Source: Squalus acanthias (taxonomy: Eukaryota). Taken from it: 64,000 nucleotides of DNA. The stretch covers positions 133,982,001-134,046,000 of the forward strand of contig CM059433.1 of assembly GCA_030390025.1 (NCBI GenBank), in the 5' to 3' direction. The notes under the pieces were generated by a model. That model was not told the origin of the DNA. It did no database searches and saw only the letters and a program-made list of their open reading frames with translations. Positions within the stretch are counted from its first letter, which is position 1, and every line of letters starts with the position of its first letter. The position numbers were made by a program, and so were the translations under genes. Shown one piece after another: positions 1-64,000 of this stretch.

Positions 1-20
1 TAAATACGAGTTGTTGTTGT

Positions 21-158
21 TATTTGAATAAGAAGTAGGGAATTCTCTTGGTGCCCTGGCCAATGTTTACTCCTCAACCAACATCACAAACTGATTATCT
101 AGTCATTTATCTCACTTCTGTTTGTGGAACCTTGCTGTGCATAAATTGGATGCCGCAT
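21..158 (+). mobile_element. DeuSINE (SacSINE1/AmnSINE1-like) internal fragment
   Basis: Contains ggtgccctggccaatgtttactcctcaaccaacatcac...gctgtgcataaattgg, matching the reverse complement of the full copies at 12903 and 22730. Confidence 0.75.
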
Positions 159-3100
159 GGTCAAGTGAGATCAAGTTAATTTATGCTAAAACAAGATAAG
201 AATCAAAGGAAAGCTCAAGTTAAATAACATCTATTACACACTTAGAACTGGAGCTACCACATAGTTCAGTGAATTTGGATTTAGTTAAGTATGCAAAAAT
301 AAGTTTAGGTTCCCTAATTAGGAGCAAAGCCAAATCAGGAGGAGGGTGATAATGGCCTGTGTATGGAGGTAAAAGAAGGGAAAGCTAAATAGATTGAAGG
401 CCTTATCACGATTTCAGTTTTATGTTCTTTATACGGAGTTCATTTCATGACTGTGAAAGGCTCACAGAGAATACATGCAAAAGGACTTCCACAGGCTAAA
501 ATAATACCCTAATAATTCATCACTGCTGCCATAGTCTCAAATGTAAAATGCAAGAATAAGAGTAGAAAACCATTTAAATTATACAAATATATATGAAATT
601 TTACTGAACTATTTTGATTTGTGGATTGACATTAAACAGCAGATTCCAAAGTGATGAGGCTTCCCTTCAGCAGCTCTCCTGCTATAAATGGTTTGTCCTT
701 GGAACATCAGTGCACAGAGGGGTGAAGAGAGTTGGCTGCTGTCCTCAGCAGGAGGTGTAAACCAACCTGTTAAAAATGAATGCACTTTTTACCCAACATG
801 GACAATGGAATATTTGGGGCACCTCATTTGAGATTGTTACTGTCTCGGGATCTTCTGCACCATTTTCTCATTCAATAGTTTGAAATCTGATCCTTTTCAT
901 TCTCCATCCCTGCAGGGTGCATGAAGCCAAGGGATTAACAATTAACCTGCTGCAGCAGTGGTGCTGAATTAAGCATAGTCTCGTCCAGTGTTCCCATATT
1001 CACTTCAGGTGAATCAGGAGTGCCCAAGCTTATTGTCTTCATGGGCCATTTGGGCCTTATACAGGGCTTAAATCCATGCTCCCATTAACTTGCATAGATC
1101 TCAAGCTGCAAACACAAATATATCTTGGTATTCTGGTTTTAACCACTAGTGAGGAAACAGTACTAAGAACAGCCCTTTCCAAACTTCCATGTTCTAAAAT
1201 TCAAACAGGACAAACCAGCAAGTAAGTATATGCGTAAGCAGAGCTAGGTCATCTGTGCAGTGTCAGATTGCCAAGGTTCATGTGATCCCCGGCTGTAGTT
1301 TGGATGAGACAGGGATAGAGAGGCAGTGTATTTGTAACAGACCAGATATTTGACATGCTACATTTATTTACAAAATTAAGAAATATAAAATACAGGAAAT
1401 TAGATAAATACTGATGTAAAACAGCAGTGAAATATAAAACATCAGAGCTCTCAGCAACCCTTAGGACAGTCTTTTCAGGTCTGTCAGTTGAATAATGGCA
1501 CAGTGAATGTTAACAGTGCAGTCCTTCTGTACCCCTTGGTATCAGAACATTTCCTGGAGTTTCTCATGCAAGGTGTGTCACACTCAAGGAGCTCTTTAGG
1601 CTGATCAGCCTTCAAAATGCAGCAAGAAGTGAAGAATCTGCAGATTTCTGCTCACTTACTTTGGAGGAGGAAAGCAATCACATTTTAAGGACACTACCAA
1701 ACAAAAATACCACAAAACATACCTTTCGGGTAATCCATGGCCACTTTCACCCAAAACCAGTTGGCAAACACAACAAACTAAATCTGAGCCTAACATTCAT
1801 ATAAACAATTCCTGATTCAGAATTGAATGCGTGGAGCCAAATTAGAGTCCCATTCCATTAGCGGCTGCAAAACACAAGACCACATATTTATCCTCAGAAC
1901 CCAACATTTACCCTAATTTGTTGTCTGGGGTCCTTGCAGGTATAAACTGGTGGAACGGACGAGAACTCACAACAGTGACACACAAATGCAGGTCTAAGTA
2001 TTTGCCATTAAGCAGAGTATAAACTCAGGGAACCTATCACGTGTGTTTATAGTCTCTACCAGAATAACCCTCAATTGAGTTTTTAAAGCCCCGGCCACGT
2101 GACCTGGGTTGTATATTCCCCCGGTTCCTACCATTAAATTAAGAATCCACAATATTATAGAAGATAGGTCCAATAATCCCAAAACAGAATCCATTTATAA
2201 TAAAATGTACACAGCCATGGAAATATGTATCTGTGCAAAGATTCCCAGCGATTCACATATTCCAATAAGGACTGCCACCCCTTAATCTCTGATAGAGCCA
2301 CACAGGACAAAGCAGGAAGAGAGTATAAATGGAGGCGGGCACAAATGTTACTCTCCTCAAACCCCAACAAAAATAAGGCACCTTAAACTTGATTCCCACA
2401 GGTTGCCAACCCCTTTGAAGAAAAGATGGTCACGTGTTTCATCCTTGACTGAAAAAATATAATGCTGGTATTACACTCAAAATAAAAGCACAAATTTCAC
2501 GATGTGACGTTTTAACCAATAAAGCCCAATAAAATATCACAATACAGAAACATTTACAGTTGATGTTTATTTTGTTAACACCATTATAAACAACCCTGCA
2601 GAAATTAAGGAAAAGAGCCCAAGGAATCGGCAAATTTTCTCATCTTTGGCTGGTTTTACAGCAACTTCTTGGCAACAAGAGCTGTCTCCTGCTCCATCAG
2701 TCTGATTTCAACTTGAAATCAATTACTGTCAACTCATGGCTCATCCTCACATTTTCTTATCTCTTTTTTTCCCAATTCTGCTTTCATTTTAACTTTAAAA
2801 AAAAACTAGGGACAACGCGAAGAAAGTAAAATATCTGACATTAGCCAGGCTCAGGAAAAAAACTTTGAATTTATGCCAGGTATTAATCTTCTATTATACA
2901 CTTCACTAAACCACTAAACTTCCCTACATTAGAGAGTGATAAATATGTATAAAATTTGGGACTTTTTTCAAATGCAATTTGAAACCTGATTAAGTAGCTG
3001 TACAGTGTCTCTGAGCGCCTGCAGAATGGCATCTGGCTGGGCCATTCACTATTTACAGTTAAACAGGCCAGCTACAGCAGTTACAACATCCTGCATTTTA

Positions 3101-4181
3101 ATTTCAGGGTGAATGATTTCATTGCTCGGAATAATCAGTCCCAGAGTTAACTTAAAGCTCTAAACCACGGAAAGTTTAAACACGCCAAATGTGGAAGTTC
3201 ATGAGACTGACATTTAGAATTTGATAGAAAGCACCTGTAACTAGAAATAATTCAATATGTGTCATGTCTACTAATGCCAATCTTCACATCACTGTTACCC
3301 AAAATTGCAATAATCTTAAAGGCATATACTGTACATTGAACCATCACAGTAACCTACATCCAACACCATGGATTCAAACATGAACAGTCCCTTAAGGTTC
3401 TCATTCTACTAAATGGCTGTAACTGTCAGATCACTTTATCTTGGATCTCTACACACAGCCCCAAAACAATTCCAGAACGCTGATCTTTTAGTGTAAGGCA
3501 ATAGAGTGTGCGTGCTCCACTTCCTGAATCACATTCAAGTGAACCAGAACAAATCCACGGAGCAGCTGTGTACGAGTTTGCACCCTTCATTCCACAAGTG
3601 ATAAGTTCATAAAGTATCAGGACAAGGTGTAGAGCAGAAGCCAGACATTTCTCCATGAGAAAGGAAGGATAAGGTTCTTTGATGAAATAACAGAGAAGGT
3701 TGATGAAGGTAGTGCTGCAGATGTTGTATATATGGACTTTCAAAGGACATTTAATAAAGTACCTCACAACAGACTTATTCAGAAATTAGAAGGACATGGT
3801 ATTAAAGGGGCAGTGGTAACTTGGGTACATCATTGGTTAAGGGATAAAAGGCAGGGAGTAGTGGTGAACGGATGTTTTTCTGGCTGGAGAGAAGTATGCA
3901 GTGGTGTCTCCCAGGGGTCGGTATTAGGACCGTTGCTTTTCTTGTTATATATAAATGACCTGGACTTGGGTATAGGGAGTACATTTTTGAAGTTTGCGGA
4001 TGATACAAAACTTGGCAACATAGTAAATAATGAGCAGTAGAGCAGTAGAGCAGCAGACTTCAGGAGGACATAGACAGATTGGTGAAATGGGCAGACACTT
4101 GGCAGCTGCAATTTATGCAGATAAGTGCAAAGTGATGTACTTTGGAGAAGCAAGAGGCAGTATAATGTAAGTGGTCCAATA

Positions 4182-4969
4182 GCAAAATACTGCAGATGCT
4201 ATAAATCTGAAACAACAACAGAAAATGCTGGAAACACTCAGGTCAGGCAGCATCGTGGAGCGAGAAACAGAGTTAACGTTTCAGGTCGATGACCCTATGT
4301 CAGAACTGGAAAAAGTTGGAGAAGTAACAGATATTTAAGCAAGTGTAGGGCAGGGAAACGTATTCGCTGGTCACGGTGCGGTCTCCTCTACATTGGGGAG
4401 ACCAAATGCAGATTAGGTGACCACTTTGCGGAACACCTCCGTTCAGTCCGTAAGCGTGACCCCGACCTTCCGATCACCTGTCACTTTAATTCTCCGCTCT
4501 ACTCCCACTCTGACCTCTCCGTCCTCGGCCTCTTACACTGTTCCAATGAAACTCAACGTAAGCTCGAGGAACAGCACCTCATCTTTCGATTAGGCACTTT
4601 ACAGCCTTCTAGATTCAACATCGAGTTCAACAATTTCAGTCTATAACCTCGGCCCCCATGTTTTTTTTCCTCTCACATGGCAGCTGTTGATGATTCTGCC
4701 ATTGTCATTTACAACTCATCTAGAGTCATCTTTTGTTTCATAACTTGTCCCATTACCATCTCCTTTTGCCTTGCATCATCATCCCTTCTGTCTTTCAATC
4801 GCTCCTGCCTTCCACCCTATCACAGACCTTTCCTTTGTTCTTTCCTCCCCTCCCCCCTTTCCCTGCCCCACATTTGCTTAATTATCTGGTACTTCTCCAA
4901 CTTTTTCCAGTTCTGACGAAGGGTCATCGACCTGAAACATTAACTCTGTTTCTTTCTCCATGATGCTGC
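4182..4969 (+). mobile_element. Penelope-like element: GIY-YIG endonuclease 3' part flanked by inverted pseudo-LTR copies
   Basis: 4362-4646 is a stop-free frame (IRWSRCGLLYIGETKCRLGDHFAEH...CHFN...RKLEEQHLIFRLGTLQPSRFNIEF). 4247-4355 is the reverse complement of about 4860-4969. Confidence 0.9.
4909..4945 (+). ncRNA. Minimal hammerhead ribozyme motif in the Penelope pseudo-LTR
   Basis: agtt-CTGACGA-agggtc atc gacct-GAAAC-aTTA-act: conserved CUGANGA and GAAA cores around stem II. An inverted copy at 4271-4307 has GAAACGTTA but a mutated CTGACAT core. Confidence 0.75.
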
Positions 4970-5249
4970 ATAATCTAAATGGTACTACTTTGAGGGGGGG
5001 GGGGGGGGGGGTGGTGCAAGAGTAGTGGGACATGGGGATGCATATTCGCAAATCCTTGAAGGTGGCTGGACACCATAGGAACTTTCAAAAGACAATTGGA
5101 CATGTATTTGAAGAGAACTAATTTATAGGGTTATGGGAAAAAAACGGGTGTGGGATTAAATTGGGCAGCTCTTTCAAAGTGCCGGCATATGCATAGTCAT
5201 GATGGGCCGAATGGCGCACTGTGCTGCAAGATTCTATGATTCCAAGGTA

Positions 5250-5680
5250 AGAACATAAGAACATAATAGGAGCAGGAGTAGGCCATTCGGCTATTCGAGC
5301 CTGCTCTGTCATTCAAGAAGATCATGGCTGATCTTATACCTCAACTCTACCTTCCCGCACTATCCCCATATCCCTTGCTTTCCAAAACTCTATCGATCTC
5401 TGTCTTGAATATACTCAATGACTGAGCATCCACAACTCTCTGAGGTAGAGAATTCCAAAGATCACAACCCTTTGAGTGAAGAAATTTCTCCTCATCTCAG
5501 TCCTAAAAGGCCAACCCCTTATTCTGAGACTGTGACCCCTAGTTCTAGACTCCCCAGCCAGGGGAAACATCCTCCCTGCATCTACCCTGTCAAGCCCTTT
5601 AAGAATTTTATATGTTTCAATGAGATCACCTCTCATTCTTCTAAACTGTAGGGAATATAGGCCCATTCTACTCAATCTAA
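5250..5680 (-). mobile_element. CR1 LINE 3' fragment
   Basis: ORF 5415-5693 encodes GLYSLQFRRMRGDLIETYKIL...RRNFFTQRVV; tail gatcagccatgatc...cctattatgttcttatgttct. Confidence 0.92.
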
Positions 5681-6130
5681 AGGGGCAAGTCAACTGCCAC
5701 TCTCCCCTTCTCTGCCAAAACAGTCAACTCAACAGCAATAGTGCAAAGGTGTCTCAGAGTGAACAACACACGGGATGAGCTGAAGAAATACAAATATACA
5801 TAAACACAAAATGGGAGGAGCAGTAACTTTGTAAAAATCTAAAGATTTGTTTTTCCAATATCAGCTCCATTTGCCTTGAACTGTTGAGCAATAGGACTTT
5901 TGACTCATCCTGAAATACTGGGCATTTAAGTCTGAATTGAATAGGGAAACAAAATCACACTAGTTCCCTGAGTCATGTGCGCTGGAGAATCACAGTAGTT
6001 ATCAGCTTGTCGATTTTAGACTTGGGGGATCAATCCACCATCTGAAAATGTTTGCAATAAATCATATTTACTATTTTCCCAAAATTCAAGGGCAAACTCT
6101 TAGCTCCATTTTCTCCTGATCTCTTCAGGT

Positions 6131-6517
6131 CAGTGTTATCCAACAGAAATTGCTGGCACCATTTTAGGGCACTAATTTTAGTAGAAAGAGCCTTACACAC
6201 AATACAGGTAAACGTATTTCATGTGTGTATTTACTTAACAAACATCTACCACCATTCAGGTGACGAAGGAAGTAAAGCACTCGCAATGATCAAAAAACAC
6301 TCCCAAACACTGCTTATCAGCTCACTTTTTTTTAAACCAACAAACACACAAAAAGGTTAAAGTACACATGCATATGCCATACGAATGAGTATTGGGATCA
6401 CATGTCCAACAACGGTGTCAGATACTCACTCTTTATTCACTAATCAAATGTAATTAGCCACATCTGGCTTCCCAATTAGCCAGATGTGGCTAGTGGCCAA
6501 CGTATTGGACAACACTG
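6131..6517. mobile_element. Non-autonomous hAT (Charlie-type) MITE
   Basis: TIRs cagtgttatccaa / ttggacaacactg (12/13 match). 8-bp flanks cttcaggt / ctttaggc (6/8, both differences transitions). Internal 15-bp perfect inverted repeat tagccacatctggct / agccagatgtggcta. Confidence 0.75.
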
Positions 6518-6895
6518 CTTTAGGCTACATACCAACCTGAAGGTGACCTAATACAAGGCTATGCAAATACTGCTCTAACCAGGCTGTTGGCAGGTGCAGC
6601 ACAGGATCAGAATGAGGACTCTCTCCCAGTGGCATTATGCCTGGCTGTTGCTCAGGACTCCCTCACAGACACACACACAGCTGAGCTTGGTTGCAGAAGA
6701 TTGCTGGCACAGACAGACTCTCCACAGAGCCGCACTGCACCACGCAAATGTTGTCCCTTGAGAATTAAACGTTATTAAACTGACTTTACTGATGGACTCC
6801 TCTTTCTTCCTTCATTCTCTCCCCAAACCTTTTTGATTTGCAACGCTGAATTATTAGAAAATTTGAAAGGTGCTCCTGTGGACACAAGCCAAAAC

Positions 6896-6957
6896 TGATA
6901 GATATATAGAGATATAGAGAGATAGAGAGAGATAGATAGCGAGATAGATAGATAGAT

Positions 6958-7024
<67 letters not shown>

Positions 7025-7028
7025 TATA
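6896..7028. repeat. Compound (GATA)n/(GA)n microsatellite
   Basis: Directly visible, including about 60 bp of pure GA at 6961-7020. Confidence 0.97.
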
Positions 7029-8563
7029 ATGCATTCCATAGTCTTCGGTATAGATTCTAGTATTTCCGGCATCAGCAATATTATTTTTAACGAGTCACCA
7101 TAAACTAGAAATTGAGTGCAATTGTGGGGGTCAATTCAGACCCATACCCGAGATCCCAATACAAGTAGACTATCTGCTACTTTTATCCATCACTAGGTCC
7201 ATTTTCAGCCATATAGCAGGACCGTGTATCTTAGTATAGGTCCCTACAATTCCAATTACATGCATGCGCAGGATCTTCTTGCACGGCTGGCTGCACCCTG
7301 ACTGCTGGCATAGCCAGCTGTTTATCGCAGCGATCTTCTGATGCACAACATGTGCTGACAGCACTGAAATGTCAGCCCTTTATCCTTACTGGTGGAATTA
7401 GCAAGTTATGATTGATTTACCTGGACCATTTATGGAGTGTGGATCTGAGCCAGGGCTCGAAACTACAATTCGTTGAGCAAAATCTCTACTGTCCTGGACA
7501 CAGCGAATCTCTGCAGCCTGTACCACAAGGATATCATCTTGTAACATGGACAACTCATCAGTGTTCACATTTCGCCCCTGAATACTTTAATAGATATCAC
7601 TGGGGTTGATATTTTGAGGTCGTCACCAGAGATTAACACAGAGAACATTTGTTTTAATCCAGTTAAACCGTGCATGCATTCTTGTAATTGGGATGCACTT
7701 TTATTTTAAGACCTACCGAAAAATTCCCTACCATCTACCTCTGACCATGCTTTGAAAGGATTTCTTGCAGCAATGACATTTTGTCCCCTCTATGCCTCAA
7801 TGAGTGGTAATTATTTAATTCCAAAGCGGTGCATCTAAATCCTCTATTGTTACAGACCACCAACTGCCAAGTCGATTAACCCTCTGATAAAATGCTGTTT
7901 TTAATTTGAGAAACCCAGGTGAAAGGCCAAATCCCATAGTGCAGGACATCGCCAAGGTTAAAAAGATTAAAAGAGATGAGATAGATTAGCTGGTAGTGAT
8001 TAGGTAGAACCAAGCTTGAGTTTTAAAAGCCTGAAGATTGCAGGAAAAGGCTGAGGGAGATAAGGAGTTCCACAGGAAAGGAATGATTTACAGCAGGATG
8101 TTCTCTGATGGTAGTCTTGATTTCAGCATGGTGGGGATGTAGGGAGGAGTAAGAGTGTATATTGGAAGAAATGAGAGGTGGAAGCAAGAGTCTACACTAG
8201 AAAACAAGAGAGGAGAATCTGAGGCAGGTTAATCAATATTGCTCTCACACGCCGAGCATTGGAATCTAGAGCGAGGCGCATCAAAGCAAATCAGTTGCTA
8301 CCACAAAACAGGAGCGGCACAGTGATGTCATAACACATTCCATCAGAGAAGACAGGATGTGGGTGCACACTCATTATGCACATGAGCACACAAAGTTCCT
8401 GATCTCAGCTGTGCTGCTCTGTAACTCCCTGCAGCTCCCATGATAGTGGGAGAATTGTAGTAAGTTACCTTAGGATGACTTCATGTGCCTGGAGGTCATT
8501 TTCACAGCAGCATTCACAGAGGCCCAGGAACAACTCCATCCTCCATCTCAGCCAAGAAACAAT

Positions 8564-9879
8564 GGCCCAGGATTTGCTGTAGTAATAACGGCGAGGCTGT
8601 CAGCGCTTGCCATTATTAGTGGGTAAACTGACAGCAACTTCTGACGTCCGCACAGGCACAGTTAAAAGCGGAAATCCAGAGGTTGCGGTCAGTGATACTC
8701 TGCTCCTCCATAGGCTGCGCTGTTGCAGTCTTCGCCGATGGAATCACCACAGAAATTACTGTTAAGGCGTGAATTTAAACTAATTACCCACTATTATCAC
8801 ACTAAAGACCGATGAAAAACTTGAGCTATTGGCAGGAAAGACGCACCAACGTCAGTGTTCTCGCTCAGGCCAACATCCCCAGCATCGAAGCTTTGACCAC
8901 GCTTGATCAGCTCCGATGGACGGGCCACATCGTCCACATGCCCGATACAAGACTCCCAAAACAAGCGCTCTACTCGGAGCTCCGACACGGCAAGAGAACC
9001 CCAGGTGGACAGAGGAAACGCTTCAAGGACCCACAATGCCTCCTTGAAAAAGTGCAACATCCCCACCGACACCTGGGATTCCCTGGCCCAAGACCGCACA
9101 AAGTGGAGGAGAAGCATCCGGGAAGGCACCGAACACCTCGATTCTCTTCGCCGGGAGCAAGCGGAAGCCAAGCGCAAACAGCGGAAGGAGCGCACGTCAA
9201 CCCAAGCACCCCACCCACCCGCCCCTTCAATCACTGTCTGCTCCACCTGTGACAGAGACTGTAGGTCCCGCATTGGACTCATCAGTCACCTGAGAACTCA
9301 TTTTTAGTGTGGAAACAACTCATCCTCGGTTCCGAGGGACTGCCTAAGAGAGAGAGAGAGACGAGAAAGACGAATGAAAAACTTGAGCCTTGCTCAATCA
9401 GGAGTAACTGAGTTTTTAATGGTGTAGCAAGTCATAATTACTGAACAACCTCTCTGGCCCTGAAAAATTAATTTTACAAGTGTGGCGTCACATTCCCTCA
9501 GAAGAAAATTAATAGTTGCAGATTTAAAAAAAATATAAAAATAGAATTTTTTTAAAGTTTGTTTTTCTATTTAAGTTTCTCCTTTAATCCCATGTGTATG
9601 TCACAATCTTTATTTTGCTTTCTGTACAATGATTTAAATGTAATTTATATTTCCTGTTTTGCCGTCTGTGGGGATTCTTCAATCTGATTGGTTGATCAGC
9701 CTCCCTGCTGCTTGTCCTGTTTACAGACGTCACGGATCCCCTGTAGAAGGCACTGAATTCAAACTGATGACAGAAAAGAGGTAGTCTGCTCTCTAGAGCC
9801 TGCTAAAACTTTGTGGGTAGCTTTTTTCGAAGTGAACGGAAAGCACTATTCCTTCGCCGGTGACCGCAAAATCCGGGCC
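8564..9879. mobile_element. Non-autonomous PIF/Harbinger-like DNA element containing an RTE insertion
   Basis: Imperfect TIR ggcccaggatttgc / gcaaaatccgggcc, flanked on both sides by AAT (8561-8563 and 9880-9882). Confidence 0.6.
8827..9365 (+). mobile_element. RTE-clade LINE 3' fragment
   Basis: Encodes QLRWTGHIVHMPDTRLPKQALYSEL...GGQRKRFKD, then after a frameshift CSTCDRDCRSRIGLISHLRTH (C2H2 finger). (GA)n tail; 23-bp TSD at 8804-8826 / 9366-9388. Confidence 0.92.
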
Positions 9880-10574
9880 AATATGTAGCATGACAAGAAG
9901 AGAAAAAAAGGAACAAAGCGTGCACCAGCCAAAGCGTAAACTGTTGGTATTCAATTCACTTTGATCAATGTACTTAACCGTGGTGCTAAATTATGATTTT
10001 TTTTTTTTGAATCTCCAGAAAACTAACACTGCAACTTTAACTATTCATTCAACCTCTAATTATATTCCTGGGTTCCAGACATACACTTAAAGCATTTACA
10101 GTTACAACACAGACCGTCTATTATTTCAAAACATCTAAAATTAGGTGGTTATACCCAACCATAAAAAATACTCAACTTCTGATTAGCATTTCCATATATT
10201 TTAAACACAGGGGTTAGAGGACATGCCATGTCATAGAAGGCAACACAAACCTACAAAGAAGGAAAATTAAGTTTGCACTATTTATATTTTTTATATATAA
10301 ATAAGCAATAATGTTGCCATTTGGCCCTCTCCCCATCAGCTGTCCTACCATAAGAATTGGAATGCTGAACCCCAGAAGACAAGACGTACACTCGCCCATT
10401 AAATGTTGGCTGGATTCAAGCTAGGCACAAACAGGATGAAAACAGAATCAGAAATATTTAGCACATCAAAGCTACCATTGATCTTTCAAGTAGCGAATTG
10501 ACCTTAACAGTTTTCAAAATCATTAAAGTGCATGTATTTAAACCAAGAGGAGGCATGGCGAAACAGAATTTAGA

Positions 10575-10700
10575 TTTAACGGTTTACAGAGGGTGGTGAA
10601 TATAGAGACACAGTGGAGGTAAAATAGTGTCAGTAAATTCAAGACAGAACTAGATACACATTTGGCAAAGAAAGGGTTGATGGAAAGAATGGTGTATGGG
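10575..10700 (+). mobile_element. Old CR1 3' remnant
   Basis: tttacagagggtggtgaat...aaattcaagacagaactagatacacatttgg resembles the CR1 C-terminal FTQRVV...FKTELD region. Confidence 0.55.
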
Positions 10701-11567
10701 ATGTTTCAAGCTGTGGTCTGGTCCAGCAGTATACATGTCTACACAGCACATTACATCCACCAACAGCAGAGTGATTAAGGTTATACCAGTATCAATGCAT
10801 TCAGAAAGCCATAGAACTTCATTACAATTTACTTACATCACAACAGCAAGTAAATGCAGTTCACTGTAGAACTGTTTTCTATTCTAAGCAGTAATATCTA
10901 TAAAAAGAATCCTACGGGGAGACCAATCACTTTTAAAATGAGGGGGAAAAATCATTTCCTTTACATTGGTCACTCAGAGAATAAAGGGTTAACAACTGTC
11001 TTGTAACTTTTATTATTACACAGGTGCTGAACCTTGACCTAGGAGCCAGTCCCATATAAAAAGTTCCCAAAAATACTTCAGTGACTCCTGGAGGGATCCA
11101 TACTTTTCAAAACCACAAAACATTAAAAACAAAAAATGTAAAGAATTTAAAAGGAACTATAAAAATTCCTGAACATAGTGTTGTCTACATATGGACTTAA
11201 CACAAAGGGAAGGCCCATAAACAAACCTTGTGCCTTGATTACTTCGAAACAGTGGTTTTTCCAAGAAACATTTGGCAATATTGTAATCTGATAAGAGTTA
11301 TGACAGATGCAACTCTTGTGTAATTATGTATTTTTCTGTTCAAAATATATGATGTGGTTATAAAATATTAATCTGGATTTTCTTTTCTTTTTAAAGAGCT
11401 GAGAAGTACTAGGATTACAGCAATTAAGAGGCTCTTACAGCTCCAAGTTCAAATAAAGCCCAGCCAGAAATATGCCCTCCCTCTAAACTATTTTGAAAGG
11501 TAATAGTGTAAGCAACACAAACTGGGGGCAGTGCGCATACAATTCTCAGTAGACTTCAACAGATGCA

Positions 11568-12098
11568 CAGAATCATAGAAATTTACGGCACAGAAGGACG
11601 CCATTCGGCCCATCGTGCCTGTGCTGGCCGAAAAAGAGCTATCCAGCCTAATCCCACTTTCCAGCTATTGGTCTGTAGCCTTGCAGGTTACGACACTTCA
11701 AGTGCATATCCAAGTACTTTTTAAATGCGGTGAGGGTTTCTGCTTTTATCACCCTTTCAGGCAGTGAGTTCCAGTCCCCACCACCCTCTCCCCAACTTCC
11801 CTCTAATCCTTCTACCAATTACTTTGAATCTATGCCCTCTAGTTAGTGACTTCTCTGCTAAGGGAAATGGGTCCTTCCTATCCACTCTATCTAGGCCCTT
11901 CATAATTTTATACACCTCAATTAAATCTCCCCTCAGCCTCCTCTGTTCCAAAGAAAACAACCCCAGCCTATCCAATCTTTCCTCATAACTAAAATTCTCC
12001 AGTCCTGGCAACATCCTTGTACATCTCCTCTGTACCCTTTCAAGTGCGATCACATCCTTTCTGTAACGTGATGACCAGAACTGTACGCAGTACTCTAG
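11568..12098 (-). mobile_element. CR1 LINE 3' fragment (subfamily with an ATTCTATG-type tail)
   Basis: ORF 11757-12053 encodes ALERVQRRCTRMLPGLENFSYEERLDRLGLFSLEQRRLRGDLIEVYKIM; tail gatgggccgaatggcgtccttctgtgccg...ttctatgattct. Confidence 0.92.
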
Positions 12099-12902
12099 AT
12101 TGGCTGAGGGAAACTATTTGTAGACACTTCAGTGGAGGACAAGTGGAACAACTTCAAAGGCATACTCAAGAGCTTTAAAGATAAATATATATCTAGGACT
12201 AGCAAGTGTAGGTTAAACAAGCATGCTCCAAAATGGATAAACAAGGCCAGACTGTTAGAAGTGAAATATGGAACCTAATTCCACAAAGCTGGCCAGGAGA
12301 AAGGTGTGGGAGTGCACTTCAAGAAATACAGGATCACTCCAAAATATGCTTGAAGAGTGGGAAGAGGAGGAAAGAAAAATCTAGAAATAGAAACAGCTAC
12401 AGATGCTAAACACAGCAGTGAGAAATTGCTCCAGTACTATAATAGCACGAGCACTGTTGGCGAAAAGGTAAGAACCTTAAAGGATGATAACTGAGACAAA
12501 ACAGAGGATAAATAAAAACTATTACTTAATACTTCTTAGAGGTATTCATTAGAGAGCATGATAGGCACAGATAACCCCAACTAGCCGTATAAACTTCAAA
12601 TTATTGAGACGGCGGTTGTAGATAGACTTGCAAAGCTCAAAACAAACAAATCTGTGGGGACTGATGCTATTTATCTCAGAGTACCAAGAGAGACAAGTGA
12701 TTAAATTTATAAAGTGGTGATTACCATTATGAGAGGATCATTGAACACTGTGGAGATTCAACTCGATTGGAAACGAGTTAATGTAGTACTCAAATTCAAA
12801 TAGATGACAGATCTAATATGGGAAACTACAGATTCATTAGACCTACAGGAATGACAGGTAAAGTAATGGAATCAATTTTTAAAAATACATTCAATTATCT
12901 GT

Positions 12903-13368
12903 AAAAAAAAAGACTTGTATTTATATAGCGCCTTTCATGACGACCGGACGTCTCAAAGCGCTTTACAGCCAATGAAGTACTTTTGAAGTGTAGTCACTGT
13001 TGTAATGTGGGAAACATGGCAGCCAATTTGTGCACAGCAATGTCCCACAAACAGCAATGTGATAATGACCAGATAATCTGTTTTTGTTATGTTGGTTGAG
13101 GGATAAATATTGGCCAGGACACCAGGGATAACTCCCCTGCTCTTCTTCAAAATAGTGCCATGGGATCTTTTACGACCACCTGAGAGAGCAGACAGGGCCT
13201 CGGTTTAACGTCTCATCCGAAAGACGGCACCTCCGACAGTCCAGCACTCCCTCAGCACTGCGGAGTGTCAGCCCAGCTTTATCTGTTCAAATCCCTGAAG
13301 TGGGACTTGAACTCACAACCTTCTGACGCAGAAGGCGAGTGTGCTACCAACTGAGCCACGGCTGACAC
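12903..13368 (-). mobile_element. Full-length DeuSINE (SacSINE1-like, tRNA head, L2-like tail)
   Basis: A box TGGCTCAGTTGG, B box GTTCAAGTC, Deu domain ggtgccgtctttcggatgagacgttaaaccgaggcc, tail aaaggcgctatataaatacaag. Confidence 0.88.
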
Positions 13369-14279
13369 TGACAATAATAATTTAGTAAATAACAGCCCAG
13401 TACAGTCACAGAAGGGGAAGATTCTGCCTGACCAATCTCTGACTTTTTTCGACTGTAGTCTACCTTATGCCATGGTGTATGGAGACTTCCAAAAAGCTTC
13501 GACAAACTTCTTCATGAAAGGCTGCTGCGTATGCTATCAGCACTAAAATTCATGGTCAAACTTAGAAATGAATAAGTGGCTAAAATAGAGAAAGCAGTGG
13601 GTACTTTTTAAAGAGGAGCAATGCCAAGGGGAAAGAGTACTGAGTGAACTATCCCATGGCACCTTGTGCTGGGACCCCTACTATTTCTGATTTATATTAA
13701 TGACTTGGACTCAAACTCAATGCAAAGTGATCAAGTTTGCCAATGATACCAAACTTTGGAGGGGGAAGAAGGGAGTTGGAACAGCACCTACAAAAGGAGT
13801 TTAATAAGATCTGTAACTAGGCAGAGCATTAGTATGTGAAATGTAATAGTAGTATTAGTGTGAAGTACTGTACAATGAGAAAATGGGTAACATACATGCT
13901 TTGTGATATAAAAATAGCTGAAAGAGATCTGGGGGTGAAAGTTGGCTCAGCACTTACCATGTCAAAGCACTGGAGAAGCAGTTAACAAAGCAAACAGAAT
14001 GCTGAACTACCACCAACCAGTAGAGTATAAATCAAAGACAGTCATGCTTGAACTGTACAGTCAGACTGCACTTTGAGTATTGTGTTCAATTTGTCAGCAA
14101 GATGCAAAGAAACATTTGAGCTCTGGAGGCTGTGAAGAACAGGCTGATCCTCATTATTAGAGAACCGAACTAGGAGGGTAGGTTCGAGAAACTGGGTGCT
14201 TCATTTTTGGAAGAAAGCAACTAAGAGGGACCTTACAGAAGTATGCAAGATGCTAAATAGTATAATCAGTTTATAACAG

Positions 14280-14355
14280 CTTCTGAAGGGTAATTAGGGA
14301 TGGCCAATTAATGCTAGCCTTGCCAGCGACACCCACATCCCGTGAATGAATAAGT
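14280..14355 (+). mobile_element. 3' tail fragment of the tRNA-headed LINE/SINE family
   Basis: aattagggatggccaattaatgctagccttgccagcgacacccacatcccgtgaatgaataa matches the tails at 25100-25165 and 29210-29277. Confidence 0.8.
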
Positions 14356-15989
14356 AAACAACAATAAAGCTGAGTAAGAGGACGCAGGTTTAAACTGGTG
14401 AGGGGTAAATTTCAAGCCCAACCCACTAAGCTGCTGCTAATTTGCCACTTACTGGCATCAACTAGACAATATTATTCAAAGAGGCCATAAGGATGGCTGC
14501 AGTGGGAAACAAAAAAGTTAGCTCCAGCATGGCAAGAGGAAATCATGGAAACTGAATTAATGCACATTGTTGTACCAGGCTACAAATGGTTCTGAGGTAC
14601 ACCTACCCGGTGTGATGGCTCACCCATAAATTACAGACTAGGTTATACATATTGCAATGGTGATATGGGATTGAGGGGTAGGGGTAGGTGGAGAAACTGA
14701 AAATCATTAGTTTTTCCAAACGAGACCACTTTAGTTCACAGAGCTGACCTACATATTTATTTCACATCAAGAATGCACTGAAGTCACTTGTATGCTTACG
14801 TGATGTATTTTAGTTTGTGGAAAGGAGTGGGAGGTTCCTGAAAGCTTGCAAACAGGGTTCCACATCCCAGAAATAATGGGTTATTTCAGAATGCAGCAGC
14901 TGCTGTACAGAAATGTAAAAATAAGTTTACCATGTTTACATTATCATGAATAAACAGAAACTCCATATGTAGGGACATGCTCTTTTCAGCTCAGCTTTTT
15001 TTTTTAAATGACAGAAACTTTTCCTATTTTGCTTCAAAAGATGTTCTGGAGAAAAAAGTCACTCTTATGCAGTGAAAATTAAAGGTAGGATTGGAGGGTA
15101 GGAATTTATCTTACATTTGTGTAACAAAACTGGCAAATACTTAGGGGCACTTTGTTTTGTTAGTTTATGTTGTAATATATTTTACATTATTCATTGGTGT
15201 ACTAGAAAGGAGGTAACTACAGACAACACCAGGCCACAGATCTCCAGAAACTCGTAAACAATCTCAATATTTCAGGAAACCATCATAGAGAGAAAAAAAG
15301 TCAACAGTGATCAGGAGCAATGTTAAAATCCATGAATTTATCAGCAAAAAGTGGTTACAAAGTGAAATAGGAGCAGCTCATCCGTGTGGTTAATATGAAT
15401 TGTTAGCTGTGATGTGCAATTTCAATGTTTAATATAAATGTTTGCACATTCAGGGAAGTAAATCATTTGGGTATCCAATGCTGTTTTAAGCATTCCCAAT
15501 GTCTCTTCTACAATGGCAGGTTATTTAGCCCTCGGAGTAAGTATTTCCTAATGTCTCTCACTTTTTTCTATTTATGTTCTTTTAGTCCTCCTTTCTTGGC
15601 CCACTTTGAAGCAATATTCAGGGTTTACCTTAGCCATGCCCCTTAATATTTTACATGAGGTCCTCCTGAACCACCACCTTTCTAAAGCAAGGGTGTCTCA
15701 ACTATAGCTCTTGGATTAAATGCAACCCTCCTCTCAAAGTCCAAGTAATGTATTTATAATTCTTGCTCACTGCTTTGTCCGGTTTAAATTTTGTAAATCT
15801 AAAGGTTCAGAAGGGCTGTTCTTAACCCTGTTGCCTCATTGGTGAATAAAACATAAACCAGAACAACCTGTTAGAATCAGCAGCTTGAGATATATACAAA
15901 TGAATGGGAATAGATTTAAACTTTATATGTGGTCCACAAAGGCACCACGATATGCACCTAGGTATCACTGCATGGACATTTCTGCTGTA

Positions 15990-16500
15990 AACCATTGTTT
16001 ATTAAACCAGAGTGCCTAGATCTTCAGGAATCTGTGAGGGGGACACGAGCAGATGAACAGGGCCATCAGATTTCTGTATTTGTTCACTTACCGACATGTA
16101 TGCTAATCAAAGCACCATTTCACTTTGTTGACACTGCCTTTCAGAAGGTAAGGGGGAGAGGGGTCAGCATTTGCAGGGGCTCTCTGGGAATTGCCAATAT
16201 TTACTGAGAGTCCCCCACACATTAAAGTTTGAAAATCACCTTTTCCTTCTGTAATTGTTTCCTCATAGCTCAACCCCATCAGACTTGGGATAAGTCTTAC
16301 CTTCTGTACCCTTTCGAATGCTTGTGTACAGTATCTTTCTTGTGGGTTGCTGACCAGAATTGCTGACCAGTACTCCAAAGGTGGCCTGGTCAGTGCATTG
16401 TAAAGTCATAGCATAACCTCTGTAAGACTTGTATTCCATCATTCTGGCTGTCTATCTGGGCAATGCTGCCATTAATTATTTCACCACATTGAAGTCTACA
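15990..16500 (-). mobile_element. Old CR1 C-terminal fragment
   Basis: ORF 16103-16378 (LEYWSAILV...QAFERVQKVRLIPSLMGLSYEE) is a decayed version of CR1 LEYCVQFW...LERVQRR...LSYEE. Confidence 0.65.
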
Positions 16501-16502
16501 AT

Positions 16503-17040
16503 TTTGGTCTCCTTACCTAAGGAAGGATATACTTGCCATGGAGGAAGTGCAACGAAGGTTCACGAGATTGATTCCTGGGATGGCGGGACTGTCGTATGAG
16601 AAGAGATTGAGTAAACTAGGCCTGTATTCTCTTGAATTCAGAAGAATGAGAGGGGATCTCATTGAAGCATACAAAATTATTACAGGGCTTGATCGGGTGG
16701 ATGCTGGGAGAATGTTTCCCTTGGCTGGGGAGTCTAGAACCAGGGGCCACAGCCTCAGGATAAAGGGTAGGCCATTCAGGACTGAGATGAGAAGAAATTT
16801 CTTCACACAGAGGGTGGTGAATCTTTGGAATTCTCTACCCCAGAGGGCTGTGGAGGCTCAGTCATTGGGTATATTCAAAACAGAAGTCGATAGATTTCTG
16901 ACTAGTAAGGGCATCAAGGGATATGGCGATAGGGCCGGTGAATGGAGTTGAGGCAGAAGATCAGCCATGATCTCATTGAATGGCGGAGCAGGCTCGAAGG
17001 GCCGAATGGTCTACTCCTGCTCCTATTTCTTATGTCTATG
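16503..17040 (+). mobile_element. Young CR1 3' fragment with an intact C-terminal frame
   Basis: ORF 16538-16951 is open to the natural stop (...GIKGYGDRAGEWS); canonical tail gatcagccatgatc...cctatttcttatgt. Confidence 0.95.
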
Positions 17041-17934
17041 TGATACACTCACCATAACTACACACTTAAACAAAAAAAACACAAGGAAAAAGTGTTGACA
17101 GAAATGATTAAGTTTGGCACACTATCCGACAGCCTAACAACTTATTGAAACTCTTCCGCACCAACAACAACTTGCATTTATATAGAGCTTTTAATGTCAT
17201 AAAGTAACTGGCAAGGCAAGCTGAAAACCCAGGCATATACCCTCACTGTTTCTATTGAGAAAATTATCTTTTCCATCTAATGGATGCATATCATTTTCTA
17301 CATCTGTCCAAATAAAATGGGGGTTCCCACAATTTGTAGAGATTGTTGTCAAGTTTTTACAGCTCTATATTTTCTCCTTGAGCCAGCAAGGACTTCCTCA
17401 TAAAGTTAGACTGGTTCAAACAAACAGGCAGCACCCAACCTTAATCTAAGTTTAACAGAATCATGTGGTGTTTCTCTTTTGGAAGTTAAGATAAGGGATC
17501 CCTCACAGAGAAAAAGGTTGAAAACTACATTGCTGAGTAAAGTGACATTGTCAGGATCCAACAGATGTAGTTCAAGCTAATCTAATCCTGTTTATCAAAC
17601 CATTTAAAAATAACAATTCAGAAAACTGAAATGGAAACAACTTCACAGCACCCGATGGTTTTCAATAAAGGGATCAACTTATTCTGGTAAGTGTAAGATT
17701 CCATTACAGAAAACCATCTTATGAAAAAGGGTACTGCAATATAATAAACACACTTACATATAGTCAAAATATACTATAAGTGAGGACTCTATATCATTCT
17801 TTACTTACTACTGCCAAATTACAGGGATTATAAAACGATTACCAGCAAAAGCAGAGGTTGCAATCATTTTGTAAATTCAATTAAACCACTAAATGTCATA
17901 ATTGCCCTTGTTATCAATAAATCAGAAAGTTTTT

Positions 17935-18325
17935 TTTTCAAGTTTCAAAATCCTGGTCCTCGTTTACAAATCCCTCCATGGCCTCATTGCCCACCCCCAC
18001 ATCTGCAACCTCCTGCAGCACCACAACTCAGCTTCTGCCCTCCGCTCTTCCGAAACTGGCCTTCTGTACACCCTCCTTCCACCCTGCCCGACCATTGTCG
18101 GCACCGTCTTCAGCCATCTCACCCACCCTGGCCACCTCCACTCACTTCCTAAAACCCTCTCCCTTGCAACCTCTTCCCCCACCTTCAAAAATCTTCTCCA
18201 AACCTACCTTTTCGTATGAACCTTCAGTGACTTTCTCTAATTCTTTTAATTCCTGCTCCATATGTAATCGCTCCTGAAATGTCAGGACATTTTCTTACAA
18301 TAAAGGAGGTACATTAAAGCCGCTT
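17935..18325 (+). mobile_element. L2 LINE 3' fragment
   Basis: Encodes FKILVLVYKSLHGL...LRSSETGLL...FKNLLQTYLF, a typical L2 ORF2 C-terminus, followed by a decayed taaaggaggtacattaaagc tail. Confidence 0.8.
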
Positions 18326-18559
18326 AATGTTATTCTTCAGTTACTAGTTTCCTGGACAAGTTGAACTGAAAGGTACAGGTCCAGAAAGAAGAAATGTGGA
18401 ACATGCAATTTATGTTACATTTTCTTAATTTCTTTTAGTTCACTTTTCAGTTCTTCAGAATGCTGCAAGGGATTAGGAACTCAAAATCTAACAGTGGAGA
18501 GTTCGGAGCAGCTCTAACTGATGCATCAAAATGCCTGCTCATGAGGTTTTCTGAAGAGA

Positions 18560-19040
18560 AATAAAAGCTCCTCAATGTACAGGTGATTAAAGCAGTCTCC
18601 ATGTTTAACTAAATGAATATACAACAGAATCAGCTGCTAAGTGCAGGATACTATTTTTATCCCACTTGTGAGAAAGTTAATAAATTGTTCGACAAACCTG
18701 ATCGTTTCTTGAAGGCACTAGAACAGTAGATCAGGAAGATCCCAAACACATCATCCACTTAGATTACCAAAAAAAGCTTTTGTTAAAGTGCCACAAGGGA
18801 CTGTGTGCTTAAAATAAGTCCCATGGCATCAAGAGTGATACTGAGTGAACAAAATTTCAGAGGCGTTAATAGGACTGAATCCTTGCAATCCTTCAAGAAG
18901 GTGCGAGATGCATTTTTGGAAAACTACGAGATCACAGCAGAGGAAAGTAAGATTTTGGGTAATAACCAATAGGCTTGAGGCGTCTGAGAGTAATCTTTCA
19001 GAAAGAATTTCTGATTGGTTTCATCTATATCTCCTTTTGG
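18560..19040 (+). mobile_element. Old CR1 fragments
   Basis: acttagattaccaaaaaaagcttttgttaaagtgccaca (LDYQKAF.KVP), followed by a 3'-end-like tccttcaagaaggtgcgagatgcattttt. Confidence 0.55.
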
Positions 19041-19734
19041 TCTCTCTCAGGTGGTCTGATCCAGGGGAGAAGGAAAGATGGGGATGAATTCAGTAAGAAA
19101 GAGGGTAAGCATGTATGGGCCTTTTCTCCTAAGTACATAACACAATGTACATATTGTAATGCAATCATTACTTGACAGTTACTCAGTCTTCTTCCTTCAT
19201 GGAAATGGAGGAAAAGAGAAAATAAAAGTAGCAGTCACATAATGTATCTTTTTATAACATGGGCTGGAGAAGATCTAAGATCTAGTTAGGATAATTTGTT
19301 CAAAGTTGCCATGACAATATAATTGGACTTAAAACTGCTAGCAGAGCAACTCAGACAGGATTTGGGTTCGGTCCATTTTAACAGTTTATGTTTCAGAAAC
19401 TAAAACACTGAGCTCTCTATAAAAGTGTTATTCGATACAATTAAAGCGGCTGACTGGACAACAATGAAAAAATTCTCTCAGTCTGTGGTACCTCTGATAC
19501 ACAGAAAGCTTACACTGATGAGTGCTATTAATAGAAGCGTTTCTCCTCCTCCTTTCCAGCCGCTGGTGCAACTTAGATCAGTTGTGCCAATTTGCCCAGC
19601 AAGAAGCAACATTTGCTTTTTTTTAAAGCATCGCAAGCAGGGAAACTAGCACAAATAGTTTTGAGATTTCTTCAAGCCAATTTGGAAACAAAATTAAAAA
19701 GGTTTGAAGGAAACAGTAATTTAAGAAAAAAATG

Positions 19735-20228
19735 TTAGTTAGCCAATCCTCTATCCATGCTAATATATTACCCCCAACCCCGTGAGCTCTTATCTTGTGT
19801 AGTAACCTTTTATGTGGCACCTTATCGAATGCCTTCTGGAAATCCAAATACACGACATCTACTGGTTCCCCTTTATCCACCCTGCTCGCTACATCCTCAA
19901 AGAACTCCAGCAAATTTGTCAAACATGATTTCCCTTTCATAAAACCATGCTGACTCTGCTCGACTATATTATGATTTTTTAAATGTCCTGCTATCACTTC
20001 CTTAATGATGGACTCCAGCATTTTCCCAATGACAGATGTTAGGCTAACTGGTCGATAGTTGCCTGCTTTCTGTCTCCCTCCTTTCTTAAATAAGGGCGTT
20101 ACATTTGCGGTTTTCCAGTCCACTGGGACCTCTCCAGAATCCAGGGAATTCTGGTAGATTACAACTAATGCACCCACTATCTCTGCAGCCACCTCTTTTA
20201 AGACTCTAGGATGCACGCCATCGGGTCC
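19735..20228 (-). mobile_element. CR1 internal RT fragment with an open frame
   Basis: Encodes GPDGVHPRVLKE...GNYRPVSLTS...CLTNLLEFFE...DFQKAFDKVPHKRL...WIEDWLTN. Confidence 0.95.
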
Positions 20229-21167
20229 AAACAAACTATTTGAATCAAATTAACAAGGGGAAACAACAGTAAACATTCACATTTTCTGTTTAACAATATA
20301 GCCAAAGAATATGTTGACAGAATTCATGCTACAGTATTTTAAAATTAACCGCAGTTTAAAATAATAGAATTCTATAATACCAACACTGCACTAATTAATG
20401 CAGTGTTGCTTTAAAGTAACAATTCACAACTTTGTTTCTGCCACTGTACCTTCCCCAAAGAATAGGGAAGATGCATAAAATCACTCTCCTGGCATGTACA
20501 GGCTGTCTGTCTGCTTCCGTTAGCAATCTTTATATTTGTTATTAAAGGCTCTACTGCCTCCAAGGCACATTCGCCGATCACTTCCTCTGGTGGGTCTGGC
20601 ACCCTCCAGGGGCAGGAGCGGTGCCTCATTTAATTTATCATGCCACTGTTGGAGGCAGAGCTGTAAAGCAAATGCAGCATTATGCACCCGGGTTTTAACT
20701 AATTTATGTACAGACACCAACAACCACCCACCCCCCCGCCGCGCCGCCCCCCAGCTCACTTAACAGAAAAAAATGTAACAATCCACAGTAATAAACAGAA
20801 ACAGGCGAAGAATATTAAAGTGAATTCCTTTAAAAATATATTTAAAAAATCAGATGTCAAGAATCTTAAAGCAGCTCTTTTCAAATCCCTTTAAGTTTGG
20901 GAATTAGGAGCAGTTAATGGTAGGCAATGTAAAAATCTGAGTAATGTCACTTCCATTTCAAAGTATTGCTACTCATTTTATATCCAACCACTACTATGGC
21001 CAACACCCCTTACTATCTCCATCCTTTGTCTTTGAGCTACAGGATTTGACTTTCGTCTCTCAGGCAGAGGGAAACCCTTTAAGTGTTTACAACATTAGAC
21101 AGATGAGTTCAAGGCCTGAGCAGCTGCCGGCTGGTTCTTTAAGGAAGCTGATTAACACGTTTCTGTT

Positions 21168-21193
21168 CCCCCCCCCCCCCCCCCCCCCCCCCC
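21168..21193. repeat. Poly-C homopolymer (about 26 nt)
   Basis: Directly visible. A poly-G run of similar type lies at about 4994-5012. Confidence 0.95.
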
Positions 21194-21944
21194 ACCTCAC
21201 TAATAAGGTCACTAGGTTGTGGACAGCTGCGAATGCCAAATTGGTATCTGATCTAACAATTGCCCCCCGAGAACTTTGACCCACAGACCATCAAAGTTAC
21301 ATCTGTTCTCCAAGTAATGGTGTTAGGGAAAAATAAAAAAAACTGATATTTGCCTATGTTTTTGCCTGATCTTTGTTCAAGAGTGATTGCCTACTGATCT
21401 ACTTAGCTTCTTTCAAAATCAACCAGCAGTGTGTGTGTCTACCGATGGGACACACATAGAAGAAATTCAATTCAGCTGCAGTATTAAAAGATCATAGTTC
21501 ATGTTGCACCTGAGTATTTAGTTCTGATTAATAAATAGAAATCTTACTGTAGTATCCATATCACTGAGGCTTTTCCATCCAGCCCCTGCTGCAGCTAGTC
21601 TTAGCATGTTCCTGTGGTTTTACATTTGGCTTTCAGCCAGCTACAGTGCACGTGCGTCTGGTGAATGTGGCAGCATTAGCATGGTTCTTGCACAATGTAA
21701 ATGTGCAGTTTAATTTTTTTTAATGTACCCACTGTTAGTCAACACATTAAAAAGACTATTGTGGGAGGGAGTGGGTATCTTACATCCTGCAATTGTTATT
21801 GTTAAGTTTTAAAATTAAATGTTTGTGGGGGTCACTGTAATTGTAAGTTATAGACAGATGGCCAACATTGCAGCATGTTGACACTCAGATATGCCTTGCC
21901 AATGGGGTGATTCATCATGGGGATCCACTGAGCACGTTCCAGTC

Positions 21945-22372
21945 GGGTGTCAGCCTTGGCTCAGTGGTAGCACTGTTGCTTCAGAATCAGAAGATCATTG
22001 GTTCAAGACACACTCCAGGACTTGAGCACAGTCTAGGCTGATACTTCTGTGCAGTACTGAGGGAGTACACTATCGGAGGTGATCTCTTTTGGGCGAGAGA
22101 TTAAAACCAAGGCCCCGGCTTCCTGCTCAGGTGAACGTAAAAGATTGCATGCACTATTTGAAGAGCAAGGATTCCCCCCCACCCCCCTTCCCTCAGCGTC
22201 CTGGCCAATATTTATCCTTCAGCCAATACCACCATAAACAGATTATTTGGTCATTTATCTCACTGCTGTCACATTTCCATTACAACAATGACTACTCCAA
22301 AAGTGCACTGTAGCATGTTGGGACATCCCGAGGATGTGAAAGGCTTTATATAAATGCAAGTCTTTATTTTTT
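21945..22372 (+). mobile_element. DeuSINE copy, diverged
   Basis: gtgtcagccttggctcagtggtagcac head, Deu domain and aaaggctttatataaatgcaagt tail. Confidence 0.85.
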
Positions 22373-22729
22373 CCTTTGTCCTTGTCTGTGCCCTCAGAAG
22401 GAACCTTGCCACTTTCCCACAATGAGGGAGAGCAAACACTGGGAGCAGAATTGCCCTGAGCCAACAATGGACCTACTGATGCCAGGCCTGAGCAACAATA
22501 GCAGAAGCATGGCTTAGCAGTGGAATGGTGGCATTGTTTAGGAGCTGAATAGTAATGATTGGAGACACATCTTCACCATAGGGATTAGGGCTGATGGTGA
22601 GGAAATGCTTCCTATTTGGCTATATAACAAGTTTTAAATAATATTGCATCAGTACTGAAAGAAACTATTTGTGTTCACTGCAGTAATTTGGTAGAACCAT
22701 AAAGAGCAGATTTAATAAAGCAAAGAAAG

Positions 22730-23203
22730 AAAGAAGAAAGGAAGACTTGCATTTATATAGTGCCTTTCACGACCACCAGACATCTCAAAGCACTTTACAA
22801 CCTATGAGGTACTATTGAAGTGGAGTCACTGTTGTAATGTGGGAAACGCGGCAGCCAATTTGCGCACTGCATGACCCACAAACAGCAATGTGATAATGAC
22901 CAGATAATCTGTTTTTTTGTTATGTTGGTTGAGGGATAAATATTGGCCAGGTCACCGGGGATAACTCCCCTGCTCTTCTTCGAAATAGTGCCATGGGATC
23001 TTTTACGTCCACCTGAGCGAGCAGACGGGGCCTCGGTTTAACGTCTCATCCGAAAGACGGCACCTCCGACAGCGCAGCACTCCCTCAGCACTGCACTGGA
23101 GTGTCAGCCTAGCTTTATGTGCTCAAGTCCCTGGAGTAGGGACTTGAACTCACAACCTTCTGACTCAGAGGCAAGTGTGCTACCAACTGAGCCACAGTTG
23201 ACA
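22730..23203 (-). mobile_element. Full-length young DeuSINE
   Basis: Highly similar to 12903-13368 with CpGs retained; (TTTC)-type tail. Confidence 0.9.
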
Positions 23204-23431
23204 CTCGAGCTCAAGAGCTACCAAGTCACCTGTGTAGCTATTAAAATATAATTTCCAATTATGAACCAGAATTAAATATTTAGGCATAGGATGAGCTGTG
23301 ATCTTTTAATACTGCAGCTTAACTAGATTTCTTTTCACTTACTGCTGCTCGGGATCACTGTGGCACAAGCACAATATGAAAGCACCTGAAATGAATAACT
23401 CAACGGCATGATGAAAGATACCCTGCACCAC

Positions 23432-23903
23432 TTTTTTTTTTAATTTGTTCACGGGATGTGGGCGTCGCTGGCAAGGCCAGCATTTATTGCCCATCCCTAA
23501 TTGCCCTTGAGAAGGTGGTGGTGAGCCACTTTCTTGAACCGCTGCAGTCTGTGTGGTGAAAGTACTCCCAACAGTGTTAACTTTGTTGTAGCTGTTTGGT
23601 ACAACTGAGTGGCTTGCAGAGGGCAGTTAAGAGTCAACCACATTGCTGTGGGTCACATATAGGCCAGACCGGGTAAGGATGGCAGATTTCCTTCTCTAAA
23701 GGGTTCAAACCAGATGAGTTTTTACGACAATCCAGTAGTTTCATGGTCACCATTACTGATACTGGCTTTTATTCCAGATTCATTTAATTGACTGAATTTA
23801 ATTCCCCAGCTGCCGTGGATGGGATTTGAACTCACGTCTCTGGATCATTTGTGCAGGCCTCTGGATACCAGTCCAGTAACATAACCACTATGTTACCGTT
23901 CCC
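23432..23903 (-). mobile_element. tRNA-headed short element (head plus LINE 3' tail of about 150 nt)
   Basis: Head ggtaacatagtggttatgttactggac...gagttcaaatccc matches 63560-63871; the tail matches the LINE 3' end at 29130-29277. Confidence 0.85.
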
Positions 23904-24379
23904 AGTACTTTAAAGCTTCTCAACAAAAACAGGTTTTTATGAATGTTAAGCTGCACTTTGGATGGCTGTATTTTTATGTAATAGTTTTAGACAGAGAAAT
24001 CACAGGCATAAATATGTACAGCCTATTTGTGCATCAAAGTGCTCAAATATTTACCCAAGATAACATCCAGACTAAGGCGTACTACAAAATCTGTATCACA
24101 GGAGTTCAGATGACACTGTAAGCTAGCTTCTCAAAATCATCTGAAACCAAATCATCAGATCTTTGAAACATAAATTTGTGGACTACATAACTTGCTTTTA
24201 ACAAGTTTGTTTTGGTGGTGGTGAGAATCATCAGATCTCACAATGAAACCATGCTGCACTGCCCGATGTGGCGTTCACAGATCCTGGTTTTCATTTCAGT
24301 ATAGCTCAAGGAAAATAGCAGAATCTGCATGCATTATATTCTAATGGCTGCCTCCCCTTCCTTATTTCAATTCAACCAA

Positions 24380-25527
24380 ATCCTTCCCAATGACAACTTG
24401 GACTCAGAAGCTCAAAGCAAACTGATCAAACTTGCAGACAATATCAACCTAGAAGGAGGAGCCGAATCTCAAGTGGCAGCCTTGAAATTACAAAGCATTA
24501 AACAAAATATGTAAGTTGGCAGAACAACAGCAGATGAAATTATATCCAGACGTGTAATAAAATGCTAATGGAATATTGGCCTTTATCTCAGGGGGGTTGG
24601 CTTTAGTTGTACAGAGCCTTGGTCAAACCCCATCTGGAATACTGCGTTCAGTTTTGGCCACCGCACCTCAGGAAGTATATATTGGCTTTGGAAGGGGTAC
24701 AGTTCAGATTCACTATAATTATACCAGGTCTTAAAGGATTAAATTATGAGGACAGGTTGCATAAACTTGGCTTGTATTCCCTTAAATGTAGAAGGGTAAG
24801 GAGTGATCTTTAGAGGCCAGGGCTAATAATCCGGCGACGTGAGTTCAAATCCCACCACGGCAGCTATGGAATTTAAATTCAGTTAATTTAAAAAATCTGG
24901 AATGAAAAGCTGGTATCAGTAATGGTGACCATGTACCAGATTGTCGTAAAAACCCATCTGGTTCGCTAATGTCCTTCAGGGAAGGAAATCTGCCGTCCTT
25001 ATCTGATCTAACCTATATGTGACTCCAGACACACAGCAATATGGTTGACTCTTAACTGCCCTCTGAAATGGCGGCTCACCGCCATCTTCTCAAAAGCATA
25101 AATAGGGATGGGCAATAAATGCTGGCCTTGCCGGCGACACCCACATCCCATGAACGAATTAAAAGATCTAACATAGGTGTTTAAAATGATAAATGGATTC
25201 AATAGGGTACAGAATCTATTTCCTCTGGTGAGGGAAATCCAGGATAAGGGGGCATAATCTTAAAATCAAAGGAGTGAAATCAGGAAGCACTTCTTCACAC
25301 AAAGGGAACTGGAAATCTGAAATTCTCTCCCCCAAAAGACTAAGAGTGCTGGGTCAATTGAAATTTTCAAGACTGAGATCAACAGATTTTTTATTTGATA
25401 AGGGCATCAAGGGATAGGGATCAAAGGTGGGTAAATGGAATTGAAGTACAGATCAGCCATTATCTAACTGAATGGTGGAACAGGCTCAAGGGGTTAAATA
25501 GCCTGCTCCTGTTCCTCGCTTCCTAAT
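24380..25527 (+). mobile_element. CR1 3' region, interrupted by a tRNA-headed short element
   Basis: ORF 24607-24813 encodes YRALVKPHLEYCVQFW...LGLYSL; CR1 resumes at about 25166 (possible gatct TSD) and ends in the gatcagccat...cctgctcct tail. Confidence 0.85.
24813..25165 (+). mobile_element. tRNA-headed short element, 5'-clipped (head plus LINE tail of about 90 nt)
   Basis: B box gagttcaaatccc, body cccatctggttcgctaatgtccttcagggaaggaaatctgcc, tail gggcaataaatgctggccttgcc...catgaacgaat. Confidence 0.85.
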
Positions 25528-25608
25528 ATACCAAACAGAAGGAGGAAAAAAAACAGGTATCATGAGTACTCCATGAATGGCACTAAGGATAAATTTGAAA
25601 GAGATCTA

Positions 25609-26242
25609 GGGCTGGATTTTCATTGACCCGTGGAGGCGGGTTTGGAGGCGTGTGGGGGGTTAAAATTGCGAAAAGTGGCGGGCGGGCACAAGTCCGCCTC
25701 CACGCAATTTTGATGAAATCGTGTCCGCTGGTCCCGCCTGCGTCCCGCCTTTAAGAGACGCGATAGGCTGTTAAGGCCCTTAACAAGCACTAAATTGGCC
25801 TTTGTGATTTTAACCCTTGTTGTACGTGAAGCACGCCTGTTCTGAAACACGATTGTGAAACCTGGCGGGAGCACATGTGGATAGCTGAATATCAGTGGCT
25901 GTGCTGAGTATCAGTGAGTGGCTGGCTGGCAGGCATCTGGGAGTGGTGGAGGAAAAAAAAATTCATTCTCTCTCTCTCTCTCTCCTGCTCATTTTGCATC
26001 CAGGTCCTCTCACAGCAAAGGCCAGGCAGTCTCTGACCTTCAATGCAGCATCAATGATGACATCATCAGAGGCGACTTTCAGACTGAAACCACTAATTGG
26101 TTCATGGGTTCCCACATGCTGGAACTCAATTACCCAATTAGGTGAAAATTGCATCAATCTCCCACATCCAATTGCAGTCGGGTGGATAACACGAAATGCG
26201 GATGACACGACCCTAACCCGCCCCAGGATCAAAATCCAGCCC
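25609..26242. mobile_element. Non-autonomous PIF/Harbinger-like MITE
   Basis: Perfect 12-bp TIR gggctggatttt / aaaatccagccc with 3-bp TSD CTA (25606-25608 and 26243-26245); CpG-rich subterminal region. Confidence 0.85.
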
Positions 26243-26259
26243 CTAGAGTTTTGTTAGGA

Positions 26260-26510
26260 CTCTGCTCAACAGATTCAATTACTGCAGAGCAGCAATCAAA
26301 AAAATAAACAGAGTTCTGAAGTATACTGTCAAAACAGTAGAGTACAAGTTAGGGGAAGTCATGCTCAAAATGCATAGTGCTCTGCCAGAACCCATCTCAA
26401 GCGCTTTCTCAGTTCTAGTCACCGAGATACTCAAGTCTTGCAGACGGTGCGGAGAAGAGTCACAAGACTGATCCCAAGCATCAATGGACTGAGTTATGAT
26501 GGAAGTGTCT
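26260..26510 (+). mobile_element. Old CR1 fragment
   Basis: gtcttgcagacggtgcggagaagagtcacaagactgatcccaagcatcaatggactgagttatg reads LQTVRRRVTRLIPSINGLSY. Confidence 0.7.
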
Positions 26511-28454
26511 TCAGTGAAACAAGTTTGATCAGTCTCAATCCAGTTTCTGGCTAGCACTGCTCCATCAAACTACCCACTATTCAGCAGACACCAAGATTGG
26601 TACAGTAGGGATATTCTTCCATGACTGGGATTGAGAACTCCCGCTATACCAACCTAAGAGTGCATCTAACTTGAATGGGGAATGCTCGCTGTTGACACTG
26701 GATGCAAAAGGAAGTGCTTAATCAAGGTCAGTCCTGAAGAATAAGCACAAAAATAAACTGATCATTGAACTAAAGGATAAAGTGGAAATGCTCAAACTAG
26801 ACTAAAATGATACACTGCCTCATTGTTAGGCTACCGCCACACACCAAATAACAAAATGAAAAGCAACAGAAAAGTAGATTATCTGATTTCTTAGCCAGAA
26901 AAGGTGCACAGCCCAGCAAACCCAGGAAGGAGAAGCGGGTGGGGTGGAGAAGGGAAACAAACTGGAGGGAGAATGAGATTTAAGATTCATGGGATTATTT
27001 CACACGTAGACAATCAAATACTCATTGGCACACTGCGGTTGTGGGCCTACTGGAACCGTGGAATGACATCTGTGGAAGAAACCAATCAAAGCTGAATAAT
27101 ACAAATTGCAATATTACATTGATAGCCTAGGAATTTGGTCAATCGTTTTAGAAGGTCGAGAAGAAATTAGAGTTGTACCTGTGGTCAGCCAGTTAGTGCA
27201 AGACATTAAAATAAATTAGGAAGAGCCATGATTATGCAAATTGGCTATCGGAAGGCATGCACTCCATGGACCGAATGCCTTTTATTCTGTAGCTTAAGTT
27301 CTTAGAACATATGTAGAAAATGTGGTGCAAAAATTACTACACAAATAATAAAAGCTCAACACTCAACTGAGCTGCAGACATGTCTTTAGTTGTTTTTCTT
27401 ACTCTACGACAACTCTACTGCTGTTTTACTTTTGTGATCTTTATGGTAGGAGGAAAGTAAATGATCTTAACAATTAAGTTGCATGTGTACACAGGTAAAA
27501 TTTATAGCAGAATTAGAAACACTGATACTTAAAACTAGAAAATACAGATTTAACTAGCTCTTAAATTCAATACAAAAGGCAGTTACAGGGAAACATGTGA
27601 CCAACGGTTTAAATTGTTCTCGCTCTTCTTTATGACATGACAGCCATATTTGCAGAGCAGCTGCTACAAACAGCAGCTCCAAATTCTTGCCTTCCCAGGA
27701 ATAGAACAAGCAGCGGTGTCAGTGTAGAAAGCTTCAGTAAGCGTATTCCAGATTGGCCAAACAGAAAGTTATCCCACACAGCGGCCTTTTGAAGTCTGCT
27801 CTTGGTTTTTGAAAAACAGGACAAGAGCGCTTCAGGCATGTTTATTTTGGTCTCCGTTTTTGCAGCAGTAATCACATTACAAAGAAACAAATGGGAATAG
27901 AAGCGTTGTGTGCGCCTCACAAAATTTACATTGACAAATAGAGCAAATTCAGAGAAATTGGATACAGATTAAAGTTGATCCAGATTTGGGCTTTCCTTCC
28001 TTTAACACAGTAGCTGTATGCCTTTTTATTTTTTTTAAAAATCAAGAAACTGGCATGAGTGGAATTTTATTGTTGATGCTGCACTACCTTTAATCTCCCG
28101 ATGTCTTACATGTGTAAGTACTGAATGTGCTGTAAGGAATTTTAAAAGGCAATCAAGTCTGTTCACAATTCTGAAACTACATATAAAAGCCAGTTAAGAC
28201 TCCATGTTTTACTCATTGAAGCTGTCAACAGGTACAGCTATAAGATGTGAACCAGCCCAGGTACTGCAAGTGCCAACAGTCAGGACCTGTAGCAGGCAGG
28301 TCACAGGTCAGTTCATTTTAAATTCCCGACTAAGAAGGAGGCAGGTGAGTCCCATTTCAGTTTAACATCATTCTGTTGAAAGTGGTTACTTTTTGTTACA
28401 TGTGCAGGGGAAAAAAAATCTAAAAGCACGTGATGTTGATATGCAATAGTGTGA

Positions 28455-29278
28455 TAATGAAGCAGTCCATGCCTGAATGCAGCAAGACCTGGATGACATT
28501 CAGGCTTGGGCTGATAAGTGGCAAGTAACACAAGTGCCAGGCAAGTGGCAGACTATCTCCAACAAGCGAGAGTCTAACCACCGTCCTTGACATTCAACGG
28601 CATTACCATCGCCGAATCCCCCACCATCAACATCCTGGGGGTCACCACTGACCAGAAACTTAACAGGACGAGCCACAAATACTGTGGCAACAAGAGCAGA
28701 TCAGAGGCTGGGTATTCTGTGGTGAGTGTCTCACCTCCTGACTCTCCCAAAGCCTTTCCACCATCTACAAGGCACAAGTAAGGAGTGTGATGGAATACTC
28801 TCCACTTGCCTGGATGAGTGCAGCTCCAACAACATTGAAGAAGCTCGACACCATCTAGGACAAAGCAGCCCGCTTGATTGGCACTCCCTCCACCACCGGC
28901 ACACCGTGGCTGCAGTGTGTACCATCTACAAGATGCACTGCAGCAACTCGCCAAGGCTTCTTCGGCAGTACCTCCCAAACCCGCGGCCTCTACCACCTAA
29001 AAGGACAAAGGCAGCAGGCAAATGGGAACACCACCACCTGCAAGTTCCCCTCCAAGTTACACACCATCCTGACTTGGAAATATATCGCCGTTCCTTCATC
29101 GTCGCTGGGTCAAAATCCTGGAACTCCCTCCCTAACAGCACTGTGGGAGTGCCTTCACCACACGGACTGCAGCGGTTCAAGAAGCTGGCTCACCACCACC
29201 TTTACAAGGACAATTAGGGATGGGCAATAAATGCTGGCCTTGCCAGGTGACACCCACATCCCAGGAACGAATAAAAAA
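28455..29278 (+). mobile_element. 5'-truncated copy of the second CR1-group (tRNA-headed) LINE
   Basis: Encodes MQQDLDDIQAWADKWQV...MEYSPLAWMSAAPT...SFIVAGSKSWNSLP; tail gggcaataaatgctggcc...gaacgaataaaaaa. Confidence 0.9.
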
Positions 29279-30809
29279 GTCATTTCTTGTCCAGATGTGA
29301 CAGGAGAAAATTGGAACAGATGTGAGAGTGCTCCAAGTAGAAAATCCATATTGCAGATAAGCTTCATTCATATTTAAAACTGTTAGTGGCACAAATACCA
29401 ATGTTTCATTTACTGTCACAGTACATTTGCTCAAGTTACAAATCTCCGTCTATTCAAAGTGCCTTTTCTCTCCTTGTACAATGCAATATTTTATACCCAG
29501 CAAAACCAATCCCCTCATTAACATGTCAACATACAATCTCTGTTATAAAACAATGGTTATGGCTCCCACACTAGTAGAAAATCTATGCAATGCATCTTCT
29601 CAAATTGATTGATAAATTCATTGCTCAGTCGAGATTTCCACAGTAGAAGCCAGAAAGGTCTCGGATTCAAATTCTAGACTTTGTTGAGTCAGTTTATTTC
29701 AGGCAAGGTACCCACTCAGGGTCTGATTCAACAACAGCAACTAGCATTTATATGGCACCTTTAAAATAATAAAAACATTCCAAGGCTCTTCACAGGAGCA
29801 TTATCAAAAAAAATTTGACACCAATTCAGAGAAAAATATTATACAAAACACCAGTTTGACATGGGAGATGTCACCAGCACTATTATAAGGATATCCCTTG
29901 CTACACAAGGGAAAGGACACAGCATTCAGGTTTTTGGGGGGAAAAGGAGGTACAAGTTTCTTGGATCAAGTAATCTATTTTGACATTAAGGGAACGTGCT
30001 GAACATTTTGGAGGGACATTTTACAAGTTGAACAGTCAGTTCCCAGCAGTCAGGCCATTTTCAAAAAAATACCAGTGTCTGACAAGAAATGGGCCCCACA
30101 TCACATTTCCATGTGTCAGGTATTATATTCCTTACACTCTCAGCTACCAGAATGCTACTTGATTTCTGAATCAAGGTTCGGCTGTGATTGTGCACCCAAA
30201 GGTATCAAAGATAAAACACCACAAACAGGAAACGCAGTGTTGGTATGTGGATAAGTTTAAACCTTTGAAAATGGATAGAAATTCAAATAAAACTTCATGT
30301 ATAAACAGAAGGGAACCCCATTCAGGAAAGGCAGTGTCTCACTTTGGATCCAACCCAAACTCAGCTTTTCATACCAATTATGCACTCCTTTACCCTACAG
30401 TTGAATCATTTTAAATAGAATCAAAAATGTGGCTTTAAATTTTAAGTACTCAGAATTCTGCAGCAGTTTTCAGTGAGACCTGCAGGAAAGTAGTTACGGC
30501 CTTGAGTGTTTGATCTGCAGTTAACTTCTAATACTGCATTTTATTACATTTGATTAAGGACTTTAAAATTCTATTACAAAAAATATTTTTGCTCACATTG
30601 AACGGCTCAATTCACTGTTAGAACCAACCCGCTAAGTATTATGAAAATATTATGCTAGAAATAAGCCTGCAATCAAAAAACCTCAGGGACATTAATTCCT
30701 CTCCTCCCTCCCCCAATAAAACTGGGTCCAATTTAAAAATCACACAATTGTGCCAATACAAAACAATCCATGCTCATATGAGAGACTCTACAATGACATG
30801 AAGTGACAC

Positions 30810-31190
30810 TTGCATTCCCCCCGCTCCAACTTGCTCTCCCCCTTCTCTAAAGACATTGACTACCTCACTGGAACACAGGTCCACAGACTCTAGTCACACA
30901 CCAGTACTTCACCCAAATGCCTATTATTCACGTGTGAACCTCAAGGAGTGTTGGCAGGGTATCGGATTGTAAAGGACATCATAGCCATGCCTGATCACAC
31001 ATGCACACTTCCAGCAGGAGTCACTGTACATTGATCAGGAGGATGAACCTTACCCCAACTTAGGGGCACTGCAGCCACTTATAACGCACTTATCCTCGTC
31101 CCAATTGTGATCAACTAACTCAGCTCAGACTAGAGACCTTCCTCGTCTGTACAGCTCCAAGCCAATTGACCTGACCTCAGTCACTGCAGC
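30810..31190 (-). mobile_element. LF-SINE-like ancient SINE
   Basis: The minus strand reads gctgagttagttgatc...cctgatcaatgtacagtgactcctgctggaagtgtgc...ctgccaacactc...ttcacacgtgaataataggcatttgggtgaagtac, collinear with the LF-SINE consensus as I recall it. Confidence 0.6.
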
Positions 31191-31569
31191 AGTGGTCTGA
31201 AATAACATTTGATAACTATGCAATAACCTAATGCACACTTTGAGGAGAGGAGTGCAATGGTAAAAGATTGTCCTCTAATGGTTGAGCAAGGATAAAGCAG
31301 TAGTCCTGAGGCAGAGAAATGGAGGATGTAGGCTGGGATGTAGGGCTGGAGAAGATTTCCCAAATAGGGTGGAGTACAAGACTATCGTAAAATTTTCATT
31401 GTGACATACGGAATTGGTAGAGCTTGGCTAACTTAATTTTTGTGGTTTCTAGGGTCTCTGTTGTGTAGCGGGGAGTGCTGGTAAACAAGGGCCCCTGAGT
31501 ATATCATTTAATTGTAGTGTAATTAGTGGTATTGATTGGATTTAATTTGAATTAATTAAAGGGTAAGTC

Positions 31570-32520
31570 ATGGCAGCACAGCTCGGCCCTGTGGCATGCT
31601 CCTCCTGCACTATGTGGGAAATCAGGGACACTTCCTGTGTCCCTGACGACCATGTGTGCGGGAAGTGTATCCAGTTGCAGCTACTGACAGACCGCATTGC
31701 GGCGCTGGAGCTGCGAATGGATACATACTGGAGCATTCGCGATGCTGAGCACATCGTGGATAACACGTTTAGGGAGTTGGTCACACCGCAGGTAAAGGCT
31801 GCACAGGCAGGAAGGGAATGGGTGACCACCAGGCAGAGTAGTAGGCGCAGGCAGGTAGTGCAGGGGTCCCCTGTAGCCATCCCCCTTTCAAACAGATATA
31901 CCACTTTGGATATTGTTGAGGGGGATGGCTTATCGGGGGAAGGCAGCAGCAGCCAACTTCCTGGCACCATGGGTGGTCCTGCTGCACAGGACGGGAGGGA
32001 AAAAAAGCGGGAGAGCTGTAGTGATAGGGGATTCTATTGTAAGGGGAATAGATAGACGTTTCTGCGGCCGCAAACAAGACTCCAGGATGGTATGTTGCCT
32101 CCCTGGTGCAAGGGTCAAGGATGTCTCGGAGCGGCTGCAGGGCATTCTGGAGGGGGAGGGTGAACAGCCAGTTGTCATGGTACATATAGGTACCAACGAT
32201 ATAGGTAAAAAAGGGATGAGGTCCTAAAAGCTGAATATAGGGAGTTAGGAGGTAAATTAAAAAATAGGACCTCAAAGGTAGTAATCTCAGGATTGCTACC
32301 AGTGCCACGTGCTAGTCAGAGTAGAAATAGAAGGATATTTCAGATGAATACGTGGCTAGAGGAATGGTGCAAGGGGGAGGGATTCAAATTCCTGGGACAT
32401 TGGAACCGGTTCTGGGGGAGGTGCGACCAGTACAAACTGGACGGTTTGCACCTGGGCGGGACCGGAACCGATGTCCTAGAGGGAGTGTTTGTTAGTGCTG
32501 TTGGGGAGGGTTTAAACTAA
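31570..32520 (+). pseudogene. CR1 ORF1: zinc finger plus SGNH/GDSL esterase domain, frameshifted
   Basis: CSSC...CGKC finger; VIGDSIVRG, HIGTND and DGLHL esterase blocks spread across three frames (31570, 31913, 32293). Confidence 0.9.
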
Positions 32521-35500
32521 AATGGCAGGGGGTTGGGAACCTGTGCAGGGAGACAGAGGAAAGGGAAGCAAGGATAGAAACAAAAGACAGGAAGGAGAAA
32601 AGCAAAAGTGGAAGGCAGAGAAATCAAGGGTGTAAATCAAACAGGGCCACAGTAAATAATAATTCTAAAAGGACTAAGAGTGTTAAAAAATCAAGCCTGA
32701 AGGCTGTGTGTCTTAATGCGAGGAGCATTCGTAATAAGGTGGATGAATTAGCTGCACAAATAGATGTAAACGGATATGATATAATTGGGATTACGGAGAC
32801 ATGGCTCCAGGATGACCAAGTCTGGGAATTCAACATCCAGGGGTATTCAATATTCAGGAAGGACAGGAAAAAAGGAAAAAGAGGTGGGGTAGCATTGCTG
32901 GTTAAAGAGGAGATTAACACAATAGTAAGGAAGGATATTAGCTCTGATGATGTGGAATCCGTATGGGCAGAGCTGAGAAATACCAAGGGGCAGAAAACGT
33001 TAGTGGGAGTTGTATGCAGACCTCCAAACAGTAATGCTGAGGTTGGGGATGGCATTAAACGGGAAATTAGAGATGTGTGCAATAAGGGCACAGCAGTTAT
33101 CATGGGTGACTTTAATCTACATATAGATTGGGCTAACCAAATTAGTAACAATACTGTGGAGGAGGAATTCCTAGAGTGTATACGGGATGGTTTCCTGGAC
33201 CAATATGTCGAGGAACCAACTAGAGATCAGGCCATCTTAGACTGGGTATTATGTAATGAGAAAGGATTAATTAGCAATCTTGTTGTACGAGGCCCCTTGG
33301 GGAGGAGCGATCATAATATGATAGAATTCTTCATTAAAATGGAGAGTGAAGTAGTTGACTCAGAGACTAGGGTCCTGCATTTAAATAAAGGAAACTACGA
33401 TGGTATGAGGCACGAGTTGGCTAGGATGGATTGGGGAACGTTACTTAAAAGGGTTGACGGTGGATAGGCAATGGCAAACATTTAAAGATCGCATGGATGA
33501 ACTACAGAATTTGTTCATCCCTGTTTCGCATAAAAATAAAACAAAAAAGGTGACTCAACCGTGGCTAACAAGGGAAATTAGGGCTAGCATAAGATCCAAG
33601 GAGAGGGCATATAATTTGGCCAGAAAAAGCAGCAAACCTGAGGATTGGGAGCAGTTTAGGGTTCAGCAAAGGAGGACAAAGGGATTAATTAAGAGGGGGA
33701 AAATAGATTGAGAGCAAGCTTAAAGGGAACATAAAAACTGACTGTAAAAGCTTCTATAGATATGTGAAGAGAAAAAGATTGGTGAAGTCAAGCGTAGGTC
33801 CCTTGCAGTCAGAATCAGGGGAATTTATAATGGGGAACAAAGAAATGGCAGACCAATTAAATACATACTTTGGTTCTGTCTTCACAAAGGAGGACACAAA
33901 TAACCTCCCAGAGATGTCGAGGAACATAGGGTCTAATGAGAGGGAGGAATTGAATTAAATCAGTATTTGTAGGGAAATGGTATTCGGGAAATTGATGGGA
34001 TTGAAGGCCGATAAATCCCCAGGGCCTGATAATCTACATCCTAGGGTACTTAAGGAAGTGGCCCTAGAAATAGTAGATGCATTGCTGGTCATCTTCCAAA
34101 ATTCTAGACACTCTGGAACAGTTCCCATGGATTGGAGGATAGCTAATGTAACCCCACTATTTAAAAAAGGTGGTAGAGAGAAAACGGGGAATTATAGACC
34201 GGTAAGTCTGACATCGGTAGTGGGGAAAATGCTCGAGTCCATTATAAAAGATGTAATAGCAGAGCATTTGGAAAACAGGGACAGGATCGGACAAAGTCAA
34301 CCTGGATTTACAAAAGGTAAATCATGCTTGAGTAATCTACTGGAATTTTTTGAGGATGTAACTGGTAGAATAGATAAGGGAGAACCAGTGGATGTGGTGT
34401 ATTTGGACTTTCAGAAGGCTTTCGATAAGGTCCCGCATAAGAGATTAGCGTGCAAAGTTAAAGCACACAGGATTGGGGGTAAGGTACTGTCTTGGATAGA
34501 GAACTGGTTGGCAGACAGGAAGCAAAGAGTTGGAATAAACGGGTCTTTTTCCGAGTGGCAGGCAGTGACTCGTGGGGTACCGCAGGGATTGGTGCTAGGA
34601 CCCCAGCTATTCACAATATAAATATATATATATATATATATAAAAAAAATAAATGATCTAGACGAGGGAACTAGATGTAATATCTCCAAGTTTGCAGACG
34701 ACACAAAGCTGGGTGGGCGTGTGTGCTGTGAGGAGGATGCAGAGAAACTCCAGTATGATTTGGACAGGTTGGGTGATTATACTGCATTTGCCACGCATCT
34801 GCCCAATGTGGATAAATGCGAGGTTATCCACTTCAGTGGCAAAAACAGGAAGACAGATTATCTGAACGGCAATAGATTGGGAAAAGGGGAAGTGCAACGA
34901 GACCTGGGTGTCCTTGTGCACCAGTCGCTGAAGGTAAGCATGCAGGTGCAGCAGGCGGTTAAGAAGGCAAATGGTATGTTGGCCTTCATAGCGAGAGGAT
35001 TCGAGTACAGGAGCAAGGATGTCTTGCTGCAGTTGTACATGGCCTTGGTGAGACCACACCTTGAGTATTGTGTGCAGTTTTGGTCACCTTATCTGAGGAT
35101 GGATGTTCTTGCCATGGAGGGAGTGCAGCGAAGATTCACCAGACTGATACCTGGGATGGCAGGAATGACGTATGATGAGAGATTGGGTCGATTAGGCTTA
35201 TATTCGCTAGATTTAGAAGAATGAGAGGGGATCTCATTGAAACTTATAAAATTCTAACAGGACTAGACAGACTAGATGCAGGAAGGATGTTCCCGATGGC
35301 GGGGGAGTCCAGAACCAGGGGTCACAGTCTAAGGATAAGGGGTAAGCCATTTACGACTGAGATGAGGAGGAATTTCTTCACCCAGAGAGTGGTGAATCAG
35401 TGGAATTCTCTACCACACAAGGCAGTTGAGGCCAATTCATTAAATATATTCAAGAAGGAGTTAGATATAGTTCTTAAGGCTAAAGGGATCAAGGGATATG

Positions 35501-35526
35501 GGGAGAAAGCAGGGACAGGGTACTGA
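32520..35526 (+). pseudogene. CR1 ORF2: APE endonuclease plus reverse transcriptase, disrupted
   Basis: CLNARS, ITETW, GDFN and SDHN (endonuclease); NYRPVSL, DFQKAFD, VPQG and FADD (RT); several frameshifts and stops. Confidence 0.95.
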
Positions 35527-36434
35527 ATTTGGATGATCAGCCATGATCTCATTAAATGGTGGAACAGGCTCGAGGGGCCGATTGGCCTACTCCTGCTCCT
35601 ATCTTCTATGTTTCTATGTTAGCATGCAGATAATGGATGTGTGGGACTTCACATGGGAGATGGCTGGAGTCACAGAGCTCTTGATAAGCAAAAGTTTATG
35701 AAGGATGGAAATGGGAAGGCCAGCGAGGAAAGCATTTGGAAAACTCATGCTCGAGATAATAAAGGTATGGATGATATTTCAGCAGCAGAGGGATGATGTA
35801 GGAGCATCAGCAGGCAACGAGCTAGGTGAAATGTACCAGTCTTGCTGATAGTCCGGATGTGAGGATTAAAGCTCAATTCAGGGTCAAACAGTTCGAAAAG
35901 GTCAGCTGCCACTGGAAAACTGGGAATTCCAAACCTTTAGTGTTTCCATCTTCACTCTGGTAAGGCCCTTGGGGAGCCTCAAGCAGTATGACTGTCGGCC
36001 ACTCCTCCTTAGAAAGGTGGATCCGAGCAGGCGTCTTTAAAGTGCACCTGCAGGCACTGGCAGCTCACCTCATCTATGCAACTGACCTCATCCCCAAGAC
36101 TTGGCACGGGATCTGCGATCATCAACCCAGGTGGCTGAGAGATCCATTCTGCCGCATTTGTGCCAGCAGAGAAGACCCATCAAAACTTCTGCCCCCTGGA
36201 ATATTACAAGACAGAATTAGGCTATTTCATCGATCAAGTCTGCACCAGTGCTTTTCTCTACATGAGCTACCTAGTCTAATACCACTGTTCTGCTTGCTTC
36301 CTATAACCTATAATATTCCTCTTTTTCAAGCAACTAATTCCCTTTTAAAGTAATTTACAAACTCTGCTTCAACAGAAATGTGAGGCTGACAAACAAAATG
36401 AAACAGCAAATCTGCTGAAAGATGGAGACTCTGG

Positions 36435-36545
36435 TAATTGCAGCACTCCTCAGTAGTGAATTGAAGTGTCCACCTAGATTATGTACAGGTGCGCTTAAAC
36501 CTGCAACCTTCTGACTCAGAAGACACTGCTACCACTGAGCCAACT
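36435..36545 (-). mobile_element. DeuSINE 5' fragment
   Basis: gcagcactcctcagt...caaccttctgactcagaagacactgctaccactgagcc. Confidence 0.7.
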
Positions 36546-36547
36546 AA

Positions 36548-37380
36548 CATATAAATCAGTTTATGTGGGACAGCATCAAAAGCCTTCCTAAAATCCACAT
36601 AAATAACACCCACTGCCTCACCCTTATCCATCAGGTCTGTAACCTCCTAAAGAAAAAACAAATAAATTGATAAGACATGGCCTGTCCCTTGTGATCCCAT
36701 ACTGGGGCTCTATAATCAGACCCTGTCCTTTCATATGATTCCTTAGGTTATCTTTCAAAGAATCAATACACTTTTCTGGCAATCGAGGGGTGTAATTTAC
36801 AGGTTCATGCCTTACCCTTTAAAAAGGTTCTGGTCACATTTTCTACTTTCCAACCCACTGGAACATTACCCAATTCTCAAGAGTTTTTAAAGATATCAGT
36901 GAGGGATTTTTGATCTCCTCAACCAATACCCAGCATCTAAGGATGGAAACTCATAACCTGCAGCTTTGCTCCTACCTTTGATATCCTCAATCTTTCTACT
37001 ATGCCTTACCTTGTGATACCAAAGATTCTCAGACTACCCTCTCAACTTAGGAATCTCTCCCCCTTTTCCATAGTAAAATCAGTCACAAAATATTGATTTA
37101 GTTCTTATCACTTCTTGATCCTCAGTCACCCTTCATCTATGCCCTTTAACTTCTCCCAATATACTTGAATGGTTTGTACTTGTTCTTTATATTTTCTGCT
37201 ATATTCCTTTCACGTTCCCTCTTTGCACCTCATCAGTTTCTTGGCTTTGCTCTGCTTGATTTTGTAGTTCATTCTATCCTGGTGCACATTTTCAGAATTG
37301 TGTATGTCCTTTTGTTCTCCCTAATGCCTTCCAGGACTTCTCTTTTCATCCATGTCTGTTTACTCTCCAGTTAGGTCCTC
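36548..37380 (-). mobile_element. Old CR1 ORF2 fragment
   Basis: The minus strand has gtggattttaggaaggcttttgatgctgtcccacataaa (VDFRKAFDAVPHK) and upstream collinear decayed CR1 motifs. Confidence 0.7.
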
Positions 37381-37477
37381 GACTTGTAATTTCAGAATAA
37401 AAGTACTTTAAACCTCACCAGTAGTGCCTTCACAGAGACTTTAATGAGGAAAGAAATCAAACTGACCCACATAGCAG

Positions 37478-37960
37478 AGATAAATATAAACAGAAAATGC
37501 TGCAAGTGAAGAGGTTAGTCAGCATCAAAGAGCAAAAAGGCTGATTAAACATTTCAGGTGGGATCTTGCATAAAAATCCACAGGAGTTCTTTAGAGCCTG
37601 TTTTTGTGGTGTTGGTTCAGGGACAAATATTTGCTAGGACACCAGGAGAACTCCCCAACTCTTCTTCGAATAGTGCCATAGGATCTTTTACATCTAGCTG
37701 AAAGGGCAGTCAGGACCTCGGTTTTCAGGTCCATTTTATTTAACAAATAGGTTTATAAATTGTCAAGTCAGTTACTGGATTTTTGGAGCAATTCTGGTAG
37801 TAAATACTTTTGCAATATGTAAGAAACAGATTTCAGAGATCATTGTGCACATCTGTTTTATTAGTTCTGATGAAGGGTTACACCAGAAATGTTAACCTTT
37901 CTCTTTCAGACGTTGATTAACATGCTGAGCATTTCCTGTTTTTGTTGGTATTTGGTATTT
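37478..37960. mobile_element. Decayed Penelope pseudo-LTR inverted pair with a DeuSINE fragment (37590-37725) inside
   Basis: aaacagaaaatgctg...cagcatc...aacatttcagg at 37488-37560 and agttctgatgaagggttacaccagaaatgttaacc...gcatttcctgttttt at 37863-37945 resemble the 4182-4969 ends. Confidence 0.6.
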
Positions 37961-39721
37961 TTTGAAGGCAACAAACTTTCCGTGGAGTACTACTACAGTC
38001 ATGCAAAAGTAGGTTATTCAAGCGACATGTAACTCTATTATAGATGGTACACATAATATTCCTACCTTTGTACTGCCCTACTGAGCATTAATCTGCAGTT
38101 ACAGAATCAAAACAGCTTACAGTAGACAATATACTGTATGTCCAGTTGAAATATTTTCAGCAAGAATATTAATTAACAGCAAGAGTACTACTAGCTGTAA
38201 AGGTTACTCAATTAAATAGGTTGAAAGGAAGAACGAACAAACTCGCATTTTCTACAGCACCTTTCTTGTCCTCAGGATGTCCCAAAGCACTTCAAAGCCA
38301 ACAAAGCACTTTTGAAATGTAGTCACTGGCAGCCAACTTGTGCACAAACAGCAATGAGATAAATGACCAATTAATCTGTTTTATGGCAGTCTGTGGCAAA
38401 CAGTCAAAGAATTAATTCACAATTCGCAATGAATATACATTCCCTTGAGAAATTAAAAACCCCATGGAAAAAGTGGTCCAACCATAGCTGACGGGAAGTT
38501 AGATAGTATTAGATTATAATGTTGCCAGAAAGAGTAGTAAGCCTGAGGATTGGGGGGATTTTAGAATTCAGGAAACTGATAAAGTAAGAGAAAAGAATAT
38601 GAGAGTAAACTAGCAAGAGACATAAAAACAGATTGTAAAAGCTTCTATAAGTATGTAAAAAGTGATTAGCAAAAGTAAACATGGGCCACTTACAGGCAGA
38701 GACAGGAGAAATTATAATGGGGAATACGGAAATGGCAGAGACATTAAACAAATACTTTGTATCTGTCTTCACGGTAGAAGACACAAAAAACATTGCGGAA
38801 ATAGTGGGGAACCCAAGTGTCTAGTGAGAATGAGTAAATTAAAGAAATGAGTATTAGTAAAAAAAAAATAGTACTGGAGAAATTAATGGGACTAAAAGTC
38901 GACAAATCCCTAGACTTAATGGCTTACATCCTAGGGCTTTAAAAGAGGTGGCTAGAGATAGTGGATGCATTGGTTGTCATTTTCCAGAATTTCCTAGATT
39001 CTAGAACGTTCCCTGTGGATTGGAAGGTCGCGAACGTAACCCCGCTGTTCAAGAAAGGAGGGAGAGAGAAAACAGGAAACTACAGGCCAGTTAGCTTGAT
39101 ATCAGTAGTAGGGAAAATGCTAGAATCTATTATTAGGGACGTGGTAACAGGGCACTTAGAAAATCCTAATAGGATTGGGCAGAGTCAACACGGATTTATG
39201 AAAGGGAAATCGTGTTTGACAAATCTGTTAAGAGTTTTTTTTTGAGGTTGTCACTAGCAGGGTAGATAAGGGGGAACCAGTGGATGTGGTGTACTTGATT
39301 TTCAAAAAGCATTTGATAAGGTTACACACAAGGGGTTATTACACCAAATTAGGGCTCATGGGATTGGGGTAATATAGTACCATGGATTGAGGATTGTTTA
39401 ATGGACAGAAAACAGCGAGTAGGAATAAATGGGTCATTTTCGGGATGTAACTAGTGGAGTGCCACAAGGATTAGTGCCACAGCGATTTACAATCTAAATT
39501 AATGACTTAGATGAGGGGACCAGGTGCAACGTATCCAAGTTCTCTGACGATACAAAGTTAGGTGGGAAAGTAAGCTGTGAGGAGGACGCAAACAGGCTGC
39601 AAAGGGATACATACAGACAGGTTAAGTGAGTGGGCAAGAACATGGCAGGTGGAATATAACGTGGAGAAATGTGAAGTTGTCCACTTTGGGAAGAAATAGA
39701 AAAGCAGATTATTTTTTAAAT

Positions 39722-41461
39722 TTTTTAAAATTCGTTCATGGGATATGGGCATCGCTGGCAAGGCCAGCATTTATTGCTCATCCCTAATTGTCCTCGAGAA
39801 GGTGGTGATGAGCCGCACTCGTGAACTGTGTGGTGAAGGTACTCCCACAGTGCTGTTACAGAGGGAGTTCCAGGATTTTGACCCCGCGACGATGAAGGAA
39901 TGGCGATGTACTTCCAAGTCAGGATGGTGTGTAACTTGGAGGGGAACTTGCAGGTGATGGTGTTCCCATGCGCCTGCTGTCCTTGTCCTTTTAGGTGGTA
40001 GAGATCGCGGGTTTGGGAGGTGCTGTCAAACAAGCCTTGGCGAGTTGCTACAGTGCATCTTGGAGATGGTACATATTGCAGCCACGGTGCGTCGGTGGGA
40101 GGGAGTGAAAGTTTAAGGTGGTGGATGGGGTGCCAATCAAGTGGGTTGCTTTGTCCTGGATGGTGTCGAGCTTCTTCAGTGTTGTTGGAGCTGCACTCAT
40201 CCAGGCAAGTGGAGAGTATTCCATCACACTCCTTACTGTGCCTTGTAGATGGTGGAAAGGCTTTGGGGAGTCAGGAGGTGAGACACTCGCCACAGAATAC
40301 CCAGCCTCTGACCTGCTCTTTTGTTGCCACAGTATTTATGTGGCTGGTATGGTTAAGTTTCTGGTCAATGGTGACCCCCAGGATGTTGATGGTGGGGGAT
40401 TCAGCGATGGTAATGCCGTTTAATGTCATGGGGCGGTGGTTAGACGCTCACTTGTTGGATATAGTCATTGCCTGCCACTTGTGTGGCGCGAATGTTACTT
40501 GCCACTTATTAGCCCAAGCCTGAATGTCGTCCAGGTCTTGCTGCATGCGAGTATGGACTGCTTCATGATCTGAGGAGTTGCAATTGGCACTGAACACTGT
40601 GCAGTCATCAGCGAACATCCCCACTTCTGACCTTAAGATGGAGGGAAGGTCATTGATGAAGCAGCTGAAGATGGTTGGGCCTAGAATACTGCCCTGAGGA
40701 ACTCCTGCAACAATGTCCTGGGGTTGTGATGATTGACCTCCAACAACTACAACCAGTTTCCTTTGTGCTAGGTATTACTCTAGCCAGTGGAGAGTTTTCC
40801 CCCTGATTCCCATTGACGTCAGTTTTACTAGGGCTCCTTGATGCCACACTTGGTCAAATGCTGCCTTGATGTCAAGGGCAGTCACTCTCACTTCACCTCT
40901 GGAATTCAGCTCTTTTGTCCATGTTTGGACCAAGGCTGTAATGAGGTCTGGAGCTGAGTGGTCCTGGCAGAACCCAAACAGAGCATCAGTGAGCAGGTTA
41001 TTGGTGAGTAAGTGCTGCTTGATAGCACTGTCGCCGACACCTCCCATCACTTGGCTGATGATTGAGAGTAGACTGATGGGGCGGTAATTGGCCAGATTGG
41101 ATTTGTCCTGCTTTTTGTGGACAGGACATACCTGGGCAGTTTTCCACATTGTCGGACAGATGCCAGTGTTGTAACTGTACTGGAACAGCTTGGCTAGAGG
41201 CGCGGGCTAGTTCTGGAGCACAAGTCTTCAACACGACAGCCGGGATGTTGTTGGGGCCCATAGCCTTTGCTGTATCCAGTGCGCTCAGCCGTTTCTTGAT
41301 ATCACGTGGAGTGAATCAAATTGGCTGAAGACTGGCTTCTGTAATGGTGGGGACCTCAGGAGGAGGCTGATATGGATCATCCACTCAGCACTTCCGGCTG
41401 AAGATAGTTGCAAACGTTTCAGCCTTGTCTTTTGCACTCACATGCTGGGCTCTGCCATCAT
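39722..41461 (-). mobile_element. 5'-truncated copy of the second CR1-group (tRNA-headed) LINE
   Basis: Encodes MGPNNIPAVVLK...NYRPISLLS...ALDIKAAFDQVWHQG...; collinear with 60697-62715. Confidence 0.92.
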
Positions 41462-41540
41462 TGGGGATAGGGATGCCTTACTACAATTATATAGGGCCTT
41501 GGTAAGACCACACCTGGAGTACTGTGTACAGTTTTGGTCT

Positions 41541-42015
41541 CATAGAAACACAGAAGATAGGAGCAGGAGTAGGCCATTCGGCCCCTCGCGCCTGCTCCGC
41601 CATTCGATGAGATCATGGCTGATCATCCAAACTCAGTACCCTGTACCTGCCTTCTCCCCATATCCCTTGATACCTTTAGCTTTAAGAAATATATCTAACT
41701 CATTCTTGAATATATTTAATGACTTGGCCTCAACTACCTTCTGTGGTAGAGAATTCCACAGGTTCACCACTCTCTGGGTGAAGAAATTCTTCCTCATTTC
41801 TGTCCTAAATGGCTTACCCCTTATCCTTAGATTATGACCCCTGGTTCTGGACTCTCCGACCATCGGGAACATTCTTCCTGCATCTAGTTTGTCCAGACCT
41901 GTCAGAATTTTATATGTTTCGATGAGATCCCCTCTCATTCTTCTATACTCCAGCGAGTATAAGCCCAATCGACCCAATCTCTCCTCATATGTCATTCCTG
42001 CCATCCCAGGTATCA
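41541..42015 (-). mobile_element. Young CR1 3' fragment
   Basis: ORF 41633-42004 is open to ...GIKGYGEKAGTGY, the same subfamily as 31385-35620. Confidence 0.93.
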
Positions 42016-44489
42016 GCCTTACCTAAGGAAGGATATACTTGTTTCCCCTGGCTCGGGAGTCTAGAACTAGGTCACAGTCTCAGAATAAGGGGTCGGCCAT
42101 TTAGGTCTGAGATGAAGAGAAATTCCTTCACTCAAAGGGTTGTGAATCTGTGGAATTCTCTGCCCCAGAAAGCTGTGGATGCTCAGTTGTTGAGTATATT
42201 CAAGACAGAGATTTTTGGATACTAAGGGAATCAATGGATATGGGGTTAGTGCAGGAAGGTGGAGTTGAGGTAGAAGATCAGCCATGATTTTTTTGAATGG
42301 CGGAGCAGGCTCAAAGGGCCAAATTGGCCTACTCCTGCTCCTATTTCTTATGTTCTTATGTTTTGTGATGTTGGTTGAGTGATAAATGTTGGCCAGGACA
42401 TAAGGAGAGCTCCCCTACTCTTCTTCGAATACTACCATGTCAGTGGTTTTAATGCCTCATCCAAAAAGATGGCACTCCTGACAGTGCAACAGTCCCTCAG
42501 TGCTGCACTGAAGTGTGCTAAAGTCTCTGGAATAGGGCTTGAACCCACGACCTTCTAACTCAGAGGCCAGAGTACTACCACTGAGCCAAGGCTGACACCA
42601 ATTACATTTAGAAATGTATTATGGTAATCTTGTGGGAAGTTAGCTGTGTAGGACGGATGGATCAATGGTTTTCTCCTGCCTGAAAGTGTTACTATGTTAC
42701 ATATAATGCAGTATAAATAGAATTATGGATGGCTGGGAGTAATAAGGCTGAATTTATTATTGGGGTTCAAATGACAAGGCGTAACAGAATGTGACTTAGG
42801 AAGGTCTCCTGTTCACTGCATTAAATGACAACCCTCTTACTTAACTTAATTTTAAATACAATATATACATCATGTATAAAGTAATTAATTGACTTAACTC
42901 AGACTACAGCGGTCAAGCCATTAACTCAGAGGGAATTAAATGACAAACCATGAGCAAAGCTCAAGATATTTTTCTAAAGTCATCTGAACCTGGAAAGCAT
43001 GAAACACACTACAAGCAATTACTCCCAGAAACTAATGCAGGCAGAGTTGCTGAGATACATTTTTTTGGCACGTATCTTTCCCAGCAGGTATCACAGTAAA
43101 TGACAAAAAGCTCCTGCAATTTAAACTATTTTACCACATGATTTGAAATGGAGTGCTATCACATATTACTGCTTTATTTCAAGGAAATAGTGCATGTTGT
43201 TCATACATTATTGTCTCCGTGAAATGAAGCTGATGACGGTTCAAATTAACACAAAGTTGCATCCATTGAAGACAACAGCTATTGTGACATCGCCATGGAC
43301 TAATATTGTCACACGACAATATAACAATGGAAGTACTTTGCAGAACGAACACAGAATTAAGTTTCCTAATGTAAAACTAATGGAGCAAGTGATCACCTAA
43401 ATATGTCTGTTCTATATTGCTGCACTTCAAGCAGAACTGTGCAAGACTGATCTCCCATTAATGTTTTCAACAGGGAAATCTGTGTTTGTAAGTTTTCATT
43501 ACACAGAAAATTATGCTCCTGTCAAATGCACATCTGCAACTTTGTGAACCTAAAATCTCCAACTCAATGACAAATTATTCAGAGACTACGATAGGTTCCT
43601 TCTACCTAAACCGTGGGAATTATTCACTAGCCTGTGTGCACTGCAGTTACAGCTTGTTGCATGACTAAACAAAGTATTAACCTGGTGAATGATCTACTGC
43701 AATGCAATTCAGGAGGCCACAAGGGATCTCAGTCACTTTTTTGCTTGGGCCATGCTGCATTATAGCACTGTATTTTAAAAATTTGTTGGATGTAAGCAAC
43801 ACAATCGCTTTACCATTCTTCTATGCCACAGGATTTCCTTAGGTTGTGTCAGTTACCACAGTCCCCAATTGAATGAATCTGCAGTTTCCTCTATGACACA
43901 CAGAGGAAGTACTGAAAAACCCACGACTAAGACAACAGGAACCACATGGAGAAACCAAGCTGCTGCACTGATTGAGCTGGTTTTAGTACTTCCACTTCCT
44001 GCACCCACAAATAGTAACTAGCTGTGTTAGACACTTCAGAACAAAATTTCAACTGTATTATTGATAATGTACAAAAATATATTTGTCCTACATAGTAGGG
44101 AATATGTTGAACAGACAGAGTTCAAGTGGCTAATTATGGCTTGGGGGAAAAAAGAGTTGGATGCATATCTGGTTAGAAACAAGATTGAGGGTTAGGAGGA
44201 TAAGTACAGGTTGAGATAAGCAAATGTTGCTTGGAATCTCTTGGTTCCTGAGCTGCACGATCCATAGAAATGTCACATCAAGGAAAGCAACTGGAATAAC
44301 ACAGGACGTAAAGCTGCTGAGTTATCCTGGAGTTTTGTTCTATTTACCTTTTGAAGGGCAGGGAGAAACTGCAGAATCCTTCATCAGAAGGTTAAATAAG
44401 TTGGGTAGATTTTACGATAGTAGAAAATAAATCACTGGAAAGAACAGGTTTGCAAGGCCAAGTGGTCTTTCCTCATTCAATGTTTTAAA

Positions 44490-44604
44490 ATGTTTCCTAC
44501 ATTACAACAGTGACTACACTTCAAAAACTACTTCATTGGCTGTAAAGCGCTTTGGGACAGCCGGTGGTCATGAGAGGCGCTATATAAATGCAAGTCTTTC
44601 TTTT
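44490..44604 (+). mobile_element. DeuSINE 3' end
   Basis: tttcctacattacaacagtgactacacttcaaaa...gcgctatataaatgcaagtctttc. Confidence 0.85.
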
Positions 44605-46834
44605 TAATATATACTCAGTTCAAATCACGTTCAATTTAAAAATAACTAAGTTTTGTATTTTCAGTTTGTAGTATTACAAGCTTCGAAGTTCTTGCTATGG
44701 CTGTTGGCCATCATGGTGGAGAGAATGGCAGAGGAGGAAGACAAATTGTAAGCACAGCGACCCAGTTAAGACCAGAGGAATAAAAAGCAGACAAGCCCAC
44801 AATAGAGCTTCAAAGCCCCAAAGTCTTATTACGCCAACATTCTTTTCACTAAAGTTGTTAAGCCTTTCAGAGCCCATGTTCTAGAGTCAACATCACATGT
44901 GGCTTATGGATCTCAACAGTGGTGCAATACACTATTATCTGTGTCTCTCCTGCTGCCCCTACAAGATTTCTTGACAGTGTATATTATACTAATTAAGCAG
45001 TATATTTACCCATGCGGCTCAGTGAGCCTAAACACTTTATAAACTAATGATTAAAAAGTGATTTCACTCTTATGAAGGAGTTTGGATAAACCCATGATTA
45101 TAGAGTAGTTTCACTCTCACCAAGGAATTTAGGTAAACTCCTCCTCCATTACTAAGAGGCAAACTTCTGAAACTGCAATGGTAATGAGAAAGGGGGGGTG
45201 TAAATGAGAGAGAAAACAGAGGGAAGACAAGTATAAAATGGGAGTGAAGTTAGAAATAAAATAAAACAAACTACTTCACAGGTTGCCAATATGCTTTACC
45301 CAAACACTGACCTATTCTAAAGGATGAATGCATTTTTTGATTAATAGAACACAATTTTCTCATCAGTCTCACCCGTAATAAAATCTTAAGACCTTTAGGA
45401 ACAATTTGTGGCAAAACTGACTGCTCTATTATTTGTGACTTCCAACTTATTGCAAATATTCAAAATACATTTGCTCTTACCCAAACAGCTATGACTGCAC
45501 AGCTGCAACAGTATCTTTCCAAAGGCAAAAATGGAGTGGCTTCCTCCCCCACCCCAGCAAACAAAAAATTCTTTGCAATTTGATTTTTTTCCCCCACTCT
45601 GTATAAGGTACAATTATTGAGCATTTAAAATATTAAGGCCCAAATGAGAAGACTGTTTCAAAACCAGTTACACAGCTAGTGAAATTTTTTAGTTGCACTA
45701 AAAGTGAATTAGGTCTGCAATTTGGACCGTGGTACAGGCACAATAAGTAGCTGCTGCTGCTTTCAGATCTAGAGATTTTACACAACCTGCACTGCCTTCC
45801 AAAATGCAGAACTGATTTGTGCCAACACCGTTTAGTTATGAGCCTTTTCATTAGTGACACAACCAAGAAAACTTCTCATTTTGGTAGTGTACCAGCACAG
45901 ACCATTTACTGTAAATCGTGATGCAGGACAAGAACGAGAGAGATGATTCTATGGCTCAACATTCGATAATAGACTGACTGGGAGGAAAGGCTGAACTGAA
46001 TGCAAGGTCACACAAGCAGTACAAAGAATATCTGAAATCAATAATGACTTTTTTGGGGGAGGAAGGGAAGTAATGAAGTGTAATCAAGATACTGTTCATT
46101 TTGACCCTTATATATTCCTTAAAATCTGTACTACTTTGGGGACATTTTATTCATAATAAATATTTATCAAAGGAAATACCTGCCTCACATTTGGGTGTGT
46201 ACAATAAGTGACAGTAGAGTTCCGGATATATAACCATCGATTATTTATTTAGCAGGCTCTTAACAAAACTTCCACTGTGGAATTAAGTTAAGCCTTCACG
46301 TCATGCCTTGCATAATGCTGAGAGAGTCAAGCTAATGGCTAATGGAAAAACATTCGTGCAAACAGCTGCTGTATATTGTGCGCTCAAAAAGTTAACATTA
46401 ACTGACTCACTGCGACATGTGACATTTTATTAAAGTATCTTAGACCAATTACAACAAAGCAACTGAAAATATTCTATCCTGCTACATGGGGGAGGGCAGG
46501 AGCGTTTGGAGCTGCAGCTGCTTAAATATTAGGCACTGTTGCAGATTTTTGCACAGCTACCACATGTATGCCATCAGCAATTATATGCAGTAAGGCAATG
46601 CTTTCCCTTTAATTAGTGTTGCAGATGATATTGTACCCTTCAAACAAATTAGAATTTTTCACCCATTTTAAAATGTTTGATTATACAATAAATTCAAGCA
46701 TTACTCCTTCCCTCCTCCTCCAGTTAACTGTAATACCCTTGACGGGAGTACAGTAAAATAAATTTGTTACTGTTCATGGACTGAAGACAGCTTGAAGTGA
46801 GGAGGTTGGGTACAAATTAGCACACTGCACTCGT

Positions 46835-46918
46835 ACATACACATAGAATAGAATACAGCACAGAAAAAGGCCATTTGGCCCATCGTGCCTGTGCCGGCTC
46901 GTTGAAAGAGTTATCCAA
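46835..46918 (-). mobile_element. CR1 3' tail fragment
   Basis: cagcacagaaaaaggccatttggcccatcgtgcctgtgccggctc matches 11585-11645. Confidence 0.75.
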
Positions 46919-47214
46919 GACTCTGTCCTGGGGCAAGTGACAGACTAATCTCAATTTATCTACTGATCCACAATAAGCAGAACCCCACAGGAATATATAA
47001 CTTACAAACACAGACTTTTGATTAGATCACTGAAAATAACACCCCAAATTTATTCTCTTATGCACAAAGTTTAAAAAAAAAATCATTTCACTTTTAAGAA
47101 GTTGCCTCAATTATTTCCATATAAGATCAGCTTTTACTTATGAAAAGGTTGCAATTTACAAACACTACCTACATGCTTATGACAGATCACTGGGTTGCAC
47201 ACCGACATAAAATG

Positions 47215-47445
47215 AAAAGTTAGAACTTTTTCACACTATGGGTCTTTCGAATAAGGAATGCATTACATTAGTAGCTATTGAAGCTGAGTCAATCACAACA
47301 TTTAAAAGGGAATTAGGCAAAACAGTCAAAGACAAACATTGAAGGATACAGGGAAAGAGCAGGGAACTGACAGTACAGTAGATGGCTCTGTCATGTAGTC
47401 AGAACAGGTATAAGTAAACTAGCCTCCTCCTGTGCTGAAATGTCT
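47215..47445 (+). mobile_element. Old CR1 3' end
   Basis: ggaatgcattac...gaagctgagtcaatcacaacatttaaaagggaattagg...ggatacagggaaagagcaggg...gcctcctcctgtgctg. Confidence 0.65.
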
Positions 47446-49719
47446 ATAAACTTGAAAATATATTCACAAAACATTGTCCAAACCAGACCAATCAATCAAT
47501 CACACGCTACGCCACATTTGTCAGTATCTCAAACACATTCCGTTCTTTGTTGTGGCGGCTCGGTACTACCCAAAGCAAAACCTCGATTAGCAGAAACGGA
47601 AGTCTGGAACCATTACTTAAAATGTCAGATATAAGCCCCAATGGCCATGTGTGCAAGTGGTAACAAAAAAGAAATGTATAAACCATCCATTCTCAGGTTA
47701 AAGGATCAGATTTTGTCAGTTAACAACTTTTTTGAAAAAATGTTAAGTGCGAGGATAAAGTAGTTATAGAAAACAGATTGAAAGCAGCAGAATAGAAAAT
47801 ATTTTTTAAGTTGCTGAACAAGGACATTTTCAAACATGCTTTATTACTACGAATTAATTCATGCAATAATTTGAGGAAAATATCTCAAACATTACACATA
47901 GACTGCTACTTAATTGATGATTTCCACACACAAGTTGGATTGCCATCAATTTGTTGGTATTTACCAGTGGTAATCTCAAATTTGCTTGGACACAACTGCA
48001 TAGAAGCCTTTGTGTATTTTTTCCCCAGATTCAACGGATGTCTGACACACACAGAAATCTATCGCCGTGCGCAACAGTCTCCAAACCAAGCTACTCAAGA
48101 ACTCTATATGGGTAGACTTTGTTTGGCAATAATCAAGGTATAGGAAACCCAAAATGTGCACACAGTTACTGTTGCGAGTTTTACCAGCTAGAACAATGCT
48201 CCAAAAACGTTACTTTAAAAAAGGTTGGAGAGGCAAACAAAACTAGAAATTTGCATAGCTGTAGAAGCCAAAATGAAGCAGAAAAAAATTCTTCCAGTAC
48301 AAGATCATCGAAGAACTGAAGACCTCAACAGAGTCAAAACTGAGCTAAAAGTTAATACACAAAATTTTCCACTCGTAGCACTTCTTGGAAGCTATGCCAT
48401 CTATCATAAGAAGCTCGACAACTAAATTAATGACCTTGACGCCCAAGACAGATTCAAAATCCCCAGAGATGGACAATATATACCCATGGGTAAAAGAGTG
48501 AGACTCGGAACAAAATTGTCAATGAATTAGAAAGATGCCAATGCAGTAACCTATTCTTAAAAAGGCAACAACAACTGGTAAAGTAACAGAATCAGTCATT
48601 ACGAGCAAATTTAAGATTGTCACTTTTGAAATTATTTTCAAATAGGTAATCACCCCCCTCCAAATAAGAAGTCATTAATTGGCCTTATTATACACAATAG
48701 TAGCAGCAGTGATCCAGATACCATGTTTGCCACATAACCTGTAGTCATTAACTTCTACAACCTGCACATCAACTAGTGATGAGTCAACAAGACCTGGAAA
48801 CAAATTTCTCTTGCATCTGGTTAGCTTGTAACTGCACCATACACACACAGAATGGCCAAAGACAATAGAGATTGCTGCTAAGGCAGGCATTCAGCAGTCC
48901 TAACTAGGCGGGCCTTAGACTCTCAAAACTTTGCAGTCATGCTCTTTCCTCTATCATCTTCTGCAACTGAAAGTCAGCCCATTACCAGTAGCCAGATATG
49001 GAAATTGTGTGATGAGACAAGATTACATGCAGGATCTTTAGCCTCTGATGATTTTACAGACAAACCCAAAGAAGTTGTACCTCTGCCACTGTTTTTCACT
49101 ACAACAATAAGAGTTATAATAGATCAATGCAACCTTTACAACCAACGACATACCACAGCCATGAAGACTAAATGCAGCAAAGCCTTTCCACAACCTGCCA
49201 AAGTTGCAAAGTCAATGATGTTGATAGAATCCATCTAATTACTTTTAGCAAGTATTCTGGTTTAGTTGAACATTTCATTTTTAGGCAAAGGACACATTAA
49301 AAAAAGTGTGCACTACAAAACTTCCACAACATTATTTAACTGCAAGACCGTTTTACCAGCAAGAGTGAGAAAGTTGCAGATAAACCTCCACCAATCCTCA
49401 AGCCTCCCTGGAACCCGCACTCTGATATGTGCTGCAATTGAAATTGTTTTAGTAGCCCTTCCTATGCCTCCACTAAGAATAAAACATGAAAAATGTTTTT
49501 AAACTATGCACCTCTTCCTCTATATGTATCTATATTAATATTACATACACAGTGTGCATATGGTATGCAGGTATACACAGTTATTTTAGAAACAAGTTAT
49601 CCTATTAAAGCAGGAGGATCAATATACTGGCAAGGACCTCACTGTGGTACCGTTACAACTTGGGGCGGATGACAGGCAGTCAAGTTGGCAGCAGCCATGG
49701 TTTTTGGCGAAACACGGCC

Positions 49720-52700
49720 ACTGGCAGAAAGGTATTAATATGGGAAATGATAAACAGACCGTGACAGGAAGGGATAGAGAGTACAAATCTAAGAGTAAAT
49801 CAACAGATAAGGCTAGAGGTTACAAAAATAATAAAAGGACAAATCCAAAGGCTCTGCATCTGAATGCACATAGCATTCAAAACAAAACAGATGAACTGAT
49901 AGCGCAAATAGAAATAAATAAATATGATCTGATAGCCATCACAGAAACATGGCTGCAGGATGACATAGATTGGGACCTGAATATTGAAGGGTACATGGCA
50001 TTTAGGAAGGTGGGAAAAGGTGGAGGGGTGGCTCTGTTAATTAATGATGGTATTAGCACAATAGAGAGGGATGACCTAAGTTCAGGAAACCAGGATGTAG
50101 AAGCGGTTTGGGTAGAGATGAGAAATAATAAAGGCAAGAAGTCACTTGTGGGAGTGGTGTACAGGCCCCCTAACAGTAACCACATGGTAGGATGGAGTAT
50201 AAAGGAAGAAATAATGGGAGCTTGTCAGAAGGGTACAGCAATAATCATGGGGGATTTTAATCTGCATATAGACTGGAAAAATCAGATGGGCAAAGGTAGC
50301 ATAGATGAGGAGTTCATGGAATGTTTTCGGGATAGTTTCTTACAACAGCACGTTCTGGAGCCAACCAGAGAGCAGGCTATACTAGACCTGGTATCACGCA
50401 ACGAGATAGGATTAATTAATGACCTCATAGTGAAGGCGCCCCTAGGTAGCAGCGATCATAATATGATTGAATTTTACATTCAGTTTGAGAGAGAAGAGTG
50501 GGTCCAAGACTAGTATTTTAAACTTAAATAAGGGCAATTATGAGGGCATGAAAGCAGAGCTAGCTAAAGTGAACTGGCAAATTAGGTTAAGGGATAGGTC
50601 AATAGAGTTGCAGTGGCAGACATTTAAGGGGATATTTCAAAATACACAGTATACATTCCAACAAGAAAGAAAAATTCCAAGGGGAGGACCCACCATCCGT
50701 GGCTAACTAAAAAAGTTAAAGATAGTATTAAACTTAAAGAAAAAGCATATAATTGCGCAAAGATGGGTGGCAGGTCAGAAGATTGGACAGAATATAAAAA
50801 ACAGCAAAGAATGACAAAGATTAATAAGGAGAGAAAAATTAGAGTACAAGAGAAAGCTAGCTAGAAATATAAAAAGATAGTAAGAGTTTCTATAGATATT
50901 TAAAAAAGAAAAGAGTTAACAAAGTGAGCGTTGGTCCTATAAAAAGTGAGTCTGGGAATTAATAATGGAAAATAAGGAGATGGCAGTTGAATTGAACAGG
51001 TATTTTGCATCAGTCTTCACTATAGAGGATACAAGTAAGTAACATCCCAGAAATAGCTGTAAATCAGGAAATGGAAGGGAGGGAGGAACTCAAGAAAATT
51101 AGAATCACCAGGGAAGTGGTACTGAGTAAATTGTTGGAGCTGCAGGCTGACAAGTCCCTGGGTCCTGATGGACTTCATCCTAGGGTTTTAAAAGAAGTGG
51201 CCAGTGAGACAGTTGATGCGTTGGTTTTAATTTTCCAAAATTCCCTAGATTCGGGGAAGGTTCCATTAGATTGGAAAATAGCGAATGTAACTCCTTTATT
51301 CAAAAAGGGAGGGCAACAGAAAGCAGGAAACTACAAGCCAGTTAGCTTAACATCTGTCATAGGGAAGATGTTAGAAGCTATTATTAAAGACATTATAGCA
51401 GGGCATTTAGAAAAGTTCAAAGTAATCAGGCAGAGTCAACATGGTTTTGTGCAAGGGAAATCATGTTTAACCAATTTATTGGAGTTCTTTGAGGAAGTAA
51501 CATGTGCTGTGGATAAAGGGGAACCGGTGGATGTACTGTACTTAGATTTCCAGAAGGCATTTGATAAGGTGCCACATCAAAGGTTATTGCGGAAAATAAA
51601 AGCTCATGGCGTAGGGGGTAACATATTGGCATGGATAGAAGATTGGCTAGCTAACAGGAAACAGAGAGTAGGCATAAATGGGTCATTTTCTGATTGGCAA
51701 GATGTAACGAGTGGTGTGCCACAGGGATCAGTGCTGGGGCCTCAACTTTTTACAATTTATATAAATGACTTGGATGAAGGGACCGAAGGTATGGTTGCTA
51801 AATTTGCTGATGGCACAAAGATAGGTAGGAAAGTAAATTGTGAAGAGGACATAAGGAGGCTACAAAGGGATATAGATAAGTTAAGTGAGTGGGCAAAGAT
51901 CTGGCAAATGGAGTGTAATGTGGGAAAATGTGAAGTTGTCCATTTTGGCAGGAAGAATAAAAAAGAAGCATATTATCTAAATGGTGAGAGATTGCAGAGC
52001 TCTGAGATGCAGAGGGATCTGGATGTCCTAGTGCATGAATCACAAAAGGTTAGTATGCAGGTACAGCAAGTAATTAGGAAAGCTAATAGAATGTTATCGT
52101 TTATTGAGAGGGGAATTGAATACAAAAGTAGGGAGGTTATGCTTCAGTTATACAGGGCATTGGTGAGACCACATCTGGAGTACTGTGTACAGTATTGGTC
52201 TCCTTATTTAAGGAAGGATGTAAATGCGTTGAAGCAGTTCAGAGAAGGTTTACTAGACTAATACCTGGAATGGGCGGGTTGTCTCATGAGGAAAGGTTGG
52301 ACAGGCTAGGCTTGTATCCGCTGGAGTTTAGAAGAATAAGAGGTGACTTGATTGAAACATATAAGATCCTGAGGGGTCTGGACAGGGTGGATCTGGAGAG
52401 GATGTTTCCCCTTGTGGGAGAATCTAGAACTAGGGGTCACTGTTTAAAAATAAGGGGTCGCCCATTTAAGACAGAGATGAGGAGAAATTTTTTCTCAGAG
52501 GGTCGTGAGTCTTTGGAACTCTCTTCCTCAGAGGGTGGTGGAAGCAGAGTCTTTGAATATTTTTAAGGCAGAGGTAGATAGATTCTTGGTAAGCAAGGGG
52601 GTGAAAAGTTATCGGGGGTAGGCGGGAATGTGGAGTAATCAGATCAGCCATGATCTTATTGAATGGCGGCGCAGGCTCAAAGGGCCAAGTGGCCTACTCC

Positions 52701-52727
52701 TGCCCCTAATTCGTATGTTCGTATGTA
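49720..52727 (+). mobile_element. CR1 with nearly complete ORF2 and 3' tail, 5'-truncated
   Basis: Endonuclease in ORF 49644-50513, 396-aa RT ORF 51071-52261 with the catalytic motif mutated to FADG, C-terminus and tail ...attcgtatgttcgtatgt. Confidence 0.95.
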
Positions 52728-52784
52728 CTACTATCATACCCAAGTGGCCATTGTTAAAGTGCAAATGAAACAATGAGTATACTG

Positions 52785-53432
52785 GAAGAGCTGCTCTGCT
52801 CTTCTTCAAATAGCACTATGGGATCTTTTATGTCCCTCTGAACAGGCAGATGGGGCTTCAGTTTAATGTTTCATCAAAAAGGTGACACCTCTGACAATGC
52901 AGCATTTCTTTGCCACTGCAGAGTTTCAGCCTAAATTATGGGCTCAAGCCCAGGAGAGGCACTTGGTTCATTACCTTCTCAACTTGGACAAGAGTGTTAT
53001 CACCGAGCTCAAAATGAACGCACAAAACATGTGCTCATAATGGTTCAGTTGGTAACTGCGTGACTTCCACTGAGCCACACAGAAGGAGGTCTCTGTTTCA
53101 TCAGCTCCTCTATTGGAAACTGTGTTTAGATGTGATATGAGAATAAATTTGGATTTGTCTCTGATACCTTATCTTTCTCTTCCTCAATCCCCACCCAACC
53201 CTCAACCCCAGACGGTTGAACAGCATCTTGGCCAACATTTGTTCCTCAAACAACACCGCCAAAAACAAATTACTTTGTCATTTAGCTCATGGCTGTTTGT
53301 GGGACCTCAAATTGTCTGCCACATTTGCCTACTTTACAACAATGACTACAGTTCAAAAGTGTTTCATTGACTGTGACGCACTTTGGGATGTCCTTAGGAT
53401 GTGAAAGGTGCTCTATGAATGCAATTCTTCCT
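52785..53432. mobile_element. Cluster of decayed SINE fragments (DeuSINE minus 52785-53005, DeuSINE plus 53215-53432)
   Basis: gctcttcttcaaatagcactatgggatctttta... and cttggccaacatttgttcctcaaac...gaaaggtgctctatgaatgcaa. Confidence 0.7.
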
Positions 53433-54149
53433 TCAATTTTCCTTTTTTACATTATCCCTCAATTTTGGCCTACATGGCCTGGTTTATAACACTGAGAAAT
53501 TAAGCAGTTGGCAAACAATTATTACCTTTCAATTTTCCCTCAGCTTAGCCAAGATCAGCAACAGAGAAAAGCTGGGATTGAACAACCCACTGCACTGCTC
53601 CGTTCCCAGGATTTAAATTAAGACCACAATATATTTTGTGGGATACTGCAGATCCTTTGAGTTTTCTTGGAAGTTTTACACTGGTGTACAGAGACTGGGA
53701 CAGGCACAATAATAGAGTATGAAAAGCATTAGCCACCTGAATAAGTTAAATGGTGCAGGATCCTCAAAACAGCAGAATTAGTGGTTGACATTACTTCACT
53801 GATGGTAAATTGAAGACCTTTGACCCTCCAGGGCAAAGGTTCTTGGCAGCCATGGGCTCACATCCTATAATGTAATTATAAAACATTACCTAACCAAGTG
53901 CTCAAGTGACTCAATGACAGCCACAAACAATGCTAGCATTTAAACTGTTTATTCTGAGCCACGAACCTCAGCCGCACACTGCACTGTTCCAAAATGTGCT
54001 CAGCAGCAGTGCACACTGAACAAATCAAGTGTCATCTGCTGAGTTCAAATTTCAAATGCAGTCAGTCATCCAGATTTTAAGAGGAGTCAGATATAACCAT
54101 TTTTGACGCACATGTAAACTTTTTTATTTAGACATTGGTTAAGTGCATA

Positions 54150-55105
54150 ATATGAAGCTATCATACAACATGGTATTAAGGGGAAAGTGGCGGTATGGAT
54201 ACAAAATTGGCTCAGTGACAAGAAGCAAAGGGTGGTGGTGGATGGATGGATGTTTTTCAGACTGGGAGGTGGTGCAACGGTGTTCCCCAAGGGGTCAGTT
54301 TTGGGTCCATTACTCTTTGTAAATTTTATAAATAACCTAGGCTCGGATGTAGGGAGCAGCATTATAAAGTTTGCAGATGAAAAGTAGTAGATCATGATGA
54401 GGATAGTTGTAGACTACAGGATGACAGACAGGATGGTGAAATGGGCAGAAGCATGGCAGATGGAGTTCAATGCGGAGAAGTGTGAAGTGATGCACTTTGG
54501 GAGGACTAATATGGAAAGACAGTATCATATAAATCCCACGATTTTGAAAAGTCAATTTATCATAGCCAAATCAACCTAACCCACACATTTTTGGACTGTG
54601 GGAGGAAACCGGAGCACCCGGAGGAAACCCACGCAGACACGGGGAGAATGTGCAAACTCCACACAGACAGTCACCCGAGGTCAGATTCGAACCCGGGTCT
54701 CTGGCGCTGTGAGGCACCAGTGCTAACCACTATGCCACCGTGTTGCCCTTAATTCTTAAAGATGGCAGGGCAAGCTGATAAGGTGGTTAAAAAAGTATAT
54801 GGGTTACTTGGGTTTATAAAGAGAGGAATAGAATATAAAAACAAAGATCATACTAGAACTTTATAAATCACTGGTTAGGCCTCAGCTGGAGTATTGTGGA
54901 CAATTCTGGGCACCACACTTCACAAAAGAAGTAAAGGGTACAGAGGAGGTTTACCAGGATGTAACCAGGGATGAGGGACTTCAATTATGAGGAGAGGTTG
55001 GAAAAATTAGGACTGTGCTCTTGGAACAGAGAAGGTTAAGAGGTGACCAAATAGAGGTTTTCAAGATGATGAGAGGTTTTGACAGAGTAAATAGGGAATA
55101 ATGCT
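54150..55105 (+). mobile_element. Older CR1 RT/C-terminal fragment containing an HE1 SINE
   Basis: Encodes WIQNWLSDKKQRVVV...GSVLGPLLF...KFAD and WAEAWQMEFNAEKCEVMHFG; resumes after 54750. Confidence 0.85.
54551..54748 (-). mobile_element. HE1-like V-SINE, 5' half
   Basis: tRNA head ggtggcatagtggttagcact...ggttcgaatc and V domain gagtttgcacattctccccgtgtctgcgtgggtttcctccgggtgctccggtttcctccca. Confidence 0.9.
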
Positions 55106-55761
55106 TAAGAACAGGGACTGACCAATTATAACATTTACTTAGGGCACAGAATGACCTATGACATCAACAGCAACCATGAATTATGATATAAATCGGCTTA
55201 GCAAAGCATTCAGGTCTTATTATAAACTGGCACAGGATCAGCTCGGTTCAATTTATTCTCTTAGGAGAATAAAAATTGAGTCACAAAGAAAGGAAACAGA
55301 ACAACCGAACACAGTGAATAGAGATCGCCTGTAGGCTAGATTTAATGAGCTGGCTCCTGCAAAGGAAACCGGCTTCCCTGGTGTCGCTTGATTCTGCATG
55401 TGATTTGTCATATGCAGGACATGCCGAAGGGAACATAGAACATAGTAACTAGAGATATTCTTAGGCTGCATTTACCTTGCAATGCTGCTGCCTGCAAGTT
55501 CGATCTTTGTTGGCAATACTGCAAGGTAAATAAAGCAACTTATCGCAGACAACATGGCACCCACCAATAGCATAGAGAACCACTGATCATTGCTGATTGC
55601 TGTTTTTTCGGCTATGAGCAGGCTGAGCCAGAGATGGCCTGTACTGTACTGTACTACAGAAACAAAACAAGACTATTTGGGATATTTAAACAACTACGCA
55701 TTTGCAAGTTTGAGAAAACATAGGTGTTGATCTGGTGTTCTGCAAACCACCCCAAATAAAT

Positions 55762-56187
55762 ATTTTTTTATTATTCATTCACAGGATATGGACGTCGCCA
55801 GCAAGGCCAGCATTTATTGCCCGTCCCTAATTGCCCTCAAGAAGATGGTGGTGAGCCGCCTTCTTGAATGCAACTGAATGGCTTGCTAGGCCATTTCAGA
55901 GGGCAGTTAAAAGTCAGCCACATTGCTGTGGGTCTGGAGTCACATATAGGCCAGACCGGGTAAGGACAGATTTCCTTCCCTAAAGGACATTAGTGAACCA
56001 GATGGGTTTTTGCAACAATCCAGTAGTTTCATGGTCACCATTACTGATACTAGCTTTATATTCCAGATTTATTTAATTGAATTTAAATTCCCCAGCTGCC
56101 ATGGGATGTGAACTCATATCTCTGAATCATTAGTCCAGGCCTCTGGATTACTAGTCCATTAATATAACCACTATGCTACCCAACCCC
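55762..56187 (-). mobile_element. tRNA-headed short element (head plus LINE tail of about 100 nt)
   Basis: A box TAGCATAGTGG; same body as 63560-63871; joins the LINE tail at cagttgc|attcaagaaggcggctc. Confidence 0.88.
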
Positions 56188-56579
56188 TTCACATATAAGG
56201 TGGTTTAGAACACTGAAACATCGTAACTTGACACAATGAATTATTTTCTCAGAGCACAGTGATTATTAGGTCGGGAAAGGGGGAAGCACCGGCATACAAA
56301 ACAAAAAGAACTTCAATTTGATATGGTTTTGGACAACAAAGAGGCAACATTAAATATTCAATTCAACAGCATTCTCTTTCTTCCTGCACACCAATATCTA
56401 TTTTAATTCCAGTTGCTTTTACGGTTTGCTAATGCAGAAGCTGTTCTGGAAAAGTTAATTTCATTATTTTATGCTGCTGTTAAAATGTCTGAAATTGTGT
56501 GCTAATTATTCACAACATATTCATGAAATCTGCATTTTAAGCAAAATAAATACACAAAGTTCAATATTAATACGTTTTC

Positions 56580-56690
56580 CTTTTTTCCCAGTTCTAACAA
56601 AAGGTATCTTCCCAAGATATTAACCCGCCTTCCCTCTTTACAGATGCTGCTGGACCTGCTATATATTTTGAGCATTTTCTGTTTCTATTA
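56580..56690 (+). mobile_element. Decayed Penelope pseudo-LTR
   Basis: ccagttctaacaaaagg...cagatgctgctggacctgct...agcattttctgttt resembles the ends of 4182-4969; the hammerhead core is eroded. Confidence 0.6.
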
Positions 56691-58224
56691 TGCATTAAGG
56701 CTATCCAAGTGCAATTTATTCAAACATAAAGCCTCTTACATTAACATACTTTACAATTTCATACAAGCAGCTGGAGACTATATTCCTTTGGCTCGTGGTG
56801 GGGGGGTGCGGAGGAGCAGTGAAGGGGAGATGGAGGAGCAGGTACACAGGGTCCCTTTGGGGAATGGCGGCTCCAAAAAGACACCTGCTGATGAATGTTC
56901 GCAACCAAGTCACTCCTCCAGGGTAGACTTTGTAATCAGATATCTGAACCAGGCAGGTCTGAAGCACTCAGTGCACTGCTAATGATTGACCAGCCAGTCT
57001 GGCTCACTGATGGGCTAAATCTTATCACTGGGGACTGGTACTGTTCCCACTTGGTAGGGTGGTCTTAGCTGGAGAAGCAGCACAAAGCTGATCTGTTACC
57101 AGCTCTGGTAAATTGCACGGCTTTACCTGGCTAAATTCTAGTGGTATCTCTGTGCCAGCTTTTTGCTCTGCCAACCTCCACCTAAGCCCTGGGGACTTGA
57201 GTAAGTAGTCTGCATGCTAACAGGGAGTGTGTGCACTCCATATTGGTAAACAGAAACCCTACAAGTGAGTGGCTTTCTTAGTAGCTGGAATAGGAGACTC
57301 AAACATCATGATGAGTTTTATGCATGCATCAGACATTCCACTGTCTGAAAATGTAACAAAAACAATTAGAATACAGCTCAACATTTCTTCCCAATCATCC
57401 TGAAGCTTCCCTACAACACCAATAGCCACGCTTCCTCCTATTACCAGCATCTTCTGGAGGATGAAAGAGGTTTCAGCAACTTTTCCTCCAACCACACTGC
57501 AATGTTCCAGTACTCCAACGTACAGCCAAGCACTAGTGACATGCAACCATTAAAATAATCTAGCTCCAATAATAAAACAAATCAAGAAAATGATTCGCAC
57601 GAGTCTTGTGAAAGGAAGTCCAGTACTGTTCTCGCCCAACAACCAGAAAGGTAAGGAACTGGAAAATACTGTATTTGGTGGAATAGGTGCACCATGTGCC
57701 CTGTGCAGTGCCAAAATATTTACAAAGGAATAAGGAAAGTGCAGCTAGATAACATGATCCTTTTTAGCTCAACTAGAACGCTCGCACTGTTTCACACAAA
57801 CCTCCAGTGAAATCTCTGTAAATCTAGAATAAATATTTCGTTTTCTGTAAAGTTTGATTATATCAACACTTAAAATGAACCATCCACCCCTTTGGGAAAG
57901 CACCTGCTCTCCACATGTGCCTTTCCACAGATAATGCTGCAAGCCAACTGAACATTTGCTCCATTGTTCTGACGTAACTCCCACCATTTGGCTCTTGAAG
58001 TTTCGACTGTACAGTTAATTTCTTCCATTAGATATCCCCTGCTCATCACCTCCCTCGTACATGACTTGAGCTGAGTCCCTCAATGTTTTTCAGGGCAAAA
58101 TGGAGGATTAAAAGCACCTAGTTTCAGGTCTGCAGTTCCCTTTGTTAGCACGGCTGGGGCAAGCAGTTCAATGATGCGAGGGAAATAGGCAACACACCAA
58201 TACACAAAGATTGTGTCCTATCAA

Positions 58225-58460
58225 TGTGTCCAAAAATGTGCGGGTTAGGTTGATTTGGCTATGATAAATTGACCCTTAGTGTTAGGGGGGGATTAAATAC
58301 GTGGGGTTACGGGGGTAGGGTGGGATATGTGTACTGTGGGGATTAAAGCAGGGACAGGGTACTGGACTTGGATGATCAGCCATGATCGTATTGAATGGTG
58401 GAGCAGGCTCGACGGGCCGAATGGCCTACTCCTGCTCCTAGATTCTATGTTTCTATGTTT
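58225..58460 (+). mobile_element. Chimeric retroposon: HE1 SINE 3' half fused to a CR1 3' tail
   Basis: 58228-58343 matches the HE1 copy at 60923-61230, 58344-58460 matches the CR1 end at 35506-35620, and both sides are flanked by tatcaa. Confidence 0.8.
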
Positions 58461-58601
58461 TATCAACTCTGCTACAATGGAACACAGCTAGGCATTTCAA
58501 ACAATTTTACAGCTACTCCTTCCTTGGTGACCTCTACATTTTAATACATCAATTGATTTACTAAAAATACTGCATCTGCACATGTAGGTATCGCACTGCA
58601 G

Positions 58602-59135
58602 ACATTACATTTTGTTACAGATGCAACAATAAAAATCTTAAAATACTGTGTGCTTCTCAGCTGAAGCCTGAAACTGGCAAACATATTTCAATTTGCAAAG
58701 TTCTCTAACCAAACAATTGAACTCTGATTGGCCTGGGGCTCTGTTTACTTAACTATCAGACTTTATAGCCTAAGAGACACAACTTCACATTGCAAGCAGA
58801 ATAACTCATCGTGCTTTACAAAGTATAACAATCCTGGCCTTATAAACAGTGAATCATTCCACATACCTTGAGTAACTGAGTAATAATACATTAAAACAGT
58901 ACATCACACTTTGTTACAGATGCAAAACCTTAAAATCAGGTGCTGCTGAGCTGAGAATTGAAATTGATCAGCATATATCAATCTGAAAATCTGTCTGACC
59001 AAAACAGTTACATTTTGGAGTGAGCTCAGTTTACCTATAGACTCTGGCCATAAAGGCAGAGGCAAACTTCAGAACTTTGCAGCAGCATAATATATTGTGC
59101 ATTATACGCTAGAATACTCCTGTCACAGTAAAGCA
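58602..59135. repeat. Old local tandem duplication, period about 299 bp
   Basis: acattacattttgttacagatgcaa (58602) versus acatcacactttgttacagatgcaa (58901), with collinear similarity continuing for about 230 bp. Confidence 0.75.
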
Positions 59136-59249
59136 ACCTTTCGACTGATCTATCAAGAGAATGCCACATGATCCGCTTAATCTATACAATCAGCACAGTG
59201 ATAAGCACTGGATGGTTTGGATGAAGTGTACCCATTATTATGGTTAACT

Positions 59250-60020
59250 ATAAAGAAAGAATTTGCATTTATATAGTACCTTTCATGTCCTCAGGACATC
59301 CCAAAGTACTCGAGTCAATGAATTACAGGAAACTCTATTTTAACCGGCACCCAAATAACCGGAAATCTCTCTTAACCGGCAAAATTCTTGAGTAGGTAAC
59401 CGGGGTTTTCCTTCATCTCTCCTTTAAAAATAACTTAAAAAAAAACCCCGAGGCGTTTGCCTTGTATCGGAGCGTGTAGATTGGGAGGGGAATGTGCAGC
59501 CCGGGTAGGCAGCGGACACGACAGATGGTCAGCTGGCGGTCCCCGGGGAGACGGAGCTCCGAATGCAGGCACATGTCAGTGTGTACGGGGCTCTCGTACG
59601 TTGGGAGATATAACTCTCCATTATCCGGACTTTTTGATTAACCGGCACCACGCCGGTCCCGGTTAATAAAGAGTTTCCTGTACTTTGAAATCACTGTTGT
59701 TTTGTAGACAGATACTGCAGCCATTTTGCACACAGCAAGTTTCCACAAATAGCAATGAAAAGAATGGTCAGTTAACTAATTTGGTGGTGCTAAGGGATGA
59801 ATGTTGGCCATGACACTGGGAGAATTGCATGCTTTTCTTTGAAAATGTGCCATGTGTCCTTTAACATCCACTTGATACAGACTCTGTTTCATCTCTCATC
59901 CAAAACACAGCACCACAACAATGTAGCACCCTCAGAATTGCATTGAACCACTGTCCTAGAGTGCAGTTTGAACCCAAAACGTTCTGACTCAGATGAGATT
60001 GCCATCACTGAGGCAAGATG
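59250..60020 (-). mobile_element. Diverged DeuSINE interrupted by a MITE
   Basis: Tail aaagaatttgcatttatatag...caatgaatta, resuming ctttgaaatcactgttg and running to the head ctgactcagatgagattgccatcactgaggc. Confidence 0.8.
59326..59680. mobile_element. Tc1/mariner-pogo (Tigger-type) MITE
   Basis: 22-bp TIR caggaaactctattttaaccgg / ccggttaataaagagtttcctg (20/22 match), TA TSD on both sides, repeated subterminal taaccgg motifs. Confidence 0.88.
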
Positions 60021-60149
60021 ACTTTCTCTTCCTTCTTACCTATAGATTAGGTAACAACCCACTTTATTCTCTGCATGCAATGATATACAGTATGTGCACC
60101 AATAATTTGCATGGTATTTTTAAATGGCATCCCCCATACTTGCCATTTT

Positions 60150-60328
60150 ATATTTATTAGTTTATGGGATGTGGGCGTCACTGACAAGGCCAGCATTTAT
60201 TGCCCATCCCTAATTGCCCTTGAGAAGGTGATGGTGAGCCGCCTTCTTGAACCGCTGCAGTCCGTGTGGTGAAGGTACTCCCACAGTGCTGTTAGGGAGG
60301 GAGTTCCAGGATTTATACCCAGCGACGA
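60150..60328 (-). mobile_element. 3' fragment of the tRNA-headed LINE family
   Basis: Near-identical to 60700-60880. Confidence 0.88.
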
Positions 60329-60696
60329 TATGCAGCATATTTTAAATTATTCAAGTGTTCTTGAAACAAAGGATTGCTTCAGATAGACAAAAAATCAGGT
60401 AACTATAAGTGCACTCCTTTTCGCAGGTTTATATTAGCAGATTCTCTTGGGGACGTAGTTCACTCCACCCTCCAGCATGAATGGGGTGGGTGCTCCCAGG
60501 TGTACCACTGTGTCTTTGCATAGCTCAAGAAGGGATTTCAAAGGAATTCACTGTAAAATACAAAGGGCATCTATCCCAACTTCACATCACTACCAGACAC
60601 AGGCCGGGAGGGGGGGAGAGGGGAGGGGGGGAGGGTCGGTGTCACGGAAACCTTAAAAAAAAACAGCTACCACTTTATGCGTGGCAAAGATTCACC

Positions 60697-63600
60697 TTAT
60701 TTTTATTCGTTCCTGGGATGTGGGCATCACTGGCAAGGCCAGCATTTATTCCCCATCCCTAATTGCCCTTGAGAAAGTTATGGTGAGCCACGTTCTTGAC
60801 CCGCTGCAGTCCTTGTGGTGAAGGTGCTCCCACAGTGCTGTTAGGGAGGGAGTTCCAGGATTTTGACCCAGCAACAATGAAGGAACAGCTATATATTTCC
60901 AAGTCAGGATGGTGTGAGACTTCACAGAATCACAGAATCCCCACAGTGCAGATAGAGGCCATTTCGGCCCATCGAGCCTGCACCGACACATATCCCACCC
61001 TATCCCCGTAACCCCACGTATTTAATCCCCCTAACACTAAGGGTCAATTTATCATAGCCAAATCAACCTAACCCGCACATCTTTGGACTGTGGGAGGAAA
61101 CCGGAGCACCCGGAGGAAACCCACGGACACGGGGAGAATGTGCAAACTCCAAACAGTCACCCGAGGCCAGATTCGAACCTGGGTCCCTGGCGCTGTGAGG
61201 CAACAGTGCTAACCACTATGCCACCGTGTTGACTTGGAGGGGAACTTGCAGGTGATGGTGTTCCCATGCGCCTGCTGCCCTTGTCCTTTCAGGTGGAAGA
61301 GGTCGCGAGTATGGGAGGTGCCGTCAAAGAAGCCTTGGCAAGTTGCTGAAGTGCATCTTGCAGATGGTACACACTGCAGTCACAGTGCACCGGTGGTGGA
61401 GGGAGTGAATGTTTAAGGTGGTGGATGAGGTGTAAATCAAGCAGGCTGTTTGTCCTGGATGATAACAAACTTCTTGAGTTGGAGCTGTACTCATCCAGGC
61501 AAGTGGAGAGTATTCCATCACACTCCTTACTTGTGCCTTGTAGATGGTGGAAAGGCTTTTGGGGGGTCAGGAGGTGAGACACTCGCCACAGAATACCCAG
61601 CCTCTGACCTGCTCTTGTGGCCACAGTATTTATGTGGCTGGTCCAGTTAAGTTTCTGGTCAATGGTGGGGAATTCACGATGGTAATGCCGTTGAATGTCA
61701 TGGGACGTTGGTTAGACTCTCGCTTGTTGGAGATAGTCATTGCCTGCCACTTGTGTGGCGCGAATGTTACTTGCCACTTATCAGCCCAAGCCTGAATGTC
61801 GTTCAGGTCTTGCTGCATGCGGGCATGGACTGCTTCATTTTCTGAGGAGTTGCGAATGGAACTGAACACTGGCAATCATCAGCGAACATCCCCACTTCTG
61901 ACCTTAAGATGGAGGAAAGGTCATTGAAGAAGCAGCTGAAGATGGTTGGGCCTAGGACACTGCCCTGAGGAACTCCTGCAGCGATGTCCTGGAGCTGAGA
62001 TGATTGACCTCCAACAACAATCTTCCTTTGTGCTTGATATGACTCCAGCCAGTGGAGAGTTTTCCTCCTGATTCCCAATGACTTCAGTTTTACTATGGCT
62101 CCTTCATGCCACACTCGGTCAAATGCTGCCTTGATGTCCAGGTCAGTCACTCTCACCTCACCTCTGAAATTCAGCTCTTTTGTCCATGTTTGGCCCAAGG
62201 TTGTAATGAGGCCTGGAGCTGAGTGGTCCTGGCGGAACCCAAACTGAGCATCTGTGAGCAGGTTATTGGCGAGCAAGTGCCACTTGATAGCACTATCGAC
62301 AACACCTTCCATCACTTTGCTGACGATTGAGAGTAGACTGATGGGGCAGTAATTGGCCGGATTGGATTAGTCCTGCTTTTTGTGGACAGGACATACCTGG
62401 GCAGTTCTCCACATTGTCAGGTAGATGCCAGTGTTGTAGCAGTACCTGAACAGCTTGGCTAGAGTCGCGGCTAGTTCTGGAGCACAAGTCTTCAGCACGA
62501 TAGCCGGGATGTTGTCAGGGCCCATAGCCTTTGCTGTATCCAGTGCACTCAGCCATTTCTTGATATCACGTGGAGTGAATCAAATTGGCTGAAGACTGGT
62601 TTCTGTGGTGGTGGGGACCTCAGGAGGAGGCTGATATGGATCATCCACTCAACACTTCTGGCTGAAAATGGTTCCAAACGCTTCAGCCTTGTCTTTTGCA
62701 CTCACGTGCTGGGCTCCAAATCATTGAGGAAGGGGATCTTCATGGAGCCTCCTCCTCCCGTTAGTTGTTTAATGGTCCACCACCATTCACGACTGGATGT
62801 GGCAGGACTGCAGAGCTTTGATCTGATCTGTTGATTGTGGGATCGCTTAGCTCTGTCTATAGCATGCTGTGTTGCAGCTTCCCCAGGTTGGCACCTCATT
62901 TTTAGGTACGCCTGGTGCTGTTGCTGGCATGCTCTTCTACACTCCTTATTGAACCAGAGTTGGTCCCCTGGCTTGGTGGTAATGGTAGAGTGAGGGATAT
63001 GCCGGGCCATGAGGTTACAGATTGTGGCGGAATACAATTCTGCTTCTGCTGATGGCCCACAGCTCCTCATGGATGCCCAGTTTTGAGCTGCTAGATCTGT
63101 TCTGAATCTAGTGATGTTCAACATGGAGGAGTACTGATTCATCAGCTGAGGGAAGGTGGCAGGTGGTAATCAGCAGGAGGTTTCCTTGCCTATGCTTGAC
63201 GTGAAGCCATGAGACTTCATGGGATCCTGAGTCAATGTTGAGGACTCTCAGGGCCACTCCCTCCCGACTGTATATCACTTGCCGCCACCTCTGGTGGGTC
63301 TGTCCTGCCGGTGGGACAGGACATACCCAGGGATGGTGGAGGAGGAGTCTGGGACATTGGCTGAAAGGTTTGCTGCTATGCACATGACTATGTCAGGCTG
63401 TTGCTTGACTAGTGTGTGGGACAGCCAATTTTGACACAAGTCCCCAGATGTTAGTGAGGAGGACTTTGCAGGATTCACTGGGCTGGGTGTGCCGTTGTCA
63501 TGTCCGAAGCCGGTGCCAAAGTCGATGCCGGGTGGTCCGTCCGGTTTTATTCTTAAAATTGTTTGTTACAACTGAGTGGGTTGCTAAGCCATTTCGGAGG

Positions 63601-63871
63601 GCAGTCAAGAGTCAACCACATTGCTGTGGGTCTGGAGTCACCTCTAGGCCAGAGCAGACGGCAGATTTCCTTCCCTTAAGGGCATCAGTGGATTTTTATG
63701 ACAATCTGATAATTTCATGGTCACCATTGCTGATACTAACTTTTTATTCCAGATTTATTTAAATAACTGAATTTAAACTCCCCAGCTGCCGTGGTGGGAT
63801 TTGAACTCACGTCTCTGGATCGTTAGTTCAGGCCTCTGGATTACTAGTCCAGTAACATAATCACTGCTACC
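60697..63871 (-). mobile_element. Apparently full-length CR1-group LINE with a tRNA-derived 5' head and a single disrupted APE-RT ORF
   Basis: Head 63560-63871. Endonuclease N-terminus (QQPDIV...IPGYVLSHRQDRPTRGGG) from about 63470, with its C-terminal half deleted at about 63108. RT motifs DIKAAFDRVWH, VPQGSVLGP and MFADD; GAAT plus poly-A tail. Confidence 0.85.
60923..61230 (-). mobile_element. Full-length HE1-like V-SINE inserted in the LINE
   Basis: tRNA head, V domain, CR1-type tail gatgggccgaaatggcc...gattctgtgattctgtg; TSD gactt at 60918-60922 / 61231-61235. Confidence 0.92.
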
Positions 63872-64000
63872 TGCATGAGTGGTGACCCACCCACAGGTAA
63901 ATCAGCATAGTTTTGGAGATAAGGGGTTCTTCCACTGGTAGATTTCTTCGTGTAGGGCTATGCTGTGAACAGGATTTGTGGCAAAAAGGGGAAGCTGTTG

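Follow-up and report, generated by a model that had tools for sequence, protein, structure and literature searches.

LINEs are protein-coding elements transcribed by RNA polymerase II (Pol II), and SINEs are short, non-coding elements transcribed by Pol III. A locus in 64,000 nt of spiny dogfish (Squalus acanthias) DNA, referred to here as the window, raises the question of whether this division holds, because a tRNA-like head of the SINE type stands there directly in front of a LINE. A preliminary description of the locus proposed that an autonomous retrotransposon had captured a SINE as its 5′ untranslated region (UTR) and promoter. Does the arrangement belong to a LINE family or to this locus only, and, if to a family, which polymerase makes the RNA and how is it translated?

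A decayed Zenon element with a tRNA-like head

The minus strand from 63871 to 60697 forms one element, running from a tRNA-like head through a body, a linker, an APE endonuclease, reverse transcriptase (RT), and a C-terminal region to a stop codon, a 3′ UTR, and an A-rich end (Table 1). By its sequence, it is a decayed elasmobranch Zenon LINE of the ∼3.3-kb, single-ORF (APE plus RT) kind. The APE motif (L-T-N-I-W-G) begins near 63458, ∼110 nt past the end of the shared body, and, as the preliminary description had it, neither a SINE tail nor poly(A) lies in between. The RT region matched Pfam RVT_1 (E = 1.3e-24) and, as also claimed there, is followed by the 3′ tail of the short copies (79 to 89% identity). 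The broken endonuclease pieces gave no Pfam call and matched endonucleases of relatives (best E, 8.6e-7), and the broken ORF is collinear with relatives of 940 to 1050 aa (APE endonuclease plus RT). Stops, frameshifts, loss of ∼112 endonuclease codons at 63110 together with the catalytic C-terminal motifs, and a SINE insertion, putatively HE1 in the preliminary description, bear out the earlier judgment that this copy is dead. As before, no target site duplication (TSD) was found, the search extending to within 45 nt of the ends of seven family copies, which are old. Family sequence in the window (∼7 kb in total) includes three short copies with head and tail, two 5′-truncated LINE copies, and two tail fragments.

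Table 1. Features of the element and of other family copies in the window
Feature	Position	Strand	Remark
tRNA-derived head	63785..63871	-	family 5′ end lies a few nt further out (contig ends at 63865, published consensuses)
Anticodon-like arm	63852-63836	-	
Long variable-arm hairpin	63831-63815	-	closely repeats the anticodon arm
Body / 5′ UTR, ∼215 nt	63569..63784	-	common to short copies and 7/7 elasmobranch Zenon consensuses
Linker, 110 nt	63459..63568	-	probably Arg-rich N-terminal leader of the single ORF
APE endonuclease, 5′ half	63111..63458	-	frameshifts near 63425 and 63279
Endonuclease end, tether, and RT	61660..63110	-	stops and frameshifts present
ORF C-terminal part	60759..61659	-	TAG stop 60761-60759; split by SINE insertion
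Inserted unrelated tRNA-headed SINE	60923..61231	-	A box 61223-61213, B box at 61178
3′ UTR, ∼55 nt, then A-rich end	60697..60758	-	with AATAAA
Short copy	23433..23897	-	head, body, and ∼25 nt of linker joined to last ∼140 nt of LINE
Short copy, A box intact	55763..56181	-	body to 63569 joined to last ∼105 nt of LINE
Short copy, 5′-truncated	24812..25164	+	joint at ∼63590, 3-nt microhomology, to last ∼95 nt of LINE
5′-truncated LINE copy	39721..41474	-	RT 91% identical
5′-truncated LINE copy	28453..29278	+	
Tail-only fragment	60146..60329	-	
Tail-only fragment	14277-14361		

The B box, GTTCAAATC, lies at 63806-63798 (minus strand), where it had been placed before; the A box (63871-63861) has been damaged in this copy by a 2-nt loss and, again in agreement with the preliminary description, is intact in the copy near 56170 (56178-56168). 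Of the window's four heads, not one has both boxes perfect. With the Rfam tRNA model, the head of the 23897 copy scored 24.4 bits (E = 0.0034 in 201 nt), that of the 63871 copy 17.8 bits (E = 1.1), and that at 56185 14.1 bits (E = 2.4), against a gathering score of 29. The 24.4-bit copy indicates that the head is tRNA-like beyond chance, with all scores below the gathering score; ARAGORN called no tRNA in the heads. Two copies have AGT (Thr) at the anticodon position, and the acceptor stem pairs poorly. A long variable arm is a trait of class II tRNAs, and the head may resemble a serine tRNA.

Head-to-endonuclease junction in elasmobranchs

The junction could be peculiar to this locus, where a SINE and a LINE, both truncated, would have come to lie side by side by chance; the failure to find a TSD and the presence of only one full-length copy in the window would suit that reading. 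Published consensuses and sequencing reads speak against it. The family, whose novelty had been left undecided, is already in print as elasmobranch Zenon (Stuart et al. 2026, PMC13343379). The supplement of that paper holds seven elasmobranch consensuses of 2886 to 3314 nt, from white shark, whale shark, catshark, spiny dogfish (three), and stingray. All seven open with the head, followed by the body and then the linker (first 400 nt, compared by eye). Named SquAca_Zenon-1, -2, and -3, CarCar_Zenon-1, RhiTyp_Zenon-1, ScyCan_Zenon-1, and HypSab_Zenon-1, they share these three parts with the window element over 400 nt, measure 2.9 to 3.3 kb, lack ORF1, and end in poly(A) (PMC13343379). Because the consensuses were seeded from RT and extended 5′, as the paper's methods state, their boundary was not picked for a head. 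Three of four window motifs were found in the supplement, and the matches fall in elasmobranch Zenon rows. The window copy is nearest to SquAca_Zenon-1 (5′ 400 nt, by eye), and its linker is ∼12 nt shorter than in the closest published consensus. Other full-length copies with a conventional 5′ UTR and ORF1 would have contradicted the proposal, and the seven consensuses were head-first and without ORF1.

Four of 24 listed sequencing runs, from four organisms, were mapped on 62801-64000 at 80% likeness and counted in 40-nt bins. Summed depth, which is not a copy number, was 5.6e4 to 2.9e6 in every bin of 62801-63880 versus 3 to 25 in the flank bins 63881-63960 (all four runs). The linker bins 63481-63560, absent from the short copies, had a summed depth of 5.6e4 to 5.4e5, thousands of times that of the flank in each run. 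Among the matches listed, 430 to 639 contigs per run stop at 63865, with ∼14 shared letters and then unrelated flanks; such ends with heterogeneous flanks mark the 5′ end of the family. None of the 32 contig pieces among the matches listed (221,487 further pieces) bridged 63570, so the read data alone back the junction indirectly. Since the junction recurs in the consensuses of five species and the linker is high-copy in four of four runs, it is not unique to this locus, and chance adjacency is excluded, the probability left to it being negligible. These comparisons indicate that the head-to-endonuclease junction is the normal 5′ end of the family, and we are practically certain that the architecture is that of a tRNA-headed LINE.

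Within the head, conservation is highest in the letters of the A and B boxes: in the printed elasmobranch consensuses, the A-box consensus is present in seven of seven and the B-box consensus in six of seven (by eye). The variable-arm sequence differs between dogfish and the other species, and its hairpin is kept in four of five species (by eye). Head plus body of the decayed copies folded no better than shuffles (z = −1.2 to +0.6).

Placement within Zenon

FastTree trees were built from 126 and 247 RT pieces, with matches covering too little of the RT excluded. The RT phylogeny that had been called for placed the window RT in a clade with Zenon-like lepidopteran proteins (support, 0.85; deep nodes weak), apart from bird CR1. 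These proteins are 40 to 42% identical to the window RT and match, by eye, the start of the Zenon-1_Hmel ORF as printed; the window's own CR1 copies fall outside the clade, with 29 to 34% identity. Outside sharks, identity to RT relatives does not exceed ∼50%; many of these are endonuclease-RT proteins of 920 to 1050 aa on 3- to 4-kb contigs. Family fragments of 62 to 79% identity occur in gene models of Heptranchias, Heterodontus, and Cetorhinus, and, in a set of 19 proteins made up of 16 fragments of the family and 3 distant relatives, none includes the head or the linker. The junction peptide matched none of 25 candidates at E up to 10, and a search of 1.84 billion representatives returned three repetitive false matches only. 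The endonuclease-start DNA motif had no match in metagenome or viral contigs, nor did a viral collection contain relatives of the family.

Long copies of elasmobranch Zenon number hundreds to thousands per genome in the published table (PMC13343379). According to the same source, Zenon ends in a poly(A) tail and ORF1 is absent from all Zenon sequences surveyed; four aligned family copies from our material have A-rich ends beyond the common 3′ terminus. The preliminary description had set an ORF1-less element beside the head as something out of the ordinary for the CR1/L2 group. The absence itself stands, but not as a consequence of the head: since Zenon lacks ORF1 in all surveyed sequences, the absence is inherited, and loss of ORF1 through head capture was rejected.

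The head is different. It does not open any of the three printed Zenons of hagfish (two) and coelacanth (one) (first 400 nt, by eye), and the 5′ ends given for lepidopteran Zenon show no tRNA likeness. Eight loci near the Zenon clade had neither a B box upstream of the ORF nor an Rfam tRNA at E up to 1, in searches that are insensitive and with 5′ ends that may be incomplete; one locus had nearly no upstream DNA. Of 133 related loci, 60 were run through ARAGORN without a tRNA call, which is weak evidence since it missed the shark head too, and BLASTN of head, body, linker, and tail against all 133 gave AT-rich chance matches only. On these comparisons, the head is a derived trait within Zenon. 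The words "tRNA" and "polymerase III" do not occur in the main text of PMC13343379, which discusses neither the head nor the short derivatives nor the lack of an AUG in frame. In the literature covered, exclusive of Repbase, Dfam, and most subscription papers, no description of a tRNA head on shark Zenon was found.

Short copies and the direction of origin

The LINE had been proposed to spawn its own SINE-like derivatives. Head and body (63871-63569) are 85 to 88% identical to those of the three short copies, in which the joints differ in three of three cases and on both sides, and all tails begin inside the ORF. With the ORF stop at 60761-60759, the tail of the short copies takes in coding sequence. 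The copy at 23432 had been said to run into the linker; it does, and, judged by the published consensuses (PMC13343379), the stretch (∼25 nt) is longer than first noted. Three different joints fit internal deletion of the LINE, and the short copies look like such deletions, as proposed, in a sample of three in which older SINE subfamilies are possible.

The opposite direction, in which the LINE received its head and body from an older fixed-structure SINE to which the short copies belong, appears unlikely to us. The plan of head, body, and tail is that of a textbook SINE, and exchange of modules among SINEs is common (PMC5786205). Measured against the SINE2 class, the family does have a tRNA-like head with A and B boxes, scoring below the Rfam gathering score; the three short copies are short and non-coding, the 3.2-kb element is neither, and one fixed head-body-tail structure is lacking, because all three short copies differ, in what is a small sample. 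A donor SINE also fits poorly with joints that vary on both sides, with the copy that extends ∼25 nt into the LINE linker, with tails that start in the ORF, and with a body unlike each of the three conserved SINE domains compared. No Deu motif was present in any family copy (such motifs occur in other repeats at 13195 and 23028), which also rules out identity with SacSINE1. The body differs from the Meta consensus by eye; as for UCON3, four window motifs were absent from the comparison supplement, and the two UCON3 rows printed there differ by eye. The captured piece may have been a pre-existing SINE, as the preliminary description had it, or a tRNA alone, with the body stemming from the 5′ UTR of the LINE itself.

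Transcription of the element

Pol III terminates at four or more T residues in a row. The window copy has two sense-strand T4 runs, counted with ∼335 nt of endonuclease missing, and both are private: at 63558-63555, ∼99% of the depth carries another base, and the run near 62667 is absent from the 41474 copy. The 41474 and 28453 copies have no internal sense T4 run, nor do the first 400 nt of the seven elasmobranch consensuses (by eye). Among 83 relatives with an ORF of at least 700 aa, 82 have 6 or more such runs. One relative (L083) has a single run. The sense strand is 21% T, however, and the null model expects 2.5 to 4.9 runs, so that the T-poor composition accounts for much of the scarcity, which is weak evidence; counts in single copies are not significant (P = 0.11 to 0.73), and 3 runs, versus 8.1 expected, were counted in one of the window's canonical CR1 copies. 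Retention of both boxes across sharks and rays, together with the absence of a family-level sense T4 run, plausibly favors Pol III, and we consider it somewhat more probable than not that the head is a working promoter.

Two other accounts of the head have to be weighed. Pol II might make the coding RNA, with the head serving as a captured 5′ UTR, as a Pol II helper (e.g., through TFIIIC-bound open chromatin), or as a passenger, and with Pol III acting on the short derivatives only. LINEs are normally transcribed by Pol II, and the processivity of Pol III is regarded as low: SINEs span 100 to 700 bp, and Kojima argues that it limits such elements to ∼1 kb (PMC10886601); the 3.3 kb of the full-length RNA therefore counts against Pol III. 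The AATAAA and poly(A) end (PMC13343379) fit Pol II equally well, and the T-run scarcity is not significant in any one copy. A 5′ boundary at the tRNA start in seven of seven consensuses, and boxes that persist in both sharks and rays, are harder to reconcile with Pol II, as are several out-of-frame AUGs ahead of an ORF that has none in frame, a poor fit to cap-dependent scanning. We hold the Pol II account to be rather improbable. Less probable still, in our estimate, is a role at the RNA level, in which RNase P would cut host read-through transcripts at the tRNA-like fold and so set the 5′ end, with no need for a promoter. The anticodon arm is kept, as is the variable-arm hairpin in four of five species despite its changed sequence (by eye), and other LINE clades are freed from cotranscripts by 5′ ribozymes, self-cleaving in R2, RTE, and Ingi (PMC5786205). 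It is the box letters that are best conserved, however, while the acceptor stem pairs poorly and decayed copies show no excess of folding.

Translation start

In the window copy, no AUG upstream of the first motif is in frame with the endonuclease, and the same holds for the first 400 nt of the consensuses of five species, which in the ray reach the motif (by eye). The body carries out-of-frame AUGs at 63621 and 63592 and two small hairpins (63629-63616 and 63597-63572). In the frame of the endonuclease, the linker codes for an Arg-rich leader; relatives have similar leaders and mostly begin with an ordinary AUG; a 2A peptide in the leader was rejected because the NPGP motif is absent. An out-of-frame AUG stands at the start of the leader in six of seven printed consensuses and is mutated in the window copy (63550-63548). 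Between the last body hairpin and this AUG, the species differ by one nucleotide in the printed consensuses, a difference from which we infer that the start should lie downstream of the hairpin. Translation would begin either at this AUG, with a frameshift after it, or at a non-AUG codon.

The predicted last hairpin of the body carries an anticodon-like loop of 7 nt that could pair with a conserved 4-mer 11 to 12 nt downstream. The paired triplet is in the endonuclease frame in the main consensus of four of five species and not in that of dogfish (by eye, post hoc, in the printed part). By analogy with the PKI of dicistroviruses, loop and 4-mer might form a PKI-like detail of an internal ribosome entry site (IRES), a notion we regard as very doubtful. 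No IRES or ribozyme family of Rfam, dicistrovirus IGR IRES and HDV-like ribozyme included, matched 63000-64000 at E up to 10, weak evidence from a decayed copy.

Proposed mechanism

The following sequence of events is proposed. Before the split of sharks and rays, a Zenon element would have acquired the head, probably when RT switched templates, in place of its former 5′ end. The A and B boxes would then act as an internal promoter from which Pol III transcribes the full length of the element, beginning at the 5′ end of the tRNA; every new copy would bring its own promoter, and sense T runs that end transcription would be purged. The RNA, lacking a cap and an AUG in the endonuclease frame, would be translated from a nonstandard start near the Arg-rich leader, through a non-AUG start positioned by the structured body or through the conserved out-of-frame AUG and a subsequent frameshift. 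Deletions inside the element, sparing the head and the 3′ end, would yield SINE-like copies that the LINE protein could move. For the whole chain, including transcription by Pol III, our belief and our doubt are close to balanced, with doubt slightly ahead. The stricter version, in which a 3.3-kb LINE RNA made by Pol III from a captured tRNA promoter is translated without a cap or an in-frame AUG, with the body as IRES, and SINEs arise in one step by internal deletion, is offered as a tentative model that we think more doubtful than that.

Discussion

The shark element combines features known from separate systems. Lepidopteran Zenon, as described in PMC6740152, likewise has a single ORF, a length of ∼3.3 kb, and a 5′ UTR of ∼245 nt; it differs in having an in-frame AUG shortly before the endonuclease. 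Persaeus is an internally deleted derivative of lepidopteran Zenon that keeps both ends, as the shark short copies do, but, unlike them, its published description reports no tRNA homology or Pol III promoter (PMC6740152). Bov-tA, WALLSI2, CoeSINE4, and SINE2-1_ACar resemble the shark short copies in joining a tRNA head to a LINE 5′ part and a LINE 3′ end (Kojima 2018, PMC5786205). In Bov-tA and the others, an RTE or Vingi that had previously undergone deletion acquired the head, whereas in sharks the autonomous CR1-group LINE is itself headed. RTE-1_DAn and related elements, autonomous LINEs of the RTE clade with tRNA-like sequence, are a precedent for which the account in PMC5786205 gives neither position nor function. 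Capture of small-RNA Pol III promoters, as proposed here, is known from the TRIMp3 elements Cassandra, Helenus, and Ajax, which, unlike the shark LINE, are non-autonomous LTR elements of 311 to 1263 bp that encode no protein (PMC10886601). Two tRNA-headed shark SINEs, SacSINE1 (a DeuSINE) and HE1 (a V-SINE), have look-alikes in the window; SacSINE1 has an L2 tail (PMC5499810) and a Deu domain that the Zenon family copies lack.

What the family adds is a SINE-type promoter at the own 5′ end of a LINE across sharks and rays. Its 5′ 450 nt are directly testable in reporters. If the head is passive, a point of annotation remains, for the heads will be counted as SINEs. If it works, the element would be a natural long Pol III message, translated of necessity without a cap. 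Internal deletion would make it possible to trace where a SINE body comes from, a matter left open in Kojima 2018 (PMC5786205), and would provide a one-step route to the birth of SINEs.

Motif blocks and hairpin loops in Zenon 5' ends

Short motif blocks seemingly common to the 5' UTRs of head-less Zenon relatives from distant hosts were recognized by eye in LINE loci outside sharks (L001, L011, and L081) and in the coelacanth consensus LatCha_Zenon-1, one of the published consensuses compared over their first 400 nt. Such sharing would point to an RNA structure under conservation, either a ribozyme or an IRES, for which Rfam has no model. By eye, no obvious counterpart was seen in the shark body, the 5' UTR that follows the tRNA-derived head. 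In several Papilio Zenon elements (PMC6740152, supplement), the 5' UTR contains a CUGAUGA motif. This motif is putatively similar to a hammerhead ribozyme core.

In the first 400 nt of the elasmobranch Zenon consensuses, the loop of the head-closing hairpin appeared by eye to be complementary to a body-hairpin loop over 6 to 9 nt, making a kissing interaction possible.

Features by window position or locus
Feature	Position	Strand	Basis
Motif blocks	L001:390-430 and 515-525		By eye
Motif blocks	L081:880-920 and 950-985		By eye
Motif block	L011:10-75		By eye
Motif block	LatCha_Zenon-1 5' end (PMC13343379)		By eye, first 400 nt
Complementary loops	63785-63800 and 63660-63680	-	Consensuses, by eye, first 400 nt
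CR1, canonical	32700-35619	+	
CR1, canonical	49848-52726	+	
CR1, canonical	38515-39590	+	
CR1, canonical	19733-20246	-	
Deu-domain SINEs	12900-13370 and 22740-23205; also near 37676, 52816		

Other elements and relatives

The canonical CR1 copies represent several subfamilies (67 to 79% mutual likeness), and the Deu-domain SINE copies, probably SacSINE1-like, are separate from the shark Zenon family. Eukaryotic LINEs at 53 loci (L081 to L133) lie in bacterial MAGs, mostly of mollusc symbionts, and probably represent host contamination of those assemblies.

The Zenon-group relative L083 (L083:1-3099) contains only one sense T4 run, and its TT depletion is similar to that of the shark family. 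Because its sequence lacks the 5' end, L083 may have carried a small-RNA head there.
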